Source: Klebsiella phage EI
Reading direction: 5' to 3' (one strand)
Length of the DNA: 64,000 nt
Sequence record: MN106245.1
Shown here: positions 1-64,000 of the stretch, one piece after another
Layout: each line of letters begins with the position of its first letter
How positions within the stretch are numbered: the first letter of the stretch is position 1
The notes under the pieces: model-generated
Told to the model about the DNA's origin: nothing
Databases searched by the model: none
The model's input: only the letters and a program-made list of their open reading frames with translations
Program-made: the position numbers and the translations under genes

Positions 1-3
1 TTT

Positions 4-285
4 TTAACATTCCATAGATGAAGAGACCCAACCACCTGTTTCAAGGCTCGTGTAGTACTCGTGTTGATTAACGGTAGCCCATGAAGGATTACCTTGTTCA
101 GTGTACTGCTCAAGTTCTTTCTTTAAGAAACCTGGCGAATAATAAGTACCGCCCATACCGTAAGCAGGACTAATAGTGAATTCAGTATTATAGCGATCTG
201 CTACAACTTTAGCATGACGAATCGCATCATTAATAGCTTCAACCGCTTTAGCCATTTCTTCCTTAGGATTTCGTTTCATTAGCAC
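4..285 (-). CDS. small hypothetical protein; tandem paralog of the next gene (shares EAIKAV, GGTYY and WVSSS-MC motifs); reading frame runs off the window start
   Basis: ORF track; paralogous to 279-525/1294-1401; compact minus-strand gene packing. Confidence 0.45.
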   Translation of the reverse strand: MLMKRNPKEEMAKAVEAINDAIRHAKVVADRYNTEFTISPAYGMGGTYYSPGFLKKELEQYTEQGNPSWATVNQHEYYTSLETGGWVSSSMEC

Positions 286-525
286 ATCTCACTAGATGAA
301 ACCCATGCGCCTTCAACCGTTTTACCGTTTTCGTCAAGGTCTACATCATAGCACTGGCAATAGTATTCAAGACCGTAGTCTTCAGCACTAGTACCTTTAG
401 GGTAATATGTGCGGCCGTTACCATATTCACCTGTACTAAATGATACACCCATTTCGTCAGCGATAGCTTCTGCTTCAGCTTCGATCTGTTCAGTCAGGCC
501 CATGACAGCCTTAATAGCTTCTCGT
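279..525 (-). CDS. C-terminal part of a small hypothetical protein; its true N-terminus is at 1294-1401 and the two parts are separated by an artefactual insert
   Basis: 85-aa ORF whose apparent N-terminus (MC..) is read out of adapter sequence; 52-bp segment 474-525 is repeated at 1294-1345. Confidence 0.4.
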
Positions 526-526
526 A

Positions 527-595
527 AAGAGCACACGTCTGAACTCCAGTCACGAGTGGATATCTCGTATGCCGTCTTCTGCTTGAAAAAAAAAA
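527..595. other. Illumina TruSeq indexed adapter (AAGAGCACACGTCTGAACTCCAGTCAC-GAGTGGAT-ATCTCGTATGCCGTCTTCTGCTTG, index 23-like) followed by A10: sequencing/assembly contamination
   Basis: exact match to the well-known adapter sequence read directly in the window; poly(A) run 586-595. Confidence 0.9.
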
Positions 596-1293
596 GAATT
601 TAAATATTTCGAGGATATTTGCATATCCATAGAGGACATATATAAAACAAGAGAAACATATACACCGTTCTATGATGATAGAGCTGATTATAATACTAAT
701 TCAAAATCGTATTATGATTATGTTTCAAATCTATCAAAACTGATTGAAGTATTGGCACGTCGTATTTGGGAATATGACGGTGAATTAAAAAAACGTTTCA
801 AAAATTGGGACGATTTAATGAAAAAATTTCCAGATGACGCTAAAGAATTATTTAGAGGATGGTTAAACGACGGTACGATTGATAAAATCATTCATGACGA
901 GTTTACAAAATATTCTGCTGGACTAACTTCAGCTTTTGCTGTATTTAAAATTGCTGAAATGAAACAAATGAATGATTTTAAAGCAGAAGTTAAAGACTTA
1001 ATTAAAGATATTGACCGTTTCGTTAATGGGTTTGAATTAAATGAGCTTGAACCAAAGTTTGTGATGGGCTTTGGTGGTATTCGCAACGCAGTTAACCAAT
1101 CTATTAATATTGATAAAGAAACAAATCATATTTATACAACACAATCAGACTCACAATCTCCAGAGGGTTTTTGGATAAATAAATTAACCCCTAGCGGTGA
1201 CTTACTTTCAAGTATGCGTATAGTACAAGGTGGCCACGGTACAACAGTAGGTTTAGAAAGACAATCAAACGGTGAAATGAAAATACCATTTGT
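596..1293 (+). other. foreign low-GC fragment (partial ORF 752-1293 of unknown function) joined to the adapter; likely a chimeric read, not phage sequence
   Basis: abrupt drop in GC and change in codon usage relative to flanks; bounded by adapter on one side and the 52-bp duplicated junction (1294-1345) on the other; ORF 752-1357 reads through the junction. Confidence 0.6.
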
Positions 1294-1401
1294 TTCAGCT
1301 TCGATCTGTTCAGTCAGGCCCATGACAGCCTTAATAGCTTCTCGTGCTGATTTATAATCATTGTATTCAGGAACTTCTACTTCAAAAGTATATTTGCTCA
1401 T
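1294..1401 (-). CDS. N-terminal part (MSKYTFEVEVPEYNDYKSAREAIKAVMGLTEQIEAE) of the small gene whose C-terminal part is at 279-525
   Basis: identical 52-bp overlap with 474-525 reconstitutes a ~100-aa ORF once 526-1293 is removed. Confidence 0.45.
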
Positions 1402-1763
1402 TTTCTCATCTCTTTTAAGAAAGCTAAGGTTTCATCTCTGGAATCAAGAAGGCGCTGTTCTGCATTTTCTTTTTCCCACTCTTTTACTTCTTTTCGGTAA
1501 TTATACATATGTTTTAATTTAGCACAGCCATTAATGACATACGGTATAGCCATAATAGGGAATCCAAAAGAAAACCCAGTTACTATCATGATCAAAATTG
1601 ATAGTACAGACATCTCAGCATCCATTTCATTAATCATGAATGCCGGATAAAATATCATAGCACACAGACCTATAGTAAGTCCTGCCAGTATAAACAAGAA
1701 CTTGTCTGTAATTACCTTTGCATAACCCCAGTCAATAGGTTTATTGCGATAGTATCTAGCCAT
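1398..1763 (-). CDS. small membrane protein (two hydrophobic helices)
   Basis: ORF track; hydrophobic segments; start overlaps the upstream stop. Confidence 0.5.
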   Translation of the reverse strand: MARYYRNKPIDWGYAKVITDKFLFILAGLTIGLCAMIFYPAFMINEMDAEMSVLSILIMIVTGFSFGFPIMAIPYVINGCAKLKHMYNYRKEVKEWEKENAEQRLLDSRDETLAFLKEMRK

Positions 1764-2325
1764 TTACTGCCTCACGACAATGTTTGATGAACTCTTCTAC
1801 AACGATCTGCTTTGCTAATTCAGGGTTCTGGCTGAACTCATAGATCTCTGGCGACAGTACAGTTCTAAGATAAGTGCGCCGTTCACTATAGTACCCTTGT
1901 CCAGGCATATTAGTATAGTTAGGGTTGCAAAGTAAAGAAACCGTGTAAATTTTACCTTCAATCATAAATTCTAAGACAAAAGCAAAATGGTCCTCGTTTT
2001 TAGATAAAAACTTTGCCTTATCTCTCGCGTAAGAGAACCAATGCTCATTATCATCATTGTACGCGTAGATGCTGTATTCAAGTTGATAGATTCCTTCGAT
2101 ACGAGCACCATTATAACGACGGCTGAATTCCAGCACGATTTCTTTTATAAACTTAGTATTGGCCAGCATAATGGCAGGTGGGTATTTTTTGTTGTTATGG
2201 CTTCCACGGGTCTGCAAAAAATTATTTTCAGAGCAACGGTCTTGCATATATGGCATCAAAAGCTCAATAGCTTTTTCAGGGATACCTTTTTCACGCAGTG
2301 CTTCAACTTGTAATCTTTTAGACAT
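1756..2325 (-). CDS. hypothetical protein, 189 aa
   Basis: ORF track; followed by hairpin AGAGGGCCGAAGCCCTCT at 2349-2366. Confidence 0.5.
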   Translation of the reverse strand: MSKRLQVEALREKGIPEKAIELLMPYMQDRCSENNFLQTRGSHNNKKYPPAIMLANTKFIKEIVLEFSRRYNGARIEGIYQLEYSIYAYNDDNEHWFSYARDKAKFLSKNEDHFAFVLEFMIEGKIYTVSLLCNPNYTNMPGQGYYSERRTYLRTVLSPEIYEFSQNPELAKQIVVEEFIKHCREAVNG

Positions 2326-2373
2326 AGTATTATCCTCTATTATCCCAATAAGAGGGCCGAAGCCCTCTTCGCA

Positions 2374-2967
2374 TTACTTCAGAGAAGCCAGGTATTCCTG
2401 AACATCTGCAGTTGTGGTGGTAGTACCAGGTTCAGCACCGTTAAAGGTTTCAACCTTCATAGTGATGTCGTCGACAGATACTTTAGCCAGAGAAGCCAGT
2501 TCGATCACATCGTCGGCAGAGCTAATACCAAGATCAGCAGCAGAGCGAGTTTCACGGATGTATTCGAGCTTAACAGCCAGGTCCAGACGAGCATCGTCCA
2601 ACTCAACTACTTTACGTTCGATTTCTTCACGCATACCTGCATAACCAGCAGCTTTTTCACGCAGGGCCGCGGCAGTTCGACGATACAGAAGACCAAGCTT
2701 AGCGTGTGTTTCCACGTTCATGTTTTCAGCGATCAGACGACGAATTTCTTTTTCTTTCGATTCAGCCAGTTTATCTTTTTCGATGGCCAGAGCCAAGATA
2801 CGTTTCTCTTCATTGACAGACTTAACATGAGAAACACGAAGCTGCGTGATTTTGTCAATCAGGATGTTCGCCGCTTCAGTATACTGGTCTTCAACAGTAG
2901 TATTTTTAGCAACAAAGGTACCCAGTTTAGCACGGATGAATGCAACCAGTTTTTTCAGAATAGCCAT
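2374..2967 (-). CDS. PspA/IM30 (phage-shock protein A / Vipp1)-like coiled-coil protein
   Basis: 197 aa; N-terminal amphipathic [15 protein letters not shown] followed by long heptad-rich helices, resembling PspA MGIFSRFADIVNANINAL..; similarity judged by eye only. Confidence 0.5.
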
Positions 2968-3048
2968 TGTATTTTCCTTTCAGTGTGTAAAAAATTAAAT
3001 TATCCCGTTTGTGTAGGAGATCATAACACGTCTCCTACACACTGTAAA

Positions 3049-3285
3049 CTACTTATAAGTTTCGATAACTTCTTCCATAAAATCTATAGCAGCTGTTTCA
3101 ATAATACGAGACAACGCCGGATCGCCGCCATAAGTCTGCATGTTAGACAAAATGATATTTTCTAATGAACGTAAAGCTGACAAACGCTCTTCACCTGACG
3201 GGAAATTAGGTGTTTTGCCAAACAGACCACCGAAAGATTTAAAATACTTTTGCGCTATTACTTTAGCTTTATCAGGATAATGCAT
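3049..3285 (-). CDS. hypothetical small protein
   Basis: ORF track. Confidence 0.4.
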   Translation of the reverse strand: MHYPDKAKVIAQKYFKSFGGLFGKTPNFPSGEERLSALRSLENIILSNMQTYGGDPALSRIIETAAIDFMEEVIETYK

Positions 3286-3346
3286 TATGTTTTCCTCAAT
3301 TGTGTGATGTGTCTATAGTAACACACCCTCTAGAAAAGTAAACACC

Positions 3347-3649
3347 TTATTTCATATTTTTGTAGATGAATTCTTCAAGAGCTTCTGTAATTGCTTCACC
3401 GACGTAAACGTCGAACAGAGAATCGCTGTATCCATCTTCATCTTCCCAGGAAGCAGCGCCAGCACGGAAGCCTTCCATACATGCTTTCCAGGCGCTTTGG
3501 TATAATGGTTCTGAACAGTTTCTTACAATCAGGTCAGCGTATTGCAGGACCCAAGAAGCTGGTAGAAATTCAGTAACTTCGTTGAAGTCAATAAAATCTT
3601 GACTCTCGAAGAGAGATGCCGGGTATCCGGCAGTAATATTACGTCTCAT
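3347..3649 (-). CDS. hypothetical small protein
   Basis: ORF track; start overlaps next gene. Confidence 0.45.
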   Translation of the reverse strand: MRRNITAGYPASLFESQDFIDFNEVTEFLPASWVLQYADLIVRNCSEPLYQSAWKACMEGFRAGAASWEDEDGYSDSLFDVYVGEAITEALEEFIYKNMK

Positions 3650-3888
3650 GATTTCACCTTGATAAATTCAATTCGTTCAATTTTGTCTGAATTGTACTTA
3701 ATAAGACCTATCAATTCGTGACGAGTTTCATGTTGTGCAGTCCAGTTTGCACAAGCAAAGTATCTAGAACCATCTTCTAATTGACCGATCACCGCCTCAG
3801 AATGACCGCCTTCTTTCCAGTGAATCAGACAGCAACCCAGCGGGATTTCGCGATCAGAATTAGTTTCAAACGTTTTGGTAATTTTCAT
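3646..3888 (-). CDS. hypothetical small protein
   Basis: ORF track; overlapping start/stop with neighbours. Confidence 0.45.
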   Translation of the reverse strand: MKITKTFETNSDREIPLGCCLIHWKEGGHSEAVIGQLEDGSRYFACANWTAQHETRHELIGLIKYNSDKIERIEFIKVKS

Positions 3889-4208
3889 TCTACTTCCTCA
3901 ACATCAGCCCAGAATTCGTCAACAGTATACGTCTCATCGTCATCAGCAATAAAGAAGCCTTTAGATGAATCAATAGTATCTACAGCGTTATACTCGCTTG
4001 ATTCGGAAACACGAATCAGTTGTTGGCCGTTAGGCAGGACAAATTTCTCACCATCTTCAACATCTTTAAAAAATTTCATAATCACCTCATGTTTGTGTAG
4101 GAGTACTATACCACGTTCTTTTGAGTGTGTAAACTGGTAATCTAAATGCCCGAAAGGGTTCCCATTTCTGAGAACCCTTTCTTCTCGGCTCTGATGACTT
4201 GGATGCAC
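3885..4208 (-). CDS. hypothetical small protein (alternative start at 4079 gives 64 aa)
   Basis: ORF track; acidic C-terminus. Confidence 0.4.
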   Translation of the reverse strand: MHPSHQSREERVLRNGNPFGHLDYQFTHSKERGIVLLHKHEVIMKFFKDVEDGEKFVLPNGQQLIRVSESSEYNAVDTIDSSKGFFIADDDETYTVDEFWADVEEVE

Positions 4209-4263
4209 CCAGAGGTCATTCGCCAGCCTTACGTCTTCGAGTGCAATTCTAGGACGTCATTCT

Positions 4264-4437
4264 TTATTCTACGATGTAATCTTCAACAACATAAGTGCTG
4301 TAAGAATTCATCTTGGACATTTCGTCAGCGTATTCGTTTGCAGCTTCTTCAGATGCAAAGATTTTCCTAGGCAGAGAATACTCATTATACCCGTACTCGA
4401 CGTTCCAATTTTCTTCTACTACGACGTAAACTTTCAT
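4264..4437 (-). CDS. hypothetical 57-aa protein (MKVYVVVEENWNVEYGYNEYS..)
   Basis: my own translation of the minus strand; below the 60-aa cutoff of the ORF track. Confidence 0.3.
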   Translation of the reverse strand: MKVYVVVEENWNVEYGYNEYSLPRKIFASEEAANEYADEMSKMNSYSTYVVEDYIVE

Positions 4438-4453
4438 ATTTTCCTCATAAATT

Positions 4454-4530
4454 TGGTGCCGGTTGACGGAATCGAACCGCCGACCTTCTCATTACAAGTG
4501 AGTTGCTCTACCTACTGAGCTAAACCGGCA
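4454..4530 (-). tRNA. tRNA-Thr (anticodon UGU), CCA encoded
   Basis: cloverleaf folded by hand: GCCGGTT..TAGCTCAGTAGGTAGAGC..anticodon loop CTTGTAA..GGTTCGATTCC..AACCGGCACCA. Confidence 0.8.
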
Positions 4531-4628
4531 TAAGACGGAAATAAGGATTCGAACCTTATGTAGTTGCACAGACGTATCTGCCGTTGAATTCCTCACTAAG
4601 TTTAAGCAACTATTCCCAGGTCTTAATT
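4531..4628 (-). ncRNA. tRNA-like element with a perfect T-arm (TAAGGTTCGAATCCTTA) but an acceptor/anticodon I could not resolve; possible degenerate tRNA or small stable RNA
   Basis: GGTTCGAATCC T-loop on the minus strand; sits between tRNA-Leu and tRNA-Thr where T4 has Gly/Pro/Ser. Confidence 0.3.
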
Positions 4629-4713
4629 TGGTGCACCGAGAGGGATTCGAACCCTCAATCCTTGCGGCGTAGCATTTTAAGTGCTATGTGTATACCAGTT
4701 CCACCATCGATGC
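4629..4713 (-). tRNA. tRNA-Leu (anticodon UAA), class II with long variable arm, CCA encoded
   Basis: GCATCGA acceptor pairs with TCGGTGC; anticodon loop CTTAAAA; T-loop GGTTCGAATCC. Confidence 0.8.
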
Positions 4714-4717
4714 GAAT

Positions 4718-4794
4718 TGGTCGAGACAGAAGGATTCGAACCTTCGACCTGCGGATTAGAAGTCCGCTGCTCTATCCAGCTGAGCTATGTCCCG
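4718..4794 (-). tRNA. tRNA-Arg (anticodon UCU), CCA encoded
   Basis: D-arm TAGCTCAGCTGGATAGAGC; anticodon stem GCGGA/TCCGC with loop CTTCTAA; GGTTCGAATCC. Confidence 0.85.
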
Positions 4795-4797
4795 AGA

Positions 4798-4925
4798 ATG
4801 TTCAGACAGGACTTGAACCTGTACGCTTAGGTCTGTTGCACCGGTTTCCGCCTTACTCACCTGGGTACCAACCAGGGTTTCAAACAAGCTATTCCGGTCG
4901 TGTCTACCGATTTCACCACTGAACA
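4798..4925 (-). ncRNA. ~128-nt tRNA-like stable RNA: perfect 7-bp acceptor stem (TGTTCAG/CTGAACA), Leu-type D-arm (GTGAAATCGGTAGACAC) and T-arm (ACAGGTTCAAGTCCTGT) with ~50 nt inserted in the anticodon region; analogous to T4 species 1/2 (rnaC/rnaD) RNAs
   Basis: hand-folded; location next to tRNA-Arg matches where T4 rnaC/rnaD lie. Confidence 0.5.
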
Positions 4926-4935
4926 TTTAATAAGT

Positions 4936-5172
4936 TTATTTAGTATACTCTATAAAAGCTAAAGCAAAATGTGGATCTACCTTAACAATTTTATGAGATA
5001 CCTTGAATCGATACGAATAAGAATCTACACCAATCCCATGACCTGTTTTGCCAGTTACTTTACCAACACGCATTTCACCATCTTGGCCCATACCAGAGGT
5101 TTTTACACCAAATAAGATATAATCGCCTTCAAAAACTGGAACACCATGTCGGTCTTTCATTAATTCTATCAT
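4936..5172 (-). CDS. hypothetical small protein
   Basis: ORF track. Confidence 0.4.
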   Translation of the reverse strand: MIELMKDRHGVPVFEGDYILFGVKTSGMGQDGEMRVGKVTGKTGHGIGVDSYSYRFKVSHKIVKVDPHFALAFIEYTK

Positions 5173-5621
5173 TTCGAAGCCTTAAGCATTTCACGTACTC
5201 GATAAAGATTGCTGCAGAACTCTTGTTCGGTCAGAACAGTTTCGTTCTTTTTAGACCGTCCCATAGAGTGAGTTAACGTAGCGTTCTGTGTGGCCAGGAT
5301 AGCTCTCTTGAATCCTTCATTAGTGGCCAATTGATTATATGCCCTTTCAATAAGAAGCGTATAGGCGTCACTCTGGCGTTGCATAGGGACGCCTTTCCAG
5401 TACAGAGTTTGCGTACGGAACCATTTCTTCTTTTTACCTTTGAACTTAGCTGCTTTACCAACTAAAGTGCAAACGTGTGCAGCCATTTCAGGAGAGCTGA
5501 ACTTCAACGACTGTAAGAAGCCTTCCATTGAAGCACATTTAACGCCGTCTATTTCAAAAGCATGCGGAGCAAAGTTGCTTAAAGCGCAACTAGGGTAACT
5601 TGACCCTGAGCCAATGTCCAT
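5169..5621 (-). CDS. NADAR (YbiA/DUF1768-like) domain protein; likely start at the internal Met MDIGSGSS
   Basis: motifs YPSCALSNFAPHAF.IDGVKCASMEGFLQSLKF fit the NADAR signature (LSNF..F..DG....S.EH.YQA.KF). Confidence 0.55.
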   Translation of the reverse strand: MDIGSGSSYPSCALSNFAPHAFEIDGVKCASMEGFLQSLKFSSPEMAAHVCTLVGKAAKFKGKKKKWFRTQTLYWKGVPMQRQSDAYTLLIERAYNQLATNEGFKRAILATQNATLTHSMGRSKKNETVLTEQEFCSNLYRVREMLKASK

Positions 5622-5884
5622 TAGATATCCTCTACGTGAATCATGATTGAGCGTCGACGAACAACGCATCCTTTAAGTTCTTCAGCAGCTTCAATTAGTA
5701 CACGGCCCGACGGAAGAATAAGCCCGTCAATTCGCTGTTGGGCCCGTGCTATATCCGTAAAACCATCTGCTTCAAGGAGCCCTGTGAATTCCCATCCTTC
5801 CCAGCATTCGTTATTAACGAATGAAGCATATGAGCCGAATTCTGGATTAAAAATTACGTAATCTTGTTGCATCTGTTGTTCCAA
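5621..5884 (-). CDS. hypothetical small protein
   Basis: ORF track. Confidence 0.4.
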   Translation of the reverse strand: MEQQMQQDYVIFNPEFGSYASFVNNECWEGWEFTGLLEADGFTDIARAQQRIDGLILPSGRVLIEAAEELKGCVVRRRSIMIHVEDI

Positions 5885-6189
5885 ATTTTAGTTAGACCAG
5901 CATGCTCGAAGGCACGCATACAAGAAAGACCGACTTTACCGTGTTCTTCCCACTCGATGATTCTATCATTATCTCTGAAAGCAAGACCTTTGGCTGGTTC
6001 AGCGTAAGGCTTCAATTCTTCAGGAACTTCATCCATAGAATCATAGACCACAGTAACGCCACCTTTACAACCTGCGATACCTACACCGCATTTGCATTCT
6101 AACACACAACAACTATAACTGATATACGTAAAAGGGAATCTTTCGCCACAGAAAGGGCAGGGGAGTAAATCTTCATTTAGAATGGTCAT
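5854..6189 (-). CDS. Cys-rich zinc-finger protein with Lar-family-like CPFCG motif (possible restriction alleviation)
   Basis: N-terminal LLPCPFCGERF plus further Cys pairs (CCVLECKCG..GCKGG). Confidence 0.4.
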   Translation of the reverse strand: MTILNEDLLPCPFCGERFPFTYISYSCCVLECKCGVGIAGCKGGVTVVYDSMDEVPEELKPYAEPAKGLAFRDNDRIIEWEEHGKVGLSCMRAFEHAGLTKIWNNRCNKIT

Positions 6190-6211
6190 AATATTTTTCT
6201 CAGTAGTTGAT

Positions 6212-6359
6212 TGGACGGAACGCCTGGACTCGAACCAGGTTATAGAACAATTGGCGTTGCACTACATTTTTATGAGGCCAACAAATCGTTTCCTCAACAG
6301 GCACGTCGCCAAACGTGTCATCCTGGAGAAAAGTCAATGTGTCCTCGAACCGATTAATT
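6212..6359 (-). ncRNA. tRNA-like region ending in a canonical T-arm+CCA (CCTGGTTCGAGTCCAGG-CGTTCCG-T-CCA) but without a pairing 5' acceptor; possible tRNA pseudogene(s) or processed small RNA
   Basis: T-loop and CCA found by eye; 148 nt, roughly the length of two tRNAs. Confidence 0.3.
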
Positions 6360-6436
6360 TGGTGACCCCATCTGGACTTGAACCAGAAACCTACCAGTTA
6401 TGAGCCGGGTGCTCTAACCAATTGAGCTATAGGGCC
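6360..6436 (-). tRNA. tRNA-Ile2-like (anticodon CAU, probably lysidine-modified), CCA encoded
   Basis: GGCCCTATAGCTCAATTGGTTAGAGCA..loop CTCATAA..GGTTCAAGTCCAG..GGGGTCACCA; closely resembles E. coli tRNA-Ile(LAU) and T4 tRNA-Ile. Confidence 0.75.
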
Positions 6437-6879
6437 AAAAGCTCTGTGCGATATTCTGCCAGAGCGTCATTATCCGGGTCTAAAGAGTACAAACAAGTAG
6501 GTTATTGTAGAACACAGCGTACTGTGGGAACAGCGCCTTCGGTCCCGGCATTTACTTACGGACCTCTAACTCATCTCTTTAGACTGCCATGTAATTATCT
6601 TTCGTAGGGATACGAATCTCTCAAGCTTTCCGGAAAGCTGAATAAGAGTTAATGGCTCTCATATACCCGTGCACAGATATAATCTTTGTTAACACATTAA
6701 CTGAATCGCTATACCTCGAAAGATAACTAGTACCTTCCTGCGCCGATTCAAGCTGTGATATACCTGGTTTCAATGAGGGACCTGTATAACAGGGAACGTC
6801 AGTTCGACGACTTGCGAGTGCGCATCCATCTGGGCTAGGCCTCAACAAGGTCATTACCAGTTTGGTCTCGCTTCTTATT
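6437..6879 (-). ncRNA. ~440-nt non-coding, highly structured block between two tRNAs (GNRA/UUCG-type hairpins; 16-bp perfect palindrome AGCTTTCCGGAAAGCT at 6624-6639); function unknown
   Basis: no convincing ORF (the two ORFs 6422-6607 and 6621-6956 overlap on opposite strands and lack starts/RBS); many short stem-loops; flanked by tRNAs on the same strand. Confidence 0.35.
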
Positions 6880-6962
6880 TGGCGGTTAGTGCAGGTATCG
6901 AACCTGCCTTGTCCTAAGACACGGATTAACAGTCCGTCGCTTCCCCTCTCAGCCAACTAACC
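6880..6962 (-). tRNA. class-II-shaped tRNA with anticodon GUU (Asn-type anticodon but a 13-nt variable arm), CCA encoded
   Basis: perfect acceptor GGTTAGT/ACTAACC; anticodon stem ACGGA/TCCGT with loop CTGTTAA; variable hairpin GTCTTAGGAC; T-arm GCAGGTTCGATACCTGC; G-CCA. Confidence 0.6.
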
Positions 6963-6969
6963 TAAATTA

Positions 6970-7042
6970 CTGGGATAACAGGACTCGAACCTGTGCATAC
7001 CGGAATCAAAATCCGGGGCCTTACCAACTTGGCTATATCCCA
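6970..7042 (-). tRNA. tRNA-Gln (anticodon UUG)
   Basis: TGGGATA/TATCCCA acceptor; loop TTTTGAT; GGTTCGAGTCC; starts with U like T4 tRNA-Gln; no CCA encoded. Confidence 0.8.
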
Positions 7043-7047
7043 TTTAA

Positions 7048-7125
7048 TGGAGGCGGAGGCAGGACTCGAACCTGCGCGTGTCGGGATATGAGCCCAACAT
7101 TCTGACCATCTGAAGTTACTCCGCA
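7048..7125 (-). tRNA. tRNA-Met (anticodon CAU) with initiator-like features, CCA encoded
   Basis: anticodon stem ends in three G-C pairs (TTGGG/CCCGA) next to loop CTCATAT, and the 1:72 position is mismatched (U:C); T-arm GCAGGTTCGAGTCCTGC. Confidence 0.65.
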
Positions 7126-7303
7126 TCTATTTCAAAAGCTCTCCACCCATCATGAGGGCTTCACTCGAATAATCCAGGAAGGCTGTACACTTCCCACCAA
7201 ATTATCGTGTCAAGAACTTTCTGAATAGAGACCTCACCATGTTTTTAGAGCTTAAGCCACAGGCTTCTCTTGAGGTCATTTTGAGACTGCTGTCTCCATG
7301 TAG

Positions 7304-7332
7304 TAATAATATCACTTAAAACTTAAAGCATA
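7304..7332 (-). promoter_or_regulatory. candidate T4 middle-type promoter (MotA box ATGCTTTAA, ~12-nt spacer, -10 TATTAT) reading into the tRNA cluster
   Basis: motif spotted by eye on the minus strand, upstream of tRNA-Met. Confidence 0.25.
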
Positions 7333-7629
7333 TTACCGGCTGATCATAATATAATCATGTTCAATGCAACCAGCCATCTGTTCATTCTTGAAAATATCAT
7401 ACTCAACTGGAGCATTATCTTCCATAACATAGAAAGTTAAGTTCACACTGTTATAATGATATTTATCATCAACCAGCTGGACCTTTGTGCTCGAACGGCC
7501 GATAGAAATCTTTTTGACTTCATGAAACGATTCAGCACCAAATGGAGCCACAGCAATCAGATTATGAGCCAGTTCAGAATCGTGACTATAGCCGTTATCA
7601 GGATGAGTTACTTTAGCGAATACTTTCAT
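7333..7629 (-). CDS. hypothetical protein
   Basis: ORF track. Confidence 0.45.
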   Translation of the reverse strand: MKVFAKVTHPDNGYSHDSELAHNLIAVAPFGAESFHEVKKISIGRSSTKVQLVDDKYHYNSVNLTFYVMEDNAPVEYDIFKNEQMAGCIEHDYIMISR

Positions 7630-8006
7630 TAACGATAACCACTCTCTACAATTGTATGAGTATTAAGGTTGGCAATATGCCACCAGTCAAAACGACCATT
7701 AAACTGCTTTTTCATAAGGTCTCGCAGTTCATCGATGTTCTGAGATTTAGCTCGCAGGTCATGGTAACCGCCTGATGGGTAGTAATCAGACCCAGCAAAC
7801 AGGGCAAAGTTATTACCAGTGTTCATAGAACAGCCAGAAGCATCTACCAAGTTACCATACTGGTCTGTGATTTCGATAAACGAATAACTCACATCACGAG
7901 CATATTCTACAGCATCTTGGTATGTTTCAAAAGAACCACACATGATACGACAATTCTGACGAGTATGAGGGTTCGCTTCAAAATCACCGTACAGCTTATA
8001 AGTCAT
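7629..8006 (-). CDS. hypothetical protein
   Basis: ORF track; ATGA-type overlap with neighbour. Confidence 0.45.
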   Translation of the reverse strand: MTYKLYGDFEANPHTRQNCRIMCGSFETYQDAVEYARDVSYSFIEITDQYGNLVDASGCSMNTGNNFALFAGSDYYPSGGYHDLRAKSQNIDELRDLMKKQFNGRFDWWHIANLNTHTIVESGYR

Positions 8007-8181
8007 TGGTGTACCCGCTTGTTATAGAACAAAATGAAGAACTAATGACTTCATACTTGTCGTTAAAGTCTTTACGTTCACGAGCGGCTTCAATAGCTTC
8101 TTCAATAGAGCCGTAACAATCTACAAAATCACCTGTCCCGCCACAAGGGTAGTACCGAGACCACATGAATAATCCGTACAT
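7996..8181 (-). CDS. hypothetical small protein
   Basis: ORF track. Confidence 0.35.
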   Translation of the reverse strand: MYGLFMWSRYYPCGGTGDFVDCYGSIEEAIEAARERKDFNDKYEVISSSFCSITSGYTNDL

Positions 8182-8187
8182 ATTTCC

Positions 8188-8382
8188 TCACTTAGAGATT
8201 TCGTTCATTAGGAAAGCTACAATAATCATTGATAATGCCAGTCCTGCAGATACGGCGTTTTCGGTAGTAGTTAACAGACCCGCCATAAAACCGGCAAACA
8301 TAGAAACCGAAGTGGCTCCAAGAGCTACTGTTACTGCCACATTACGAATGATTTCTGCGCGTTTCATTTTAATCTCCTTCAC
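8188..8382 (-). CDS. small hydrophobic membrane protein
   Basis: ORF track; two predicted TM helices. Confidence 0.45.
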   Translation of the reverse strand: MKEIKMKRAEIIRNVAVTVALGATSVSMFAGFMAGLLTTTENAVSAGLALSMIIVAFLMNEISK

Positions 8383-8432
8383 TTTTGTTTTGATAGGGTC
8401 ATCTTATCACGACCCATTACCATTGTAAACAC

Positions 8433-8696
8433 TTACTTTAAATGTTTTTTGATTTCGCTCATTTTAACAGGTTTACCGTTGATACGGAACTCTTTAGCAT
8501 CCCATGATTTAACGTGACTCAACAGAGTTTCTAGGTCTTTTGCTTCACCGAGGTCAACCATAGCGTTTTCATGAGAACCTTTAATATGGACTGCTCGGAA
8601 CAGTTTATGAGTGCCATACTGTGAATCAGTAATGCTCAGTTCTACATGGTTGAAAGCATCTTTAGATTCATTTAAAAATTCTTTGTAAGTTTTCAT
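8433..8696 (-). CDS. ipI: internal head protein (IPI-like) with N-terminal capsid-targeting sequence MKTYKEFLNE
   Basis: the CTS matches the T4 IP consensus MKTYQEFIAE cleaved by gp21 after Glu; position next to 57B as in T4. Confidence 0.6.
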   Translation of the reverse strand: MKTYKEFLNESKDAFNHVELSITDSQYGTHKLFRAVHIKGSHENAMVDLGEAKDLETLLSHVKSWDAKEFRINGKPVKMSEIKKHLK

Positions 8697-8770
8697 TTTG
8701 GTTTCCTGAGTAAGTTGGTATAAGGGTATAGTACCATAACTATTTAATGTTGTAAACTACAAATGCAAAA

Positions 8771-8786
8771 AAGGAGACCGAAGTCT
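8771..8786. terminator. GC hairpin GGAGACCGAAGTCTCC between two minus-strand genes
   Basis: perfect inverted repeat with flanking A/T runs; the same hairpin core recurs at 27858-27875. Confidence 0.5.
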
Positions 8787-8788
8787 CC

Positions 8789-9244
<456 letters not shown>

Positions 9245-9472
9245 TTAGCCTTCTACTTCAGCTTCGACATCAGCAGCCAGAACAACCGACTTAGCTGCTT
9301 CTACGATAGCGGCCAGTTCAAAAGAACCGTCTTCTTTAGCTTTTACAGGCAGAATCTGAACCAGTTCACCCAGAACAGCTTCCAGTTCTTTAATGCGGTC
9401 TTGGGAAGCCTGAGCAACTTCAGACAGGTCGAATACGCGTACTTTCAGTGTGTTAATAATATCTTGACTCAT
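9245..9472 (-). CDS. 57A: gp57A tail-fibre assembly chaperone (coiled coil)
   Basis: 75 aa, heptad-rich; synteny. Confidence 0.65.
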   Translation of the reverse strand: MSQDIINTLKVRVFDLSEVAQASQDRIKELEAVLGELVQILPVKAKEDGSFELAAIVEAAKSVVLAADVEAEVEG

Positions 9473-10173
9473 TTTAATACCTTATCAATTTTTTTGTAAA
9501 GTTCTTCAATAGAACCGTCGTTTGTTATTACAATATCACCAGGCATAACCGGAAGGCCACGCTCGGTGATGTGAGAATCCGTTTTAGTTTCTTTAGAAGG
9601 GCGAACTACATGGATAATTGTAGCACCCATCGCCCTGGCAAAAGAAATTTCATGTTCTTGACGAACATCTGGAACTATGAAGTAATTATACTTCTCAAAG
9701 TTATCAGCATATTCATCCATACACCATTTAACCCAATACATCTTATCAAAGCAATTGACCACGATATCCGTTCCAAGGGTCTGCATCAGACGTCTAACGG
9801 ACCAATCATCTTCAATAGTATTTATGACGCGTTCAACTTCTCTTTCTACCGAGTTCATAGGTAAGCCGTTGTAGGTAGCGCACAAATACTTCTGTTCAGA
9901 TAACCAACCCATTGCGGCGAGCATAATAGCTAACACACGCTTCTTATCAAGGAACAAATTCTGTTCACGGTCGTAATCAATACCTTCGAGCTGGTCTCGA
10001 GTTAATTTCTGAATGTCTGAATACTGGTATTGTACAACAGAAAACGCGTGATGCAAAGCCTCTTTGATTGGCCAAGCCAATTGGGCCTTAATGGCGTTGT
10101 AGTTATCCATAATATAGTCAGCGGTGGTATCCTTACCACTGCGTTTTTTACCTAAAAGATAAACTTGTTTCAT
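9469..10173 (-). CDS. 1: gp1 deoxynucleoside monophosphate kinase
   Basis: P-loop GKKRSGKDT; 234 aa (T4 241). Confidence 0.8.
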   Translation of the reverse strand: MKQVYLLGKKRSGKDTTADYIMDNYNAIKAQLAWPIKEALHHAFSVVQYQYSDIQKLTRDQLEGIDYDREQNLFLDKKRVLAIMLAAMGWLSEQKYLCATYNGLPMNSVEREVERVINTIEDDWSVRRLMQTLGTDIVVNCFDKMYWVKWCMDEYADNFEKYNYFIVPDVRQEHEISFARAMGATIIHVVRPSKETKTDSHITERGLPVMPGDIVITNDGSIEELYKKIDKVLK

Positions 10174-10790
10174 TGCATACTCGGATGACGACCCCTGATT
10201 TGGGCCTGTAATTGAACTTCACGTGCCTCATTAATAGGAGCACGTCCCTCTATAATTACGCCTTTTTGTTCAACTTCGATGTACTTATAGTTCAATGTAG
10301 CAGTGCAATACATGGGAACGTCAGAATCTTCGGCCAGTGAGTATTCGATTTCACTGAGGTCGGAGATCCAAGCTCCTACATATCTGATAGTCAATACTAT
10401 ATCACGTTTATCGTTATCGAGAATATGCATTAAAACCGCATCCGGGAAACCATCTTTGCGGTTCCACCCAGACTTATCTCTATTCAAATAGTTATTGCAG
10501 GCCAGCATCCACTGATAGCACTGAAGCCATGATTCAAGTTTCTCGTCGACTAAAAACCGACATGGAACGGCTTCGAACTCTATTGTGGCAGAACTTAAAG
10601 AAGCCCGATGCATGCCTTGAGGCTGACCAGCAACTTCAGTAACAGGGATGTGAATCCCTGGAACAGCAGCTACTTGAAGATTCAGTTTAAATGCTTTAGT
10701 GAGGTTCCCATCAGGAACCTCTAATAGAAAGTTTGTTGTGTTAGTTTGGTTAAATAACCCACCATTTGAATCGTGCATTATGATTTCCAT
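10170..10790 (-). CDS. 3: gp3 tail completion / sheath stabiliser (tail-tube-fold paralog)
   Basis: synteny; N-terminal similarity to the gp19 pattern (NFLLEVPDG..). Confidence 0.65.
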
Positions 10791-11620
10791 ACTGAAGTAG
10801 CAGAATAACGTTTGCCTTTCGACATAAACTGCTGAAGTGGCAACATTACTACATTAGCCCAATCTGCAGGCTTAATCTCTATCATCGGACCTTTTATATG
10901 CCCAGGCAAATAGGATTTAATCATCTGGTCAGCGCCTTTAAAGCCCTTCACTTGACTCCAGTTGATTTTAAGTTTAGTCTTATTGGATATTACAGGAGTG
11001 TTCGCGTATTGCTTCAGGAGTTCTTCTAGGAAAGCCTGGCGAGCTTTAGGAGGTATGTAGTGAAGATTAAGACCGTACATAACCCTAGAACTTCCGTTTT
11101 GACCGAATCCAAGATTAATAATCAATGGATATTTGTCCCAATACGGTAATGTATCTTTATGCTTAGCATCATAGATGTATGCGTATAATTTGCCTGGTTC
11201 AGGCTTAGATACTTGGTGCCCACGAACATTTTTCTTAATGGTATCATTGAACCATCGAGCCGATTTGTTGTTAACAGCGGCTCCTTCATTCTTTATTTTT
11301 TCACGAAGAGAACTACGGAAACTGTTAATCATAATTAACTGACGTTCAGCTTTAGTCAGTTTATTTTGTGGTTTCTTTTCTAACTTTTCGACCTTTACGG
11401 CCGTTTTGATACGTGATTGGTATCGTGACATGGCTTTAGTGAACGAAGCATAGTTGAATCCACGTTCTTCAGCGAATTCTTTAGCTGTGATTCCTTTGGC
11501 CTTTGCTTTAGCGTATTCAACACCAATCTTAACCCATTGCTGCTCTGATTTACTTGGTGCACGATTAAGCGCCGGAGCAGCTTCACCCAAGAATTCGATT
11601 ATAGCCATTAGCCTTTCCAT
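10778..11620 (-). CDS. 2: gp2 DNA end protector
   Basis: 280 aa (T4 274); synteny. Confidence 0.7.
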
Positions 11621-12057
11621 CCAAGTTTCTTGAGGGAATGCTCAGTAATTAGTCTAAATTGTATACCCATTTTGTCAGCAGTTGCTTGAGCTGCTTTCCA
11701 TTTATCCTGATTCACCGAATAAGTATACACTTCATTTATGTAGCGTTTCTTAGCCGCTGTAGTAAGCTTGACAGGTTTAGGCGGAGGAACAGTTTCTTTG
11801 GCAGGTTTCACTTCAAAAAAGAACTGTTGCCCATCTTTAAATCTAACCCAAAAGTCCATGAAGTAGCGTCGTTTCTTTCCTTCAGCATTGCAAAAATACG
11901 GAATTACAACTTCTTCACTATTCCACTGAACAACCTCAGGATGACGGTCAAGCCATCTCATTAGATACTGCTCCCATGAGGAACGGTACGTAATTTTTCT
12001 TACGTCTCCTTTGTACTTAGAGATATTCTCTGGCATAAATTTGCCGCTGTAGGCCAT
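11608..12057 (-). CDS. 4: gp4 head completion protein
   Basis: 149 aa (T4 150); synteny; divergently transcribed from 53. Confidence 0.75.
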
Positions 12058-12070
12058 AATGAAGCCTCCT

Positions 12071-12078
12071 TATAAATA
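12071..12078 (+). promoter_or_regulatory. T4 late promoter TATAAATA upstream of gene 53
   Basis: exact consensus ~30 nt before the ATG at 12109. Confidence 0.6.
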
Positions 12079-12108
12079 CATATATCAATATTTATAAAAG
12101 GATACACT

Positions 12109-12696
12109 ATGCTCTTTTCGTTTTTCAACCCAATTGAGTACCAAGCTAAAACGACTGGCAGCAAGAAGATAATCCCGACAGCTAATATCTATCGTGATTA
12201 CCAAGAATATTTTGACCGTGTAGCGGTTAACTACTTGCTTCAGAACTATTACATTCAAGGTGCTCCACGTCCAGAAGAACTGTCTTATGAACTGTACGGT
12301 AACACGCAGTTCTATTGGATTCTCTTAATGTGTAACGGAATCTATGACCCTTATCATGGATGGATTAAATCACAGGATGCTTGTTACCAAGCAGCTGAGC
12401 AGAAATACTCTAAAGTTGGTGGGAACCAGATCTTGTATCATGTTGATGCCGGCGGGAACAGATATTATAACGTAGAGCAGGTTCCTCCTAATTCAGGCAT
12501 CTGGTGGGCTAAAGGCGAGAACGATTATACTAAAGATTCTCACATCCAATACCGCGGCGCGTTAGCTCCAGTCGATGTCTATGAAGATGCTATACTAGAA
12601 AATGAAAAACTTCGGCAGATCAAAATCGTTAACCCTGTTGATATCGAATCTTTTTTATCTGATATAGTTCGTGAAATGGAAAAGGCCCCAGAATGA
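12109..12696 (+). CDS. 53: gp53 baseplate wedge protein
   Basis: 195 aa (T4 196); synteny. Confidence 0.8.
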   Translation: MLFSFFNPIEYQAKTTGSKKIIPTANIYRDYQEYFDRVAVNYLLQNYYIQGAPRPEELSYELYGNTQFYWILLMCNGIYDPYHGWIKSQDACYQAAEQKYSKVGGNQILYHVDAGGNRYYNVEQVPPNSGIWWAKGENDYTKDSHIQYRGALAPVDVYEDAILENEKLRQIKIVNPVDIESFLSDIVREMEKAPE

Positions 12697-14432
12697 TTGA
12701 AATGAATGATGAAGTACGCTGGTTCACCGGCGTCGTAGAAGATAGAATGGACCCATTAAAGCAAGGTCGTGTAAGAGTACGCGTTGTAGGCCTTCACCCA
12801 TTCCAAAAAACTCAAGGGCCTATTTCAGGTATTTCTACTGCTGATTTACCATGGATGACTGTAGGGCAGCCTACTAACTCTGCCGGTATCAGCGGTGTGG
12901 GCCACTCAATTACAGGTATTGTTGAAGGTAGTACAGTTTTTGGACAATGGCTCGACAAATATAAAACATCAGGCATTGTTACTCATGTTTTATCGGCGCA
13001 TAGTACAAAGAAGCCTAACTACACAGAAGGGTTCAGTGACCCCACAGGGCAGTTCCCTAGATACTTAGGTTCGGATACGAACCCGCTGACTCAAGGGTCT
13101 GAAATAGGCTATAATAGTAATACTAATGTTATTCAAGATGCTAACCTTGATGTAGGTATTAATCCTGATTCAACAGATATCAATGATGCTAAACCAGATG
13201 ACAATCCTAATTTCACTATTGAAAACATGCTTCGTCGCGATGAAGGCCTTCGTTTAAAAGTATACTGGGATTCTGAAGGGTACCCTACCGTAGGTATTGG
13301 CCACTTGATTGTAATGCAGAAAATACGAGATATGGCTCAGATTAATAAAATTCTGAGCAATCAAGTAGGGCGCCAAGTAACTGGGAACCCAGGCATCATC
13401 GAAATGGAAGAAGCTTCTAAATTATTCCAGAAAGATTTAGCGAATGTCCAGAGAGATGTTAAAAGCCACCCTAGGGTTGGCCCTGTTTATGCTAAAGTAA
13501 ACAGGTCAAGGCAGATGGCTTTAGAGAACATGGCCTTCCAAATGGGTATCTATGGATTAGCAAAATTCAAAGGTATGTTAGATGCAATGCTTGCTGAAGA
13601 CTGGCAAACAGCATTTAAAGAAGCCCGCAACTCTGTTTGGTTTAATCAGACTAAAGGTCGTGCTTCACGTGTATCTATGATTATCTTAACAGGCAATTTA
13701 GAATCATACGGTATTCCTGTTCCGCCGGAACAGGCCAAAGGAAGAATGATTCAATTATTTGCCGCCCCCAGTTCAGATGATTCTGATGACCCAAGTGCTC
13801 CATGGACTCCTACGGATTCAAGGATTCTGTTCAAAGAACCTGAAAGTTCTTATAAAGGCGAATATCCTTACGTTCACACGTATGAATCTGAATCAGGCCA
13901 TATTCAAGAATTTGACGATACCCCAGGTTACGAACGATATAGACTGGTCCACCCAACAGGTTGTTATGAAGAAGTTGCTCCTGACGGGCGCCGTACTCGT
14001 AAAACAGTTGCCGATCTTTATGATATGACCCAAGGTGATGGTAATATCATGATTTCTGGTGATAAGAAAGTTAACGTAGGCGGAAACGAAGTTTATTATA
14101 ATATGTACAATCGGCGTCATCAAATTGATGGTGACAATACCCTCTACATCCGTGGAAACGAAACTAAAACTGTAGAAGGTGACGGGACTATCATCGTCAA
14201 AGGTAACGTAAAAATTGTCGTTGAAGGAAATGCAGATATCCAAGTAAATGGCGATGCTACCACTAAAGTGGATGGGAACCATGAAATGAATATTGGTGGG
14301 AATATGTCTTATGTTGTTGCTGGAACTGTTTCTTGGAATGTAGGTGGGTCATGGACTGAGACAATGGCTTCGATGAGTTCTATTGCTCAAGGTCAATATA
14401 CTATTGATGGTAGCAGAATTGATGTAGGTTAA
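12693..14432 (+). CDS. 5: gp5 baseplate hub subunit and tail lysozyme
   Basis: 579 aa; T4-lysozyme-like core LRRDEGLRLKVYWDSEGYPTVGIGHLI; C-terminal VxGxxxxx beta-helix repeats. Confidence 0.9.
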   Translation: MIEMNDEVRWFTGVVEDRMDPLKQGRVRVRVVGLHPFQKTQGPISGISTADLPWMTVGQPTNSAGISGVGHSITGIVEGSTVFGQWLDKYKTSGIVTHVLSAHSTKKPNYTEGFSDPTGQFPRYLGSDTNPLTQGSEIGYNSNTNVIQDANLDVGINPDSTDINDAKPDDNPNFTIENMLRRDEGLRLKVYWDSEGYPTVGIGHLIVMQKIRDMAQINKILSNQVGRQVTGNPGIIEMEEASKLFQKDLANVQRDVKSHPRVGPVYAKVNRSRQMALENMAFQMGIYGLAKFKGMLDAMLAEDWQTAFKEARNSVWFNQTKGRASRVSMIILTGNLESYGIPVPPEQAKGRMIQLFAAPSSDDSDDPSAPWTPTDSRILFKEPESSYKGEYPYVHTYESESGHIQEFDDTPGYERYRLVHPTGCYEEVAPDGRRTRKTVADLYDMTQGDGNIMISGDKKVNVGGNEVYYNMYNRRHQIDGDNTLYIRGNETKTVEGDGTIIVKGNVKIVVEGNADIQVNGDATTKVDGNHEMNIGGNMSYVVAGTVSWNVGGSWTETMASMSSIAQGQYTIDGSRIDVG

Positions 14433-14434
14433 TT

Positions 14435-14929
14435 ATGGCCCAGATAATTCCAATAAATACAACATTAGAAGAACTTATAGAAGGTGACTTTGTAGACCAA
14501 TATTTCACTGCCTCTTTAGAGGCAGATGAAACTCTTAAGTCAATTACTATTACTAACTACCAACCAGTAACCGGTATCACTGTAGCTCAAAACCATTATA
14601 CAGGTAACTATAACTCAATTTTCACTTTTGGTGCTAATGCGCTTTTATACCGAGAAGGCGACAATCTGAAATCAGCTTCAGCATGGGAGGAGTTGCCTCC
14701 TCCAAAAGAAGCTGATCTATACTTATTCAGAGCCCCTACGGCGCTTTATAAGACATTTACGTATACTGTTGAGTTAATCTATACTGTAACTACTCCGGTA
14801 GTCCCTGGCGAACCAGGAAGTGGCTCTGTTGAAGAGAAAAAGCTAACAAAGGTCTACTCACAAACAGTTAAAGGTAACTGGAGTATTTGGGCTAAAAAGC
14901 TGCGTGATTACGTATACGTGGGGAACTAA
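14435..14929 (+). CDS. 5.1: gp5.1-like protein
   Basis: 164 aa; synteny. Confidence 0.6.
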   Translation: MAQIIPINTTLEELIEGDFVDQYFTASLEADETLKSITITNYQPVTGITVAQNHYTGNYNSIFTFGANALLYREGDNLKSASAWEELPPPKEADLYLFRAPTALYKTFTYTVELIYTVTTPVVPGEPGSGSVEEKKLTKVYSQTVKGNWSIWAKKLRDYVYVGN

Positions 14930-15223
14930 ATGGCAGGCTTAGCACACAATCATTGCATTACGACAGGTCATGATGCTTATCCTCCGACCGATGTAAATGC
15001 TACACAATCTAAAGTATTCACCGGTGGTATAGCTGTCGTTCGCGACGGCGATCCTATTACTCCACACACAAAAACAACGAAGCCTCATGATACACATGGA
15101 GGCGTCGTAGAGGCTAGAACGAGTAAAGTATTCGTTAACGGGAAGAAAGCAGCCCAAATGGCCGATCCAATTTCATGCGGTGACACCATCGCTCAATCTT
15201 CACATAAGGTGTTTATTCACTAA
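14930..15223 (+). CDS. 5.4: gp5.4 PAAR-repeat spike-tip protein
   Basis: 97 aa, the same length as T4 gp5.4; motifs [11 protein letters not shown] and GDPISCGD. Confidence 0.8.
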
Positions 15224-17172
15224 TGGCTACTACAGAACCAGTAAATTACCAGTTGACGCGTACTGCAAACGCTATCCCAGAAGCATTCGTTGGTGCAACC
15301 TTTGATGAAATTAAAAACAATCTTATTGATTGGCTTTCAAGTCAATCAGAATTCCAAGATTACGATTTCTCCGGTTCTCGAATCAACGTACTGCTAGATC
15401 TTTTAGCTTATAACACTCTTTATATTCAACAATTTGCTAACACAGCAATATACGAAAGTTTTATCGGAACTGCTAATCTTCGTAGCTCTGTAGTCCAGGC
15501 AGCCCAAGAAAACGGGTATCTTCCTGCTTCTAAATCTGCGGCTAAAACTTCTATTATGCTAGATGTTACCCACGACTTAAATCCGGTATCGATTAGTATT
15601 CCGCGTGGGACTAAGTTCTTGGCATATGCCCGTGATACATCAGCGGACCCGTATTCTTTTGTCACTACCAAAGATGTGGTTGTAACTCGTGATAGCGATA
15701 AACATTATTGGCCCGTTGTTGAACTCGCTCAAGGTCGAATTATTCGTCAGATAATTCAATATGACCCTAAAGTTCCTATTTTAGTCCGTGACCCTAATAT
15801 TGACAGATCAGAAGTTCGCTTAATGGTTAACGGTTCTGAATGGACCAACTGGACTGATCGGTCTATGGTTCACACCGGAAGTACTTCGCACATTTACTAT
15901 ATGCGTGAAACTGTTGATGGTGATACGGAGTTCTTTTTTGGTGAAGGTGTAGAAACTACTTCTGTAGCCGGCGGTGTTTTGGAAGCTAACTTTATTGGTG
16001 GTCTAAAACCTACTCGTAATGACACAATAACCATAGAATACCTCCGTACCGAAGGCGATGCTGCTAATGGTGCCGTAGATTTTAGTTATGCAGACACACT
16101 TCAGTATGTTACAGTTAATAAAATCATTGAAAACTGGACTAATTCTCCTGATTATGTTGGTGCTGATGGTGGTGGCGACCCTGAAGGAATTGAGCGTATT
16201 CGAGAACTTGCTATCCTGAAACGCGAATCTCAGATGCGCTGTGTTTCTAAGTCGGATTATGAAAGTTTTGTTAGTTCTCGTTTTGGTAATATCGTCCAGG
16301 CTGTCCAATGCTTTACAGATCCAGATAAACCAGGGTACGCATTTATTGCAATTAAACCAAAATCGGGTCTACAACTGACAGCTGTCCAACGTGAAGACAT
16401 TAAAGCTTATTTAGAGCCGTTTACATTAGCTCCTATTACTCCTGCTATTATGTCTCCGGATTATTTGTTCATCAAGCAAAATGTTAAAGTTTCTTATGCT
16501 ATGAACAAGTTACAAGAATCTGAGCAGTGGCTTGAAAATAAAATTTTAGATCAGATAGATACCTATTATCGTGATGAAGTAGAAATCTTCAATAGCTCAT
16601 TTAGTAAGTCTAAAATGTTGACTTATGTAGATGATGCAAATATTAGTATTCTAGGTTCGTCTGCCACGATTCAACTGGTTCGCGAAGTTGTTAATTATTT
16701 TGTTCTGCCTGAAAGTGGTATTAAATACTATAATCAAATTAATAAGCGGACTTTAGAGTCAAGCGACATTTCTTTTGTGGCTAATTCCGAGTTGAGTTAT
16801 CCTGTTAGAATTTATGGAACAGACCCTGACGAATTAGGAAACGGGAATATTGTTATAGGGCCTTTCCGAGACGGTGATATTGTTGAGAACGCACATATTA
16901 AGCCGTACACAGGATCTGATTTTAACAAGCCTATTATAGAAGGTCGTACTAAATTTTATAAAGTCGGCGAAATCTCTTATCCGGGTGATAACATCTATTG
17001 GAACCTTGGGGCTCTTGGTGTAACTTCAGATCGTTTTGAAGACCAAAGCATCGAGCTTTATTCTACACCAAGTCAAGATATTATCTTCTCAAGAGATGGA
17101 ACACTTATCGTATTTGAGAACGATTTACGCCCTCAATACACAACTATCACATTGGAGCCAATTACTCAATGA
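15223..17172 (+). CDS. 6: gp6 baseplate wedge subunit
   Basis: 649 aa (T4 660); synteny. Confidence 0.85.
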   Translation: MATTEPVNYQLTRTANAIPEAFVGATFDEIKNNLIDWLSSQSEFQDYDFSGSRINVLLDLLAYNTLYIQQFANTAIYESFIGTANLRSSVVQAAQENGYLPASKSAAKTSIMLDVTHDLNPVSISIPRGTKFLAYARDTSADPYSFVTTKDVVVTRDSDKHYWPVVELAQGRIIRQIIQYDPKVPILVRDPNIDRSEVRLMVNGSEWTNWTDRSMVHTGSTSHIYYMRETVDGDTEFFFGEGVETTSVAGGVLEANFIGGLKPTRNDTITIEYLRTEGDAANGAVDFSYADTLQYVTVNKIIENWTNSPDYVGADGGGDPEGIERIRELAILKRESQMRCVSKSDYESFVSSRFGNIVQAVQCFTDPDKPGYAFIAIKPKSGLQLTAVQREDIKAYLEPFTLAPITPAIMSPDYLFIKQNVKVSYAMNKLQESEQWLENKILDQIDTYYRDEVEIFNSSFSKSKMLTYVDDANISILGSSATIQLVREVVNYFVLPESGIKYYNQINKRTLESSDISFVANSELSYPVRIYGTDPDELGNGNIVIGPFRDGDIVENAHIKPYTGSDFNKPIIEGRTKFYKVGEISYPGDNIYWNLGALGVTSDRFEDQSIELYSTPSQDIIFSRDGTLIVFENDLRPQYTTITLEPITQ

Positions 17173-20100
17173 CAATTGCACCTTTCGTCACCAGCTTACG
17201 TATTCACAAGCTATCAGCGAACCAGGTCAATATTCGTTGGGATGACGTTGGTGCAAACTTCTACTATTTTGTAGAAATAGCCGAGATCGAAGATGAAACC
17301 GGTCGAGAAGTCGACCGTTCTTCTTTAAGTTGGCGTGCACTAGGTTATACCACTGAAAACGAATGGTTCGCAAATAACTTGCGTCCTATGACCACGTACA
17401 GAATGCGTGTACAATCGACAGCAGCCGGATTCGAACCTTCGGAATGGGTAGAAACTGAAGACTTTGAAACATTTGAAGTTAACGCCTACACATTTGAACA
17501 GATGAGCCAATTCATGCTTATGAAGCCGTTCATTGAAGAAAAGTTCGTTAAGAACCGTATGAACTATGTTAATTTCAATACGGCTGCATTACAGGCATCG
17601 TTGATGGCTGAAAACTTTCCTATCTCTACTGAATATAAAGATCTTTCCCAAGTTAGACAGTATGTTTTAGGCGAAGATGAATTCCATGAAATTCAAGGGC
17701 CTATAGAAGCGGTCTGTGTAGATAAAGACAGAACCATGCTTGCTGAAATAGATGGCAACCTCTATCTGTTTGAACGTTTCCAGCACATGGTCAAAGTATC
17801 GAACGATAAAGGCCAGAACTGGCATTACATACGCCTCTTTAGTGATCGCGTAGGCAATCCTGTTTCAAGGACATGTGTTTATCAATCCAACACTACTACA
17901 TACGTCCTGGGCTATAATAAAGTGTTCTATGGGCGTAAATCTAGCGATGTTCGTTGGTCGTCAGATGAAGTTCGTTTTAGCGATAACGAAGTAACATTTA
18001 CTAAGTTAGGTGACCAGCTTAATTTAGGGTTCGAAGTAGAAATCTTTGGTGTATATGCTTCATGGCCTGGTATTCTTAATACTAGAGTAGAAGCTATGAC
18101 CGTTAACAATACACACTTATATGGTGTAGCCAGAGACACAGTTCGCAGAATTAAATTAAAACAAGCTCCAGTTGATACCGTTATTGGGTCCCCTACATTC
18201 GGTGAAAAGTTATTTGAGCCCGAAATAATCAGAATAACCGGCGATGACCTAGCTGTTTGTTATAAAATGGATTCTATCGGTGGCAAAATCTTTGCTCTTA
18301 TTACAGGCCGTTTAAAATCAGCAGGGCTTGATGCATCTGACCCTAAAAATGTTGAATGCGTATCTAAAGAAGCTGAAGCAATTAAAGGCGTTTACGTATT
18401 TGACGAAGATACTTTAAGCTTTAGAAGAGTTTTTGGTACTACAGCAGAAGAACGCAGGAGAATTGAGCACGGATGGTCTAGTATGTCCACTGATGGCCAA
18501 GAATTGTTCTTTAGCTCAGGCGACTTTCGGTATAACGAATATGTTCCTGATAATGAACTTCCTTTAGAAAATCCTGCTACGGTTACAGAAGCTATTTCAT
18601 ATTATGCTCCTTATCAGTATCATCATGATAAACATTGGCATATGATGAGCTTCCGATCTAACGAAAATAGCGGTTGGGAAGAGTTTAAACCTGGCCGTAT
18701 GAAATTTTATGCCGAGCCTTGGTTTAACTGGATGGCCCGTTCTGGAAATAGAAACTTGGTTACTACTACGGACCATGCTTTAGTAGTTTATAACAACACT
18801 ACTTATACCAAGTATGTTGATACTCTGTCTTTAACAGATCCTAACCGTATTTTGCATGAAATTTGGAACAAAGGCGATGGTGTATTCTATTGTCCTAACG
18901 TAGAGTTCGATAGCTTCTTAAAATATGCCTCTGGTATCATGTTTCATGAGCCTGATGGTACTTTAGTAGGGTTCTATGAATTTGAATACAGAGTCAGAGA
19001 TTATGTTAAGATTACTTGGAAACCTAAAAATGTGATGTTCAAAGCATTTTTACAAAACCAAGAACACGAAGTTCCTTGGACGCCAACAGAAGATACAGGT
19101 CTCCAAGACCCGGATTTAGTTCCTTTAGTTCGTAAAATGATGCCGGACAGTTATTTGCTTCAAGATACTAACTTTGAAGCTTTCAGTAATTATTATTTAC
19201 AATTCATTTCTAAAGGATATGGAACCCATTATAATAAGCTTCTGAATCTGGTTCGTGATAAGTACCCTAGAGAAGAACATGCCTGGGAATACTTATGGTC
19301 TGAAGTTTATAAGCGTAATATCTACCTGTCAAAGGAGCGGAGAGATGCTGTAGTACGTTTCTTCGAAGCCCGTAAAAATGACTTCTACGCCACAAAAGGT
19401 ATTGAAGAAAGCTACAAGTTCCTGTTCAAGCTTTTATATAATGAGGATGTTGAAATTGACATCGAATCTAAAAACAGCACCGAATATGATATAGTTGTTG
19501 ACTCTGATAATATCAATGACGATATTGTGGGTCGTACGATTTACACAGCTTCAGGTCGTTGTAATGTGACATATATTGAGCGTGAATACGTTGACGGTAA
19601 GCTTCTATGGCGTATGACTATTCATAATATGATAGGTCGATTTGTCGCTGGTCAAGAAGTTAAATCTGAAAAGAGCTCTTTTGAAGGTATGATTGTTGTG
19701 GGTGTTCGTGGTAAAGAACTTATTTCTAATACCATAGAATATATTAACCGTTCTCGTTCTTATTATGTGATGAAAATTCGTTCTTCTCTTCCTACTTCTA
19801 GATACAGAGATGACGTACTGAGATTTGTTCATCCAGTAGGTTTCGGCTTCGTTGGCATTACTTTGATCACGATGTTTATTAATGCTGGTCTTAGTATGAA
19901 ACACGTTGAAACCACCATAAATAAGCTCAAGAACTATAAGTGGGACTCAGGCATTCCTTCGTATTATCCTGACAGAAATGCCGCAATTTCTCCTAGTGGA
20001 ACTATAGAACGAGACGCATGGGGTGACCCTATTTACTACGATAATGTAAACAAAGGTGTTCCTTACCCGTGTACTCAAGAATATATCACAGAGAATAATA

Positions 20101-20273
20101 GCCAATTCCAAGGTCAAGGTCCTTGTGAAAGACGTAAGCGGCACAGTCCTTTATTTGACCAGTCTGCAGTAACATTCTCTTGTTATAGAGAGCTGGTAGA
20201 TGAACGGCTTAAAGATAACGTAGGAAATCCTCGTGATCCTGAGAATCCAACCCAGGTCAATATAGGTGAATAA
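17169..20273 (+). CDS. 7: gp7 baseplate wedge initiator
   Basis: 1034 aa (T4 1032). Confidence 0.85.
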   Translation: MTIAPFVTSLRIHKLSANQVNIRWDDVGANFYYFVEIAEIEDETGREVDRSSLSWRALGYTTENEWFANNLRPMTTYRMRVQSTAAGFEPSEWVETEDFETFEVNAYTFEQMSQFMLMKPFIEEKFVKNRMNYVNFNTAALQASLMAENFPISTEYKDLSQVRQYVLGEDEFHEIQGPIEAVCVDKDRTMLAEIDGNLYLFERFQHMVKVSNDKGQNWHYIRLFSDRVGNPVSRTCVYQSNTTTYVLGYNKVFYGRKSSDVRWSSDEVRFSDNEVTFTKLGDQLNLGFEVEIFGVYASWPGILNTRVEAMTVNNTHLYGVARDTVRRIKLKQAPVDTVIGSPTFGEKLFEPEIIRITGDDLAVCYKMDSIGGKIFALITGRLKSAGLDASDPKNVECVSKEAEAIKGVYVFDEDTLSFRRVFGTTAEERRRIEHGWSSMSTDGQELFFSSGDFRYNEYVPDNELPLENPATVTEAISYYAPYQYHHDKHWHMMSFRSNENSGWEEFKPGRMKFYAEPWFNWMARSGNRNLVTTTDHALVVYNNTTYTKYVDTLSLTDPNRILHEIWNKGDGVFYCPNVEFDSFLKYASGIMFHEPDGTLVGFYEFEYRVRDYVKITWKPKNVMFKAFLQNQEHEVPWTPTEDTGLQDPDLVPLVRKMMPDSYLLQDTNFEAFSNYYLQFISKGYGTHYNKLLNLVRDKYPREEHAWEYLWSEVYKRNIYLSKERRDAVVRFFEARKNDFYATKGIEESYKFLFKLLYNEDVEIDIESKNSTEYDIVVDSDNINDDIVGRTIYTASGRCNVTYIEREYVDGKLLWRMTIHNMIGRFVAGQEVKSEKSSFEGMIVVGVRGKELISNTIEYINRSRSYYVMKIRSSLPTSRYRDDVLRFVHPVGFGFVGITLITMFINAGLSMKHVETTINKLKNYKWDSGIPSYYPDRNAAISPSGTIERDAWGDPIYYDNVNKGVPYPCTQEYITENNSQFQGQGPCERRKRHSPLFDQSAVTFSCYRELVDERLKDNVGNPRDPENPTQVNIGE

Positions 20274-21305
20274 ATGTCTACATCTGCGTTAGCATCAGTG
20301 AACAGCGCGATTTATCGCGCTGTTATTACTTCTAAATTTCGTACTGAAAAAATGTACACGTTCTATAAATCCGTAGGAGATGGACCAGAACAAAATACAT
20401 TGTATATAAGCTTCGGCAAATCTACTCCATGGTCTGCTAATGAAAACGAGCCAGGATTTGCCCCGCCATATCCTTCAGATAGTACTGACGGGGTTGTTGA
20501 TGTCTGGACTAATATGATGGGCGCTGTTAAAGTTGACCCAAGCATGCTAGACTGCGTTATTCCAAGGCGTGATTGGGGTGATTCGCGTTATGATAACTCA
20601 ACATTTTTAATTGGTGATATTGTAGTTACTAATAACGCCCCGTATAATAAAACTGAAGTTGGGGCTGGCTGGCTAATTTATAAATGCGTTGATGTTCCAA
20701 AAGAAGGTATGTGTTCTATAGGCCAGTTGTCTAATAAAGATGAATGCCTTGCGCTAGGTGGTAAGTGGTCTCCTTCAAGAACTTCTACTATTGTTCCTAG
20801 CGGCCGAGCAGATACTAGTGGTGGTACTAATGGTATTATAGATACCGGCGACGGATATTACTGGGAATACCTTTATGAGATTCCGCCTGATGTTTCTATT
20901 AACCGTTGTACCAATGAGTACATCGTTGTTCCCTGGCCTGAAGAAGTAGCAGCAGACCCGCAAAGATGGGGTTACCATAATAATATCAGTTGGCAACAAT
21001 ATGATTATGACATCATTTATCGCCTTAAAGCCAACTGTGTGCGGTTTAAAGCTTTCTTGGACTCAGTCTATTTCCCAGAGTTTAGTTTGCCCGGTAATAC
21101 TGGGTTCAGACAACTTTCTGTGATTAGTAATCCGTTAGAAGCTAAAAAGAATCCTAATGACCCTAATGTTAAGGCTACTAAAGGATCTTATCCGGCGGTA
21201 AGTTTGTTTAGACAGTCCGGTGAAATCATTTATATGGAAAATAGACAACCGATCATTAGATCAATGGACCAAACTGAAGAAGTTAGTATTATCTTTGAAT
21301 TTTAA
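20274..21305 (+). CDS. 8: gp8 baseplate wedge subunit
   Basis: 343 aa (T4 334). Confidence 0.8.
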   Translation: MSTSALASVNSAIYRAVITSKFRTEKMYTFYKSVGDGPEQNTLYISFGKSTPWSANENEPGFAPPYPSDSTDGVVDVWTNMMGAVKVDPSMLDCVIPRRDWGDSRYDNSTFLIGDIVVTNNAPYNKTEVGAGWLIYKCVDVPKEGMCSIGQLSNKDECLALGGKWSPSRTSTIVPSGRADTSGGTNGIIDTGDGYYWEYLYEIPPDVSINRCTNEYIVVPWPEEVAADPQRWGYHNNISWQQYDYDIIYRLKANCVRFKAFLDSVYFPEFSLPGNTGFRQLSVISNPLEAKKNPNDPNVKATKGSYPAVSLFRQSGEIIYMENRQPIIRSMDQTEEVSIIFEF

Positions 21306-21308
21306 CCA

Positions 21309-21326
21309 GGGAGCCTCACGGCTCCC
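21309..21326 (+). terminator. hairpin GGGAGCCTCACGGCTCCC followed by a T-run
   Basis: perfect stem; the identical hairpin recurs at 57119-57136. Confidence 0.6.
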
Positions 21327-21335
21327 ATTTTTGTT

Positions 21336-21343
21336 TATAAATA
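21336..21343 (+). promoter_or_regulatory. late promoter TATAAATA upstream of gene 9
   Basis: exact consensus ~27 nt before the ATG at 21370. Confidence 0.6.
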
Positions 21344-21369
21344 TCTCTATAAACATATTGAGGTACACT

Positions 21370-22254
21370 ATGGCATTCACACAAATTCCAAAAGAAGTCG
21401 TAAACGTAGGTGAGATTGGTAACGCCTCAACAGGCGATATCTTATACGATGGCGGCGTTAAAATAAACAACAACTTCTCAGATATTTTTAATGCTTTCGG
21501 CGACCAACGGCTTTTTGCGGCTGCTGATGGCGAGAACACCCAGATAATCCATGCGACCGGATATTACCAAAAACTGTCATTTGTCGATTATAGCAGTAGT
21601 GAAATAGCTTTAGGAACTTGCCACGACATTTCTACCAACGGTCAAAAGCTCAATGTTACTATAGCTAAAGGCAAAGTTGGTGAAGCTATTTACTTTGTAA
21701 ATGCTGACGGTTCTATTTCGGCAGAAACCAGTCTTACAATAACAACTAGTGCTAATGACGGATTCGCTTCAGGCGGTAATAAAATTGAAATAGTTTCTCC
21801 GTATACTAGGGTTGAAGTCTGGTGTATTTCTAAAGATACCTCAGGTAATTGTATTTGGGATTACTCTATTACAAGTATGTTTGGCCAGCAGCACGTTCCT
21901 TTAGAAAGAACGTTTACAATTAACCAAACAGGAACTGACATTGTTATCGCTGGGGTTAAAGAATTTAACTCTATTAAGCTTTTGATGAGTTATGTAGCAA
22001 CACCACCTGGTAAAAATATCAGACAGTCTTCTGAAACCCTTTTATTGATTGATTCTAGTATGAATAAAGTCTACTCTACTGAATATGCTGTTATCAGAAT
22101 GGGTGGGGAAAAAGGTGAAGATGAATTCTTTTACAACGCTACTTATTCAGTAAATTCTGCGGGTAAAGTAGTTCTTAATGTGAAATCAAATTACTCTAAC
22201 GCTAGACTGGCAATTAAATCTATCGGTACTCAGACCGTCGGTACAGGAATCTAA
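21370..22254 (+). CDS. 9: gp9 baseplate wedge / long-tail-fibre socket
   Basis: start at MAFTQIPKEV after the late promoter (the ORF-track start at 21220 overlaps gp8 and is rejected); 294 aa (T4 288). Confidence 0.8.
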   Translation: MAFTQIPKEVVNVGEIGNASTGDILYDGGVKINNNFSDIFNAFGDQRLFAAADGENTQIIHATGYYQKLSFVDYSSSEIALGTCHDISTNGQKLNVTIAKGKVGEAIYFVNADGSISAETSLTITTSANDGFASGGNKIEIVSPYTRVEVWCISKDTSGNCIWDYSITSMFGQQHVPLERTFTINQTGTDIVIAGVKEFNSIKLLMSYVATPPGKNIRQSSETLLLIDSSMNKVYSTEYAVIRMGGEKGEDEFFYNATYSVNSAGKVVLNVKSNYSNARLAIKSIGTQTVGTGI

Positions 22255-22256
22255 TA

Positions 22257-24068
22257 ATGAAACAAAATTTAAATATTGGCCAAGTAGTCGACGACGGCAG
22301 CGGAGATTATCTCCGCCTTGGTGGCCAAAAGATTAATAACAACTTTGACGAACTGTACTATCAATTAGGCGATGGTACTTATCCTCACGCCGCTGGTGCT
22401 TGGAAAACCCACTCAGCAGCTAATTCTATTCGACTTGACCCTAAAATGGGTGATAGTTTCGCGATTAATACCCAGGCGGCTCGTGTAACAGTTTATCTTC
22501 CTAAAGGTAAACCTTCGGACTACAACAGTGTTATTCGTCTACGTGATGTATGGTCTACCTGGCGGTTGTCCCCTGTGACTGTGGTTCCTGCCTCAGGCGA
22601 TACTATTAAAGGTTCTGCATCTCCTAAGACCTTTAATACTAACTATCAAGATCTTGAGCTAGTTTATTGCTCTCCAGGTAGATGGGAATACATCAACGGC
22701 AAAACCATTGAAAAATTCACTAACGGCGATTTAGCTACAGTTTCTAAGAAATCAATTATTGCCACTGAAGGCCAAACTGACTTCTTAGACATTTTTGATG
22801 GCGAAGAATATAATCCAGAATCTCTGAACGTCTATCGCCGTGGTAATATGTTGTTTTACGGTGAGAATGGATTTGACCCGGTTAATGCTGATTACGGTTC
22901 TCCTGGCCCAAACAATACTATTGTGGCTTTGAATAAAAAAGATGTTCGGTTAGTTAAGCCTTGTTCTGCAGGCGATGTAATTATTTTCGAAACCTTTTTA
23001 GATGGTATTGGTGTATGGCGTAGCTCATATAACAAAGTTACTGTTATGGTTCGCAGTAACAAACTTACCTCCGAGAAAACAGTCCAAGGCTCTAAAATTG
23101 TAGCCGACCTGAGTACCCTGCGTGAACTTAGCACCGCAGATTTAGGTGTTCTTCCTGGTATAGACATGAACCCAAATTCTATCGAGGTAGAAATAAACGG
23201 TAAAAGCCAGGTTGAAGCTGGGACAGGCGGTCTTCCGGAGTTTATTTGTGAAGGCGCCCCTGGTGAATCTTTACAAGATTGTATAGCTAACGGCGGGACT
23301 TGGGTCCAATCGGACTCCGATTATCGTTTGATATTTGATAGTGACGGGATTAAAGTTTCTGGTATCAGATTCGGTCAACCGTTTGAAGACCAGGATATCA
23401 TTACTGTCCGTTGGTACAATAACAACATCGGGACTACGATGTCCATGGATGATATTGTTTCTGAGACAGATCTGATTTATATGAATGCCGAAGAAACAGT
23501 AGACCTTAAAAACAGAATCGAATACACTGATTATCAGAACCCGAGCCAAAAAACTAAAGTTGACGTGCCTAATGAGTACGATGTTCGGTTATCTAACATC
23601 TCAGCATTTTTTGATTCGATTTATCCTATAGGAACAATTTATGAAAATGCTCATAACCATGCTAATCCTCGAGATTACATGGGTATGGGTGTGTGGAAGA
23701 TGTACGGTGAAGGCTATGCATCTGTAGGGTGGGCTTCTGATATAAGTAATCCTTACTTTGCATTAAATAATAATGACCTAGACAGTTCAGGTAGGCCGTC
23801 TCATAGCGCTGGAGGCACGGTCGGCGAAGTTGAATTCCAGATTTCAGCAAATAACATCCCCGAACTTAAATCTGATGATACGGTTCTTATTGCTGATGAT
23901 AATGGTACCGTAGTTATCGGCGGGTGCCAATTAGACCCAGATGCAGCTGGTCCTGGGTATTCCAAATATAGAGAAGGTTCTATCACCGTAAACAAAGGCG
24001 CCGGTGGCTTACCTATTTCTAACGTTCAACCTTCTATAACTGTCTATCGCTGGATAAGGGTGGCATAA
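22257..24068 (+). CDS. 10: gp10 baseplate wedge subunit and short-tail-fibre attachment
   Basis: 603 aa (T4 602). Confidence 0.85.
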   Translation: MKQNLNIGQVVDDGSGDYLRLGGQKINNNFDELYYQLGDGTYPHAAGAWKTHSAANSIRLDPKMGDSFAINTQAARVTVYLPKGKPSDYNSVIRLRDVWSTWRLSPVTVVPASGDTIKGSASPKTFNTNYQDLELVYCSPGRWEYINGKTIEKFTNGDLATVSKKSIIATEGQTDFLDIFDGEEYNPESLNVYRRGNMLFYGENGFDPVNADYGSPGPNNTIVALNKKDVRLVKPCSAGDVIIFETFLDGIGVWRSSYNKVTVMVRSNKLTSEKTVQGSKIVADLSTLRELSTADLGVLPGIDMNPNSIEVEINGKSQVEAGTGGLPEFICEGAPGESLQDCIANGGTWVQSDSDYRLIFDSDGIKVSGIRFGQPFEDQDIITVRWYNNNIGTTMSMDDIVSETDLIYMNAEETVDLKNRIEYTDYQNPSQKTKVDVPNEYDVRLSNISAFFDSIYPIGTIYENAHNHANPRDYMGMGVWKMYGEGYASVGWASDISNPYFALNNNDLDSSGRPSHSAGGTVGEVEFQISANNIPELKSDDTVLIADDNGTVVIGGCQLDPDAAGPGYSKYREGSITVNKGAGGLPISNVQPSITVYRWIRVA

Positions 24069-24721
24069 TGATTTTTACTAAAACACGTGAAGGGGCTAAG
24101 GTCCCTTCAAGAGAAGCTAACTATCTTCAGTTTGAATTAGACCCTGAAGATATTTCTGTAGGTGATCAAGTTCCTTATGGGTCGGTCACACTAAAACAAA
24201 CACAACACGGTGTTTGGTATCCTAATATCCAGGCAGCAATAGATGATGTCCGTGCGATGATCCCTAGTGATGTCGGAGAAGTTGTTACTAATGTAACAGG
24301 TATTAGCCCAGGGAAAACGCAACAAATTACTCGGGCTGTTTTTTCTGGTGTTGTCAAATTAGAAGACGAAACCTCTGAAGAAATAGTTGAGATTCTAGGT
24401 GTTGCCGTTAAACTTAAAAACGGCGATACCGCCGAGATAGCTGCTGCTAAATGGCTCAACATCCTTGAGTCTATGGTTGCTGATAAGATTGCTATTGCAG
24501 CAGTTTTTAGCTCTGCTTCTACCCAGAATATCGTAGATATTACTCATCTGGATTACCAGAACCATACTTTCGAAACTTTTAAATGGAACGGTATTACAGT
24601 TAACTTTAGTGTTTTGTCTCCTGCTAAACAAGGTTACGGAAGTTGGAACTTTTTAGGTAGCGAAGATAAAGTATTTGCTAGTAATACTGTTCGCTTCCAT
24701 TATTTCCAGAGGATCTCGTAA
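24068..24721 (+). CDS. 11: gp11 baseplate wedge / tail pin
   Basis: 217 aa (T4 219). Confidence 0.8.
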   Translation: MIFTKTREGAKVPSREANYLQFELDPEDISVGDQVPYGSVTLKQTQHGVWYPNIQAAIDDVRAMIPSDVGEVVTNVTGISPGKTQQITRAVFSGVVKLEDETSEEIVEILGVAVKLKNGDTAEIAAAKWLNILESMVADKIAIAAVFSSASTQNIVDITHLDYQNHTFETFKWNGITVNFSVLSPAKQGYGSWNFLGSEDKVFASNTVRFHYFQRIS

Positions 24722-26076
24722 TGGCTCAAAATAACTTTCAGCACTATAGTGACTTAGCTGAATACACAATTTTTAAGCCGGCTAATACAGATTGGCCGGC
24801 TTCTGTAGATAATGTCCAAAAAGCATTATCAATGATCGGCGACTGGTCTCGTACTGATGTAGGTTTACCTGTAGCAACACCTACAACTCCGGGTATTGTG
24901 GCTATAGCTACTCAAACTGAAGTAGATGCCGGCAAAGTAACAAATAAATTTGTTAGCCCGGCCACATTAAAATCTGTTATCACCAGACCAGACGCAACGA
25001 CCGCAGTAAAAGGCTTGACCAGATATGCTACTAATGCCGAAGCTGCTGGATTAGCTATCGGTAATGCCGCTATAGTTCCTTCTGCATTAGGTCATGTTTT
25101 TACTAATGTAACGGCTACTGAAACTAGATTTGGTACTATTAAGCTGGCCACTTATGATATGGGACAAGCTGGTACCGATGATACTACAGCTGTGACTCCG
25201 AAGCGAGTTGTAGAAATGATTGCGGCCCATTCAGCCAATCCTCCTTCATATACGATGGCGACAGAAACTAATTTAGGATTAGTTAAATTAGCTACTAGCG
25301 CTCAAATTCAGCAAGGGACTTTAGGAGATGGATACGCTATATCACCTAAAGGGTTGCTTGGCGCTAAAGCATCTGAATCTAAATTTGGTGTTATTCGTTT
25401 ATCTACTGCATCTGAAACAGCCGCCGGGACTTTAGATTCTGTAGCGGTTTCTCCTAAGCAATTGATGGCCCTTCGCGGTTCTACATCCCAATACGGATTA
25501 GTCCAGCTATCAGGTGTTCCTCAGTCAGGCCAAACTGCTGCGAGAGCTGATGCCGTCGTGTTTAAAACAACTACCGTAAATGGTAAGCCTTTATCCGGAA
25601 ATATTACTTTAAGTGCCGGGGACGTAAATGCTTGGTCTAAAGGTGAAGCTGATAACCGCTTTATGCCTAAAGACAGGATGGTCGGTAATATTACTCGCAT
25701 TGAAGGAGCCACATATCTTAACTACAGAGGAAATAATGGTAGTCCGGATACTTGGTATTGTCAAAGTCCATGGGAAGGCTTTTCTACTGTAGGTATGAAC
25801 GTTGTTTGTAAATTTGAAAGAAACTACGACGGCGATGATAACCGTATTTTCCAGTTCTATGTTCGTGTTAATGGGCAAAGACAAGGCGGAATACTTACAT
25901 TAAATATAGAAAATACTAAAGGCGGAAGAAACGGTCATTCCTGGAGATTCGAGGCGTATGCATCTGGTAATTTCCGGTTCGGCAATATTCCTCCAGGAGC
26001 TAGAGTTGACCTTGAACCTGTTCAATGGCACCGGGTTTTACATGTAGACGTATTGGCCACATTCTGCACAAATTAA
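24721..26076 (+). CDS. 12: gp12 short tail fibre
   Basis: 451 aa (T4 527, so shorter); synteny; repetitive Ala/Thr-rich beta-helical middle. Confidence 0.75.
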   Translation: MAQNNFQHYSDLAEYTIFKPANTDWPASVDNVQKALSMIGDWSRTDVGLPVATPTTPGIVAIATQTEVDAGKVTNKFVSPATLKSVITRPDATTAVKGLTRYATNAEAAGLAIGNAAIVPSALGHVFTNVTATETRFGTIKLATYDMGQAGTDDTTAVTPKRVVEMIAAHSANPPSYTMATETNLGLVKLATSAQIQQGTLGDGYAISPKGLLGAKASESKFGVIRLSTASETAAGTLDSVAVSPKQLMALRGSTSQYGLVQLSGVPQSGQTAARADAVVFKTTTVNGKPLSGNITLSAGDVNAWSKGEADNRFMPKDRMVGNITRIEGATYLNYRGNNGSPDTWYCQSPWEGFSTVGMNVVCKFERNYDGDDNRIFQFYVRVNGQRQGGILTLNIENTKGGRNGHSWRFEAYASGNFRFGNIPPGARVDLEPVQWHRVLHVDVLATFCTN

Positions 26077-26085
26077 GGATTCTTA

Positions 26086-27852
26086 ATGATTATTAAGCTT
26101 GAAACTTTACCCAATGTAACTAAAGACCCAGGCGAGTCTCAAAAACGAATTGCCTGGATTAAAAATGGAGAGCCGCTTAATGCAGCTTCTACTCGTTACG
26201 GCCACGAAGGCGAACTTAACCGAGTCGGCGTTCAACTCCAAGAGAACATAGAATTCGTTCACCATGAAGTAGAACGAACTGTAGAACAATTAAACAAGAA
26301 CAGTACTGAAATCGAATCTATTAAAGAATCTTTAGAAATTACCACTGATGTTGATGCAGTAACTCAGGTTTATAAAAACCGTGATGACATTGTACTGGTT
26401 AATTCTGAATTAGATCTTCATGAACAAGAAATAGCTTCTTTAAAAGAATCTTCAACAAAGTTAACTGCTGAAGTAGGCGTATATAACCCGAACTTAGATC
26501 CTAAACACCGTACCGTCCGTGGGGATATTGTATTCATCAAAGATGAAATGGGTTCTTATCCCGGACAGAATAAAAACGGTGAAGTTGATTTAAATTCTCC
26601 TGGTTCCGGCATGAAACTCCGTATCATTTCTAACAGTGACGCCATTTCTAAAGTTACTGCTAGGGTCCAAGATCTTGAAGACAATTTTATCGATTCTGAT
26701 GTAGGTGCTTTATCAGGCAGAATTGATGAAATTCGTACTGAAATAGGACCTAAAACCTTAGCAAATGGGACTTCCATTTACAGCAGAATAATTAAGGCTG
26801 ACAACGATATTGGTCTTCTTAAAACCACTCAAGAAAACATTTCTGCTGCCATTAATTTGACAGGCCCTGAAACAATTTCGTCTAGAGTATCTAATTTAGA
26901 ATCACGTACTCTATCTATTGATGCTACCGTTAATTCGGCTGGAACCGGTCTTGTTGATAAAGTAGGTGTCATTGAAGTAAAAATCGGATCAGCTTCAGAA
27001 CCGTACAGCATTTTAGGTAGATTAGATGCGATTCAAACTACCCAAGATGAAATTAAGACTGTTGTTGGAGCCGATGCATCTTCTGGTATACGCGGCCAGA
27101 TAGCTTGGATTCAGCAGAAAACAGGTATTGTTGGTCCTGGCGAAACTCCTGATCCTAGTTCTATTGAAGGTCGTTTGACTGAAGTTATCGGTGTTCAATC
27201 CCAACAACAGTCATCTATTCAGGATATCCAGGCTGAACTGGGTAATGGTACTAATGGTATCACAGGCCAATTAAATGAAGTTCGTAAAACTGTTTACGGT
27301 AATTCTAGCTCTGCAGACCCTATTGAAAAGAGTGGTCTTTTAGAGTCTGTTAAAAAGATAAATTCAGACTATGTGCAGGATGTAACTGACCTGAATGCTT
27401 ACCTCCGTACAAAAGGCCAATGGATTAAAAAATCTATGGCTATGGGTTCATTTAAAGGTAAAGACCTTCAGGCAGATTTAACCGGCAGTGATTTTGAATA
27501 TTCGTTCGGTCCTGGTCTTGTAGCTGCCGATTTTAATAATCAGATTCGCGTTATTAATAGTGAAATCGTTATCAACAACTCGGCAATTTATGAGGTGTCA
27601 GCTTCTGTTATTATCGAAAAAGCCCACGCAGATAAAGTTCTTGATTTGGTGTTTTATGTTGACGACGTTTCTGTAGATGTTAATTCTATAGGTATTAAAA
27701 CCGTAGCAGGCTATCAAGTTGTTAGCTTTGATTGGCTTGGACAGTTAGAAGAAACAGATCGTTTACGCCTAGCCATTAAAGCTGTTGAACCGGCTTCTCA
27801 AGTTGTTTTAAATGTAGAAGCTGTTGATATTACTGTAGTTCCAGCGCGCTAA
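26086..27852 (+). CDS. wac: fibritin (whisker, wac): long coiled coil with a divergent C-terminal domain
   Basis: 588 aa, heptad repeats through most of the length; position between 12 and 13. Confidence 0.75.
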   Translation: MIIKLETLPNVTKDPGESQKRIAWIKNGEPLNAASTRYGHEGELNRVGVQLQENIEFVHHEVERTVEQLNKNSTEIESIKESLEITTDVDAVTQVYKNRDDIVLVNSELDLHEQEIASLKESSTKLTAEVGVYNPNLDPKHRTVRGDIVFIKDEMGSYPGQNKNGEVDLNSPGSGMKLRIISNSDAISKVTARVQDLEDNFIDSDVGALSGRIDEIRTEIGPKTLANGTSIYSRIIKADNDIGLLKTTQENISAAINLTGPETISSRVSNLESRTLSIDATVNSAGTGLVDKVGVIEVKIGSASEPYSILGRLDAIQTTQDEIKTVVGADASSGIRGQIAWIQQKTGIVGPGETPDPSSIEGRLTEVIGVQSQQQSSIQDIQAELGNGTNGITGQLNEVRKTVYGNSSSADPIEKSGLLESVKKINSDYVQDVTDLNAYLRTKGQWIKKSMAMGSFKGKDLQADLTGSDFEYSFGPGLVAADFNNQIRVINSEIVINNSAIYEVSASVIIEKAHADKVLDLVFYVDDVSVDVNSIGIKTVAGYQVVSFDWLGQLEETDRLRLAIKAVEPASQVVLNVEAVDITVVPAR

Positions 27853-27857
27853 AATTA

Positions 27858-27875
27858 GGGAGACCGAAGTCTCCC
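27858..27875 (+). terminator. hairpin GGGAGACCGAAGTCTCCC followed by TTTTT
   Basis: perfect stem, T-run. Confidence 0.6.
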
Positions 27876-27882
27876 ATTTTTG

Positions 27883-27890
27883 TATAAATA
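27883..27890 (+). promoter_or_regulatory. late promoter TATAAATA upstream of gene 13
   Basis: exact consensus. Confidence 0.6.
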
Positions 27891-27913
27891 TAGTTATTAT
27901 ATGAGGACTTTTT

Positions 27914-28852
27914 ATGGCCGGACAAGTTGCTAATAATCCTTCTGAATTGAAGGACCTTATCTTGCGTCGCATGGGCGCACCAATCGTAAATGTTGAATTA
28001 ACTACTGACCAAATATATGATTGTATCCAGCGAGCTCTAGAGCTCTACGGCGAATACCATTTTAACGGTCTGAACAAAGGATACCAGGTTTTCTACATTG
28101 GCACGGAAGAATCGGATAACGCCCAGTTCTTGAATGGGGTGTTTAATCTCCGAGGCCGTAATATATTTGCTATTTCCCAGATAGTACGTACTAATGTCGG
28201 CTCGATTACTTCAATGGACGGAAATGCCGCTTATCCTTGGTTTACAGACTTTCTTATGGGTATGGCTGGCATCAATGGTGGTATGGGTTCATCTTGTCAA
28301 AAAGGATATGGACCGAATGCATTCGGAGCTGACCTCGGGTATTTTACACAGCTGATGACTTACTGGTCGATGATGCAGGACCTTTTATCTCCTCTTCCGG
28401 ACTACTGGTATAACTCTGATACAGAGTTGCTCAAAATAATGGGTAACTTTATGAAGGGTGATATAATCGTTTGTGAGGTATGGACTAAATCTTATAATAA
28501 CGTAGATTGGGCCGTAGGTAATACTGCTGGGTATGGTTACGCTGGTTCTAATAATGCTAATCAATGGGGGCTTGGTGAAGTATATGACAATCCTAATAAA
28601 GGAATCACAGGCCAATTTGCCGGTGAACAGAACCGTGAAGGGGCTTATAATAATCGCTGGGTTAAAGATTACGCCCATTGTTTAGCTAAAGAACTTAATG
28701 GTCAGATTTTAGCCAAACACCAAGGTATGATGCTTCCGGGCGGTGTAACTGTTGACGGAACCCGTTTAATCGAAGAAGCCCGTATAGAAAAAGAAGCCTT
28801 ACGTGCCGAGCTTGATTTACTCGATCCTGGATGTCCTATTCTGTTGGGGTAA
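27914..28852 (+). CDS. 13: gp13 neck protein
   Basis: 312 aa (T4 309). Confidence 0.8.
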
Positions 28853-28855
28853 ATA

Positions 28856-29635
28856 ATGAGCACTTATAATTCGAATTTATTTGCTAAGCTCGAAGACCGT
28901 TCGGGCTACGCTAAGACCAACGAAACTGAAATTCTAAACCCGTTTGTTAACTTCAACAAGTATACTAATACCCAAACTCTAGCTGATGTGTTGGTAGCCG
29001 AAAGTATTCAGATGCGTGGAATAGAGCTTTATTATCTACCGCGCCAGTTTAACAATCCAGATCTTCTGTTTGGCGAAGACCCTCAATCAAGCTTTAATAA
29101 GGCTTGGATGTTTGCTGCTTATTTGAATAGCTTTGACGGGTATTCAGGTGACAATACGTTCTTTAGTAAGTTCGGTATGTCTGTTAATGACGAAGTAACA
29201 TTCACTATTAATCCTCGCTTGTTTAAGCACCAAGCAGATGGTAAAGAGCCTATTGCCGGTGATCTGGTTTATTTTCCGATGGATAATAGCCTATTTGAAA
29301 TAACTTGGGTAGAACCTTACGACCCGTTTTATCAAGTAGGTCAAAATGCCATGCGTAAAATAACTGCTCAGAAATATGTCTATTCTGGTGAAGAAATGCA
29401 GCCTGAACTACAGCGTAATGAAGGTATCAATATTCCTGAATTCAGTGAACTCGATCTTCAGCCTATTAAAAATATTGATGGGTTGGCTGATATCAACAAC
29501 GATCAGTACGCCGAAACAGAAGAGATTAATGCTGAAGCGGCCCAATATGTAGAACCTTTCTATGTCAATAATGGTCGAGGGAATTATGTTCCGCCAAAAT
29601 CTTCTCCTTTTGACAATGGGTTCTTAGATGATTAA
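28856..29635 (+). CDS. 14: gp14 neck protein
   Basis: 259 aa (T4 256). Confidence 0.8.
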
Positions 29636-29675
29636 ATAGTCTATATGCCCGGAAACCCCGGGCTCTGGAGATAAA

Positions 29676-30495
29676 ATGTTTGGTTTTTGGTACAATTCGT
29701 CCTTGCGTAGATATATCGTGTTGATGGGTGATTTGTTTTCCCATGTCCAAGTAGCACGTCTACGTAATGACCAAGGCCTTAAATATATTAAAGTCCCTAT
29801 TTCGTATGCATCTAAAGAAAAATTTATGTTGCAACTTAATAAGTGGACTGCTGTTCAATCTACTGAAGATAAAGCAAAAATAGAAACTATTCTTCCAAGA
29901 ATGAATCTTCATTTAGTAGATATGCAATACAACGCAGCTTTTAAAACTTCCCAGCTTAATAGGACTAAGTCTCAGACTCAAGATGGCAAAACTCCTGTCT
30001 CGCAGTATAACCCTACTCCTATTAAGATGATTTTTGAGCTTGGAATCTATACTCGTCATCAAGATGATATGTATCAGATTGTCGAGCAAATTTTACCGTA
30101 TTTTCAGCCACACTTTAACACAACTATCCACGAGCTTTATCCTAACAATATTCAATTCAAGCGTGATATAAAAATAGTTCTTCAAAGTATTGCGCCGGAT
30201 GAACAGGTTGATGGTGGCGCTAATTCGAGGCGTCGCCTTGAGTGGTCTATTATGTTTGAAGTAAACGGCTGGCTTTATCCACCTGTTGCTGAACTTGAAG
30301 GTGAGATCAAAACAGTTTATTTGGACTTCTTTGCAAACAGTAAAGAACTTTCCCATAATGATAATTTTGAATCTGTTGATACAGAAGTAGTCCCTAGGCA
30401 TATAGAATCTGCTGAATGGGATGGTTCGTATGAACAAAGCTATTCTCAAAATATTCCTATTCCGTCAGGAGATGTTCCTCCTGGAGTGAGGCGAA

Positions 30496-30503
<8 letters not shown>
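29676..30503 (+). CDS. 15: gp15 tail sheath stabiliser / tail terminator
   Basis: 275 aa (T4 272). Confidence 0.8.
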
Positions 30504-32819
<2,316 letters not shown>

Positions 32820-32849
32820 AGATAAAGCAAATCACTTTGAGGAATAATC

Positions 32850-34832
32850 ATGGCTTTAATCTCTCCTGGAATTGAGCTCAAAGAAACGAGCGTCCAAAGC
32901 ACGGTAGTCATTAACGCTACAGGTCGTGCTGCATTAGTTGGTAAGTTTCAATGGGGTCCAGCATACCAAGTTACTCAGGTTACTAACGAAGTAGAACTTG
33001 TTGACCTGTTTGGTGGACCGAACAACCAGACAGCTGACTATTTTATGTCTGGTATGAACTTCCTTCAGTATGGTAATGATCTTCGTACCGTACGTGTTGT
33101 AAACGAAGAGGCTGCTAAAAACGCAAGCCCTATCGCTGGTAACATTGAATGGACCATCGATACCGCAGGTACTAACTACTCTGTAGGTGATAAACTGACC
33201 GTAAAATATCTGACTACGGATGTTGAAACAGAAGGTCGTATTACTAAAGTAGATACCGATGGTAAAATCCTTTCAATCTTTATCCCGACTGCAAAAATTA
33301 TCGCTTACGCGAAGTCCATTAATCAGTATCCCAATTTAGGCAGTTCTTGGACCGTTGAAATCGCAGGAACTTCTGCAGGTGTTTCTGGCGGTATTAGCTT
33401 AGGTAAAATTATCGTTGATTCTGGTATTCTGTTGACCGATACAGAAACGGCCGATGAAAAAATAACTAATACTACCTTCCAAACTGCATTATCTAAGTAT
33501 GGTATGCCTGGTGTTGTGGCGATTTATCCCGGTGAAATCGGTTCTACTTTGGAAGTAGAAATTGTTTCTAAAGCTACCTACGATGCTAATGCAGTTTCTC
33601 TGTTAGATATGTATCCGGGTGGTGGTACTCGCGCGTCAACAGCCAAGTCTGTATTCGGCTACGGCCCTCAAACGCCAGATCAATATGCTATTATCGTTCG
33701 CCGTGACGGGACTTTAGTAGAAAATGTTATCCTATCCACTAAGCGTGGCGATAAGGATATGTACGGTAATAACATCTTTATGGATGATTATTTCGCCAAC
33801 GGTTCTTCTAAGTTCATTTTTGCTACTTCAGAAGGCTGGCCTAAAGATTTCAGTGGTATTATTCAGTTAAATGGTGGCGTTTCTGCTAATGAATCTGTTA
33901 CTGCGGCGGATCTTATGAAAGGTTGGGATCTGTTTGGTGACCGTGAAGCACTGCGTGTTAACCTGCTTATTGCTGGTGCATGCGCCGGTGAAGAAGCCGA
34001 AGTTTCTTCTACCGTACAGAAACACGTCGTTTCTATCGGCGATGAACGCCAAGACTGTTTAGTTCTTATTTCTCCGCCTCGTTCTGCTCTTGTTAATGTT
34101 CCGCTAACGCGTGCTGTTGACAATCTGATTGATTGGCGTGAAGGTACTGGTTCTTATACAGATTCTAACATGAACATTAATACCACATACGCGGCAATTG
34201 ACGGTAACTATAAGTATCAATACGATAAATATAACGACGTTAACCGTTGGGTTCCTTTAGCAGCTGATATTGCAGGTCTCTGTGCTCGTACCGACACAAC
34301 TTCTCAGCCTTGGATGTCTCCGGCTGGATACCGTCGCGGCCAGATCCTGAACTGCATTAAACTGGCTATTGAACCTCGTCAATCGGCACGTGATCGCATG
34401 TATCAAGTAGGTATTAACCCTGTTATTGGCCAAGGTACAGGTGAAGGTTTCATCCTGTTTGGCGATAAAACCGCTACTACAGTTCCGACTCCGTTCGACC
34501 GTATTAACGTTCGTCGTCTGTTTAACATGCTGAAAACCAATATCGGTGACAGTTCCAAGTATCAAATCTTCGAGCTGAATGATAACTTCACACGTTCCTC
34601 GTTCCGTATGGAAACAGGTCAATACTTAGCGAACATTAAAGCTCTTGGCGGTGTGTACGATTTCCGTGTTGTCTGTGATACTACTAACAACACCCCGGCG
34701 GTCATCGACCGTAACGAATTCGTTGCATCGTTCTACATCAAGCCGGCCAGATCGATAAATTATATTACTCTTAATTTCGTAGCTACAGCTACTGGCGCAG
34801 ACTTTGATGAACTGATTGGTGTTCAACAATAA
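32850..34832 (+). CDS. 18: gp18 contractile tail sheath
   Basis: 660 aa (T4 659). Confidence 0.9.
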   Translation: MALISPGIELKETSVQSTVVINATGRAALVGKFQWGPAYQVTQVTNEVELVDLFGGPNNQTADYFMSGMNFLQYGNDLRTVRVVNEEAAKNASPIAGNIEWTIDTAGTNYSVGDKLTVKYLTTDVETEGRITKVDTDGKILSIFIPTAKIIAYAKSINQYPNLGSSWTVEIAGTSAGVSGGISLGKIIVDSGILLTDTETADEKITNTTFQTALSKYGMPGVVAIYPGEIGSTLEVEIVSKATYDANAVSLLDMYPGGGTRASTAKSVFGYGPQTPDQYAIIVRRDGTLVENVILSTKRGDKDMYGNNIFMDDYFANGSSKFIFATSEGWPKDFSGIIQLNGGVSANESVTAADLMKGWDLFGDREALRVNLLIAGACAGEEAEVSSTVQKHVVSIGDERQDCLVLISPPRSALVNVPLTRAVDNLIDWREGTGSYTDSNMNINTTYAAIDGNYKYQYDKYNDVNRWVPLAADIAGLCARTDTTSQPWMSPAGYRRGQILNCIKLAIEPRQSARDRMYQVGINPVIGQGTGEGFILFGDKTATTVPTPFDRINVRRLFNMLKTNIGDSSKYQIFELNDNFTRSSFRMETGQYLANIKALGGVYDFRVVCDTTNNTPAVIDRNEFVASFYIKPARSINYITLNFVATATGADFDELIGVQQ

Positions 34833-34870
34833 TATAATCACCTACCGGAAAGACCTGAAGTCATTATACT

Positions 34871-34978
34871 ATGGCTTCAGGTTTAGCAATAAATCCGTAG
34901 GACGCCGCCAGGCGAATCCTTTTTAGAGGATAATAAATTATATTAACCACAATTTAAATTATCCCTGGCGTCCACAGA
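34871..34978 (+). promoter_or_regulatory. structured 18-19 intergenic leader (hairpin CCTGAAGTC..GCTTCAGG and a long-range GGACGCC..GGCGTCC pairing) ending in late promoter TATAAATA at 34992-34999
   Basis: inverted repeats found by eye. Confidence 0.35.
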
Positions 34979-35012
34979 CACTTCCAGGCGATATAAATAA
35001 GAGAGATTACTT

Positions 35013-35504
35013 ATGGAGCTTACAGACATCACCAAAGCATTCGAATCCGGTGACTTCGCTCGTCCTAACCTGTTTGAAGTTGAAATCCCATTCCTTGGCC
35101 GTAACTTCAGCTTCCAGTGTAAAGCTGCTACTATGCCTGCGGGTATTGTAGAAAAAGTTCCTGTTGGATATATGAACCGCAAAATTAATATTGCCGGAGA
35201 CCGTACATTCGACGATTGGACTATCACAATTTATAACGATGACGCTCATGAAGTTCGTAAAGCTATTATTGCTTGGGCTGCCATGGCTCATTCCCAGGGT
35301 AATGAAATTACAGGTTCTACCCCTGCTGAATATAAGAAAACTGCTAAAGTTCGTCAGTTCTCACGTGATGGTAAAACTGTCACTAATGAACACGAAATCG
35401 TAGGCCTTTGGCCGACCAACGTAGGCGAAGTTACCCTCGATTGGGATTCGAATAACGAAGTTGAAACATTTGAAGCTACCTTTGCCCTTGACTGGTGGCT
35501 GTAA
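35013..35504 (+). CDS. 19: gp19 tail tube
   Basis: 163 aa, the same length as T4 gp19; near-identical N-terminus (TKAFESGDFARPNLF). Confidence 0.9.
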   Translation: MELTDITKAFESGDFARPNLFEVEIPFLGRNFSFQCKAATMPAGIVEKVPVGYMNRKINIAGDRTFDDWTITIYNDDAHEVRKAIIAWAAMAHSQGNEITGSTPAEYKKTAKVRQFSRDGKTVTNEHEIVGLWPTNVGEVTLDWDSNNEVETFEATFALDWWL

Positions 35505-35527
35505 TTCTGGTAGGGTCTTCGGGCCCT

Positions 35528-35574
35528 ATCGCTATTTCTTAAGCGAATGATCTTACGAAATAGCGATATAAATA
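35528..35574 (+). promoter_or_regulatory. 11-bp stem (ATCGCTATTTC / GAAATAGCGAT) immediately abutting late promoter TATAAATA (35567-35574) upstream of gene 20
   Basis: perfect inverted repeat whose 3' arm overlaps the promoter. Confidence 0.4.
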
Positions 35575-35590
35575 GTAGTAAGAATCATTA

Positions 35591-37171
35591 TTGGAGAAAG
35601 TAATGAATTTCAACATTCTAAGTTTATTCGCTCCGTGGGAAAAACACGATGAGTCCGAATATAAACGACAAATTAGAGACGATTTAGAATCCATTACCGG
35701 ACCCAAATTCGATGATGGAGCTCATGAAGTAGAAACTAATGAGCAAGATGCCCCGTATAACGCGTTTAACCAAATGATGTTTGGTACTCAGTTGCCGGGA
35801 ATGAAAACTACTCGTGAGCTTATTGACACTTACCGTAGTTTGATGAACAACTATGAAGTAGATAACGCAGTCCAGGATATTATTTCAGATTCCATCGTTT
35901 ACGAAGATGGCCACGATGTAGTATCTTTAAATCTCGACTCTACCAACTTTAGTGCAAATATAAAAGAACGAATGATGGACGAATTCAAAGAAATTTTGAA
36001 CTGTCTTGATTTTGAAAGAAAAGGTAGTGACCATTTCCGCCGTTGGTATGTAGACTCGCGCATCTTCTTCCATAAAATTATCGATCTTAAGCGCCCTAGA
36101 GAGGGTATCAAAGAGCTTCGTCGTTTGGATCCACGTAACCTTCAGTATGTTCGTGAACTAATCACAAAAGAAGAAGCCGGTGTTAAAGTCGTTAAAGGCT
36201 ATAAAGAATACTTTATCTACGATACAGCTAACGAAAGCTACTGCGTAAATAACAAAGTTTATTCTGCCCACACTAAGATTAAAATTCCGCGGTCAGCTAT
36301 TACGTATGCTCATTCAGGTTTAGTTGATTGCTGCGGTAAAAGCATTATCGGTTATCTTCATCGTGCAGTTAAGCCTGCTAACCAGCTTAAACTCTTAGAA
36401 GATGCGTTAGTAATTTACCGTATCACACGTGCACCGGACCGCCGTATCTTTTATATTGATACCGGGAATATGCCTTCTCGTAAGGCGACAGCACATATGC
36501 AGCATATTATGAACACAATGAAAAATCGTGTTGTGTATGACGCTTCTACCGGTAAAATTAAAAACCAACAACACAATATGTCTATGACTGAAGACTATTG
36601 GTTGCAACGACGTGATGGTAAAGCAGTAACAGAAGTTGATACCTTACCGGGTGCCACTAATATGAGTGACATGGATGACGTACGTTATTTCCGTGCAGCT
36701 CTTTATATGGCTCTTCGTGTTCCGTTATCTCGTATGCCGTCTTCTGCTTGAAAAAAAAAAGTGCAGTTCGATGCTGGAACCGGTATCACTCGCGAAGAAT
36801 TAGATTTCCGTAAATTTATCCGAGACCTTCAACATAAGTTTGAAGAAATTATGCTTGATCCTCTGAAAACCAATCTTCTTTTGAAGAAAGTTATTACAGA
36901 AGATGAGTGGAATAAAGAGATAAATAATATTAAAGTTGTGTTCCACCAAGACTCATACTTCACAGAAATGAAGGATGCAGAAGTGATGGAACGTAGAATC
37001 AATATGCTAACCATGGCTGAACCGTTTATTGGGAAATACATTTCTCACCAATATGCCATGAAAACTTTCTTGCAGATGTCTGATGAACAGATTGATCAAG
37101 AAGCTAAGCAAATTGAATTAGAGTCTAAAGAGGCTCGTTTCCAAGACCCAGAAAATGTAGAGGACTTCTAA
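35591..37171 (+). CDS. 20: gp20 portal vertex protein (one gene; the reading frame is interrupted at 36749 by a stop introduced from adapter/poly(A) sequence)
   Basis: ORFs 35591-36751 (386 aa) and 36761-37171 (136 aa) are in the same frame and total 522 aa (T4 gp20 524); the junction contains ATCTCGTATGCCGTCTTCTGCTTG + A10. Confidence 0.85.
36727..36760. other. Illumina adapter 3' end (ATCTCGTATGCCGTCTTCTGCTTG) plus A10 embedded in gene 20: consensus corruption
   Basis: the same adapter/poly(A) signature as at 562-595. Confidence 0.85.
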
Positions 37172-37375
37172 ATGGAAGAATTAATGGAAGCAATTAAGGC
37201 TAACGACCTCGTTGCAGTACGTAAAGCCGTGGCTCCACTGCTGCAAGAACGGACGTCTAGTTTAATTGAAGAGCTTAAAGTCAAAATTGCAAGCTCAGTC
37301 ATGATCGAAGGCGAAGAACCTGAAGAAGATTCGGAGGATGACGCCGATGACGACGATGATGAGGACGACGAATAA
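37172..37375 (+). CDS. 67: gp67 prohead core protein (acidic C-terminus)
   Basis: 67 aa ending [20 protein letters not shown]; synteny. Confidence 0.7.
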
Positions 37376-37800
37376 TGTTGATACTCCCTGAAAATTTCGA
37401 ATTAGTTATCGAGAACGTTGAAAGCAAAATTCAAGAAGCTCAGGGCCGCATAGACCATTTGTCTAAAGCATTCGATAAAGACGGTATAAATACAATTGTA
37501 GAGAACATGATGGCTAGCGAAACCGAACTGGCCATCGCAATGGGCGCTCTCAATGAAGATATGCAACTTAATGAATTTATCGTTAAGCACGTCAATAGCC
37601 GCGGTGAAGTGACCCGCCTTAAAGACCGCAAAACTCGTGAGCGTAATGCTTATCAAACTACTGGTCTTTCTAAATCGAAGCGCCGTCAAATTGCTCGAAA
37701 AGCGGTCAAATCTAAACGGGCGAACCCGAGCGTGATAACTCGTGGTATTCGCAAACAAAAGAAAGCTATTAAACGCCGTCAAGCACTAGGACTGAGCTAA
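37375..37800 (+). CDS. 68: gp68 prohead core protein
   Basis: 141 aa, the same length as T4 gp68. Confidence 0.75.
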
Positions 37801-38465
37801 TGTCAAACGTCAATGAACAACTCTTAATTGAGAACTGGGGAATACCGGGTGAAATCATTGATGGAAAACCTATGCTCGAATCGTTTGAACAGCCTTCAGA
37901 CGGGTCGAGCGGTTTAAAGCCAGGGCTGTATATTGAAGGTATTTTCCTTCAAGCCGAAGTGGTAAACCGTAATAAGCGGTTGTATCCTAAAGCTGTCCTA
38001 GAGCGTGCCATTGACCGGTATATAACCGAACAAGTTAAAACTAAGCAGTCATTAGGAGAACTAAATCATCCTCCTCGTGCAAACGTCGACCCAATGCAAG
38101 CTGCTATCATTATTGAGGATATGTGGTGGAAGGGTAATAACGTTTATGGACGCGCACGTGTCATCGAAGGTGACAACGGACCGGGTGATAAATTGGCTGC
38201 TAACATCCGAGCAGGGTGGATTCCTGGAGTGTCTAGTAGAGGCCTGGGCACATTAAAAGATTCAGGTAAAGGATATAACATCGTACAAGAAGGTTTTCGC
38301 CTGACGGTAGGTGTTGATGCAGTTTGGGGTCCCTCAGCTCCAGATGCGTTTGTAGCACCGCGAGAAATTCGTGAGTCTACAGAAAAGGTAGAAGCAACTG
38401 CCAAGATGAATGCTGATAAAGCATTTACCGCTCTAATCGAGAGCCTAGAAAAGCATTATAAATAA
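37800..38465 (+). CDS. 21: gp21 prohead core scaffold protease
   Basis: 221 aa (T4 212). Confidence 0.8.
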   Translation: MSNVNEQLLIENWGIPGEIIDGKPMLESFEQPSDGSSGLKPGLYIEGIFLQAEVVNRNKRLYPKAVLERAIDRYITEQVKTKQSLGELNHPPRANVDPMQAAIIIEDMWWKGNNVYGRARVIEGDNGPGDKLAANIRAGWIPGVSSRGLGTLKDSGKGYNIVQEGFRLTVGVDAVWGPSAPDAFVAPREIRESTEKVEATAKMNADKAFTALIESLEKHYK

Positions 38466-38493
38466 TAATGTAACTTAACAACAGGACACCAAA

Positions 38494-39300
38494 ATGCTTA
38501 AAGAACTTCTGATGACCGAAGCTCAGACTATTGATGCTAAAGTCGAACTAGATAGCATTTTCGAATCAGTTGAACTGTCTGCCGATGTTAAGGCTAAGTT
38601 TGAAACTGTTTACGAAACTGCTGTAAAAGCCGCCGCTGTAAAGCTGGCTGAATCTCACATCGAAAAAATCGCCACCCTGGCCGAAGAAAAAGTCGAAGAA
38701 GAAAAGGAAAAAGCTGAGAAAAAAATCACTGAATCGGCCGCTAAGTTCCTCGACCACGTTGCCAAAGAATGGCTTGCCGAAAACAAACTGGCTGTAGATC
38801 GTGGTATTAAAGCTGACTTATTCGAATCCATGGTTGTCGGTCTGAAAGATCTGTTCGTCGAACATAACGTTGTGGTTCCAGAAGATGCTGTAGATGTTGT
38901 TGCAGAACTTCAAGAAGAAATCGCTGAACAGAAAGCTGAAACTGCGCGTCTGTTTGAAGAAGTAAACATGCGCGATGCTTATATCAATTACGTTCAACGC
39001 GAAACTGCTATGAACGAAGCTACCCGCGACTTAACTGAATCCCAGAAAGAGAAAGTTATTTCTCTGACTGAAGGTTTGGAATATTCTGATGCATTCGGTA
39101 CTAAACTGGCCGCCATCGTAGAAATGGTACAGTCCTCCGCTGAAGCTTCAGCAATTGTCGAAAGTGCTGATATAAATACTATTGACAAAGATGCTGAGGG
39201 TCTTAACTTCACTGTCGAAGCTGTAGAACCCGAAGAAACTCCTAAACAATCCGGTGGCCTGATGGCTGCATATGTCGCTTCAGCGGCTCGTATTTCTTAA
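38494..39300 (+). CDS. 22: gp22 prohead core scaffolding protein
   Basis: 268 aa (T4 269), highly acidic coiled coil; late promoter at 38457-38464. Confidence 0.8.
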   Translation: MLKELLMTEAQTIDAKVELDSIFESVELSADVKAKFETVYETAVKAAAVKLAESHIEKIATLAEEKVEEEKEKAEKKITESAAKFLDHVAKEWLAENKLAVDRGIKADLFESMVVGLKDLFVEHNVVVPEDAVDVVAELQEEIAEQKAETARLFEEVNMRDAYINYVQRETAMNEATRDLTESQKEKVISLTEGLEYSDAFGTKLAAIVEMVQSSAEASAIVESADINTIDKDAEGLNFTVEAVEPEETPKQSGGLMAAYVASAARIS

Positions 39301-39320
39301 TTTAAAAAGGTTATTAACAC

Positions 39321-40886
39321 ATGAAAACTAACAAACTCGTAGAAAAATGGACTCCGCTGCTTGAAGGTGAAGGTCTACCGGAAATCGTTGGCGCCGGTAA
39401 GAAAGCACTGATTGCAAAAATTATGGAAACCCAGGAAGCAGCTATTCAGACTGAACAGGCTTTCCGTGACGAAAAAATTGCTGAAGCTTTTGGTTCTTTC
39501 CTGAGCGAAGCAGAAATTGGCGGTGACCACGGTTACGATGCTCAGAATATCGCAGCAGGCCAGACCTCTAGTGCTATCACTCAGATCGGCCCGGCAGTAA
39601 TGGGTATGGTTCGTCGTGCTATTCCTAATCTGATTGCTTTTGATATCTGCGGTGTTCAGCCTATGTCCAGCCCTACCGGCCAGGTATTTGCACTGCGTGC
39701 AGTATACGGTAAAGATCCGATTGCTCCAGGTGCTAAAGAAGCTTTCCATCCGATGTTTGCTCCGGATGCAATGTATTCAGGCCAGGGTGCTACCGCTCAG
39801 GGTCGTGCATTCGCTGAAATTAAAGCAGGCACTGAAATCACCGAAGGTGATATTGTTAAGCATGTATTCCAGGAAACCGGGATTGCTTACTTCCAGGCTG
39901 TTGAAACCGTAACCCCGGGAGCTGCCGCTAACGCCGCCGCACTGGATGCAGTTGTTATGGGTCTGGTTGAAGCCGGTAAACTGGCTGAACTGGCCGAAGG
40001 TATGGCTACTTCTATCGCTGAACTGCAGGAAGGCTTCAATGGTTCCAAAGACAATCCGTGGAACGAAATGGGCTTCCGTATCGATAAGCAAGTTATCGAA
40101 GCTAAATCTCGTCAGCTGAAAGCTCAGTATTCCATCGAACTGGCACAGGATCTGCGCGCTGTCCACGGTATGGATGCAGATGCCGAACTGAGTTCTATTC
40201 TGGCTACTGAAATTATGCTGGAAATCAACCGTGAAGTTGTTGACTGGATCAACTACTCTGCTCAGCCTGGTAAAACCGGCATGACCCAGACCATTGGTTC
40301 TAAAGCAGGCGTGTTCGACTTCCAGGATCCGATTGATATCCGTGGTGCTCGTTGGGCCGGTGAAAGCTTTAAAGCTCTCCTGTTCCAGATTGACAAAGAA
40401 TCCGCTGAAATCGCTCGTCAGACCGGTCGCGGTGAAGGTAACTTCATTATCGCTTCCCGTAACGTTGTAAACGCACTGGCTGCTACTGATTCTGGTATCA
40501 CCTATGCTGCACAAGGCCTGGGTAAAGGTTATAACGTTGATACCACTAAATCTGTGTTTGCAGGTGTTCTTGGTGGCAAATACCGCGTCTACATTGACCA
40601 GTATGCTCCGCAGGACTACTTCACCATCGGTTATAAAGGCAGCAACGAAATGGATGCCGGTATCTACTATGCTCCTTACGTTGCGCTGACCCCGCTGCGT
40701 GGTTCCGATCCGAAGAACTTCCAGCCGGTCATGGGCTTCAAAACCCGCTACGGTATTGGTATTAACCCGTTCGCTGATTCTAAACTGCAAGCTCCTGGTG
40801 CACGTATTCAGTCCGGTATGCCGTCCATCGTTAACAGCGTTGGTAAAAACGCCTACTTCCGGCGTGTATGGGTCAAGGGCCTGTAA
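39321..40886 (+). CDS. 23: gp23 major capsid protein
   Basis: 521 aa, the same length as T4 gp23. Confidence 0.9.
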   Translation: MKTNKLVEKWTPLLEGEGLPEIVGAGKKALIAKIMETQEAAIQTEQAFRDEKIAEAFGSFLSEAEIGGDHGYDAQNIAAGQTSSAITQIGPAVMGMVRRAIPNLIAFDICGVQPMSSPTGQVFALRAVYGKDPIAPGAKEAFHPMFAPDAMYSGQGATAQGRAFAEIKAGTEITEGDIVKHVFQETGIAYFQAVETVTPGAAANAAALDAVVMGLVEAGKLAELAEGMATSIAELQEGFNGSKDNPWNEMGFRIDKQVIEAKSRQLKAQYSIELAQDLRAVHGMDADAELSSILATEIMLEINREVVDWINYSAQPGKTGMTQTIGSKAGVFDFQDPIDIRGARWAGESFKALLFQIDKESAEIARQTGRGEGNFIIASRNVVNALAATDSGITYAAQGLGKGYNVDTTKSVFAGVLGGKYRVYIDQYAPQDYFTIGYKGSNEMDAGIYYAPYVALTPLRGSDPKNFQPVMGFKTRYGIGINPFADSKLQAPGARIQSGMPSIVNSVGKNAYFRRVWVKGL

Positions 40887-40901
40887 TTTTAAAACCTTTA
40901 T

Positions 40902-40921
40902 GGGAGAGCTTTCGCTCTCCC
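40902..40921 (+). terminator. hairpin GGGAGAGCTTTCGCTCTCCC followed by TTTTT
   Basis: perfect stem after gene 23. Confidence 0.6.
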
Positions 40922-40940
40922 ATTTTTGTTTGTAGACCTT

Positions 40941-40948
40941 TATAAATA
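40941..40948 (+). promoter_or_regulatory. late promoter TATAAATA upstream of gene 24
   Basis: exact consensus. Confidence 0.6.
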
Positions 40949-40975
40949 GAATTATATCAACCCGAGGAAAGCGCA

Positions 40976-42247
40976 ATGGCTAAAATTAACGAACTTCTGC
41001 GCGAATCAACTGTAACGAATAGCATCCAATATGGTCGCCCGAATCTCGTTGCATTGACCCGCGCTACTACTAAATTGGTTTACACTGACATCGTCGCCGA
41101 ACAACGTACTACTCAGCCTGTTGCTGCTCTGTATGGTGTTAAATACGAAACCCCAGACGATGAACTCTCTTTTAAAACAGGTGCTACTTACGGCGGTGCT
41201 GCTTCTGCATCTGACCGGGATAGTATAGAAGAAATTACTTCTGCAACACACTCTGTGACGGCAGGGACACTTTATAAGTATAACAATGTGGTTTATAAGG
41301 CCTTAGAATCGGGTGCTCTAAACGGCGCTACTATTGACGAAGCTCTGTCTGAAGCCCTTATCACTTTAAAGCTTCGTTTTTATTCTGAGGCAGCTGAAAC
41401 GGTTAAATTTGAATCTAATAATGTAGAAATTAGTTCTGCTAATTTCACTGTTAACAAATGGAACGCTCGAGTTAAAACCCGTAAGCTGAAAACTTCTCTG
41501 ACTGTTGAACTGGCCCAGGATCTAGAAGCTAACGGCTTTGATGCTAACATGTTTCTTGAAGATCTTCTTGCAACAACAATGGCCGATGAAATCAATAAGG
41601 ACGTTCTTCAATCCTTGATTACAGTTTCTAAACGTTATAAAGTTGCAGGCGTTTCTGACGACGGATCTGTTGATTTATCTTACTCAAGCGCCCCTGAAGC
41701 GGCCCGTAAACTTTACCAATTAGTTTGCGAAATGAACAGCCATATTCAAAGTAAAACTTCTTATTCTGGAACCTATGTCGTTGCTAGTGCTCGTGCTGCT
41801 GCTGTTCTGGCTGGGTCCGGATGGCTGAAACACCGCCCTGAAGATGACGAATACCTTGCAGAATCTGCGTACGGGTTCCTGGCTAACGGTCTTCCGGTAT
41901 TTGTTGATGTTAATAGCCCATTAGATTATGTCACTGTAGGTGTTAAAGAATCCTTCGGCGGTAGTGAAGTTATTGGATCTTTGTTCTATGCACCTTATAC
42001 TGAAGGTCTTGATCTTGATAATGACGAACATGTCGGCACCTTTAAGGTAGTTGTCGACCCTGATTCTTTACAGCCTACTATTTCGTTGATGGTTCGGTAC
42101 GCGTTGTCTGCTAATCCATATACCGTTGCTAAAGATGAAAAAGAAGCTCGAGATATTGATGCAACCAATATGGATAAGATGGCAGGTCAAAGCGACATGT
42201 CGGTCCTTCTGGGTGTTAAACTCCCTGCTATTTTAAGTGAGCCATAA
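40976..42247 (+). CDS. 24: gp24 head vertex protein, copy 1 (the copy closer to T4 gp24)
   Basis: 423 aa; N-terminus MAKINELLRESTVTNSIQYGRPNLVALTRATTKL nearly identical to T4 gp24. Confidence 0.85.
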   Translation: MAKINELLRESTVTNSIQYGRPNLVALTRATTKLVYTDIVAEQRTTQPVAALYGVKYETPDDELSFKTGATYGGAASASDRDSIEEITSATHSVTAGTLYKYNNVVYKALESGALNGATIDEALSEALITLKLRFYSEAAETVKFESNNVEISSANFTVNKWNARVKTRKLKTSLTVELAQDLEANGFDANMFLEDLLATTMADEINKDVLQSLITVSKRYKVAGVSDDGSVDLSYSSAPEAARKLYQLVCEMNSHIQSKTSYSGTYVVASARAAAVLAGSGWLKHRPEDDEYLAESAYGFLANGLPVFVDVNSPLDYVTVGVKESFGGSEVIGSLFYAPYTEGLDLDNDEHVGTFKVVVDPDSLQPTISLMVRYALSANPYTVAKDEKEARDIDATNMDKMAGQSDMSVLLGVKLPAILSEP

Positions 42248-43515
42248 TGAAAATAGATCGATTAATTCAAGAAAGTACTTTAACCTCTTCTAATCAGGCC
42301 GGGAGGCCTGATTTACTTTCGTACACCAAAGCAACTAATAAAAGAATCTTTAAGGCCCTCGTAGCAGAACAACGCACTCGTCAACCTGTTGCCGCTTTAT
42401 ATGGTATCAGAGTTCTGAACCCTGAAGATAATATGACTTATGTAGGCGGTGCTACATTCGGTGGTCTTATGGGCCCTGAATCCAGAGCCAATACTCCAGA
42501 ATTCGTCGGCCAGGCACCGTATAATAAAGGTGACTTATTCAAACACGAATCTGTCATCTTTAAAGCTCTTGAAGATAATCCTTTTGCTGGATCTACTGAA
42601 ACCAGTCATGACGAGCTTATTTCTGAAGCTATTGCGGCCGGAACTATCCGCATGGTTTCTGATGCCGCTCCAACTGCACAGTTTGAAGCTGGTCACCCTG
42701 AAATAGCTGAAGCCGGGTTCCGTGTCGATAAATGGCAAACTACGGTTAAATCCCGCAAACTTAAAACTTCTGTTACTGTTGAATTAGCCCAAGATCTAGA
42801 AGCTAATGGATTCGATGCCCCTGATTTCTTAGACGATATGCTAGGTATCCAGATGGCTGAAGAAGTAAACAAAGACATTCTTCAATCGTTGGTTACAGTT
42901 TCTAGTAGGTTTAAAGTTCACGGTGTGTCATCTAAAGGGGTTTTAGACCTTACAGATCCTAAATATGATAACGCCCAGGATCGTGCACGTACGCTGTATT
43001 ACTACATGTGCGAGATGAATTCTGCCGTCCAACGCAATACTTCGTTCGCTGGGACATATGCCGCAGCTAGTTCTCGCTGTGCGGCTATTTTAGCTGCTTC
43101 AGGCTGGGTTGAAAAGCGAGATGACGGTGATGAGTTAGCCTACGGCTATCTGAAGAATGGTCTGCCTCTTTACGCGGATATGAATACGCCGGCAGAATAT
43201 GTTATTGTTGGTGTTAATGCAGATATGGGTGAAGGCCAGACGGTGGCATCATTATATTATGCGCCTTATACTGAAGGTATGGATGTAGAAGATGATATTG
43301 ATCAAATGGGCGAATTCAAGATAGTTGTCGACCCTGATTCTTTACAGCCTACTATTTCTTTACTCGCACGGTATGCTTTGTCTGCTAATCCGTACACTGT
43401 TGCTAAAGATGAAAAAGAAGCTCGAATCATCGATGGTTCTGATATGGATAAGATGGCTGGTCAGAGTCTATTAAGTTCTTACCTCGGCGTTAAGTTACCA
43501 CCGCTCGAGAAATAA
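42247..43515 (+). CDS. gp24 head vertex protein, copy 2 (divergent tandem paralog)
   Basis: 422 aa; ~55-60% identical to copy 1 by eye; shared C-terminal block DPDSLQPTISL..RYALSANPYTVAKDEKEAR. Confidence 0.8.
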   Translation: MKIDRLIQESTLTSSNQAGRPDLLSYTKATNKRIFKALVAEQRTRQPVAALYGIRVLNPEDNMTYVGGATFGGLMGPESRANTPEFVGQAPYNKGDLFKHESVIFKALEDNPFAGSTETSHDELISEAIAAGTIRMVSDAAPTAQFEAGHPEIAEAGFRVDKWQTTVKSRKLKTSVTVELAQDLEANGFDAPDFLDDMLGIQMAEEVNKDILQSLVTVSSRFKVHGVSSKGVLDLTDPKYDNAQDRARTLYYYMCEMNSAVQRNTSFAGTYAAASSRCAAILAASGWVEKRDDGDELAYGYLKNGLPLYADMNTPAEYVIVGVNADMGEGQTVASLYYAPYTEGMDVEDDIDQMGEFKIVVDPDSLQPTISLLARYALSANPYTVAKDEKEARIIDGSDMDKMAGQSLLSSYLGVKLPPLEK

Positions 43516-43519
43516 AAAT

Positions 43520-43537
43520 GGGAGCCATAAGGCTCCC
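43520..43537. terminator. hairpin GGGAGCCATAAGGCTCCC, bidirectional between 24 copy 2 (+) and the DprA-like gene (-)
   Basis: perfect stem. Confidence 0.5.
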
Positions 43538-44083
43538 TTATAAATTAAAAATATCAAACTTTGGCCTATATTTGTCTTCGAATTTTTTAAATACTTCTGA
43601 ATTGTTCAGATTAATACATTTAATACCATACTTTTTAGCTATATCAACTGCAACTCTAGTTCCGCCTTGAACTCTGCCATTTCTAACCGGGGCCCAGTAT
43701 AAAACTAAATCCACAGGGTTTTGACATGATAATCCAAAAACTTGACATGCATTACGAGCAAACAACTTTCTAACTATATCTGAGCAATTTTCCCAGTACG
43801 AGGTAACTGATTGGGCTATTCTATAACTAGCTGTTTGAACGTCCACTGGTAAGTTTTCAAAACTTACAACCCCTAAGCCAACAAAATGGCCACAGAACCC
43901 GTTGTAAGGTATTATCCTCAGAGATTTAGACCTATCATATTTTGCCAGCCAAGCTTCATCTGAACCAGGCGCTCCGCCACTATAAGCTAAATATCCTTTA
44001 TTTGAAAAGTTTTCACCTATAGATGTCATCAAATCAAGAACTTTGCGGGGCGCCTTTCGAGAACCAATCAGCGCCACTCTCAT
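43538..44083 (-). CDS. DprA/Smf-like Rossmann-fold (SLOG superfamily) protein
   Basis: 181 aa; ALIGSRKAPRKVLDLM...AYSGGAPGSDEAW matches the DprA core pattern (GSR..p..g...SGlArGiD.aaH). Confidence 0.5.
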   Translation of the reverse strand: MRVALIGSRKAPRKVLDLMTSIGENFSNKGYLAYSGGAPGSDEAWLAKYDRSKSLRIIPYNGFCGHFVGLGVVSFENLPVDVQTASYRIAQSVTSYWENCSDIVRKLFARNACQVFGLSCQNPVDLVLYWAPVRNGRVQGGTRVAVDIAKKYGIKCINLNNSEVFKKFEDKYRPKFDIFNL

Positions 44084-45081
44084 TAATTACTTACCAATTC
44101 AAACCACGCCGGACGAAGCACGTCTTGTATCAGCTTAGTAATTTCTTTCTTCACGATATCAGGCTGTTCTGCTTGAATGACTTCAAGACCTTCTCGTTCA
44201 GCTTCAATAAGGATATCTTGAACTGTTAAGCCCATAACCTTTCCAAAGTCTTTAGGACCAACCTTACCGATCTTACTAATAACGTTGTTCACACGCTGAA
44301 TAGTAACGTATTCAGAGAATTTCTGCAGAACGTCTTGGTCAATTTCACTCAGAACAGCTTTAGGCTTAATAGGCTTATCAGATTTAGCTTTTTCGCTGAA
44401 CTTAGAGTTCTTACACTTGATAGCCACACGACTGCCGTTAGCCAGGAACCGTGGATAATTAGGTTTCAGTACATAGCCTTCAGCCGTATTATCGGTGGCT
44501 TCTTCAGCCGGCCAGATGCGGGTATTAGCATTTCTGAGGTCTACTTCTGCGGCTTCGTTGTAACGATTAACGTTAATCTGGAACTCATTAGGCAGTTTAA
44601 TCAGTTCATCAAATGAACCACGACCCATCAGAGGTGCAACCTTGAAACCAAAGGTGCAACACATCTGTTCCATCATAAAATCATCTACAAATTGATGAGT
44701 ACCTTTATCGGTTTTAACCAAGATATCAAAGACATAGAAATCTTTCTCGCCGTAATCAACACCTTTCTGGATACCGCCACCAGCGAATTCACCGAAGATC
44801 TGCATACTAGAGCCTTCTTTAATTGTATTTTGTACGGCTTTAATAGAGTCGTTATATTTCTTTAAAATAACAGTGTACCCAAAGAAGTCTTCAGCTGGAA
44901 GAATAGGACCTGTGCGCTTCGCGCATGTGACTGCATCACGTTCAATGATAATAGAAAAGTTGGTACCATGAATCTTTTCACGTGCACACCAGCCTTCAGT
45001 TACATCATAGCCGTGGTGTCGAATCTTTTCAATAAATTTATTATTGTAGTGGTTCTCAAGACTAGAATATTTCTCAAACAC
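44083..45081 (-). CDS. rnlB: RNA ligase 2
   Basis: 332 aa; N-terminus [19 protein letters not shown] and the KIHGTN ligase motif I closely match T4 Rnl2. Confidence 0.9.
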
Positions 45082-45322
45082 ATTTCACCTCTAAATATCA
45101 GAACAAACATAATTAAAAGAGTAAAGACTTCTACCGCCAGTACTCTTAGCTTAAACCCATTATACCGAATATATCACAAAAATTTTTAAAGCATATTAGA
45201 ATGTAATTTCTACCCAGTCACCGTCTCGTTGATCATGCTTCCAATTAACTACCACACCATCGTCTTGCATCCATTTAATCAGCTGGTCTTTATATTTCTT
45301 TGCCATTGAGGATGGATACCAA

Positions 45323-45559
45323 TTAAACTTGGCGTTTGCCTTTCAGAGCATGAGTTTTAAATTCCAGTTCAACTTCGTCTTTGGCTTTTTTCAATTCAGT
45401 AGTAGCGACAGAGTCCGCCAGGGCACCATAGTGTTCTACTAATGTAGAAACACGTGGCTCGTTAACGAGTGCCTTCAGGCCGCCAATAGGTTGCCCTGAT
45501 TCGTCCCATCCTTGAATACGTCGAGATTTTAGATCCGGTTGAAATGCAGAATCATGCAT
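45323..45559 (-). CDS. hypothetical small protein
   Basis: ORF track. Confidence 0.4.
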   Translation of the reverse strand: MHDSAFQPDLKSRRIQGWDESGQPIGGLKALVNEPRVSTLVEHYGALADSVATTELKKAKDEVELEFKTHALKGKRQV

Positions 45560-45782
45560 TATAACACCTCATTTTTTCAACTAATTTAGTATGGTCTGTA
45601 ATAAGCCGTTTACGATAAATTACTCTTTCTCGAGCCTTGGCTCGCTCTCTGGCTTTTTCGACTTTTATCCATTCCTGCATAGCTTCTTTAGCACTGATAC
45701 CAAACTGTTTAGCGATATCAATAAAACTAGTACCAGTTTCATGCATCATATGAATCTTTAATGCTTGCATGGTTAGCTCCAC
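45552..45782 (-). CDS. small helix-turn-helix DNA-binding protein
   Basis: TSFIDIAKQFGISAKEA looks like a helix-turn-helix. Confidence 0.45.
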   Translation of the reverse strand: MELTMQALKIHMMHETGTSFIDIAKQFGISAKEAMQEWIKVEKARERAKARERVIYRKRLITDHTKLVEKMRCYNA

Positions 45783-45889
45783 TTAGTGATGTTGAGGTTA
45801 TTAAATCATAAAAATTTTAAAGCTAACTCTGGAGCCTTTAGATGCCAATGTGGGGCCGAAGCCCCACTATCAATAGATATAGTCGTAGA

Positions 45890-46696
45890 TTATTCCAACA
45901 TCAAGAGCGGACCGGTGAACAAAACACGTCCATTTCTAGATTCTTGGACATCGACTTCAGGGTACTCTTCTAGCATTTTAGCCAGAGTATACCGATGCAG
46001 GTAATAATCACTGTCAGGGTCGTCGAGTTTCCAATCTTTGCCCTCAACAGTCATTCGCTGGATTTCATCCATTACCCACCATCCACACCGGATATAGGCT
46101 GTTCCACGGAACGGTAGAGGATGAATATATGGAAGTTCTCCGTCTGGCTCAGGGGCTACTCTTTTAGTAAAAGCAACAGCAATACCTTTAGTCGCGGTTC
46201 CATTATTATAATCCGGCGCAGAAACCTTTACTTCACAATTAAGTGTGTAGCTAGTTTCCGCTGATTCAGTTAAGGTAATTGTTTTACCTGTTTGGCCTGC
46301 AATAACAGTAGTACCACGTTTCCACACGTAAGCAATGCTTGCTCCAGCCGGCGCCCCGCTAACATCCGCTGTAACTACTTGAGATTGGCCAATTTCTTTA
46401 GAAACTGAAGTTGGGCTCAAAGTTAAAGTAATAGCAGGCATGGTTTTGTTCTTAACCGTCAGAGTAGTTTCTGCTTCGGCCGTTTCAGGATCGCCTTCAG
46501 CCGGAGTGACGGTAGCAACTACTTTAATAGTCTTACTACCTGCAGGTCCTGCAGCAACATACTTCATAGCTGCAGTAACAGAAGATTGCTTTACACCATT
46601 TACAGTCCACACAAATGATTCTGTACCTTCGACAGCAGCACCAGACGTGGTTGCAGTAAAATTAGTTGTGGCCCCAATGACTGCTGAAGCAGCCAA
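45890..46696 (-). CDS. hoc: Hoc, outer capsid Ig-like decoration protein; shorter than T4 Hoc and start codon uncertain
   Basis: C-terminal capsid-binding block APEPDGELPYIHPLPFRGTAYIRCGWWVMDEIQRMTVEGKDWKLDDPDSDYYLHRYTL close to T4 Hoc; ~270 aa versus 376. Confidence 0.8.
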   Translation of the reverse strand: MAASAVIGATTNFTATTSGAAVEGTESFVWTVNGVKQSSVTAAMKYVAAGPAGSKTIKVVATVTPAEGDPETAEAETTLTVKNKTMPAITLTLSPTSVSKEIGQSQVVTADVSGAPAGASIAYVWKRGTTVIAGQTGKTITLTESAETSYTLNCEVKVSAPDYNNGTATKGIAVAFTKRVAPEPDGELPYIHPLPFRGTAYIRCGWWVMDEIQRMTVEGKDWKLDDPDSDYYLHRYTLAKMLEEYPEVDVQESRNGRVLFTGPLLMLE

Positions 46697-46733
46697 AGGA
46701 GCAATAGATACGCCTATAAGCCATAGTCGGTCC

Positions 46734-47453
46734 TTATTTTAAAGTTACAAACGAAGAATTACGGGTTTCACGAATCATAATAGATCCGTTTCTTTTGATG
46801 TAATAAATTAAACTAAACAGTGTCTGGTGTGCACTAGGGTGTGGGAAGCTGGTAGGTCTTGATTTCCAATCAGGCGTATCTTTAATCCACTTATAAATCC
46901 ACCACGGTAAAGTCACATACCCTGGATTTCGGCCCATCAGAATAAAATGAGGACTAAAGTTTTCTGGTAGTTCAAAAGTAGTTTCGTCAGCGATAATTTT
47001 AGATACGGCTTCTTCAAAGGTATTTTCAGAAAGCTTAGCCTTGGGTTCGGAGAATTCACCTATAGGCGCCTCAATATGAATAGCTTTTTCTTCAATAACT
47101 GATTGATCTTGAACGGGTTCTTTGATTTCGTGAATAGATACAGGAATTTCCGGAGAATCAAATAACAGTTTAGCTTCGGGCTTAGCTTCATCATCACCAA
47201 GTACAAAGTCGTTCTTGCCTTCAAGTTCATCATCAGCGGCAATAAGGTCACTGATACTCAGACCTTCGTTATCTTCTGGCATAGGCTCTTCGGCCATCTT
47301 TTTAAAAGCTGCTTCGATATCTAAGACCAGATTTTCAAAGCCTTTACTCTTTTTCAGTTGGATATTAAATCCTTCGGCATATTCAATAAGTTTGGATTTG
47401 GCTTCTTTTTTATTTTCAAGACCACGAAGGTCATCAATATATTGTTTATCCAT
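46734..47453 (-). CDS. inh: Inh, inhibitor of gp21 prohead protease
   Basis: N-terminus MDKQYIDDLRGLENKK and C-terminus LPENFSP...TLPWWIY.WI..PDWK.RP..FPH.SA..TLFSLIYYI.RNGS..IRETR match T4 Inh. Confidence 0.85.
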   Translation of the reverse strand: MDKQYIDDLRGLENKKEAKSKLIEYAEGFNIQLKKSKGFENLVLDIEAAFKKMAEEPMPEDNEGLSISDLIAADDELEGKNDFVLGDDEAKPEAKLLFDSPEIPVSIHEIKEPVQDQSVIEEKAIHIEAPIGEFSEPKAKLSENTFEEAVSKIIADETTFELPENFSPHFILMGRNPGYVTLPWWIYKWIKDTPDWKSRPTSFPHPSAHQTLFSLIYYIKRNGSIMIRETRNSSFVTLK

Positions 47454-47474
47454 AGTGTCTCTCTCTTTCTAGTG

Positions 47475-47482
47475 TATAAATA
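47475..47482 (+). promoter_or_regulatory. late promoter TATAAATA upstream of uvsW
   Basis: exact consensus. Confidence 0.5.
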
Positions 47483-47512
47483 TGTATGTATTTATAACTG
47501 AGGCTATACGCT

Positions 47513-49012
47513 GTGGACATCAAATTAAAATTTCATGATTTTAGTCACGTTCTGGTTGAATGCGATGAAGGCATCTTCTATGAACTAAGAGACTTTTTCT
47601 CCTTCGAAGCAGAAGGCTATAAGTTTAATCCAAAATTTCGTTATGGACAGTGGGACGGGCGTATTCGTCTATTAGGTTATGACAGATTACTCCCCTTTGG
47701 ACTGGTGAACCAGGTACAGAAATTCGCCAACAACATGGGATATAAAGTTCATGCCGACCCTATGATTTTTGAAAAAGAAGAAATCACTCAAGAATCTTTT
47801 GATAAATGGCTCGATTCTAAAGAAATCTATTCTGGATTGACTAAGATTACACCTCATTGGTACCAGAAAGAAGCCGTGTTTAAGGGTCTTAAAGAAAGAC
47901 GTGCTCTGTTGAATTTACCTACATCGGCAGGTAAATCATTGATTCAGGCGCTCCTGAGTCGTTATTACGTAGAGAACTACGAAGGTAAAATTCTGATAAT
48001 TGTTCCTACTACCGCCCTTGTCGACCAAATGATCGATGACTTCTGTGATTATCGCCTGTTCAAAAGAGACAATATGCTTGGTATCAGAAGTGGTACTAAG
48101 AAAGATTCTTCTGCAGTGGTTTATGTTAGTACTTGGCAGACTGCTATTAAACAACCTAAAGAATGGTTCAGCCAGTTTGGTCTTATGATGAATGATGAAT
48201 GCCATCTTGCGACAGGTAAATCTATCTCTACCATTATCGCCGGGTTAAATAACTGTATGTTCAAATTCGGACTTTCCGGTTCTTTGAAAGACGGCAAAGC
48301 TAATTTGATGCAGTACCAAGGTCTGTTTGGTGATATCTTTAAACCGGTATCAACTTCACAGTTGATGGAAGAAGGCGCTGTTACTGAACTTAAAATTAAC
48401 GCTATCAGACTTCGGTATCCAGATAACATTACTGTTGCTTTGAAAGGTAAAACTTACCAAGAAGAGATTAAATATATCACTTCAGTTAAACGCCGTAATA
48501 AATGGATTGCAAATCTGGCTGTTAAATTAGCTAATAAAAACCAAAACGCCTTCGTGATGTTCAAGAACATCAGCCATGGCAAAGAATTATTCCAGATGAT
48601 TAAAGACCTTGGACACGACAAAATATTCTATGTATCTGGTGAAATTGATACAGATACTCGTACTGCTCTTAAAAAGATTGCAGAAAACGAAGCCGGAATT
48701 ATTGTTGTCGCATCGTACGGCGTATTCTCTACCGGAATCAGTATTAAGAATCTACACCATGTTATTTTAGCGCACGGTGTTAAATCAAAGATTATCGTAC
48801 TTCAGACTATCGGTCGAGTACTTCGTAAGCATGGCTCTAAAGATGTAGCAACGGTTTGGGACATCATCGATGACTGCGGTGTTAAACCTAAATCTGCCAA
48901 TGCCAAAAAGACTTACACTCATATTAACTATTTGCTCAAACATGGCTTAGAACGTATCCAGCGTTATGCTGATGAGAAATTCGATTACGTCATGAAACTT
49001 GTCGAACTCTAA
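47513..49012 (+). CDS. uvsW: UvsW RNA-DNA / DNA helicase (GTG start)
   Basis: 499 aa; MDIKLKFHDFSHV...LNLPTSAGKS (Walker A)...DECH (DExH); near-collinear with T4 UvsW. Confidence 0.9.
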   Translation: MDIKLKFHDFSHVLVECDEGIFYELRDFFSFEAEGYKFNPKFRYGQWDGRIRLLGYDRLLPFGLVNQVQKFANNMGYKVHADPMIFEKEEITQESFDKWLDSKEIYSGLTKITPHWYQKEAVFKGLKERRALLNLPTSAGKSLIQALLSRYYVENYEGKILIIVPTTALVDQMIDDFCDYRLFKRDNMLGIRSGTKKDSSAVVYVSTWQTAIKQPKEWFSQFGLMMNDECHLATGKSISTIIAGLNNCMFKFGLSGSLKDGKANLMQYQGLFGDIFKPVSTSQLMEEGAVTELKINAIRLRYPDNITVALKGKTYQEEIKYITSVKRRNKWIANLAVKLANKNQNAFVMFKNISHGKELFQMIKDLGHDKIFYVSGEIDTDTRTALKKIAENEAGIIVVASYGVFSTGISIKNLHHVILAHGVKSKIIVLQTIGRVLRKHGSKDVATVWDIIDDCGVKPKSANAKKTYTHINYLLKHGLERIQRYADEKFDYVMKLVEL

Positions 49013-49021
49013 GGACCCACT

Positions 49022-49249
49022 ATGGACTTTAAACAATTTTTATACGAAGCCGCCATTGAAGATTTTATGTCTAAAGTAAACTCTTGCCGGACCCTTGATG
49101 GCCTTAATGAGTTGGAAAAATATTACAAGAAGCGTGTAAAAGAAGCTGATTTGAAAGATTCTGATGATATCACTATCCGTGATGCTTTGGCCGGTAAACG
49201 CGCAGAACTGGAATCAATAGATTCTGATGAGGAAGAAGAAAACTTCTAA
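49022..49249 (+). CDS. uvsW.1: UvsW.1
   Basis: 75 aa (T4 76); synteny. Confidence 0.7.
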   Translation: MDFKQFLYEAAIEDFMSKVNSCRTLDGLNELEKYYKKRVKEADLKDSDDITIRDALAGKRAELESIDSDEEEENF

Positions 49250-49310
49250 TCTCTAGATACAAAAAAGGCCCTCCATACGGAGAGCCAAGAATAACCAATA
49301 AGGTTACACA

Positions 49311-49475
49311 CTAGATTAAAAGCTGCACTTCGTTAAGTTGCTGTTCTGTATCCTCAGTAACTGGCATCTCAACTGCATGATTATAGCATTGACCGGGATG
49401 AACCGGACCTTTGTCTGATTGAACAACCAATACATCATCGATTGGAGTCTTACAGACGACACAAATACACGACAT
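49311..49475 (-). CDS. UvsY.-2-like small protein (54 aa, MSCICVVCKTPIDD..)
   Basis: my own translation; position downstream of uvsY as in T4. Confidence 0.4.
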   Translation of the reverse strand: MSCICVVCKTPIDDVLVVQSDKGPVHPGQCYNHAVEMPVTEDTEQQLNEVQLLI

Positions 49476-49505
49476 GGTTGTCTCCTCTGTTAATAAACTT
49501 ATTTA

Positions 49506-49925
49506 TTAAGCTTCACCTGCTTCGAATTTACGAAGATCAATAATTGCTTTTATTGCGAATCCTCGGGCTTTAATAGCATCCATAGCATCACTACAGAACT
49601 CAAGCAGAATACCCCAGTACTGAAGTTTGGTTTCAGTTCCTAAGATAGTTTCGTCGGCAGCCATTACAGTTTTTAGTTCAGACTTCTCATACGAATCCAT
49701 ACACACTTCTTCGCCAGGCTCTACACGTCCCGTGTAGTAATCAAGCCTTTTCTTCATAGCTTGTTTCTTCATGGCTTCAATACGGAGCATTTCTTTACGA
49801 CATATAGAGTGCTTACGTACCCACCGCCCGTAGACAACAGGATTATTGGCAGCTTCATACTGAAGTTTTGTCTGGTCAATAACTAAATCCCGGTCTAATT
49901 CATCTTGTAAATCTTCCAACTTCAT
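49506..49925 (-). CDS. uvsY: UvsY recombination mediator
   Basis: 139 aa; MKLEDLQDEL...TKLQYEAANN...LQYWGILLEFCS..LDAIK.RGFAIK close to T4 UvsY. Confidence 0.9.
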   Translation of the reverse strand: MKLEDLQDELDRDLVIDQTKLQYEAANNPVVYGRWVRKHSICRKEMLRIEAMKKQAMKKRLDYYTGRVEPGEEVCMDSYEKSELKTVMAADETILGTETKLQYWGILLEFCSDAMDAIKARGFAIKAIIDLRKFEAGEA

Positions 49926-49969
49926 TTAATCACCAATCTCAATTTAAAGGACCTAAACCATTATACACA

Positions 49970-50362
49970 CTATTGACGAGAAGCACGTAATTTGATCTTG
50001 ATGCGTTCTAAGACATCTGGGTCGTCGACGATAGAAAACATCACCGTAACGACTACAGCATTATCATCATATAGCGCCAAGACCTCAACACGTAGACGTT
50101 CTACCCGTGGCTCGTAGGTTTGGATGGCCGATACAATATTACGCTGGATAGTATCAGCAGTTAATGGGGTCATGTTTTCGAACAACTCATCCGAAAGGCT
50201 ACACCCAAAGTCTGGATTGAAAGGGCGACTGCCCTTTCTTGTGGTGATAATTCCTAAGATGCTGTTTTTTACTGCCCTTGCGCCTACAGTTCTTGCAACG
50301 TCTTTATCCCAGGCCATTCTAAGGTCCGGGTCTAAGTCAGAATACATGGTGTCTATATTCAT
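49970..50362 (-). CDS. 25: gp25 baseplate wedge subunit
   Basis: 130 aa; ILGIITTRKGSRPFNPDFGC..LFENMTPLTADT matches T4 gp25. Confidence 0.9.
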   Translation of the reverse strand: MNIDTMYSDLDPDLRMAWDKDVARTVGARAVKNSILGIITTRKGSRPFNPDFGCSLSDELFENMTPLTADTIQRNIVSAIQTYEPRVERLRVEVLALYDDNAVVVTVMFSIVDDPDVLERIKIKLRASRQ

Positions 50363-50985
50363 TGGATAACCTTAAAGAACTCTTTGAGTCCGGTAATTTG
50401 GTGTACATGATTCTTCCCACACTTGCAAGAAATAGGAACTGCCAGCTGTATCTGTGGCTTCAGTAGCATATCTTTTATTTTCAGGACATCTTCGGTAGTT
50501 ATAGCAGAATAAAGGTCATCTATCTCTTGGTCTGATAAATCGTCAACAAAGATCTGCTCACCGTTAACAATAATGTAATCGATAGATTTAGCTATCATTA
50601 AAGCAATATCATTATCATCAAATAATTCAGGGTATTTGAACTGGATACGAAGTTCGCCTATGGAATACAAGAGATCGCTAGAGCCCATGATTTGAATACG
50701 GTTAGTATTAATTGGCACGTCGATTTCGTTGCCACACTCGCACACCCAGGTGGCTGTATGATTAACTTCACCTAATGAATGGGCCCACAGATTAACTAGA
50801 AGAAGTTCGGATTCATGTTTATTTAAGCCTTTAGCATTAGTACAATCTTTAATCAGCTGCTTAATCGTTTTATCAAGAACCTTATCAGCTTTAGCTTTTA
50901 TAAGATTCAAATATTCTTCTAGTGTAAACGCTCGGCAAGAAATATTTTTGCCATTTATAGTTAGGTCAAAATTATAAGTTGTCAT
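50359..50985 (-). CDS. 26: gp26 baseplate hub subunit
   Basis: 208 aa, the same length as T4 gp26. Confidence 0.8.
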   Translation of the reverse strand: MTTYNFDLTINGKNISCRAFTLEEYLNLIKAKADKVLDKTIKQLIKDCTNAKGLNKHESELLLVNLWAHSLGEVNHTATWVCECGNEIDVPINTNRIQIMGSSDLLYSIGELRIQFKYPELFDDNDIALMIAKSIDYIIVNGEQIFVDDLSDQEIDDLYSAITTEDVLKIKDMLLKPQIQLAVPISCKCGKNHVHQITGLKEFFKVIQ

Positions 50986-51005
50986 ATGTTACCTCTAGAC
51001 GTATT

Positions 51006-51013
51006 TATAAATA
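51006..51013 (+). promoter_or_regulatory. late promoter TATAAATA upstream of gene 51
   Basis: exact consensus, then RBS AAGAGGA. Confidence 0.55.
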
Positions 51014-51035
51014 CAATAAAATAAGAGGACTCCCT

Positions 51036-51794
51036 ATGGCTAATATCGTAAGGTGTGAATTACCAGACGGTGTTCATAGATTCTCTCCGTTCACAGTCTC
51101 TGATTATAGAGATTTTCTTCTGGTACGGAACGACATGAACACTAAGTCTCCAGAAGATCAAGAAAAACTTATTGAAGAACTCCAAAACGACTACTTCAGT
51201 GATATCCCTAAAGAATATAGAGCATTTGTGTTCTTAAAAGTCTATTTATCTAGCATAGGTAAGACTAAAATCCCGGTTAAGGTTGAATGCCCTAAATGTG
51301 GAAAAGCTAAAATGGTGCTGATTAATTTCCACCAAGAAGCAGTTGAGCTTCCTGTAGTCGAAGTGTCCGGGCTTCGACTTAAATTTAAGCATCCATCTAA
51401 AAACTATAAAGAAAACATAGCCGGGCTAGTAACAGAAAACATTTTGACCGTAGAAGATTCTAATGGGGTCTATCAGTGGTCTGAGCTGTCTACAGAAAAC
51501 AAAGTTCAAGTTGTTGAAGCTATTGATATAGAAACCTTAGAACTTATAATCAAAAAATTGAACATATTTGACTTTGTACTAAAATATTCGTGCTGCGATT
51601 CTCATGAGATCCATTACACTAATTTTATGGATATCTTTAAGCTTCTTCTGAACCCAGATGAAATATTTACATTTTATAAAATCAATCACTTGATAGTTAA
51701 ACAAGGCTACGATCTTTCGTCTATTATGAATATGATTCCTATTGAGCGAAGCATCACATTATCTCTGATTGAAAAGGACCTAGCACAAAAATGA
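51036..51794 (+). CDS. 51: gp51 baseplate hub assembly catalyst
   Basis: start at MANIVRCE after the promoter/RBS (ORF-track start 50979 rejected); 252 aa (T4 249). Confidence 0.75.
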
Positions 51795-52933
51795 TTTCAC
51801 ACCGTCCCGGATTTCCAAATGTTAGTATTAAGCTTTATCAAAACTATGATAAGTGGCTTGATAATAGCTTCGTTGAACTCGGCGCCACATTTACCACCTT
51901 GACCATGAGAGATAGTTTGTCTGGTATTAATGAAGGTATGCTCCAGTTCTATGATTCTAAAAATATTCACAACAAGATGAACGGAGACCAAATTATTCAG
52001 ATCTCTGTTTCTAATAGCAATACATCGAGAACACAAACACGAATCTATGGAATAAAACATTTCACAGTTCGAGTCGATGATAAGGGCGATAATATTATAG
52101 CTATCCAGCTTAGTACGCTCCATGATATAATGAATTTGAAGTTCAGCCGTTGCTTCTTCAGTTCAGCTTATGAAACTCTGGTTGAAATGATAGGCGTGAT
52201 TTACCAAAAATATCCTAAGCTGGCTCCTCCTATAAACGGAATAAACACATATGTTCCTAGGATCCCTTGGACTTCTAATATAAAGGAATTCATGCAATAT
52301 ATCCGAGATGTAGGTCTATCTGTAGAAAGTGACCAGTTTGTTTTTGCTTGGGAAGACATAACAGGTATAAACATGATGGACTACAATGCGATGATTGCTC
52401 AGAACGCTGCATCTTTTGTTGTCGGCGCACCTCAGACTATTGGGCAATTCGCAGACCAGCTACCAGTATCTTTAGCTTGGGATTTTGAATGGCTTGTAAA
52501 AGCTAATGCTTATACTAGAAACCCATTCAAAGACGCTACATTCTATGCCCAGAGTTTTACAGACAAAGAAATCACAAAAATAACTGTAGGTGAAGGTTCT
52601 AATAGTATCTATATTAATAGAAGCGGCGGTTATTCAGAAATGATTTATCGTAATGGTTACGAAGAAGCTAACCGCATCGTTACTATGTCTCAGTACGATG
52701 GCTACGCGTCTGCTAAAATATATGGTAACTTTGAAGTGACCCCTGGGATGAAGTTAAACTTCTACGATCCTAAAGAACAGTTCCGTACTGATTTCTATGT
52801 TGATGAAGTTATCCATGAAGTTAGTAATAACCAGTCAATCACTAACATCTATATGTTTACTAACGGTTCTACTATCGAACCAGTTCAAATAGCGAAGGTA
52901 AAAAATGAACTTAAACGTGATTCTGCCTATTAA
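51791..52933 (+). CDS. 27: gp27 baseplate hub subunit
   Basis: 380 aa (T4 391). Confidence 0.8.
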
Positions 52934-53432
52934 GAAAATTACAATTGATGGTATTGAAATTTCATTGCCTAAGCTTGGACTTAAGCACCACAACTTAATG
53001 AAAGAAGTAAAAATGCCGGACGAAAATCTGGCAATTCTTTTAGATTCTATTAAACCAGGTCTAGATGCCGTGCAAAGTGATATTGTTCTATTACAACTTT
53101 TGGCCTTTAACGGTAAGATTAAAGAAGAAGTTGAAAAGGATGGATTCACCTATCGCTTATCAGATGTGTACGGATGCCGTATATTAACACACCGTTTAAA
53201 CGGTCAAGAATATAAATTTAATGCCCCAGAAAGGTTTAGTAAATTCGGCTCGGCTGACGCAATTCTTGACAAGTATTTTTCTTCTGTAGATGGCAGAACA
53301 GAGAAGCCTGATTTTATGAAGCTTCCAGCATTCGTAATTAAATGGGTTGACGGTATCATTAATACCGTAGCTATTCCTGGCCCTAATGGCCCTATAAAAG
53401 GAATTGGCAATATAATAAGGCTCTTTGAATAA
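52905..53432 (+). CDS. 28: gp28 baseplate hub distal subunit
   Basis: 175 aa (T4 177). Confidence 0.75.
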
Positions 53433-55132
53433 TGGCTAGAAAAGTAAACAGTAAAACACAATCTCTGCGTCGGGTAATCGCCGACGCAGCACCACAAAAA
53501 CGTAACGAAGCACTACAAGAAGAACAAAACAATTCACTAGGCACTATTAATGGAACCCTTGAAGGGATCCAAGCTGCTGCTGAAATGGGTGCCGAAGCTA
53601 CAGAGAATGGTCTTGCTAATGTAGGAAATTCTTTATCCGATACTAATGCTGGCATCGAACTTCAATTAGATGAATTAAGTGCTCTTAATACCACAGCCTC
53701 TTTAATAAGTGACAGAATCAATAAATTGGCTGAAAAACTAGGAGTAAAAGTCGAACAAGCCACTCCGCAGACAGCAAATGTTCCGTCTGTCGAGGTTGTA
53801 CAGGATTCTATTCCTGAGCCGGTTCCGGAGATTCCATCGTTAGACGATCTTCTTCAAGACCTTATTCCGCCGCATGAAAACAGACGTCCAGATTCTGATG
53901 TATTACCACAGGAAGAACCTAAAGTAATTCCAAAAAAGGAAGATGACGAAAAGAAAAAGAAGGATGATACAGACCTTCTTAAAGCCCTTTTAGATACCAC
54001 TAAAGCCGGATTTAAGAAATCAATTTCGTTAACTGACAGAATTTCCAGTATGCTCTTTAGCTATACTGTGTCCGCTGTTGCTAATATGGCCAAAACAGCC
54101 GCTATGGTTTTAGCTTTGATTATGGCTATTGATATTATCAAAATCCATTTCAAATATTGGACCGAACTGTTCAAATCAAATTTTGAAGAGTTCACTAAAT
54201 TGGCCGGGACTTGGGCTCCTATATTAACATCTATCAGCGAAATGGCTCAAAGCATTCAAGATACTTTTAATGAAGGTTCTTGGTTAGGATTAGCTGAAGC
54301 TATTGTTAAAGGTCTTGTCGGCGTTTTAGATACTTTAGGCGAAACAATTATGTTTGGTCTTTCTAAATTGGTTGCTGCTGTTCTTAGTAAAGTTCCTGGT
54401 ATGGGCGATGCCGCTGATAATATTCGCGGTTCTGCTGCAGATCGTTTCCAGTATCGTACTGGTGCCGAACTTTCTGAAGAAGACCAAGATTACGTAGCTA
54501 AATATAAAGATAATCAGCGCTTGAAAGAAGAGCAGGATTCTCCGATGGAACGTAAAATTACTGCTTGGGGCGATAGATATTTACTTGGTAAGATTGATGA
54601 TGCTGAATACGAAAAACGTATGAAATTAGCTGATTCTGATACTAAAGACCCGGCCTTTGAAGGTAAAACCCGTGAACAGCGCTTAGAAATGTATAAAGCC
54701 CAAGGCAAAATGCAGGCTGAATTAAAAAGAACTTCTGAATATGCTCAGAACACTCGACCTGAAAATACCGAGCGTATGGAGTCTGCCGCTAACGCTGTTG
54801 CTAAAGCTTCTAAGAACTTCGAAGAGTTCAAGAAGAATAACCCTAGTTTAGCTAAAGAACTAGAGCCTCAGTATCGCTTTATGCAGGATGAGTGGAACAA
54901 AAAACGATTCCCGACTGTTAGTCCAGAACCGACAGAAGACAAGCAAGAATCTCAGCAAGTTAAGGTTATTGAGAAAATCGAAGCCCAACATAAAGTTGGT
55001 GATAAACTAGCTTCTCAAGCTTCTGTGAATGTTAACACAGCCATTAACAAAAATAACACTACCGTTATGCCTATGCAGCCGGTTACTAGTTCTCCAGCTC
55101 CAGGTATGGTCGGATTTACAAAATCTAATTAA
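53432..55132 (+). CDS. 29: gp29 tail tape-measure / baseplate hub protein
   Basis: 566 aa (T4 590). Confidence 0.8.
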   Translation: MARKVNSKTQSLRRVIADAAPQKRNEALQEEQNNSLGTINGTLEGIQAAAEMGAEATENGLANVGNSLSDTNAGIELQLDELSALNTTASLISDRINKLAEKLGVKVEQATPQTANVPSVEVVQDSIPEPVPEIPSLDDLLQDLIPPHENRRPDSDVLPQEEPKVIPKKEDDEKKKKDDTDLLKALLDTTKAGFKKSISLTDRISSMLFSYTVSAVANMAKTAAMVLALIMAIDIIKIHFKYWTELFKSNFEEFTKLAGTWAPILTSISEMAQSIQDTFNEGSWLGLAEAIVKGLVGVLDTLGETIMFGLSKLVAAVLSKVPGMGDAADNIRGSAADRFQYRTGAELSEEDQDYVAKYKDNQRLKEEQDSPMERKITAWGDRYLLGKIDDAEYEKRMKLADSDTKDPAFEGKTREQRLEMYKAQGKMQAELKRTSEYAQNTRPENTERMESAANAVAKASKNFEEFKKNNPSLAKELEPQYRFMQDEWNKKRFPTVSPEPTEDKQESQQVKVIEKIEAQHKVGDKLASQASVNVNTAINKNNTTVMPMQPVTSSPAPGMVGFTKSN

Positions 55133-55141
55133 GGATTCTTT

Positions 55142-56197
55142 ATGTTTTTCGAAGAATTAAAAGATGGGCTAGAGAATATTAAGAAATCCGGTTCTAAGAT
55201 TTCTCAAGGTACATCTAAGCACACTTTAAAAAATGCTGCCAGCACCGTGACGGCTCAATACCCGGCAGAACGTTCTGCCGGGAACGATTCAAGTCAAGAT
55301 ATGAGAGTTCATGATTTGTATCAGAACGGGCTTTTGTTTACTGCATACGATTTTAAATCTCGTGTTTCTCCAGATTTACGAGATTTCCGAAGTGCTGTTA
55401 GTAAATCATCTGTTTTTGATGCTCCGGAAAAAACTAACACCGGCTCCCAGAGACTTTCTAAAGCCCCTGTAGCTAACATCCTGTTGCCTAAGTCTAAGTC
55501 TGATGTAGATTCTGTGTCTCACAAATTTAATGATGTAGGCGAATCCCTGATCACACGAGGCGGCGGCTCTGCTACCGGTGTTTTAAGTAATGTGGCTTCT
55601 ACCGCTGTATTCGGCGGGTTGGAATCTCTAACCCAAGGAGTGATGGCAGATAAAGGGGAACAAATCTATAATACTGCCCGCAGTATGTATGCTGGTGCAG
55701 AAAATAGAACTAAGGTTTTTACTTGGGATCTTACGCCAAGAACTCCTCAAGATCTTATTCAAATTGTTAAAATCTATGAGATCTTTAACTATTATTCTTA
55801 TGGTGCCACAGGAACATCAGACTTTGCTAAAGAAGTTAAAGAACAAATAGATGAATGGTATAAAAGCACTTTAGAGTACGCCACTCCGGAAGGGTCCTCT
55901 AAAAGCGGGACTATGTTTGAGTCTATTACTTCTTTCCTTACTAATGTAATTGTTGTAAGCAACCCAACTATTTGGACGGTTCGTAACTTCGGATACACTA
56001 GTTCTTATGACGGGAGAGAAGATATATTCGGGCCTTGCCAAATTCAAAGTCTTAGGTTCGATAAAACCCCTAATGGTCACTTCAATGGTCTGGCTATTGC
56101 TCCTAACTTGCCTAGCACTTTTACCCTTGAATTAACCATGAGAGAAATCTTGACTTTGAACCGTAGTTCTCTATATTCTAAAGGATTCCAATCGTAA
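55142..56197 (+). CDS. 48: gp48 baseplate tail-tube junction protein
   Basis: 351 aa (T4 364). Confidence 0.8.
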   Translation: MFFEELKDGLENIKKSGSKISQGTSKHTLKNAASTVTAQYPAERSAGNDSSQDMRVHDLYQNGLLFTAYDFKSRVSPDLRDFRSAVSKSSVFDAPEKTNTGSQRLSKAPVANILLPKSKSDVDSVSHKFNDVGESLITRGGGSATGVLSNVASTAVFGGLESLTQGVMADKGEQIYNTARSMYAGAENRTKVFTWDLTPRTPQDLIQIVKIYEIFNYYSYGATGTSDFAKEVKEQIDEWYKSTLEYATPEGSSKSGTMFESITSFLTNVIVVSNPTIWTVRNFGYTSSYDGREDIFGPCQIQSLRFDKTPNGHFNGLAIAPNLPSTFTLELTMREILTLNRSSLYSKGFQS

Positions 56198-57114
56198 TGT
56201 ATACTTTAGATGAATTCGTGGCACAGGCTGCTAATAGTGATTTTCAGAGAACTAACATGTTCTCTGTTATTTTTGCTACAGCGCCATCGAGTAAAACTCA
56301 GACTCTACTAAATGAATTTGGTGGGGAACTTTATAATAACGTAGGTCTTAATGACAACTGGCTTGGATTAACACAAGGTGAATTTACGAGAGGTGTTACA
56401 TCTCTTATTACTGCCGGGACCCAGCGATTGGTTAGAAAATCAGGCGTAAGTAAATTTTTGATAGGAGCCATGACTCAACGCACCATCCAATCGTTATTAG
56501 GGGAATTCACTGTAGGGACCTATCTGCTTGATTTCTTTAATATGGCTTTCCCTACTACAGGATTATTGATTCATTCAGTTCAGATTCCTGAAAATAGGTT
56601 AGCCCATGAAATGGACACCTTCCATAACAGCCCTAACATCAAAATTACAGGACGAGAATATGCTCCGTTGGTTATAACATTCCGTATGGATTCAGAGGCC
56701 AGTAATTTCCGAGCTATGCAAGATTGGGTAAATGCAGTTGAAGACCCTGTAACAGGATTAAGAGCATTGCCTTCTGATGTTGAAGCGGATATCCAAGTTA
56801 ACTTGCATGCCCGTAATGGATTACCTCACACGGTGTGTATGTACACAGGATGCATCCCTGTGGGCGTCAGTGCACCCCAATTTAGCTATGAAGATAATAA
56901 TCAGATAGCTACATTCGAAGTCACCTTCGCTTACAGAGTTGCACAGATCGGTGCCGTCGGTAAACAAGCTGCGATGGATTGGTTAGAAGATAAAATTGTT
57001 CAGAAGATTGATACTATTAACCCAAATCTAAGTGCTCAAGGATTAGGTAGTATTTCAAGTAGATTAAGCCGTGTTGCAGGCGTTGGGAATGGACTTAGTA
57101 AGATTTTAACCTAA
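56197..57114 (+). CDS. 54: gp54 baseplate tail-tube initiator
   Basis: 305 aa (T4 320). Confidence 0.8.
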   Translation: MYTLDEFVAQAANSDFQRTNMFSVIFATAPSSKTQTLLNEFGGELYNNVGLNDNWLGLTQGEFTRGVTSLITAGTQRLVRKSGVSKFLIGAMTQRTIQSLLGEFTVGTYLLDFFNMAFPTTGLLIHSVQIPENRLAHEMDTFHNSPNIKITGREYAPLVITFRMDSEASNFRAMQDWVNAVEDPVTGLRALPSDVEADIQVNLHARNGLPHTVCMYTGCIPVGVSAPQFSYEDNNQIATFEVTFAYRVAQIGAVGKQAAMDWLEDKIVQKIDTINPNLSAQGLGSISSRLSRVAGVGNGLSKILT

Positions 57115-57118
57115 AAAA

Positions 57119-57136
57119 GGGAGCCTCACGGCTCCC
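57119..57136. terminator. hairpin GGGAGCCTCACGGCTCCC (identical to 21309-21326), bidirectional
   Basis: perfect stem between convergent genes. Confidence 0.6.
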
Positions 57137-57145
57137 TTAGGGGGT

Positions 57146-57529
57146 TTATTTACGGAAACCAAAAAACGCGGTAGAAGTGGCGATTAAACCGGTTTCATCA
57201 GCAACCTGAATTTGTACCGGAGCTTCAGATTCAAGCTGGCCAGATATAATACCATCAAAGATAGTGTCTGTTTGGTCCGGGTTGGTAAAGTTCTGCATCG
57301 GGGCGAAAGCAAAGAGTTTATCGCCATAGACTTTCTGCAGCTCTTTTACTACAACTTCATTAAACTGCTCTGAAGCAGGGATAACGTCATCGATAGAAGC
57401 TTCGATACCATTTAAACGGATGAATGAACGCATTTTGATTTCCTCATTTGTATGTTGTAATAAGACTAATACCACATCCATGCGGTGTTGTAAACTAGCC
57501 TTGTACAAATTTTTCCGGGGTATCTTCAA
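57146..57529 (-). CDS. hypothetical protein (alt.-1-like position)
   Basis: ORF track. Confidence 0.45.
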   Translation of the reverse strand: MKIPRKNLYKASLQHRMDVVLVLLQHTNEEIKMRSFIRLNGIEASIDDVIPASEQFNEVVVKELQKVYGDKLFAFAPMQNFTNPDQTDTIFDGIISGQLESEAPVQIQVADETGLIATSTAFFGFRK

Positions 57530-59639
57530 TATCGATAAACGAAGCCAAGATGCTAAGGATGTCCCGTTTAGTAGTCAAGAACGTAGAAGCACTGATATCA
57601 GTATCTTCGCCGTCAACAGTAACGATAGTACCAGAACCTACCGGAACCAGTTCACCGGATTCTACCAGAACATCGCCGTCATAAACAACCATAGATTCTT
57701 CAATTTGGTCTGAAGTCATAACCTCAGCCTGAATGAATTTTTGGTTATCATGTACTATGCCGTCAGAATAAGATGCATCTACAATCTTATTAATTTGAAG
57801 CATAGTCCCTCGCGGCAAGATAACTTCCATTTCACCAGACATATTACTTAAGTCGCCTGGATAAACGACGTTGGTTTTATGGCCGCCTTCAATAGCCCAA
57901 CCGATCATAACTTTATTAAGTTCGGCCTGCTTACGGTTATCGACAACCTCACTTTCGCCATTAGTATCTACCTCGGCGTTAAGCCAACTGGCCGGTTTAA
58001 CTGTTTCTGCGCTATTGCCAGGAGTGTTTAAAACAGCCCTAGTATTATCTGAAGTCATTGCTACAGATTGATTACCTTTCCAGCCACCAAAAATAATAGG
58101 CATCAAAGACGTCGAAACGTAGTTTCGGAAATAAAATACCCTATTTTTAACAAGAGATTCAAAAATAGGCTGACGAACAGTCTGAGAGCGCCATAAAGTA
58201 AGTCCTTCTGGTAAACGGTCACCTTTCTTAAATGCATCATCAAGATTTTTAATAGCCGTTGTAACTTCTTTAGCGCTTAATGTATCATAGTTGTCTTCTG
58301 TATATCTTCCAAGAAGCATATTATTGATACCAGTGTACCCAGAACCTACGTATTCTCTAATTCCGCGCTTTTCTGCAGGAGTATACTGGGCAGGACTGCG
58401 AGTCATTGTAATTAACTCAATTCCTGAAGAAACATTTTTGGCATACCCTTGGAGAGCTGATTTGATTAATTTAGTCCGTTCGATGTTCCAAAGATTTCTG
58501 GCCATAGCTTCGCGTTCAGACTGTTCCAGGTACTCTGGAGTACGAGACATGATGTGTTCCATGGCCTCGTATTCACGTTCGGCTAAAGCATCTAAAAGAG
58601 TCTGGGCATAAGCCTGCATGCTCTTAACAGAAGTTAACGGGGCATCGCCGATTCTTTTAATAAGCTCTTTAGAGAAATACTCTTCAAACTGATCTCGTTC
58701 ACTTAGTTTAATAGTAATTAAAGAGCTTAATTGGAAAGCTGCACCGGATGCCGCTAATTTTGCGGATTGGGCTCTAGAAGCTTTAGAACTGACAGAGTCT
58801 AATATTTGGGCTGCTTCAGGAATTTCCTGAGCAGTACTAGGCTTAATGAATTCTATAGCAGAAGCTTCATATTCTTCAAACTTAGAAGGGTCCATAATCA
58901 CATCAGTAGAAAGAGCCTGGCTAGCAGCAACTTGTCGACGAGAAATTTTAGTACGACGAATAACAGCGATATCTGTACGAGTTTTCTCTACCTCGGCAAT
59001 AGAGCCGGCGATAGCTTCATCTTTAGTGACTTGAATACCGTCTTTCTTGGATACCCATACATCGCCTACGGCAGAATCAACTTTAGTATATAGCTCAGTA
59101 TTGATACCAGGAATCCCAGAGATGTCCTCTAAGGGTTTATTTTTACGGTAGATAAGAATATATGTATGTTTACCGGTAAAGTTATAGAGAGCATCCAGGA
59201 CTTTAAATTTACCACCAGTGCGGGACATACACAGACGAGCAATAAGACGTTGCAGAACAGGACCTTGGCCTTTCATCTTTTTAGTCGGGAACCGGAACAT
59301 CACAGCATCCATTCTTAGCTGTTTTACTTGCTCATAAACAGTATCAAAAATTGTATTAATCGCCCCGATTGGATTACTACCCAAGCCACCTTTAAGCTCG
59401 GCTGGGGCCCCTTTAGCACTAAGAGACATTAAAATTAAATGGGCGTATTTGTCACCCATTTTAACCTGTTTAATAGCATCGCCTTCAGATTGGTATGATA
59501 CCATTCTAGCTACTAAGTTTTCATTTCCAGGTACTTTAATAGCCCAGATCTGTGGTACTTTAGATTTTAAATTCAAGTTCACGACAGGATAGTTCTTATC
59601 ACTATCAGAGTCGAAAACTTCGTTAAGTTGTTCAGACAT
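57495..59639 (-). CDS. alt: Alt ADP-ribosyltransferase (injected with the DNA)
   Basis: 714 aa (T4 682); located between 54 and 30 as in T4; ART-like R..STS..E region near the YVGSGYTGINN block. Confidence 0.8.
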   Translation of the reverse strand: MSEQLNEVFDSDSDKNYPVVNLNLKSKVPQIWAIKVPGNENLVARMVSYQSEGDAIKQVKMGDKYAHLILMSLSAKGAPAELKGGLGSNPIGAINTIFDTVYEQVKQLRMDAVMFRFPTKKMKGQGPVLQRLIARLCMSRTGGKFKVLDALYNFTGKHTYILIYRKNKPLEDISGIPGINTELYTKVDSAVGDVWVSKKDGIQVTKDEAIAGSIAEVEKTRTDIAVIRRTKISRRQVAASQALSTDVIMDPSKFEEYEASAIEFIKPSTAQEIPEAAQILDSVSSKASRAQSAKLAASGAAFQLSSLITIKLSERDQFEEYFSKELIKRIGDAPLTSVKSMQAYAQTLLDALAEREYEAMEHIMSRTPEYLEQSEREAMARNLWNIERTKLIKSALQGYAKNVSSGIELITMTRSPAQYTPAEKRGIREYVGSGYTGINNMLLGRYTEDNYDTLSAKEVTTAIKNLDDAFKKGDRLPEGLTLWRSQTVRQPIFESLVKNRVFYFRNYVSTSLMPIIFGGWKGNQSVAMTSDNTRAVLNTPGNSAETVKPASWLNAEVDTNGESEVVDNRKQAELNKVMIGWAIEGGHKTNVVYPGDLSNMSGEMEVILPRGTMLQINKIVDASYSDGIVHDNQKFIQAEVMTSDQIEESMVVYDGDVLVESGELVPVGSGTIVTVDGEDTDISASTFLTTKRDILSILASFIDIEDTPEKFVQG

Positions 59640-59699
59640 AATTATTCCCCTTATAAGATACTACTATTTATGCCAAAAAGGCTCCAGAAGGCTCCTTAA

Positions 59700-61178
59700 T
59701 TAGAACGGCCAATCGCCAAACACCTCTTCAAAGGTATCAGCTTTTTCTTTATCAAATCGCCAACCTTTAATAATTGGTAAAAACAAGCCTACAGTTCCGT
59801 CTTTACGGCCTTTAGAAGTCGTCCAGCCATTACATTCACAATCGGCAATACGGTCAATTAACTTACCAGCAATAGCATCTTGCATCAGAGATTCACGGTC
59901 AAGTTCGCCACGTTGGTCGATAGGAATCAGAATCCATTCACCATCAATTTTCTTATGGGTTGTATCTGTGAAACCTGAACCACAGTCAGTAGTAATACGT
60001 CCACATTCAGAAGCTAGGTTAACACCACCAATTTTATTCGGATCTTTAGAGTGAGCATAGTACCCAGTAACTCGTAAAGCAATATCTATTACTGCTTTGA
60101 ACTTAAACTGGTTCTTAGAGCGAGCATCTTCCCACAGGCCATCTGTATTCTTAAGAATGATGCCTTCTAAGCCCTGGTCACGGTATTTCTGGTAAACGGC
60201 TCGAGCTTCTTCAAGGCTATTAACCAAATGATTTTCGATAAGAACAATCTGGCTGAAGGATTCAGCCATAAGTTCTAATGCACGGAAACGTACATCGTAC
60301 TTAAAGCTCTTGAGTTTACCTTCAGAATAAATTACATCTAGAGGAACGTAATCCCAGACCTGGAATTTCATACCTTCGGCTTCTTCAGGAGTAATTGTGC
60401 CCTTCAGAGATTTGTTTGCTAACCCATTTGAAGTGCTGCGGTCAGCAACAGTTTCTTCTTGTTCTTCAACAACGTCGCCGAACAGGAAGTCAAGAGAATC
60501 TTTCTCTTTGAAATTGGCCGGGGCATGATAAACTAGCTCACCATCAATCATTACACCGCCAGGGTGTTTCTCGCGGGCTTCTTTAGTCATTTCCATTAGC
60601 TGTTCAGCCAATTTATCTAGATCTAAATAATTGTTACCAGAGCGAGAAAAGAACAAAACCCCATCATCACGTACTTCAGCAAAGCACCGTGCACCGTCAG
60701 CCTTTAGCTGAGCATACGCTGGAAACTTAATATGCTTTTTAATTTTGGCTTCGTCAAAAGATGAAGCCAACATCTGTGGGTACTCAGGAACTAGGTTTTT
60801 CCAGGTTTTATTAGCAATCGTTGTACCTGTGCCACATTCAAGGTCCCGCATCAGAACACGGCGTAAAACTTCTATAATTTCCGGAGAACCATCTGCGATA
60901 TACGAGGCTAACTCAGCAATGGCCGCATTACCTGTTACCTTTCTAGGAGCTAAAGTAAACTCTGCGAAATCCAAGCAATCTTCTAAAGTTAAAAGGCCCG
61001 CGGCTTGTGTGGGTTCACCGGCCTGTGGCCATTTTTTGATACCATAGTTCAAACGACGAGAATACGCCATTCTGAATACACGCTTCAGAAGTTCGTTATT
61101 CTTTTCGCGATTCATAATCGCTTTCTTTTCGTTAGTTGAATCCGTAGCAGCAAGTTCGTTAAGGATATCTAAAATCAT
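59700..61178 (-). CDS. 30: gp30 ATP-dependent DNA ligase
   Basis: 492 aa (T4 487); adenylation motif KADGAR. Confidence 0.9.
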   Translation of the reverse strand: MILDILNELAATDSTNEKKAIMNREKNNELLKRVFRMAYSRRLNYGIKKWPQAGEPTQAAGLLTLEDCLDFAEFTLAPRKVTGNAAIAELASYIADGSPEIIEVLRRVLMRDLECGTGTTIANKTWKNLVPEYPQMLASSFDEAKIKKHIKFPAYAQLKADGARCFAEVRDDGVLFFSRSGNNYLDLDKLAEQLMEMTKEAREKHPGGVMIDGELVYHAPANFKEKDSLDFLFGDVVEEQEETVADRSTSNGLANKSLKGTITPEEAEGMKFQVWDYVPLDVIYSEGKLKSFKYDVRFRALELMAESFSQIVLIENHLVNSLEEARAVYQKYRDQGLEGIILKNTDGLWEDARSKNQFKFKAVIDIALRVTGYYAHSKDPNKIGGVNLASECGRITTDCGSGFTDTTHKKIDGEWILIPIDQRGELDRESLMQDAIAGKLIDRIADCECNGWTTSKGRKDGTVGLFLPIIKGWRFDKEKADTFEEVFGDWPF

Positions 61179-61450
61179 TTAATTCGCCTTCCGTTATAAG
61201 TAGTCTTATTATAAGCTACTTCTTCCAGAAGCAGATCTAGCTTCTTATGATAAGTAATCATAGCTCTCTGGCCATTAACTGTATCGCAGAGGTATTCGCT
61301 TATATAAATGAACCCTTGTTCAATGCACTGTTTAAAGATTTCTTCATCTTTAGCTTGCCTGAACAGTGGATTTTCGCGAAAGAACATATTAACGTGACCG
61401 AAGTCACGTGTACTATGTTTTCCATCAATAAGAGTGTGAACTACAAACAT
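61175..61450 (-). CDS. 30.1-like hypothetical protein
   Basis: ORF track; synteny. Confidence 0.5.
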   Translation of the reverse strand: MFVVHTLIDGKHSTRDFGHVNMFFRENPLFRQAKDEEIFKQCIEQGFIYISEYLCDTVNGQRAMITYHKKLDLLLEEVAYNKTTYNGRRIK

Positions 61451-61457
61451 AGTTACC

Positions 61458-62300
61458 TCAGAAGGATGCTCTTAAAGCAGACGGACTTTTAGCAGTCCAT
61501 TTGTCTCTGCAATTGATGTACGGCTCTGGAGTAAATGGGACAAACGGACGTAAAGGTGTTTGGGCCCAAGGCTTATTTTTATTAGCTTCTTGAGCTTTAC
61601 GGATTAATTCCCAAATGGCATCTTCATGATCTTTACGGGTCCCAGGAGTACCTGCTATTTTATGAAGAGTAGCCAGGTTCCCAATATCAGAAGAACGCTT
61701 AGAAATCATATACTGAACTTCGGCCCAGTCTTTAACAAAATAAGCACCAGTTTTCTCGGCTCTTTCGCCGCGAGGCATAAAGAACACATCGACATCAGTT
61801 CCTTTGAATACCTTCATGGCGGCTTCACAGTGAGAAGGCAGATCATCGATATAACAAACAATCCGGGATCCATACTTTTCTTTAGCCTGAGAAAGAAGGG
61901 CGTCCTTAGACTCTGAATGGCCGCACATCAGGATCTCCTGGAATGCGCCAGGGAACAAAGAATTCAGATTGAACTGTCTATTCAGCTTAGCATCAATACT
62001 GTTGCCTAGCGCAGTTATAGCTACAAATTCGTAGTCTTTCTTTAGGTCATTGATGACCTTAAGGGCATCTTTATACGCGGCAAGGTATCGAATAAAATCA
62101 GAGTTATTGTACTTTTCCATAAGCTGCCTTCCAGTAGCAAGGTCAGTTTGGAAAATATCTGAAGCGCACCGGAACTTTTCGTCTGAAATCATCTCAATAA
62201 TGACGTCAGTTTTGATACCATATTTGTGTGCAAAATAAGCCAGGCCTGATTGCCACTGGATAACCACACCGTCGATATCAGTAAGAATAACCTTCTTCAT
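61458..62300 (-). CDS. 30.2-like HAD-superfamily hydrolase (putative nucleotidase)
   Basis: N-terminus MKKVILTDIDGVV is HAD motif I. Confidence 0.6.
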   Translation of the reverse strand: MKKVILTDIDGVVIQWQSGLAYFAHKYGIKTDVIIEMISDEKFRCASDIFQTDLATGRQLMEKYNNSDFIRYLAAYKDALKVINDLKKDYEFVAITALGNSIDAKLNRQFNLNSLFPGAFQEILMCGHSESKDALLSQAKEKYGSRIVCYIDDLPSHCEAAMKVFKGTDVDVFFMPRGERAEKTGAYFVKDWAEVQYMISKRSSDIGNLATLHKIAGTPGTRKDHEDAIWELIRKAQEANKNKPWAQTPLRPFVPFTPEPYINCRDKWTAKSPSALRASF

Positions 62301-62490
62301 TGGTTAAATCTCTTAGTTTAGATATTTTAAAAAGCTCGCTTTCAGCGTGCAGTGAAGTATTACCATCAACCCAGTTTACATTATACCACGGTTCGATGTG
62401 GTACTGTGGAATTGCTTCTAAACAATAGATAACAACACCTGGGATACCAGAGATGCCTAATGAGACTGTATCATGTCTTCTAAAGCGCAT
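62278..62490 (-). CDS. hypothetical small protein (30.3-like)
   Basis: ORF track. Confidence 0.4.
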   Translation of the reverse strand: MRFRRHDTVSLGISGIPGVVIYCLEAIPQYHIEPWYNVNWVDGNTSLHAESELFKISKLRDLTNEEGYSY

Positions 62491-62662
62491 AGCGGTCCTT
62501 TAATTTTTCAAGGTCTACAGATGACTCGAAGTCCGTTATAACTATGTAATTTCCTTGTTCGAGTCGTTTCTTCAGGACTTCCATATAGAAGCCTGATTTA
62601 GGCCACCCAGCCGTGATTAGATGGATTTCGCCTTGTTTAAAACCATTAGCTACTTGAATCAT
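62480..62662 (-). CDS. hypothetical small protein
   Basis: ORF track. Confidence 0.35.
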   Translation of the reverse strand: MIQVANGFKQGEIHLITAGWPKSGFYMEVLKKRLEQGNYIVITDFESSVDLEKLKDRYAL

Positions 62663-62886
62663 TGCACTGTAACCCAGTTAGGAAACTCAAAGAACTCTGG
62701 AGCATCTACGTAATAAACCACTTTATTACTTTCAACTTCACAACTAATAACTTCGATCATTTCGTTATTCATCAAGCAACGAGCCAGACGTGGAGCTTGG
62801 GCTTTAGGAACAGAAACACGCATAATATTTTCCTCAGAACTTAGTTTTGAATTTATTAGGCTCTTTAGGCATAACGGCGTTATCAC
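62659..62886 (-). CDS. hypothetical small protein
   Basis: ORF track. Confidence 0.4.
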   Translation of the reverse strand: MITPLCLKSLINSKLSSEENIMRVSVPKAQAPRLARCLMNNEMIEVISCEVESNKVVYYVDAPEFFEFPNWVTVQ

Positions 62887-63118
62887 CGTTATCGTCAGAA
62901 TAACCTACAGGACAGCCTGTAACTAATTTTTCCAGATGTGCGTTGATATAGTTGATCTGCAAAGAGTCAACGCCGTTGATAAGACGAAACTCTACAGGAC
63001 AATATTTATCAATATACTTACGAACAGCATCAATAGTAGGTACTTTACCATCGAAGGTATCACTAATGATAGTTTCGATGCCTTTACGTTTTTCGTTCCA
63101 GAAGCTTGATACGATCAT
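62834..63118 (-). CDS. hypothetical small protein
   Basis: ORF track. Confidence 0.4.
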   Translation of the reverse strand: MIVSSFWNEKRKGIETIISDTFDGKVPTIDAVRKYIDKYCPVEFRLINGVDSLQINYINAHLEKLVTGCPVGYSDDNGDNAVMPKEPNKFKTKF

Positions 63119-63648
63119 TTGAATTTTACCTCTACAGATGCAGTAGCTTCGATTTTCAGAACCTGAACAACCACTTCAGGAACAGCATTAAGAGCTTGAC
63201 GTTCAGCGAACTCATAAGCATCTTTAGAAGTCAAAGGACCTAAAATAGCTTTGGAGTCTTTGTTAACGGTAAGAACGTAATAATCGGCTTCTTCAGAAGG
63301 AGCCACCACAGGATCTGTCTCAATCAAATGGAACCCGGGAATAGCACTATTGTACGCGGTATCTAAGAAGATACACCAGTACTCGGAAAGCTCACCTTCG
63401 TAGGCTCGAAGGACTTTGCCACCTGGGATCTCAATAGCTAGAATGTTACCGCCTTCATCAGAATCCAAAACCTTGAATGGTAAATTAGTAGGATTACAGT
63501 CAACAAAAACTTCATCTATTTTGCTATAACGACCTAAGTATTCATTGAACTTCTCTGTAGACACTTTAAATGTTTTACCAGTAACGCTCATAGTGATTTC
63601 CTCAAAGATGGGGCCGAAGCCCCATTCAATTAACCGATAAAGGTCCAA
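63115..63648 (-). CDS. hypothetical protein (30.x region)
   Basis: ORF track; hairpin ATGGGGCCGAAGCCCCAT at 63608-63625 overlaps its 5' end. Confidence 0.45.
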   Translation of the reverse strand: MDLYRLIEWGFGPIFEEITMSVTGKTFKVSTEKFNEYLGRYSKIDEVFVDCNPTNLPFKVLDSDEGGNILAIEIPGGKVLRAYEGELSEYWCIFLDTAYNSAIPGFHLIETDPVVAPSEEADYYVLTVNKDSKAILGPLTSKDAYEFAERQALNAVPEVVVQVLKIEATASVEVKFK

Positions 63649-63802
63649 TGAGTTAAATCAATAAGACCTTTAGCTTTCATTTTTTCAATCAGGTCATCAG
63701 CCACTTGACGACCGTTTTTGTAATACGTTACATCTTCTGAGTAACCGTCTTCATCTTCGTAAGTCACGGAAATGATTTTACCAACAACAATGGTTTTCAA
63801 AA

Positions 63803-63994
63803 CTACTCTTCACCAGTGAAGAAATTAGTCAAACGAATTTTCCATGAGAAATCATCTGAAGGGCCTTCAGGAGTCATACAGTAAACCAGTTCGAATTGCT
63901 CTTTGCTAAGCATCCACTGGGCTTCGTGAACTACTTGGGCTTTATAGCCGTCATGGTCTTTACACTTAACAGTAGCATTCAGATTGATTTTCAT
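63803..63994 (-). CDS. hypothetical small protein
   Basis: ORF track. Confidence 0.35.
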   Translation of the reverse strand: MKINLNATVKCKDHDGYKAQVVHEAQWMLSKEQFELVYCMTPEGPSDDFSWKIRLTNFFTGEE

Positions 63995-64000
63995 TTTATT

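Follow-up and report, generated by a model that had tools for sequence, protein, structure and literature searches.

Is the block at positions 526-1345 of the window (the whole 64,000-nucleotide stretch of DNA analysed here) part of a phage genome, or is it a product of sequencing and assembly? The preliminary description took it for a chimeric read or contig mis-join, and our findings lead to the same view: a synthetic oligonucleotide, a fragment internal to a foreign gene, the absence of the block from relatives and the repair of a native gene upon its removal all agree. We are nearly certain that 526-1345 is a sequencing and assembly artefact within an otherwise ordinary T4-like Klebsiella phage (Marfavirus) genome. 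The block is not a real genomic feature and has no biological meaning. Being an artefact, it should be deleted and left unannotated.

Composition of the block at 526-1345

Nucleotide comparison placed the backbone in the genus Marfavirus, among the T4-like Klebsiella phages. Along its whole length the window aligns collinearly with PWKp16 and Marfa, at 90-98% identity (92-99% in a comparison with PWKp16, Marfa and Kpn BM7). Its first 2400 nt matched 23 Klebsiella phage records, Kpn BM7, PWKp16, F48 and Marfa among them, with identities of up to 99.1%. The stretches without a match in any relative were the artefacts alone. Positions 4280-4449 and 43515-44092, unmatched in PWKp16 and Marfa, were considered as other foreign pieces and rejected, as they are native to other Klebsiella T4-like phages. 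Within the block (hereafter site 1), the order is a TruSeq Index-23 adapter, poly(A), a 690-nt fragment of a Staphylococcus podophage tail gene, eight orphan bases and a second copy of 52 native nucleotides. The features of this site are:

279-525, minus strand: 3' (C-terminal) part of a split 100-aa backbone gene, homologue of PWKp16_00178 and Marfa gp129
474-525, no strand: left copy of an exact 52-nt direct repeat, native backbone, with a single occurrence in PWKp16
526, plus strand: single A between the native sequence and the adapter, from reading of the sequence; relatives have G
527-585, plus strand: Illumina TruSeq indexed adapter, Index 23, without its first 6 nt (GATCGG); exact match, equal to bases 7-65 of the published oligo
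527-553, plus strand: read-2 primer site of the adapter
554-561, plus strand: index GAGTGGAT of the adapter
562-585, plus strand: P7 tail of the adapter
586-595, plus strand: A10, read as base-calling run-off beyond a library molecule's end; other contaminated records likewise have poly(A) after the adapter
596-1285, plus strand: contaminant, an internal fragment (codons 7-236 of 646) of a Staphylococcus Rosenblumvirus minor tail protein gene; 97% nucleotide and 96% amino acid identity
1286-1293, no strand: eight orphan bases CCATTTGT at the Staphylococcus-to-Klebsiella junction, matching neither source
1294-1345, no strand: right copy of the 52-nt direct repeat, exactly equal to 474-525
1346-1401, minus strand: 5' (N-terminal) part of the split 100-aa backbone gene

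A pattern search of the window for AAGAGCACACGTCTGAACTCCAGTCAC-N8-ATCTCGTATGCCGTCTTCTGCTTG found 527-585, which reads AAGAGCACACGTCTGAACTCCAGTCAC GAGTGGAT ATCTCGTATGCCGTCTTCTGCTTG, with zero mismatches. There was no second match in the window even with up to three mismatches allowed, and 100 dinucleotide shuffles yielded none by chance. The "TruSeq Adapter, Index 23", printed as GATCGGAAGAGCACACGTCTGAACTCCAGTCACGAGTGGATATCTCGTATGCCGTCTTCTGCTTG in a published table (PMC10000876), consists of GATCGGAAGAGCACACGTCTGAACTCCAGTCAC, GAGTGGAT and ATCTCGTATGCCGTCTTCTGCTTG; the 59 nt of 527-585 are identical to its bases 7-65, so that only the first 6 nt are lacking. The indexed TruSeq adapter of the preliminary description is thus present exactly, with the first GATCGG missing, and the match to the published oligo shows that its assignment to index 23 was right. 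The A10 that it placed at 586-595 follows the adapter as a homopolymer run-off would. The single A at 526 may be the A-tail base of the library; its origin is ambiguous.

The run of As is exactly 10 long at both sites in the window (the second is described below), and runs of A8, A11, A13 and A19 are found in other records. An adapter-dimer read of 75 nt (33+8+24+10), with A10 as its last part, was considered as the source and rejected, as the adapter here is without GATCGG, the Marfa reads are 250 nt long and the runs in other records range from A8 to A19.

For the segment at 596-1293, the preliminary description expected a search to return a low-GC bacterium or phage, or a spike-in; 74 records matched, and all were Staphylococcus phages. 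The best matches to 596-1285 were Rosenblumvirus podophages of ~17.5 kb (SA1-CTA1, SA46-CL1 and others), with 97% identity over 690 nt within a gene annotated as "minor tail protein". At the protein level, identity was 96% over 230 aa, covering residues 7-236 of the 646-aa QEG07413.1. The fragment is therefore highly similar to an annotated Rosenblumvirus minor tail protein and is not a complete gene with its own start and stop, codons 1-6 and 237-646 being missing. Its GC content of 0.317 is below that of every 690-nt window elsewhere (minimum 0.339, median 0.409). Of the 12 mismatches private to it, eight cluster at 610-637, within its first 42 nt, as do five of its nine amino acid changes within the first 14 residues. 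Outside this error-rich start the fragment is ~98% identical to its best database match, compared with 97% overall.

The extent of the foreign segment required revision. Its low GC and foreign origin stood, the source being a Staphylococcus phage, but homology ends at 1285 and not at 1293: all five aligned Staphylococcus relatives diverge past 1285, and native backbone identity resumes at 1294, with 1286-1293 matching neither source. Likewise, the open reading frame (ORF) placed at 752-1293 exists but runs from 752 to 1357, into the right repeat copy, and encodes 201 aa. The ORFs within 526-1293 are restricted to the truncated tail-gene frame and short chance ORFs.

The 52 nt of 474-525 are repeated exactly at 1294-1345, as described before; the repeat extends to 55 nt with one mismatch and to 63 nt at 94% identity. 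The prediction that removal of 526-1345 restores a minus-strand gene of ~100 aa was borne out: deletion joins 1401..1346 to 525..279 and yields a 303-nt gene whose 100-aa product is 100% identical to PWKp16_00178 and one residue off Marfa gp129. The clean, insert-free junction reads ...GCTTCTCGT followed directly by GCTGATTT.

No convincing microhomology was found at junctions 525/526 and 1285/1294, where only trivial bases are shared. A homology-driven join at 525/526 was considered by eye, with native 467-475 sharing CTTCTGCTT with the P7 tail and 520-525 sharing TCTCGT, and rejected as the order is wrong. Homology at the boundary between poly(A) and the Staphylococcus fragment was also rejected, the resemblance of AAAATGAATTT to AAAAAGAATTT being weak and A-rich only.

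No phage record covered the first 2400 nt in full. In each match listed (20 of the 23 Klebsiella records) this query aligned as two pieces spanning 1580 nt, that is, 2400 minus 820. Eight further contigs, chosen by exact encoding of the neighbouring 189-aa protein (two from NCBI, five Logan SRA assemblies and one ENA metagenome), were all collinear across the cleaned junction; five contained the exact 60-nt intact junction and none of the eight contained the adapter. Seven of them have the gene order 189, 121, 100 and 91 aa, and L022 is the exception, with the 100-aa gene called as two of 30 + 87 aa. The block is thus absent from independently sequenced relatives (23 records and eight contigs). 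An adapter-like string in such relatives, which would have spoken against an artefact according to the preliminary description, was not found at site 1. In addition, the left junction string was absent from IMG/VR and JGI metagenomes and the right junction string from GTDB genomes.

A second adapter remnant in the portal gene

A 12-mer adapter screen and a homopolymer scan of the window flagged a second site, at 36727-36760. The whole-window screen, which used TruSeq, Nextera, P5 and PhiX sequences, found nothing beyond the two adapter sites, and only 586-595 and 36751-36760 have runs of at least nine A or T. The features of this site are:

35603-37171, plus strand: gene for the portal protein, homologous to T4 gp20; its translation is collinear with that of PWKp16 (522 aa) and broken only by an adapter-derived stop
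36726-36738, plus strand: native portal sequence TATCTCGTATGCC, identical to the final base of the index followed by nt 1-12 of the P7 tail; present in the PWKp16 portal gene and 21 Marfavirus records
36739-36760, plus strand: second artefact, in which the final 12 nt of the P7 tail (GTCTTCTGCTTG) and A10 stand in place of native AGACCTTAATAATCAAGGCGGT; 22 nt, in register

The window reads ...CGTGTTCCGTT ATCTCGTATGCC GTCTTCTGCTTG AAAAAAAAAA GTGCAGTTCG... at this site, and PWKp16 reads ...CCATT ATCTCGTATGCC AGACCTTAATAATCAAGGCGGT GTACAGTTTG.... Since the sequence is native in PWKp16, the gene and the indexed adapter have the 13 nt of TATCTCGTATGCC in common by coincidence. Twelve of them are the beginning of the P7 tail, ATCTCGTATGCC, which is complementary to the 3' terminus of the P7 primer (...GGCATACGAGAT). 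The overwrite makes a TGA at 36749-36751, which turns PDLNNQGG into PSSA*KKK (asterisk, stop) and splits the essential portal ORF into two, 35591-36751 and 36761-37171. A native 66-nt stretch that includes the 22 nt is kept in the annotated portal gene of 21 Marfavirus records. Positions 36739-36760 are to be corrected from the reads; relatives read AGACCTTAATAATCAAGGCGGT there. Neither the truncated 382-aa portal product nor the chimeric 201-aa ORF of site 1 is on record.

The same portal site is altered in Klebsiella phage Marfa (MN044033, which is RefSeq NC_048798), the RefSeq type genome of the genus. It carries the P7 tail plus A11 at 99162-99208 with length preserved, and in its record the ribosome-binding sites of genes 181 and 183 have no portal CDS listed between them. 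The P7 tail of this relative sits elsewhere than site 1, is itself an artefact and makes a stop; 21 other relatives are native. According to the Marfa paper, its data, under accession SRR8869231, came from a TruSeq Nano library sequenced on a MiSeq (2x250), with FASTX trimming and assembly in SPAdes 3.5.0. A comparable overwrite, at a look-alike site unrelated to that of the portal gene, is found in Vibrio phage D65 (OZ195765, 30016-30047) and 10 sibling records, which carry the P7 tail plus A8 without a change in length. At this position the relative 219E41.2 has ATCTCGGATGCCGTCCACGCGTTTCTGTTCAA, and the native bases match the beginning of the P7 tail at 15/16 positions.

Three points go beyond the preliminary description: what the contaminant is, the eight orphan bases and the second adapter remnant at 36739-36760.

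Possible origins of the two sites

From the product sequence only, we infer the following route to 526-1345. The TruSeq index-23 library of the Klebsiella phage would also have held Staphylococcus podophage DNA, either because phages were pooled per index or through cross-contamination. A short molecule, with an insert ending in Klebsiella 474-525, would have been read through into the 5'-truncated adapter and then off its end. On four-colour Illumina instruments, run-off past the end of a molecule is called as As. Such a read may have slipped past adapter trimming because the usual (prefix) trimming key AGATCGGAAGAGC is mostly missing. The 52 nt would then form a node in the assembly graph with two entries and two exits. 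It could be reached from the true upstream sequence or, by way of a chimeric molecule with eight filler bases, from Staphylococcus sequence, and left for the true downstream sequence or the adapter. An assembler path could have come in from the Staphylococcus tip, made one full circuit of the circularly permuted genome, passed through the 52 nt again and left via the adapter tip. The resulting linear contig would have dirty ends and the 52 nt at each end of the genome. If it was closed and re-opened elsewhere without trimming, the dirty ends would have become internal in the order observed, and the boundary between A10 and the Staphylococcus fragment (595/596) would be the old end-to-start joint. 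As for the source of the second phage, the Marfa paper refers to reads "in the index", wording that is consistent with several phages per index, and from it we infer the pooling practice.

Several observations bear on this route. The cluster of mismatches in the first 42 nt of the Staphylococcus fragment fits a poorly supported contig end. There is one flank-repeat site per genome in the window and in the Escherichia phages vB_EcoM_G4507 (MK327946) and vB_EcoM_G10400 (MK327937), which fits closure of a contig. Both Escherichia phages have native flank, a full Nextera adapter, poly(A) and a 55-nt flank repeat, with an identical spacing of 177 nt. Against the route counts the repeat of 52 nt (55 with one mismatch), which, unlike that of G10400, is not a standard k-mer length. 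A reading of the repeat as a k=55 overlap is suggestive given G10400 but not established, as only 52 nt are exact and 55 nt need one mismatch.

A hybrid read could also have given rise to site 1, although we find this somewhat unlikely. The read would pass from Klebsiella 474-525 through the adapter and A10 into Staphylococcus sequence of a second template (same cluster or one next to it), and tip joining or scaffolding by the assembler would then have duplicated the shared node without any manual closure. The error-rich first 42 nt of the Staphylococcus part do adjoin the A run, and at the portal and Vibrio sites the native sequence resumes in register, which a mixed cluster would produce. 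The occurrence of A10 at both sites in the window speaks for it too, as do the exactly k-like 55-nt repeat and identical 177-nt spacing in G10400 and G4507. However, it leaves unaccounted for the rejoining of the Staphylococcus sequence to the backbone exactly at 474, and the single site per genome in the window, G4507 and G10400 fits one point of contig closure better.

At the portal site, P7 mispriming or mis-piled adapter reads may have overwritten 22 nt with the P7 tail and A10. Native sequence kept upstream with the P7 tail downstream is the orientation that mispriming by the P7 primer would give; an in-silico pile-up of adapter reads would give the same orientation. We propose, tentatively and with more doubt than confidence, that the P7 primer or the flow-cell P7 lawn misprimes on native 12-16-nt look-alikes of ATCTCGTATGCC, generating hybrid reads in which the P7 tail and ~10 As are followed by an in-register return. 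The error would then be physical and repeatable rather than just a slip of the assembler. Corruption could in that case be predicted, at the look-alike, for any genome that has one, and false stops or residues would already be present in deposited genomes, including the Marfa RefSeq record and 11 Vibrio phage records.

It is unlikely that the portal remnant at 36739-36760 was instead inherited from the Marfa reference (NC_048798) via reference-guided assembly, gap filling or polishing. In favour of inheritance, Marfa is the RefSeq type genome of the genus and has the same P7 tail at the same site, and both overwrites preserve length. Yet four flank differences within ~45 nt and the differing A run (A10+G in the window versus A11 in Marfa) make a recurrent origin likelier than inheritance. 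Furthermore, the window and Marfa are only ~94-95% identical, at site 1 the window carries a TruSeq adapter of its own, and overwrites of this kind do arise where native sequence resembles P7, as the Vibrio phages show.

The very clean make-up of the window's artefacts, with an exact adapter, an exact 52-nt repeat and A10 twice, could point to a sequence that was deliberately built or planted (an engineered phage, a synthetic spike or an edited test record). We consider this very improbable, since both artefact types are found in independent public records of other laboratories, and the truncation of the adapter, the 8 orphan nt and the many errors at one end of the fragment have the look of accidents.

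Finally, a genuine insertion, in which recombination or a mobile element brought in Staphylococcus phage DNA and duplicated a 52-bp target, is suggested by the flanking direct repeat and the open reading frame through the insert but can be dismissed with hardly any reservation: the insert starts with a 59-nt synthetic Illumina oligonucleotide with a catalogue index and poly(A), which cannot be natural; the Staphylococcus piece is a headless, tailless gene fragment; no transposase, integrase, homing endonuclease, other mobility gene or terminal inverted repeats were found at the insert; a conserved gene is disrupted; the block is absent in the 31 relatives examined; its junctions had no second occurrence in three public collections; and the hosts belong to a Gram-negative versus a Gram-positive genus.

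Related artefacts in other public records

The practical value of these findings lies in data hygiene; their biological interest is low. If left in place, the two sites could lead annotators to report a spurious 201-aa "tail-like" ORF at 752-1357, a split 100-aa gene and a broken portal in a viable phage. The Staphylococcus fragment could also mislead screens for host prediction or horizontal transfer into reporting a cross-phylum exchange. Since artefacts of both types also turn up in public genomes of other phages, a RefSeq type genome among them, systematic screening for internal adapter remnants and P7 look-alikes is worthwhile.

NCBI VecScreen/UniVec and FCS-adaptor screen deposited assemblies for contamination with Illumina adapters. 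The exact 24-nt P7 tail occurs in ~60 of 50,697 phage records, in most of them within a few dozen bases of the record end. Site 1 resembles such contamination in having an exact TruSeq oligo followed by run-off poly(A). It differs in being internal and not at a record end, in lacking the first 6 nt and in being coupled to a 690-nt contaminant from another phage. Contamination in pooled libraries or across samples offers a second parallel, as a fragment of an unrelated Rosenblumvirus (Staphylococcus host) lies inside a Klebsiella phage contig; here, the best database match for the fragment is only 97% identical.

The closest parallels to site 1 in structure are G10400 and G4507, in which an adapter and poly(A) likewise lie within a flank repeat at one site per T4-like genome and a gene is split (gp5-like in G4507). 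In contrast to the window, these have Nextera adapters, a 55-nt k-mer-like repeat and a 122-nt insert, with no foreign phage fragment. Bacillus phage Tomato has a similar structure that splits its DNA polymerase gene. Marfa and the Vibrio D65 group are instead like the portal site: 12-16 native nucleotides resemble ATCTCGTATGCCGTC, and the rest of the P7 tail plus A8-A11 then replace native bases. Their overwrites differ from site 1, which is an insertion, and the lengths of their A runs differ. The same artefacts thus recur in other public records, and each of the window's two sites falls into a class of artefact that is met with repeatedly.

Adapter remnant in the portal gene

Beyond the composite insert at 526-1345, we found a second adapter remnant in the window, inside the gene for the portal protein, a homologue of T4 gp20.

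35603-37171, portal gene
36726-36760, second adapter remnant, within the portal gene

Directly before the overwritten bases lies a native 13-nt adapter look-alike, and 22 native nt are replaced in register by 12 nt of the P7 tail (the end of the TruSeq indexed adapter) and A10. This overwrite gives rise to a TGA at 36749-36751, and the portal gene is split. Klebsiella phage Marfa, the RefSeq type genome, carries the P7 tail followed by A11 at the identical portal site (MN044033.1/NC_048798.1 99162-99208, corresponding to 37162-37208 of stretch L005), where its record lacks an annotated portal CDS. The site is native in 21 other Marfavirus records.

Native and mosaic stretches

Two stretches of the window, 4280-4449 and 43515-44092, have no counterpart in the relatives PWKp16 or Marfa. 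Both occur in other Klebsiella T4-like phages (pzk-kv8, 91%; HMGUkp2, 94%, annotated as DprA-like); they are not contamination but ordinary mosaic variation. Seven clustered tRNA genes (Thr, Leu, Arg, Met, Asn, Gln, Met) lie at 4454-7125 on the minus strand; the cluster is also present in Marfa and PWKp16. The homologue of the 100-aa gene split by the composite insert is called as 30 + 87 aa in an independent contig, Logan SRR32595514_264 (4925-5228 of stretch L022), probably due to a frameshift of that assembly.

Adapter sequences in other phage records

In the phage collection as a whole, the exact 24-nt P7 tail was found in ~60 of 50,697 records, in most cases no more than a few dozen bases from a record end. 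An in-register replacement of native sequence by P7 tail and A8, within an annotated CDS, was found in a Vibrio phage and is also present in 10 sibling records; the start of the tail is identical to the native site (MW824385.1, stretch L023) at 15 of 16 positions. Internal Nextera adapter with poly(A) was found in E. coli phages G4507 and G10400 and in Bacillus phage Tomato, enclosed by direct repeats of native flank (55, 55 and at least 102 nt, respectively), with the insert splitting a gp5-like gene in G4507 and the DNA polymerase gene in Tomato.

Adapter regions in other phage records
OZ195765.1 30016-30047 (201-232 of stretch L014), Vibrio phage, P7 tail and A8
MK327946.1 76494-76917 (stretch L011), G4507
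MK327937.1 109860-110283 (stretch L012), G10400
MT584805.1 107320-107743 (stretch L013), Tomato

Follow-up and report, generated by a model that had tools for sequence, protein, structure and literature searches.

The closest described system to the locus analysed here is the tRNA operon of phage T4, which encodes eight tRNAs (Arg, Ile, Thr, Ser, Pro, Gly, Leu and Gln) together with two stable RNAs, RNA C and RNA D, to which no function has been assigned even in T4 (PMC3014915, PMC9697503). In the window, a stretch of 64,000 nucleotides from Klebsiella phage EI (MN106245.1), an RNA operon occupies positions 4454-7125 with all of its genes on the minus strand, in the same genomic setting as that of T4, with orthologous Thr, Gln, Ile(CAU) and Leu tRNAs and with homologues of both stable RNAs. 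Nevertheless, the tRNA sets differ: EI has a Met-like tRNA and a tRNA-Asn, lacks Gly, Pro and Ser tRNAs, and has its genes in a different order. An earlier note on this DNA was therefore right that the cluster departs from T4 in composition, that T4 encodes neither a Met nor an initiator tRNA (none is among its eight) and that the Gly, Pro and Ser tRNAs of T4 are not recognisable, none being present in the window. The same note called the cluster larger than that of T4, which holds for its span and not for its tRNA number; given that seven tRNAs stand against the eight of T4, the EI cluster is larger in length only. With a probability of about 0.6, the whole region is best read as a tRNA and stable-RNA operon of T4 type in a Klebsiella phage resembling Marfavirus, in which an initiator-like tRNA would supply initiation and the other elements would be non-coding RNAs.

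Each of the seven tRNAs is called by both ARAGORN and Rfam RF00005, above the gathering score. These are tRNA-Thr(UGU) at 4454-4529 (91% identity to T4 tRNA-Thr), tRNA-Leu(UAA) at 4629-4713 (69% identity to T4 tRNA-Leu), tRNA-Arg(UCU) at 4718-4794, tRNA-Ile2 with the gene anticodon CAU at 6360-6436, tRNA-Asn(GUU) at 6880-6962, tRNA-Gln(UUG) at 6970-7042 (79% identity to its T4 orthologue, with CCA not encoded) and an initiator-like tRNA-Met(CAU) at 7048-7125. Six of them (Thr, Leu, Arg, the two with CAU, and Gln) had been folded by hand in the earlier note and are all borne out; its list was incomplete in that the tRNA-Asn was overlooked. The Thr, Leu, Arg, Ile2 and Gln tRNAs would serve the A/U-ending codons ACA, UUA, AGA, AUA and CAA, which are frequent in the phage (fractions of 0.25, 0.28, 0.20, 0.15 and 0.54 respectively in the ORFs of the window), and the G+C content of the phage is 41%. 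The host side of this codon argument is the generally high G+C content of Klebsiella genomes. The RNAs of the operon are probably processed from long precursors; scans found no terminator-like site within 4200-7700 and no convincing promoter upstream of 7125.

The two tRNAs with a CAU anticodon are of differing type, as had been proposed. The best E. coli matches of 6360-6436 are annotated tRNA-Ile(CAU) genes, at 80-82% identity, and its identity to ileX is 79% compared with 66% to metT. Its acceptor strand, GGCCCUA, carries the pairs C4:G69 and C5:G68, it is orthologous to T4 tRNA-Ile (71% identity), and the corresponding tRNA of phage Entb_45 bears the annotation tRNA-Ile. On these matches it is assigned as an Ile2-type tRNA, in which TilS would convert C34 to lysidine, and the closeness to E. 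coli tRNA-Ile(CAU) that had been claimed for it is confirmed.

The tRNA at 7048-7125 resembles instead E. coli tRNAfMet (metZ/W/V/Y), with which it shares the CAU anticodon, an unpaired 1:72 position, the pairs G2:C71, C3:G70, G4:C69 and G5:C68, three G-C pairs at 29-31:39-41 (GGG/CCC) and an identical 39-43 strand. When aligned with E. coli metZ, metT and ileX, it matches G2-G5 and 39-43 of tRNAfMet exactly, and its identity is 60-65% to tRNAfMet and 44-52% to elongator tRNA-Met. In an alignment of nine phage homologues from Marfavirus, Jiaodavirus, Moonvirus, Kagamiyamavirus and Kanagawavirus, the 1:72 position is unpaired in every copy (U1.C72, or A1.C72 in EcS1) and each of the three anticodon-stem positions is a G-C pair in 9/9, so that both hallmarks named in the earlier note stand. 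The 20 other pairs of the cloverleaf are 100% paired, eight of them with compensatory changes; pairs 2:71 to 7:66 are paired in every copy, the match to G2-G5 of tRNAfMet holds in 9/9, and G2:C71 and C3:G70 are invariant. The full cloverleaf, the CAU anticodon, the seven-nucleotide anticodon loop with U33 (CUCAUAU, identical in all nine) and the encoded CCA are strictly retained. Copies in Karamvirus (PG7) and Winklervirus (X20) are identical to that of Potts1, and conservation of the gene extends to 263 phage records.

However, the likeness to tRNAfMet is not complete. None of the nine aligned phage sequences has A11:U24 or G12:C23, two pairs for which a frequency of 100% among bacterial tRNAfMet genes is reported (PMC1635315). 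Their D stem consists of A10-U25 (replaced by C-G in two phages), one bulged nucleotide (C or A), and then U-A, U-A and C-G; R11:Y24 is cited among the elements recognised by the formyltransferase. Where E. coli tRNAfMet has C1.A72, A73 and A38, the EI tRNA has U1.C72, U73 and U38, U73 being found in eight of the nine (A in Moon) and U38 in all nine. Given that A11:U24, G12:C23 and A73 are missing and that U73, U38 and a bulged D stem are present, the sequence identifies this tRNA as an initiator-like variant and not a canonical tRNAfMet; of the bacterial-initiator identity proposed earlier, the acceptor-end and anticodon-stem hallmarks hold across phage genera and the D-stem elements do not. 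The lineage has been found only in T4-like phages, with no blastn match in 5,426 E. coli genomes, and appears to be phage-specific, either derived from or converged on bacterial initiator tRNA. Among other viral contigs, 102 tRNAs with an initiator anticodon arm were found, 22 of them in loci with at least six tRNAs. These are likewise borne by viruses but are mostly near-copies of bacterial tRNAfMet, with A11 in 79/102 and A38 in 89/102, whereas the T4-like family has neither.

It is possible that 7048-7125 is a normal elongator tRNA-Met, or else a pseudogene undergoing decay, and that its initiator-like features are accidental, in keeping with its low Rfam score (39.8 bits) and with the GenBank labels of its relatives, which are plain tRNA-Met and in one record tRNA-OTHER. 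This reading, already disfavoured, is very improbable for several reasons: position 1:72 is unpaired in all nine copies while the six adjacent pairs are retained with compensatory changes, the GGG/CCC is invariant, identity to tRNAfMet exceeds that to elongator tRNA-Met, and the gene persists across the phage records given above.

In the preferred reading, host MetRS would charge the initiator-like tRNA, because the CAU anticodon suffices for recognition, and the host formyltransferase would formylate it by way of the unpaired 1:72 position together with G2:C71 and C3:G70; MetRS requires only the CAU anticodon and the formyltransferase uses the 1-72 mismatch (PMC9976931). EF-Tu would fail to bind it because of the 1:72 mismatch, the three G-C pairs would admit it to the ribosomal P site, and the tRNA would in this way provide an initiator while the phage infects. 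One survey reports that tRNA-fMet is generally avoided by enteric phages (PMC10264068), and an initiator role of this tRNA would therefore be an exception. Counted against this best explanation are the absence of A11:U24 and G12:C23, U73, the low Rfam score and the lack of a convincing promoter in the scan.

The abnormal D stem without A11:U24 and the U73 in place of A73 also raise the possibility that the RNA is a non-translational decoy or regulator that mimics an initiator and titrates formyltransferase, IF2, IF3 or a tRNA-directed toxin. Such a role would parallel that of the adjoining tRNA-like RNAs without an anticodon, at least three non-decoding tRNA mimics (A, B and the RNA C homologue, below) being present in the same operon. 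Nevertheless, this is quite unlikely: a decoy has no obvious need for a preserved anticodon, and the cloverleaf, the CAU, the U33-containing loop and the CCA are all strictly kept.

The earlier note had linked a phage initiator to host nucleases, naming PrrC and VapC. PrrC targets tRNA-Lys and so has no bearing on 7048-7125. VapC cleaves tRNAfMet between A38 and C39 (PMC4105405), and the VapC idea fits the invariant U38 at this site; U38, U73 and the bulged D stem may together mean that host factors attacking tRNAfMet act poorly on the phage tRNA. This raises the possibility that 7048-7125 is a nuclease-proof replacement initiator, in which U38 and a remodelled D stem evade cleavage by defence or toxin nucleases of the host, VapC among them, so that phage initiation continues. 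The substitution of U38 for A38 in every phage copy, its presence in 12/102 of the viral-contig tRNAs with an initiator anticodon arm, and the published hypothesis that anticodon-loop changes in phage tRNAs evade anticodon nucleases (PMC10264068) are consistent with such a role. However, A38 is part of the special anticodon-loop geometry of tRNAfMet (PMC2528185), and U38 could therefore impair initiator function instead; judged from the sequence, evasion is a tentative proposal and on balance unlikely.

Besides the seven tRNAs, the operon holds six conserved structured RNAs, two of which have counterparts in T4. The first, at 6212-6357, matches T4 rnaC (species 1 RNA) directly by BLAST (E=5e-9) and a chain of intermediate phages (EcS1, Moon and PG7; 79-85%) connects the two as well. 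Its acceptor-like stem, which contains two conserved U.U mismatches, is accompanied by a T arm and two long arms, and the alignment shows CGGUUCGAGGA (5' end) and AACCUGGUUCGAAUCCAGGCGUUCCGU (3' end) to be invariant. Across the family 98% of cells are paired and 19 pairs show compensatory changes; unlike in T4, the RNA ends in U-CCA in EI. The second, at 6739-6879, corresponds to T4 rnaD (species 2 RNA): an nhmmer profile built from six non-T4 phages matches the annotated T4 rnaD (L004 3155-3045) with E=6.4e-8, the EI copy having an insertion of ~40 nt in its 5' hairpin. On the strength of these alignments, the two are identified as homologues of T4 RNA C and RNA D.

The other four, here called A, B, D1b and D2, gave no hit in the 8-kb T4 locus. 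RNA A (4534-4619) is tRNA-sized and tRNA-like, with a terminal stem and T arm, a UACG hairpin, a further helix around the invariant loop UUAAACUUAGUGAGGAAUUC and no anticodon arm; compensatory changes, checked by hand, occur in all four helices, and homologues are found in Jiaodavirus, S16-like phages, Moonvirus and two jumbo phages. RNA B (4797-4925), also tRNA-like, combines a T arm with a class II-type D arm (GUGAAAUCGGUAGACAC) and an acceptor stem of 7 bp, a branched arm of ~60 nt standing in place of the anticodon arm; its homologues fall in six genera, with 91% of cells paired and compensatory changes in 17 pairs. D2 (6476-6588), which has no T arm, is found by nhmmer at 11 loci in seven genera (E 1e-32 to 1e-37), with 99% of cells paired compared with 30-49% in slid controls, and 12 pairs with compensatory changes. 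D1b (6592-6729) has a long closing helix, is conserved in Karamvirus and EcS1 by BLAST, and gives 50 pairs in RNAalifold with four sequences, 12 of them with compensatory changes. Neither D1b nor D2 has a match in Rfam. The strong covariation identifies A, B, D1b and D2 as conserved structured RNAs without an Rfam family. D2, D1b and the RNA D homologue lie in tandem within 6476-6879, a stretch that the earlier note had not flagged, nor had it flagged 4797-4925.

A tRNA-like module of acceptor and T arm is retained in three of the six non-tRNA RNAs, namely A, B and the RNA C homologue. The elements at 4531-4628 and 6212-6359 had been described as lacking a pairing acceptor and as sitting in the slots of the T4 Gly, Pro and Ser tRNAs; their terminal stems are present and covary, and rather than relics they belong to conserved RNA families (A and the RNA C homologue). 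These seemingly acceptor-less elements would be conserved non-coding RNAs of the tRNA operon. Default ARAGORN makes no call at A or B, and RF00005 does not match either even at E<=5, in agreement with the view that they are not canonical tRNAs. A further reading would make A, B and the RNA C homologue tRNA genes that have degenerated or contain introns, given that ARAGORN at a lowered threshold with introns allowed reads B as a tRNA-Ser(GGA) with a 42-nt 'intron', and that relatives are annotated at the B position as tRNA-Ser (some with an intron), as a tRNA-Phe pseudogene or as tRNA-OTHER. However, there is scarcely any likelihood of this: first, the inserted arm of B is itself conserved and covaries (helices 4 and 5). 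Second, the loop left in B once the 'intron' is removed, GCGGAAA, is without U33. Third, A and the RNA C homologue entirely lack an anticodon arm. The tRNA introns known from bacteria and phages belong to group I and greatly exceed 42 nt, and this too is counted against the intron reading of B.

Taken as non-coding RNAs, A, B and the RNA C homologue resemble the YrlA RNAs, Y-RNA-like tRNA mimics of bacteria and phages, in that acceptor, T-arm and D-arm-like modules are combined without decoding. The ends of YrlA RNAs lie on the anticodon side, whereas those of A, B and RNA C form the acceptor-like stem, and the sole match to RF02553 in the Rfam search is at chance level (18.3 bits, E=2.3).

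The tRNA-Asn(GUU) at 6880-6962, 83 nt long, has a class II body with a 3-bp D stem, a 13-nt variable arm, G73 and an encoded CCA; covariation is seen in the variable-arm stem among its homologues of 83-85 nt, and T5-like and Phapecoctavirus phages carry tRNAs of this type. Known serine identity rules were applied to it. A long variable arm together with G73 has been described as the SerRS identity set (PMC5389517), and this tRNA has a long variable arm, G73, G2:C71 and C11:G24, but the arm is short (13 nt) and the tRNA also carries GUU and G73, which are AsnRS elements. It is similar to the allo-tRNAs and nematode nev-tRNAs in pairing a long variable arm and G73 with an anticodon other than those of Ser, Leu or Tyr; unlike them, it has a normal 7/5 acceptor/T geometry, a variable-arm stem of only 3-4 bp, and those same AsnRS elements.

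Finally, the RNA operon is interrupted at 4936-6189 by four small ORFs on the minus strand (5854-6189, 5621-5884, 5169-5669 and 4936-5172). The product of 5169-5669 belongs to the gp30.3 family (Pfam PF08010, E=7.9e-55), and all four ORFs are also annotated in Marfa, Potts1 and Biddle.

The stretch 4400-7200 is 92-96% identical to Marfavirus (the T4-like Klebsiella phages R3_1, Kpn BM7, Marfa, F48 and Potts1) and has partial matches in 567 phage records. Over the entire 64-kb window ARAGORN calls seven tRNAs, all within 4400-7200 and, like every RNA feature described here, on the minus strand: tRNA-Thr(UGU) at 4454-4529, tRNA-Leu(UAA) at 4629-4713, tRNA-Arg(UCU) at 4718-4794, an Ile2 tRNA with a CAU anticodon at 6360-6436, tRNA-Asn(GUU) at 6880-6962, tRNA-Gln(UUG) at 6970-7042 and a second CAU tRNA, an initiator-like Met, at 7048-7125. 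All seven score above the gathering threshold of the Rfam tRNA model, the lowest being that at 7048-7125 with 39.8 bits. Both programs thus recover the six tRNAs named in the earlier note, which had overlooked tRNA-Asn(GUU). Given that T4 has eight tRNAs (Arg, Ile, Thr, Ser, Pro, Gly, Leu and Gln, with the stable RNAs rnaC and rnaD), the cluster does not hold more tRNAs than T4, and the description of it as larger than and compositionally unlike T4 stands for its composition and longer span but not for tRNA number. Identity to the T4 orthologues is 91% for Thr, 79% for Gln, 71% for Ile and 69% for Leu. Phage elongator tRNAs are classically viewed as supplementing codons scarce in a high-G+C host, and the codon use of the window's ORFs (G+C 41%; shares within synonymous sets of 0.28 for UUA, 0.20 for AGA, 0.15 for AUA, 0.54 for CAA and 0.25 for ACA), considered as phage-side frequencies only, fits this view. 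These tRNA genes are already known, as routine annotations in hundreds of phage genomes. The operon is split by four small ORFs (4936-6189); a scan of 4200-7700 for terminator-like sites found none, and a sigma-70 promoter scan upstream of 7125 found no convincing site in the approximately 200 nt of non-coding sequence at 7126-7332 (minus strand).

The initiator-like tRNA at 7048-7125 has homologues in 263 phage records: the F48 copy is 100% identical, Jiaodavirus copies reach about 96%, and those from Karamvirus, Winklervirus and Erwinia phages about 81%. A blastn search of E. coli genomes returned no match for it. Across nine aligned homologues from several genera, 20 cloverleaf pairs have 100% paired cells, compensatory changes occur at eight cloverleaf pairs, G29-C41, G30-C40 and G31-C39 are invariant and 1:72 is always unpaired (U.C, or A.C in EcS1). 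Since 1:72 stays open and the three G-C pairs stay fixed while the other pairs are kept, the two initiator hallmarks first read from this gene, an unpaired 1:72 and three G-C pairs closing the anticodon stem, are real and under selection. Positions 2-5 and 39-43 are the same as in E. coli tRNAfMet, and the whole sequence is 60-65% identical to tRNAfMet versus 44-52% to elongator Met. Nevertheless, there are several departures from the bacterial initiator: position 73, the discriminator, is U and precedes an encoded CCA; U38 replaces the A38 of E. coli tRNAfMet in all nine copies; and the D stem, which consists of A10-U25, one bulged nucleotide, U-A, U-A and C-G below a canonical 8-nt D loop, lacks A11:U24 and G12:C23. 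In two Kanagawaviruses a compensatory change makes pair 10-25 C-G. Silva et al. (PMC1635315) reported A11:U24 and G12:C23 from 100% of the tRNAfMet genes of bacteria, terming them 'complete discriminators', and R11:Y24 is cited as a formyltransferase element (PMC9976931). Given the lack of both pairs, 7048-7125 is filed as an initiator-like variant outside the canonical family. The label 'initiator-like Met' therefore holds at the level of sequence, but for a divergent phage form that departs from bacterial initiators in one defining trait. Given that the CAU anticodon alone is enough for MetRS and that formylation is signalled mainly by the 1-72 mismatch (PMC9976931), the most likely course is that this tRNA would be charged with methionine, would then be formylated, would be kept off EF-Tu and would be used in the P site.

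The phage specificity of this family was assessed with the pattern GGGYTCATATCCCNNNACG, from its anticodon arm, against bacterial genomes and viral contigs. In the bacterial genomes, 0 of 120 sampled matches, among the matches listed, lay inside a tRNA, and the viral matches called tRNA-Met by ARAGORN were all on 165-175-kb T4-like contigs, bar one cut 102-kb contig. These sampled matches, among those listed, suggest that the family may be confined to phages. A viral-contig scan with TNGGGCTCATANCCCGA returned mostly unrelated contigs and served as background only. Among its 102 tRNAs with an initiator anticodon arm, tallied on positions 1, 11 and 38 only (the first 50 nt per tRNA), 79 carry A11 and 89 carry A38, and 22 lie in loci with at least six tRNAs. 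According to one published survey, tRNA-fMet is generally avoided by enteric phages (PMC10264068). Other viral tRNA arrays do include canonical initiator tRNAs.

Phage tRNAs are now debated as a counter to host tRNA-cleaving defences, and a conserved tRNA of initiator type, carried by over 250 phage genomes and altered exactly at the VapC site, offers a concrete test of that idea. PrrC, which had been brought to bear on the phage initiator, is irrelevant, given that its substrate is tRNA-Lys. Enteric VapC toxins cleave tRNAfMet between A38 and C39 (PMC4105405), and therefore the invariant U38 alters the base adjoining the cleaved bond. Its presence beside this bond in 9/9 phage copies fits the possibility that U38 may let the tRNA escape tRNAfMet-cutting nucleases such as VapC, and matches the proposal that phage tRNAs evade anticodon nucleases through anticodon-loop changes (PMC10264068). 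However, A38 belongs to the special anticodon-loop geometry of the initiator (PMC2528185).

The tRNA-like elements that the earlier note described as having no pairing acceptor are not decayed tRNAs; they are conserved RNAs with structures backed by covariation, two being the homologues of T4 RNA C and RNA D. The RNA at 6212-6357 matches T4 RNA C (species 1) by direct BLAST (E=5e-9) and is also linked to it via EcS1, Moon and PG7 at 79-85%, with CGGUUCGAGGA at the 5' end and AACCUGGUUCGAAUCCAGGCGUUCCGU at the 3' end unchanged throughout the family. It folds as a four-way junction whose acceptor-like stem contains two conserved U.U mismatches, which explains why no acceptor pairing had been seen. 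Paired cells amount to 98%, versus 40-51% with partners slid, and 19 pairs show compensatory changes. Its 3' end is a tRNA-like U-CCA in Klebsiella Marfaviruses and UACA in T4 and other genera, and the 3' part of PG7 RNA C (locus L128, 5174-5268) is called a 95-nt tRNA-Met by ARAGORN. A gp30.3-family ORF (5169-5669, minus; PF08010, E=7.9e-55) lies inside the operon, with the RNA C homologue on one side and element B, a further structured RNA, on the other. The stretch 6437-6879, previously unflagged, holds three tandem RNAs, among which the one at 6739-6879 is homologous to T4 RNA D (species 2): a profile built without T4 matches the annotated rnaD at E=6.4e-8.

Of the remaining structured RNAs, D1b (6592-6729) has 50 predicted pairs, 12 of them compensatory, in four sequences only, and D2 (6476-6588) is found at 11 loci in seven genera (E 1e-32 to 1e-37) with 99% paired cells and 12 compensatory pairs. 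D2 was first suspected to be the rnaD homologue from shared short motifs, but its profile finds nothing in T4 and that homologue is the stretch right after tRNA-Asn; nor is it a hammerhead ribozyme, given that the C3/U4 core is missing from its GAUGAG...GAAG motif and that Rfam gives no match. Element B (4797-4925) retains a full tRNA frame (7-bp acceptor stem, class II-type D arm and T arm) in which the anticodon arm gives way to a branched, conserved arm of about 60 nt, with 91% paired cells and 17 compensatory pairs. It lies directly upstream of Arg/Leu/Cys tRNAs in six genera, where GenBank labels it variously as tRNA-Ser, tRNA-Phe pseudogene, tRNA-OTHER, tRNA-Thr or hypothetical protein. 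Element A (4534-4619) is tRNA-sized, with a terminal stem, a T arm, a UACG hairpin and a second helix enclosing the invariant 20-nt loop UUAAACUUAGUGAGGAAUUC. Among its homologues in S16-like phages, Moonvirus and the unrelated jumbo phages Moabite and N1M2, each helix shows compensatory changes, as checked by hand because MAFFT with RNAalifold misaligned the ends and missed the terminal stem. In an Rfam search of 4300-7400 at E<=5, the six non-tRNA RNAs match no family, the output being tRNAs, antisense plastid models mirroring them and chance-level YrlA and SNORD; a literature search on A, B, D1b and D2 found nothing. Nothing else in the locus is as unexpected as these four unannotated families. 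In GenBank several operon elements are mis-annotated as tRNA-Ser, tRNA-Phe, tRNA-Met or hypothetical proteins, and 'hypothetical protein' ORFs overlie several of the non-tRNA RNAs.

A bolder possibility, to which we give roughly a one in five chance, is that T4-like phages infecting Klebsiella, Enterobacter, Serratia and Citrobacter have a remodelled initiator tRNA of their own (with U38, U73 and a bulged D stem) that would sustain translation starts when host toxins or defence nucleases destroy tRNAfMet. In this reading the operon would also encode, beside RNA C and RNA D, four or more structured or tRNA-mimicking RNAs not described before, whose targets would be host defences or enzymes that bind tRNA. 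Some 50 years on, T4 RNA C and RNA D still have no assigned function, and their roles are given as unknown in PMC3014915 and PMC9697503. Homologues with covariation-backed structures across genera, beside four further conserved RNA families, provide comparative material on function.

The other CAU tRNA, 6360-6436, is Ile2-like as proposed: it matches tRNA-Ile(CAU) genes at 80-82% in all 5,426 E. coli genomes, is 79% identical to ileX versus 66% to elongator metT, and carries C4:G69 and C5:G68, marks of tRNA-Ile(CAU). The tRNA-Asn(GUU) at 6880-6962 is built on a class II body: the stem of its long variable arm covaries, the D stem is 3 bp, and G73, G2:C71 and C11:G24 are present. The type recurs at comparison loci L127 (3926-4010), L128 (3939-4023), L129 (4292-4375), L139 (1139-1223), L291 (274-356) and L292 (297-379), and is widespread among phages of enterobacteria, T5-like phages and Phapecoctavirus included (521 matching records); other T4-like phages have a normal 76-nt tRNA-Asn. 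Its identity to phage Ser, Tyr, Leu and Cys tRNAs is only 38-59%. A second class II body with an anticodon normally of a class I tRNA is the tRNA-Cys(GCA) of PG7 (L128, 8758-8842) and EcS1 (L134, 7379-7465), of 85-87 nt with a long variable arm and U73. Across 6880-7125 the Met-like and Asn alleles are 100% identical to those of F48, and the Met-like allele, which shares about 96% identity with those of Jiaodavirus, shares only 82% with the Marfa/Potts1 copy; these identities suggest mosaic exchange between genera within the operon. The slot at 6970-7042 holds the 73-nt Gln(UUG) in the window and in Marfa, and a 77-nt tRNA-Lys(UUU) in Potts1 (L001, 4078-4154) and Biddle (L002, 4044-4120); this difference among sister Marfaviruses is a cassette swap, not a point change of the anticodon.

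Follow-up and report, generated by a model that had tools for sequence, protein, structure and literature searches.

The portal gene and its interruption

The window, by which we mean the whole 64-kb stretch of Klebsiella phage EI DNA analysed here, carries a gene for a portal protein homologous to gp20 of phage T4. Its head-gene neighbourhood is conserved, as judged from the ORFs, their Pfam labels and the syntenic genes: genes for tail sheath and tail tube lie upstream, and those for gp67, gp68, prohead protease, scaffold protein and major capsid protein follow. As deposited, the gene does not encode a single uninterrupted polypeptide of ~520 amino acids (aa), since a TGA splits it into two ORFs, 35591-36751 and 36761-37171, which share one frame. 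The frame and the stop at 36749 are as the initial annotation had described them, but the start it had used, TTG 35591, is not the true one. In relatives, a 522-aa portal is annotated at the homologous 1569 nucleotides (nt), and the homologous position places the start of the EI gene at ATG 35603, giving fragments of 382 and 136 aa. The coordinates of all features are collected in Table 1.

Table 1. Features of the portal region and of the second adapter-bearing site in the window
Feature	Coordinates	Strand	Remark
Portal gene, T4 gp20 homologue	35603..37171	+	1569 nt, 522 aa plus stop after repair of the block
N-terminal portal fragment, judged spurious	35603..36751	+	382 aa, then the TGA judged artefactual; QEM42387.1
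Native 13-mer ATCTCGTATGCCG, codons L-S-R-M-P	36727..36739	+	present in all intact relatives
Corrupted block, TCTTCTGCTTG followed by A10	36740..36760	+	replaces native GACCTTAAYAATCAAGGNGGN; gap-free alignment to relatives
In-frame stop TGA, judged artefactual	36749..36751	+	made by cTTG + A at the junction of adapter and A-run
C-terminal portal fragment, judged spurious	36761..37171	+	GTG start, 136 aa; QEM42388.1
Chimera of adapter and foreign DNA, independent library artefact	526..1291	+	absent from Marfa and kv_tblp2
A	526	+	
TruSeq index-adapter stem without GATCGG	527-553	+	
Index GAGTGGAT	554-561	+	
P7 end	562-585	+	
A10	586-595	+	
Staphylococcus podophage DNA, 690 nt	596-1285	+	then about 6 nt

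When the two fragments were compared with the Pfam profile Portal_T4 (PF07230; gathering score cutoff, 22.9), the N-terminal fragment matched profile positions 2-307 of 433 (E = 7e-140, 467 bits) and the C-terminal fragment positions 313-433 (E = 3.5e-44, 151.7 bits). From the profile positions matched, the two ORFs are contiguous halves of one Portal_T4 domain. The orthologous portal of HMGUkp2, a close relative, matched the T4 gp20 chains in PDB 6UZC and 3JA7 over residues 1-520 (E = 1e-274). When the corrupted block was exchanged for the 21 nt of a relative, the EI gene was free of internal stops and encoded 522 aa, and its product was collinear with T4 gp20 and identical to the HMGUkp2 portal at 519 of the 522 residues. 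Both the total of 522 aa and the likeness to T4 gp20 that had been proposed were thus borne out.

The deposited proteins QEM42387.1 and QEM42388.1 are string-identical to the two fragments in the window. Both are named 'portal vertex protein [Klebsiella phage EI]', are encoded on a contig of 170,423 bp and belong to one 29-member protein cluster. The annotation of two portal fragments, against which the initial annotation had warned, is exactly what GenBank lists for EI as separate CDSs, and the public record already carries this wrong two-CDS portal.

Inspection of the interrupting sequence showed that 36727-36750, ATCTCGTATGCCGTCTTCTGCTTG, is identical to the end of the Illumina P7 adapter (24 of 24 positions, no mismatch) and that it is followed by a run of ten A residues (A10) at 36751-36760. 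The P7 24-mer occurs as two exact copies in the window (562-585 and 36727-36750) and was absent from 100 dinucleotide-preserving shuffles, with up to three mismatches allowed, which agrees with the earlier identification of an adapter end and poly(A) at this place. Only two A/T runs of at least 9 nt are found in the window, each immediately after a P7 end. A search of the window for TruSeq universal adapter, P5 and Nextera sequences added nothing to the two P7-bearing sites, and AGATCGGAAGAGC, with up to two mismatches, occurred there at chance level. Published trimming lists include P7 followed by A10 as read-through.

The stretch 36727-36760 had been described as P7 end plus poly(A), and the replaced native sequence had been put at 27-30 nt. 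Its initial 13 nt, ATCTCGTATGCCG, however, are native. They coincide with the start of the P7 adapter end and are perfectly complementary to the 3′-terminal 13 nt of the P7 oligonucleotide used in PCR and on the flow cell. The foreign part is therefore limited to the remaining 21 nt, that is, exactly seven codons, D380-G386 (native DLNNQGG). The view that native sequence was replaced, not inserted, was correct: the window, Marfa, HMGUkp2, Biddle_MM4 and AmPh_EK29 could be aligned with no gaps and no change of length. Intact relatives carry at this site ...TTATCTCGTATGCCG, GACCTTAAYAATCAAGGNGGN and GTGCAG... in succession, and the block-bearing form within 36600-36900 is TCTTCTGCTTGAAAAAAAAAA. 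The EI gene differs from that of HMGUkp2 at 43 nucleotides, 18 of them in the 21-nt block and 25 in the other 1548 nt (P ~7e-30).

In the window with the block repaired, the ATCTCGTATGCCG site is the single longest perfect anchor for the P7 3′ end (13 nt; the next best has 9 nt), and anchors of such length are expected about 0.005 times per 170-kb genome. No P5 3′ anchor of at least 9 nt was found in the repaired window.

The second adapter-bearing site, at 526-1291, is flanked by a duplication of ~54-63 nt of native sequence and has a GC content of 31.7%, against 40.8% for the window. Its index, GAGTGGAT, is presumably TruSeq index AD023. In the EI record, a hypothetical gene is broken by these roughly 760 nt of adapter and Staphylococcus phage DNA, accompanied by a short duplication.

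The site in related phages and in other records

Marfa (MN044033.1; RefSeq NC_048798.1; IMG/VR UViG_2974546015), the closest relative of EI (bioRxiv 10.64898/2026.01.22.701196), has the same portal site overwritten after the same 13-nt seed. The two portal genes are identical in the block and differ at 37 positions (2.4%) outside it, and the A-run is A11 in Marfa but A10 followed by the native G in EI. Marfa and the window share 92-97% nucleotide identity (best match in the phage collection, 97.7%), and gp11 alone is identical between them. The feature tables consulted for Marfa list no portal CDS row at locus tags 181/182, whereas EI has two CDSs. The Marfa library was prepared with TruSeq Nano and sequenced by MiSeq 2x250, and the reads (SRR8869231) were quality-trimmed with FASTX and assembled by SPAdes 3.5.0 with defaults (PMC6639630).

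Two further places were considered as candidate artefacts and rejected. At Marfa_196, the second locus labelled 'no CDS', both phages have an intact uvsW-like ORF of 499 aa. The segment 43515-44092 of the window, which does not align to Marfa, matches other Marfaviruses and represents natural variation.

The native GACCTTAAYAATCAAGGNGGN is kept in 21 of the 23 Marfavirus-like records and in five Logan contigs, with the 522-aa portal intact and the DLNNQGG motif present. A pattern specific to the block was found in IMG/VR in Marfa only, and it had no match in metagenome or genome contigs. Among Logan assemblies, the contig SRR8869231_4, built from the reads of Marfa itself, has as its first base the one immediately to the right of the block, the native G, where the GenBank sequence of Marfa has an eleventh A. 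Two other short contigs, from SRR15197222 and SRR25491956, likewise start inside the ~40-nt site, and the five longer contigs pass through it. The left-hand contig of SRR8869231 was not found among the 10 places listed; a further similar place is grouped under MN044033 and may be this contig. Look-ups with gp67 of the window and with the N-terminal portal fragment gave no match.

A P7 end followed by an A-run was found in 69 of 50,697 phage records, and two arrangements could be distinguished. In the first, the P7 end comes after a complete adapter stem and an index, as in G4507 gp5, the Tomato DNA polymerase, SPFM13 and positions 526-595 of the window; this is ordinary read-through chimerism. 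In the second, native sequence passes straight into the P7 end; EI and Marfa belong here, together with Proteus phage Saba, Rhizobium phage Palo and 11 Vibrio phages.

The 11 Vibrio records (OZ196032 and 10 more, from phages such as D173 and D65) carry the P7 tail and A8 to A10 or more, strictly in register. Their native site, ATCTCGGATGCCGTC, matches the P7 end at 14 of 15 positions, and at the mismatched position the affected records carry the T of the oligonucleotide. The 3′ extent of the block differs by sample, being A8 in D65 and A10 with a stray A in D173. Seven near-identical relatives are clean at the site, and affected records and clean relatives are all 52,228 bp long. Palo (MT708544) aligns to RHEph02 without a gap across its block, which lies inside the terminase gene. 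In Saba the block is inside a distal tail protein gene, and no relative at the nucleotide level was present in the phage collection for a comparison of register.

Origin of the block

From these results we conclude, with a probability of about 95%, that the P7 and A10 block in the EI portal gene is an artefact of the sequencing library or of assembly and not biology, as the initial annotation had held; the in-register overwrite and the intact state of the 21 relatives and five Logan contigs speak for this reading over a truly split gene. Further library-derived sequence elsewhere in this assembly (526-1291) supports it as well. With regard to a genuinely split gene or a pseudogene, the interrupting sequence was found to be a synthetic oligonucleotide, common only to Marfa, a phage from the same laboratory and pipeline. 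The false TGA and the two false CDSs arise because the block overwrites the 21 nt after the native 13-mer. That the portal is intact in the living phage is almost certain, and the real EI must encode 522 aa with approximately DLNNQGG at residues 380-386.

These residues align to Q382-G387 of T4 gp20, within the tunnel loop, which comprises aa 374-398 in T4 (PMC4493910), and deletion of residues 377-388 of T4 gp20 results in non-infectious virions (PMC4493910). EI is a plaque-forming lytic isolate (bioRxiv 10.64898/2026.01.22.701196). Plaque formation, taken together with the essential nature of the loop in T4, supports an intact portal in EI.

As to how the block arose, we lean towards mispriming by the P7 oligonucleotide followed by sequencing from mixed clusters. 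Mispriming would occur at the native 13-mer in library PCR and/or, especially, in bridge amplification, and would produce truncated template strands ending in P7 and the T10 surface linker. The A10 we take to be a copy of this T10 linker of the flow-cell oligonucleotide. Read 1 from mixed clusters would then consist of native sequence, the P7 tail and A10, and when the truncated strands were exhausted, base calls would revert to the full-length strands at the same cycle, hence in register. As indexing needs full-length strands, assignment to the sample would be confined to mixed clusters. If the reads were quality-trimmed but not adapter-trimmed, SPAdes 3.5.0 would keep the chimeric path. At the junction of A10 and Staphylococcus DNA (595/596), template exhausted after A10 may have let the signal switch to an unrelated co-sequenced library fragment.

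SPAdes with its defaults performs no mapping-based polishing and, with k-mers longer than 13 nt, the reads must span both junctions; we infer that the junctions of the block are present within the reads themselves. For the assembly of Marfa by SPAdes, only 'default parameters' are given (PMC6639630). Construction of the junctions from a match of 13-14 nt by BayesHammer k-mer correction or by a graph of k of at least 21 was rejected by reasoning, because the Hamming distances are too large and no k-mer is shared at the right junction.

One consequence of mispriming speaks against it. Chimeric reads, being read 1 of one fragment orientation, should make up no more than about a quarter to a half of the reads over the site, and why the assembler should prefer the chimeric path is then not obvious. 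A cofactor in the pipeline, namely the lack of adapter trimming and an old assembler, is also needed, since clean assemblies exist for 21 relatives whose P7-like site is the same or nearly so, and this cofactor is documented for Marfa and EI only.

A purely computational origin, in which adapter read-through or dimer reads are recruited to the P7-like 13-mer and out-vote the true reads over 21 columns, would account for the register, as a majority consensus taken per column is in register by nature. The common length of the affected and clean Vibrio records suggests reference-guided consensus calling, and the 3′ extent of the block differs between samples (A8, A10 and A11), as such an origin would allow. 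We nevertheless regard it as doubtful. A match of 13-14 nt is not long enough for common aligners or graphs of k of at least 21 to seed on, and the Logan k-mer assembly of the Marfa reads is interrupted precisely where the block ends on the right, an argument for the junction from A10 to native sequence being in the reads themselves. In addition, Marfa was assembled de novo by SPAdes 3.5.0 with defaults, and no mapping-based polishing is described (PMC6639630).

It is very improbable that the block in EI was inherited through assembly or polishing against a corrupted Marfa reference and copied where the true reads remained unaligned. The shared laboratory, the close relationship and the identical position are what such copying would give, but the edges of the block differ (A10 then G in EI, A11 in Marfa), as do the flanks, with 37 differences in the gene. 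EI also has its own chimera of TruSeq adapter and Staphylococcus DNA, which is absent from Marfa and typical of de novo assembly, and the processing stated for EI is FastQC and assembly by SPAdes 3.5.0 (bioRxiv 10.64898/2026.01.22.701196). A real 21-nt substitution, resulting in a two-polypeptide portal, stop-codon readthrough or a pseudogene complemented in trans, can be dismissed as next to impossible, for its presence in two deposited records is all that favours it, while the exact synthetic oligonucleotide with its A10 linker signature, the overwriting of unrelated genes of Vibrio, Rhizobium and Proteus phages by the same string, the intact site in 21 relatives and five Logan contigs, the essential portal with a tunnel loop needed for infectivity in T4 (PMC4493910), and the plaque-forming lytic nature of both EI and Marfa all oppose it.

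Returning to mispriming and mixed clusters, we give an even chance to the broader proposal that these sites belong to a predictable, sequence-determined class of Illumina artefact, in which sites complementary to approximately the last 13-15 nt of P7 are overwritten in register. In this class, the P7 tail and up to ten A residues may arrive by mispriming on the flow cell or in PCR, through mixed-template clusters.

Consequences and comparison with known systems

The EI portal is of the ordinary T4 type and presents no new biology; the value of the result is curatorial and methodological. The false portal CDSs of EI and the missing row for Marfa, the exemplar of Marfavirus (NC_048798), affect analyses of core genes, pangenomes and taxonomy, and also models trained on these records. 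If the artefact class is real, it preserves length and often frame and lacks stem and index, so that it may escape routine checks, and such blocks may sit in annotated genes of deposited and RefSeq genomes, among them EI, Marfa, the 11 Vibrio phages, Palo and Saba. The in-register form is insidious, because in Palo, Saba and the 11 Vibrio phages it amounts to wrong amino acids within annotated CDSs. A screen based on sequence only would flag such sites by a P7 end with an A-run, together with a native P7 3′ anchor of at least 12 nt.

Compared with ordinary read-through contamination, the EI portal site has in common the exact P7 end followed by exactly ten A residues. Ordinary P7 read-through, however, lies at contig ends or after the full adapter stem and index, whereas at the portal site there is neither stem nor index, the native gene enters the P7 end through the 13-nt identity, and native sequence returns in register.

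Marfa resembles EI in laboratory, library kit and assembler and is a distinct phage. The Vibrio phages and Palo resemble EI in the native P7-like site, in the in-register overwrite by the P7 tail and A8 to A10, and in having clean near-identical relatives. They differ in that unrelated genes are concerned, and the Vibrio set comes from another laboratory. In the Vibrio phages the block is hidden in an annotated CDS, being free of stops on the coding (minus) strand, while the block in EI splits the CDS.

With T4, the gene order is shared: gp18 sheath, gp19 tube, gp20, gp67, gp68, gp21 protease, gp22 and gp23. The EI portal is collinear with T4 gp20 (PDB 3JA7 and 6UZC; PF07230) over about 520 residues. 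The difference is that the deposited EI gene is broken inside the tunnel loop, where T4 gp20 has Q-DQQGG and the native Marfavirus loop has DLNNQGG.

The portal site in Marfa and in Logan contigs

The same portal overwrite, with the P7 tail followed by A11, was found in the deposited genome of Klebsiella phage Marfa, a near relative of EI (comparison stretch L006, 39163-39197, corresponding to MN044033.1 99162-99196), and it is present too in NC_048798.1 and IMGVR_UViG_2974546015_000001. The genome that carries it is the exemplar of Marfavirus marfa. In the Marfa listing, CPT_Marfa_181 and 182 have no CDS rows. Locus tag 196 of the same genome (L009, 10870-12629, corresponding to MN044033.1 110870-112629) has a listed RBS and likewise lacks its CDS row; here an adapter cause was ruled out. 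The 499-aa uvsW-like ORF with a GTG start is intact both in Marfa and at window 47513-49012, and the missing row is probably an annotation choice.

We also considered the four short Logan contigs whose left end lies no more than 3 kb upstream of gp68. Three of them, SRR15197222_33790, SRR8869231_4 (from the Marfa reads) and SRR25491956_54510, begin within the P7-like portal site of approximately 40 nt, and therefore assemblies of independent Illumina data sets appear to break repeatedly at this site.

The neighbouring gene, encoding a gp67-like prohead core protein (window 37172-37375), is 67 aa long; in Marfa and the Logan relatives its length is 84-90 aa. An indel of ~57 nt at window ~37346-37353, within an acidic, D/E-rich C-terminal repeat, accounts for this. 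Either the length varies naturally or the repeat may have collapsed in the error-prone EI assembly.

A chimeric insert in the EI assembly

The EI assembly also contains a chimeric insert at window 526-1291, its upstream native sequence ending at 525. The foreign DNA that follows the adapter series (GC 31.7%) matches the minor tail protein gene of Staphylococcus podophages (Rosenblumvirus, e.g. SA1-CTA1), and about 6 unassigned nt separate it from the resumed native sequence, which repeats ~54-63 nt from window 463-525. The insert breaks a minus-strand hypothetical gene, a homologue of kv_tblp2 CMFFIOCD_00130 and Marfa_129, and is missing from both of these compared genomes.

Adapter-derived and adjoining foreign sequence in the EI window and in other phage records
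Feature	Location	Context
Single A	window 526	first base after native sequence
TruSeq index-adapter stem, without initial GATCGG	window 527-553	
Index GAGTGGAT	window 554-561	
P7 end	window 562-585	
A10	window 586-595	
Staphylococcus podophage-like DNA, 690 nt	after A10 of the 526-1291 insert	97% identity to minor tail protein gene
Full Nextera adapter + index + P7 end + A-run	L010, MK327946.1 (G4507)	within genome
Full Nextera adapter + index + P7 end + A-run	L013, MT584805.1 (Tomato)	within genome
Full Nextera adapter + index + P7 end + A-run	L015, LR535910.1 (SPFM13)	within genome
P7 end + A8-A10, in-register overwrite	L014 1201-1234 = OZ196032.1 30016-30049 (Vibrio phage)	inside minus-strand 'hypothetical protein' CDS
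P7 end + A-run	L012 1201-1232, MT708544.1 (Rhizobium phage Palo)	inside large terminase CDS QOE32112.1
P7 end + A-run	L011 1201-1234, MN062188.1 (Proteus phage Saba)	inside distal tail protein CDS QEG09425.1

Adapter sequence in other phage records

The P7 end with an A-run occurred in 69 of 50,697 phage records, in many of them at a contig end. Among the genomes with a full adapter, G4507 and Tomato each list two CDSs for the gene that it interrupts (gp5 baseplate hub/lysozyme and DNA polymerase, respectively), and in Tomato the adapter is also adjoined by N's.

Palo and Saba are CPT phages, and neither site has an adapter stem upstream. The alignment of Palo with RHEph02 was gap-free; for Saba, no nucleotide relatives were found for comparison. 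Approximately 7-11 residues are probably wrong in the deposited Palo terminase and Saba distal tail protein.

The Vibrio phage overwrite is shared by ten more records (D57 g1, D198, D193, D190, D65, D59, D195, D150, D199 and D194), and seven near-identical relatives, including D68 and 219E41.2, are without it. Every OZ record is 52,228 bp long, and the native Vibrio site agrees with the P7 end at 14 of 15 positions.

Follow-up and report, generated by a model that had tools for sequence, protein, structure and literature searches.

We analysed a window of 64,000 nucleotides from Klebsiella phage EI (MN106245.1), in which the gene for the major capsid protein is followed by two adjacent genes of the head vertex protein family (Table 1). 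The phage is Marfavirus-like, and its public relatives carry the annotation "capsid vertex protein (x2)". The first vertex gene, copy 1, is of the 24a type and encodes the canonical head vertex protein; the second, copy 2, is of the 24b type and encodes a derived paralog. The gene 23 product, which forms the lattice into which vertex proteins fit, is 81% identical in amino acids to T4 gp23.

Overall, both copies are intact gp24-family genes. The earlier note had allowed for a frameshift or a stop in one of them; none was found within either ORF, and the same intact pair recurs in about 116 separately deposited genomes. Over their full length the two products share 54% identity (BLASTP, E = 3e-164), far beyond chance, and the genes have the same composition, with GC3 of 0.32 and 0.33. 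The capsid family Gp23/Gp24 (PF07068) matched residues 18-414 of copy 1 (E = 1.4e-98) and residues 17-414 of copy 2 (E = 3.7e-94). The T4 gp24 structure 1YUE was matched over its full length by both, with 634 bits (E = 9e-190) for copy 1 and 498 bits (E = 2e-148) for copy 2, whereas gp23 chains scored 42-47 bits against either copy. The gp23 encoded upstream is 23-27% identical to each of them. The products are of gp24 size (about 420-430 aa, without the long gp23 propeptide), and the genes lie in the gp24 position, directly 3' of gene 23 and under a late promoter. These alignments, which the earlier note had proposed, agree with its description of two full-length gp24 paralogs in tandem after gene 23, with copy 1 the closer to T4 gp24 (68% identity against 56% for copy 2). 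As it also said, the T4 genome has a single gene 24.

Table 1. Features of the gene 23-24 locus of phage EI, in window coordinates
Feature	Position	Strand	Basis
Gene 23 homolog, major capsid protein, 521 aa	39321..40886	+	ORF; PF07068, E = 2.5e-122
Intrinsic terminator-like hairpin after gene 23, 10-bp stem, then TTTTTGTTTGT	40900..40923	+	
T4-type late promoter box TATAAATA, 27 nt 5' of copy 1 ATG	40941..40948	+	
Shine-Dalgarno GAGG of copy 1	40964..40967	+	sequence; Marfa record has RBS at equivalent place
Copy 1 (24a type), canonical head vertex protein, 423 aa	40976..42247	+	ORF and homology
37-nt tract in copy 1 (TAGTTGTCGACCCTGATTCTTTACAGCCTACTATTTC)	42048..42084	+	identical sequence
Shine-Dalgarno-like GTGAG within copy 1 3' end, 5 nt before copy 2 ATG	42237..42241	+	
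TAATG stop/start overlap, 1 nt shared	42245..42249		
Copy 2 (24b type), derived vertex-protein paralog, 422 aa	42247..43515	+	ORF and homology
37-nt tract in copy 2	43322..43358	+	identical sequence
GC-rich hairpin GGGAGCC-ATAA-GGCTCCC, immediately after copy 2	43520..43537	.	
DprA-like gene, convergent	43538..44083	-	

Transcription and translation signals

The late promoter box TATAAATA upstream of copy 1 is the sole such box on the + strand from 39171 to 47475; in the window as a whole, 16 matches to the late box were counted against 6.5 expected. At all ten loci examined, T4 gene 24 included, a late box lies 33-37 nt 5' of the first vertex gene. The Marfa record has a terminator annotated at the position equivalent to the hairpin after gene 23, and both the Marfa and the PhiKpNIH-6 records have one right after the second vertex gene. 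The hairpin that follows copy 2 in phage EI was scored on the - strand, where ATTTTTATTT follows, and it is likely a two-way terminator common to copy 2 and the convergent DprA-like gene. Between the two copies we found no convincing terminator, and copy 2 has no late box of its own. Judging by these signals, the pair appears to share one late promoter and to be expressed as one unit.

The junction of the genes is equally regular. The distance from the stop of the first gene to the start of the second is -4 to +1 nt in all ten pair-bearing loci, which represent six lineages, and a GAGG/TGAG motif is present at the junction in every one. In phage EI, the Shine-Dalgarno-like GTGAG and the TAATG overlap together suggest that copy 2 is translationally coupled to copy 1. 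The second ATG had been described as overlapping the first stop at 42245-42250. The one-base overlap is there, but TAA (42245-42247) shares its last base with ATG (42247-42249), so that ATAATG occupies 42244-42249, one base to the left.

Distribution and ancestry of the pair

A survey of T4-like genomes, also proposed in the earlier note, recovered the gp24 pair in about 116 phage records from at least six lineages, or about 8% of the T4-like records with a full-length gp24 match. The lineages are Marfavirus, Dhakavirus, Gaprivervirus, Gelderlandvirus, Kanagawavirus and one more divergent lineage. Among Marfavirus records copy 2 is intact in 21 of 21, at 96-99% amino acid identity. In IMG/VR, the canonical copy lies directly upstream at all 17 loci with a 24b-type gene. 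The pair is already known: it has been annotated since the JS98 genome (as 24a/24b) and in VR5/VR20, and it was remarked on in the Melville/S16 literature (PMC6486254), which disposes of the novelty implied before. It is an old conserved two-gene module, without recent duplication in phage EI; of the tandem duplication described earlier, the adjacent paralogs stand, but the event does not belong to this phage. Extra duplications seemed to occur in Aeromonas phages ("3 places" by tblastn). These are an artefact, because the records begin inside the head genes.

Because assemblers can create or collapse tandem paralogs, we weighed whether copy 2 might stem from faulty assembly or sequencing, or be a pseudogene in decay; no support for this was found. 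The intact pair in about 116 independent deposits and 17 IMG/VR contigs, the freedom from stops and frameshifts, and a dN/dS of 0.02-0.04 for copy 2 refute this reading, to which we attach practically no probability.

Relatives with a single vertex gene exist as well. In Biddle_MM4, whose gp23 is 99.0% identical to that of phage EI (5 conservative changes), a single PM2-like gp24 replaces the pair, and the breakpoints of this cassette swap fall at 40931/40932 and 44092/44093. Other single-copy phages are vB_EcoM_005 (Dhakavirus) and PEi20 (Kanagawavirus). Therefore, the second vertex protein is not required by the gp23 lattice. We considered whether the single gp24 of vB_EcoM_005 and Biddle_MM4 could be a product of unequal crossover between 24a and 24b, and rejected this, as sliding-window identity revealed a uniform PM2-like allele.

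The relationship of the copies was examined with distance (NJ) trees only, built from Kimura and gamma distances with or without the insertion (I) domain. Copy 1 grouped with the single gp24 of T4, CC31 and PM2, leaving copy 2 outside, with 100% bootstrap support, which became 65-83% with more taxa and gamma-corrected distances. An exclusive clade of copy 1 and copy 2 appeared in 0% of the full-length bootstrap replicates under all these settings. This contradicts a recent, lineage-specific duplication, under which the two would be closest relatives. Copy 2 was monophyletic with the 24b of JS98, P896, STML-198, Kosakonia 305 and L035 with 100% bootstrap in every analysis, apart from all first-copy and single-copy gp24s. 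Its identity to 24b is 77-79% in four other genera, whose 24a it matches at 54-56%. Globally, 24a and 24b are each monophyletic, with no clustering by genome, the C-terminal block included, and orthologs across the at least six lineages are merely 63-79% identical.

Both copies are under strong purifying selection. For ortholog comparisons with unsaturated dS, dN/dS was 0.060, 0.066 and 0.050 for copy 1 and 0.028, 0.035 and 0.021 for copy 2, an overall range of 0.02-0.07. Across 21 genome pairs, the pairwise distances of 24a and 24b correlate (r = 0.95), and 24b has evolved at 0.88 times the rate of 24a.

As to origin, the pair arose either by an ancient in-place duplication with a burst of change in 24b, or by ancient capture of a divergent allele; the gene 24 locus demonstrably swaps cassettes. 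Under capture, 24b would have come long ago from a divergent T4-like phage, perhaps a donor near the Jiaodavirus gp24 lineage, via recombination at the gene 23-24 junction, and 24a and 24b would be xenologs. The whole-cassette swap seen in Biddle_MM4 speaks for this, as do the homing endonuclease genes between genes 23 and 24 in T4, PhiKpNIH-6, TG1, Berthold and vB_EcoM_005, and the case of L035, in which a different canonical allele occupies the upstream slot while the second gene remains 24b. The failure of the copies to form an exclusive full-length clade points the same way, and 24b grouped with Jiaodavirus gp24 in 30-76% of replicates. However, any specific sister group is weakly supported in these NJ-only trees, and a burst of change after duplication predicts the same deep, long branch. 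In addition, the best tree of the last 76 columns has 24a and 24b as sisters (22% bootstrap), and the composition of the copies is identical. We regard capture as a realistic origin that falls somewhat short of an even chance; it concerns origin only.

Divergence of the second copy and its possible role

The similarity of the two copies varies along their length. In 30-codon windows it is lowest at residues 61-120, the I domain (21-34% identity), and highest at residues 354-400 (80-87%), as the earlier note had described in outline. It had also treated the divergence of the insertion domain as the mark of copy 2. The copies do differ there, but this region is the most variable part in every gp24 comparison. 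The C-terminal RYALSANPYTVAKDEKEAR block is identical in copy 1, copy 2 and T4 gp24.

Gene conversion was considered as a source of the C-terminal similarity. The 37-nt tract shared by the copies lies in a region of low synonymous divergence (pS 0.24 in codons 340-368 against about 0.7 elsewhere), and within it Marfavirus copy 1 has the copy-2-type QPT in place of the QPS or QPA of other copy 1 genes. The tract is probably a short patch left by gene conversion in the Marfavirus lineage alone. As a general cause of the C-terminal similarity, recent gene conversion was rejected: clustering follows the type of copy, not the genome, and third-position identity in this block is similar between genera and within genomes.

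At the N-terminus, copy 1 begins with MAKINELLRE/S (slash, presumed processing site), identical to the T4 gp24 propeptide, and copy 2 with MKIDRLIQE/S, which retains the protease motif I-x-E/S. At the level of the motif, both thus have the short gp24-type propeptide, L/I-x-E followed by Ser. The form L-I-x-E/S occurs in every 24b, at the site where T4 gp24 loses its 10 N-terminal residues by cleavage (PMC9546572). The N-arm of copy 2 is, however, remodelled (LLSYTKATNKR, RV). There are 22 residues that are invariant in the 24b clade and absent from all other Tevenvirinae gp24s compared; 24a has 0 of this kind. Eleven of the 22 fall at otherwise near-invariant gp24 sites, and eight of these 11 lie within T4 positions 8-66: 8 I, 25 L, 26 S, 32 N, 34 R, 56 R, 57 V and 66 Y. 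We defined this N-arm signature here, there being no published definition, as invariant in 10 of 10 24b proteins and absent from 20 other Tevenvirinae gp24s. Copy 2 carries it, and the remodelled N-terminal arm, rather than the divergence of the I domain, is the feature specific to copy 2. In T4 gp24, residues 26-29 pair with an I-domain linker that belongs to the adjacent subunit of their own pentamer, and residues 11-20 extend onto the neighbouring hexamer (PMC9546572).

It is thus shown directly that the two genes are intact, homologous, inherited together and under purifying selection, that they share expression signals, and that they have diverged asymmetrically. A capsid with one vertex protein is feasible, yet a second, strongly constrained one is kept across at least six lineages. 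The pair is inherited as one unit and, from its signals, would be expressed as one. Of the two copies the second alone is derived, with its private changes concentrated in the N-arm, the part that touches the neighbouring subunit. We lean slightly towards the reading that phage EI combines a canonical vertex protein with a specialised, co-expressed second vertex subunit. Late transcription would run through both genes as a unit, beginning at the TATAAATA promoter (40941) and ending at the hairpin (43520), and copy 2 would be translated by coupling to copy 1 through the TAATG overlap. The 24a product would act as canonical gp24, the protein from which T4 makes the pentamers of its 11 non-portal head vertices. 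The 24b product, an old derived paralog with apparently the same fold, size and prohead-protease cleavage motif, would enter the prohead, be trimmed by the prohead protease and be incorporated into the shell, where it would serve as a second vertex subunit with a specialised role. Its private and strictly conserved region covers the N-terminal arm and the start of I-domain linker 1, and the matching segments in T4 make contact between neighbouring subunits of one pentamer. With the private substitutions placed on T4 numbering by alignment, the most plausible form would be 24b homopentamers at some of the 11 vertices. For 24b we infer in this way the expression level, cleavage, incorporation, homopentamer formation and vertex choice.

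The stricter version of this reading has two kinds of pentamer, with 24b homopentamers insulated from 24a by the private N-arm and linker and placed on a distinct subset of the 11 vertices. We hold it only tentatively and think it rather doubtful. Candidates for such a subset would be the lone vertex at the distal apex or a ring of five vertices. If it is true, this would be a naturally two-vertex-protein capsid of the T4 type, with the single-gene cassette of Biddle_MM4 as a natural control. Against a second vertex subunit in either version, T4 and most of its relatives make do with one gp24 for all 11 vertices, and the independent gp24* subunits of T4, 11 in number, are near-identical (PMC9546572). 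Geometry does not demand a second vertex protein, nor, judging by the single-copy relatives, does the lattice.

Could the two genes instead be interchangeable, the second being a redundant spare or allele kept by chance, for a dosage benefit or as a recombination reservoir? Viable single-copy relatives are found within three of the pair-bearing genera, the domain layout of the two proteins is the same, and the 37-nt identical tract demonstrates that the copies can exchange sequence. But redundancy predicts decay or homogenisation, and the pair is intact across lineages whose orthologs have diverged as far as stated above. Constraint on 24b is at least equal to that on 24a, the private invariant residues are confined to 24b, and each copy is monophyletic without clustering by genome. 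Redundancy is therefore improbable in our view.

Another alternative is that 24b is functional and made late but has no stable place at the vertices of the mature head. It might be an assembly factor that nucleates or proofreads vertices and then leaves, or a decoy or modulator of capsid-sensing immunity. That the capsid vertex protein can determine immune sensing is documented: the change A380V in this protein lets T6 escape type IV Thoeris, and the wild-type protein in trans restores immunity (PMC13243611). Cassette exchange between close relatives is expected under diversifying host pressure, the 24b of L035 has a natural Val where it aligns with position 380, and a gp23 lattice 99% identical to that of phage EI does without the pair. 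On the other hand, sensing in T6 is dominant; as the sensed protein in trans restored immunity, a second vertex protein would add a target and hide nothing. Both copies have Ala at aligned position 380 (T6 numbering taken as that of T4) and an identical RYALSANPYTVAKDEKEAR block, so the specific idea of an escape variant at this site is not supported. Furthermore, 24b retains the full HK97-type core, the I domain, the length and a protease motif that is meaningful only inside the prohead, and its low dN/dS extends over the whole length, as is typical of a tightly packed shell protein. We judge a role away from the mature vertices unlikely.

We found neither virion proteomics nor a structure for pair-carrying phages in the literature covered, and no functional study of the second vertex protein; PMC9319786 (Kanagawavirus, which mentions mass spectrometry) and the JS98 (10.1128/JB.00838-07) and S16 (10.1111/mmi.12134) papers lay outside this coverage. 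The vertex genes go unmentioned in the papers on Marfa, F48, Kosakonia 305 and the Yersinia Gaprivervirus. In PMC13119998 the virions analysed by mass spectrometry are those of Jiaodaviruses, which are single-copy, and the proteomics of cells infected with the Marfavirus VAC36 has no phage structural proteins among those listed. Nature has provided near-isogenic phages with the pair (phage EI, Marfa) and with a single foreign gp24 (Biddle_MM4, gp23 99%). This set lends itself to comparing head stability, the fidelity of assembly and immune sensing. Immune sensing has become more relevant now that triggering of type IV Thoeris has been shown to require the vertex protein.

Comparison with known systems

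The closest named counterpart is the 24a/24b pair of JS98 (Dhakavirus, EF469154), which has the same order of gene 23, late promoter, 24a, 24b and convergent rnlB. Copy 1 is 72% identical to its 24a and copy 2 79% to its 24b, and each is monophyletic with its counterpart. In JS98 the stop and start abut exactly, whereas phage EI has a 1-nt overlap; in JS98 a small ORF on the reverse strand separates gene 23 from 24a, and in phage EI a DprA-like gene separates 24b from rnlB. The two phages also differ in host genus and in their own genus. The JS98-type pair occurs in IME08, P896 and VR5/VR20 too, the latter two using the label "capsid vertex protein II".

The Melville genome note reported a tandem duplication of the capsid vertex gene in common with S16 (PMC6486254). 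Like phage EI, the Salmonella phages S16, Melville and STML-198 (Gelderlandvirus) have the TAATG-type 1-nt overlap and a DprA-like gene after the pair. Their genes encode proteins 74% and 77% identical to copies 1 and 2, respectively, at about 75% nucleotide identity overall, and their 24b has a loop 4 residues longer at T4 positions of about 348-359. No reported function was found for the Gelderlandvirus pair.

T4 gp24 (1YUE, 5VF3, 7VS5) resembles both copies in family, fold, length and place after gene 23, and T4 gene 24 resembles copy 1 in late promoter spacing and in the propeptide MAKINELLRE. By contrast, one gene builds all 11 vertices in T4, and copy 2, 56% identical, departs at the 11 near-invariant positions. 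T4 gp24 can be bypassed via gp23 mutations (PMC10580926; PMC9546572), which parallels the dispensability of the second vertex gene in close relatives.

The paralogy of gp23 and gp24 has the same theme, a capsid-shell gene copied beside its parent and then specialised. Those two are 23-27% identical and have clearly different roles, hexamer and pentamer, while 24a and 24b are 54% identical. Outside phages, CsoS4A and CsoS4B of the alpha-carboxysome lie side by side and are paralogs, and both encode the pentameric vertex protein of a single icosahedral shell. Their fold and biology are unrelated to gp24, and they offer an analogy for two vertex paralogs rather than a homology.

Two vertex genes behind gene 23

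The report of two full-length gp24 paralogs in tandem after gene 23 was confirmed. The two copies, 24a and 24b, aligned over their full length with 54% identity (E = 3e-164), and both matched Pfam PF07068 from end to end. Against the solved structure of T4 gp24 (1YUE), copy 1 and copy 2 scored 634 and 498 bits, compared with about 45 bits for gp23 chains. The identity of gp23 to either copy was just 23-27%. Gene 24 is single in T4, as the earlier note had stated. The stop codon of copy 1 (TAA, 42245-42247) and the start codon of copy 2 (ATG, 42247-42249) do overlap, by one base; only the position of the ATAATG needed correction, to 42244-42249, one base further left. The idea that the second copy is an artefact was refuted.

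Coordinates of features in the window and in compared loci
Feature	Sequence	Coordinates	Strand	Remark
Portal (gp20) ORFs	window	35591-36751 and 36761-37171		break region 36737-36763
In-frame TGA of portal gene	window	36749-36751		followed by an A10 run, then GTG
Gene 23 homolog	window	39321-40886		directly 5' of vertex pair
Terminator-like hairpin	window	40900-40923		3' of gene 23
T4 late-promoter box TATAAATA	window	40941-40948		27 nt before copy 1
24a ORF (copy 1)	window	40976-42247	+	intact, 423 aa
24b ORF (copy 2)	window	42247-43515	+	intact, 422 aa
37-nt tract identical between copies	window	42048-42084 (copy 1); 43322-43358 (copy 2)
GC-rich hairpin	window	43520-43537		3' of copy 2
DprA-like "DNA recombination-mediator" gene	window	43538-44083	-	between 24b and RNA ligase 2; variable
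Exchanged segment	window	40932-44092		24a, 24b and DprA-like gene; 3.16 kb
Its counterpart	Biddle_MM4	6613-8056		one gp24; 1.44 kb
segD-like homing endonuclease gene	PhiKpNIH-6	3114-3776		T4 homing endonuclease gene of the same gap at 2733-3395
24b of divergent lineage L035	IMGVR_UViG_2974736276_000001	3495-4778		most divergent 24b ortholog

Beyond the box in front of copy 1, no late-promoter box was found on the + strand until 47475, and no convincing terminator was seen between the two copies. Together with the tight junction, these signals favour a single late transcript on which both genes are translationally coupled. The layout recurred elsewhere: in 10/10 loci examined, T4 included, the box preceded the first vertex gene by 33-37 nt, and in 10/10 pair-bearing loci the two genes were separated by -4 to +1 nt, a GAGG/TGAG motif lying shortly before the junction.

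Distribution and age of the pair

A survey of T4-like genomes for the same pair, as proposed in the earlier note, showed that it is already known and already annotated. The DNA of the region was 96-97% identical to that of Klebsiella phages HMGUkp2, Clarke_MM3 and Marfa, and about 91.5% identical to that of F48-type phages; all belong to the Marfavirus type, and in their records two neighbouring genes are called "capsid vertex protein" or "major head protein". Using tblastn with copy 2 (E <= 1e-150), we found orthologs in 116 phage records; this is about 8% of all those having a full-length gp24-type match (1,414). The 116 included 21 records of Klebsiella Marfaviruses (96-99% identity), the Dhakaviruses JS98 (genes named 24a and 24b) and IME08, the Gaprivervirus phages VR5 and VR20 (both "capsid vertex protein II") and P896, the Gelderlandvirus phages STML-198, Melville and Proteus phage ABTNLPp2, Kanagawavirus-type Enterobacter and Kosakonia phages such as ZX14 ("head vertex protein II"), three Erwinia records and one Yersinia record. 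In the literature on the second vertex gene, we found no paper testing its role.

We built neighbour-joining trees with bootstrap from 29 and later 35 gp24 sequences, drawn from 19 annotated and 21 IMG/VR loci. The copy-2-type proteins formed one clade and the first-copy proteins of the five main genera another, each with 100% bootstrap. With a smaller taxon set, the first-copy clade joined the single gp24 of T4, CC31, PM2 and others to the exclusion of copy 2, again with 100% bootstrap; with more taxa and gamma-corrected distances, support for this grouping was 65-83%. Copy 2 was drawn weakly (30-76%) to Jiaodavirus gp24. A clade of copy 1 and copy 2 alone was recovered in 0% of full-length replicates, whichever model was used and whether or not the I-domain was included, and in 22% of replicates when only the last 76 columns were used. 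The pair is not a duplication that arose in this phage. On these distance trees, the pair may have arisen either by duplication in place followed by a burst of change, or by capture of a divergent allele.

The distances of copy 1 and of copy 2 were tightly correlated over 21 genome pairs (r = 0.95), with copy 2 changing at 0.88 times the rate of copy 1; across genera, orthologs were 77-79% identical for copy 2 and 72-75% for copy 1. The canonical copy stood directly upstream in 17/17 IMG/VR loci with a copy-2-type gene. The correlated distances and this constant arrangement indicate an old module that has long been inherited as a unit. Among these 17 loci was a sixth, more divergent lineage (L035, an IMG/VR contig), at 63% and 65% identity; its upstream copy is a Jiaodavirus-like allele outside the 24a clade.

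The 37-nt tract identical in the two copies looks like a short gene-conversion patch, and within it Marfavirus copy 1 bears the copy-2-type QPT; Kanagawavirus-type pairs have another identical stretch of 20 nt common to both copies. Relative to Marfa, dS was four times higher for copy 2 (0.29) than for copy 1 (0.07), which implies that close Marfaviruses have recombined, with a breakpoint inside the two genes or between them.

Constraint and the proposed role of the second copy

For orthologs with unsaturated synonymous divergence, copy 1 had dN/dS values of 0.060, 0.066 and 0.050, and copy 2 had values of 0.028, 0.035 and 0.021. Both copies are strongly constrained, copy 2 no less than copy 1. 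Identity between the copies was lowest (21-34%) at residues 61-120, which by alignment to T4 correspond to the I-domain with its linkers; in T4 gp24, linker 1 runs from about residue 60 to 81 and linker 2 from about 143 to 154 (PMC9546572). The divergence noted earlier in the insertion-domain region is thus real. It is nevertheless not special to copy 2, because in every comparison this region varied more than the rest of gp24, identity being 54% among copy 1 sequences and 61% among copy 2 sequences.

By contrast, 22 residues were private to copy 2, being invariant in 10/10 copy 2 sequences and absent from 20/20 other Tevenvirinae gp24s, while copy 1 had none; this marks copy 1 as the canonical gp24 and copy 2 as derived. 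Half of them (11/22) fell at otherwise near-invariant positions, eight of these at T4 positions 8, 25, 26, 32, 34, 56, 57 and 66. In expanded T4 heads, a parallel beta interaction joins residues 26-29 to an I-domain linker of the adjacent gp24* in the same pentamer, and residues 11-20 reach onto the neighbouring hexamer (PMC9546572). By alignment with T4, fixed private changes lie on both sides of one intra-pentamer contact, as would be expected if 24b subunits preferentially pair together. Furthermore, all copy 2 proteins kept L-I-x-E followed by Ser at the prohead protease cut site of T4 gp24, which speaks for the presence of copy 2 within proheads.

We propose a conserved two-gene module that would be transcribed late as a unit, its two genes very probably both functional and co-expressed. 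In it, 24a would be the canonical vertex subunit and 24b a specialised second one. The latter would be taken into the prohead, trimmed and assembled into the shell, with separate homopentamers at a subset of the 11 vertices as the most plausible arrangement. A place for 24b as a structural component of the vertex is somewhat favoured; that it marks a distinct vertex class is a tentative suggestion. A role of 24b in assembly or immunity, without stable incorporation, seems unlikely. Plain redundancy of two vertex genes is highly improbable, being contradicted by the selection on both copies, the private residues and their long co-retention.

Cassette exchange at the vertex locus

Biddle_MM4 was 94-98% identical to the window at 34398-40931 and 44093-47084. 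Between these flanks, from the end of the gene 23 terminator to the 3' end of rnlB, the two vertex genes and the DprA-like gene were replaced by a segment of about 1.4 kb with one gp24. This gp24 was closest to those of vB_EcoM_005 (77%) and PM2 (74%), with 69% identity to copy 1 and 56% to copy 2. The gp23 proteins of the two phages differed at 5/521 residues, so this gp23 lattice does not require a second vertex gene. Single genes also occurred in PEi20, classed as a Kanagawavirus (PMC13119998), and in the Dhakavirus vB_EcoM_005, whose PM2-like gp24 (68% identical to JS98 24a) adjoins a homing endonuclease gene. Such whole-cassette swaps and single-copy relatives identify the locus as a site of cassette exchange. 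A 24a/24b chimera was ruled out for both single genes tested (vB_EcoM_005 and Biddle_MM4). The vB_EcoM_005 record has a length of 155 kb, compared with about 170 kb in other Dhakaviruses; this phage has either lost or swapped genes at several sites or been assembled incompletely.

Homing endonuclease genes occupied the gene 23-24 gap in T4, PhiKpNIH-6, TG1, Berthold and vB_EcoM_005, and may drive allele exchange here; the gap in the window is just 89 nt and has no such gene. The DprA-like gene was also present in F48-type Marfavirus records (VAC36, MY02, phi1_146055) and Gelderlandviruses. Its slot held an unnamed ORF of about 180 aa, similarly placed, in CC31, PM2 and KpV477, an unrelated + strand hypothetical gene in Marfa, two small ORFs in PhiKpNIH-6 and nothing in Biddle_MM4.

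The portal gene is interrupted in the window. At the break, Biddle_MM4 reads RMPDLNNQGGIQFDAG, where the window has another stretch of 15 protein letters; the independently sequenced Marfa has the same 24-nt replacement, with ATG for GTG and no CDS annotated there, and the portal is intact in all other Marfaviruses among those listed. The break lies in the flexible tunnel loop (residues 374-398 in T4 gp20; PMC4493910), affecting residues 380-387 out of 522, and this may be a naturally split gene with reinitiation.

Immune-sensing pressure could explain the allele swapping at the vertex locus. T6 escapes type IV Thoeris via A380V in its capsid vertex protein, and the wild-type protein in trans restores immunity (2026, PMC13243611). 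Sensing was dominant there, so an additional vertex protein would probably not conceal the first one. Assuming that T6 numbering equals T4 numbering, position 380 lies within the RYALSANPYTVAKDEKEAR block, which is unchanged in both window copies, with Ala at 380; the 24b ortholog of L035 has Val, the T6 escape substitution. In summary, the interpretation in the earlier note is supported in part: the tandem gp24 pair consists of real paralogs, but in an old, widespread and annotated module; what it leaves of value is the function of the second copy, and the natural comparison of pair-bearing with single-copy phages identified here.
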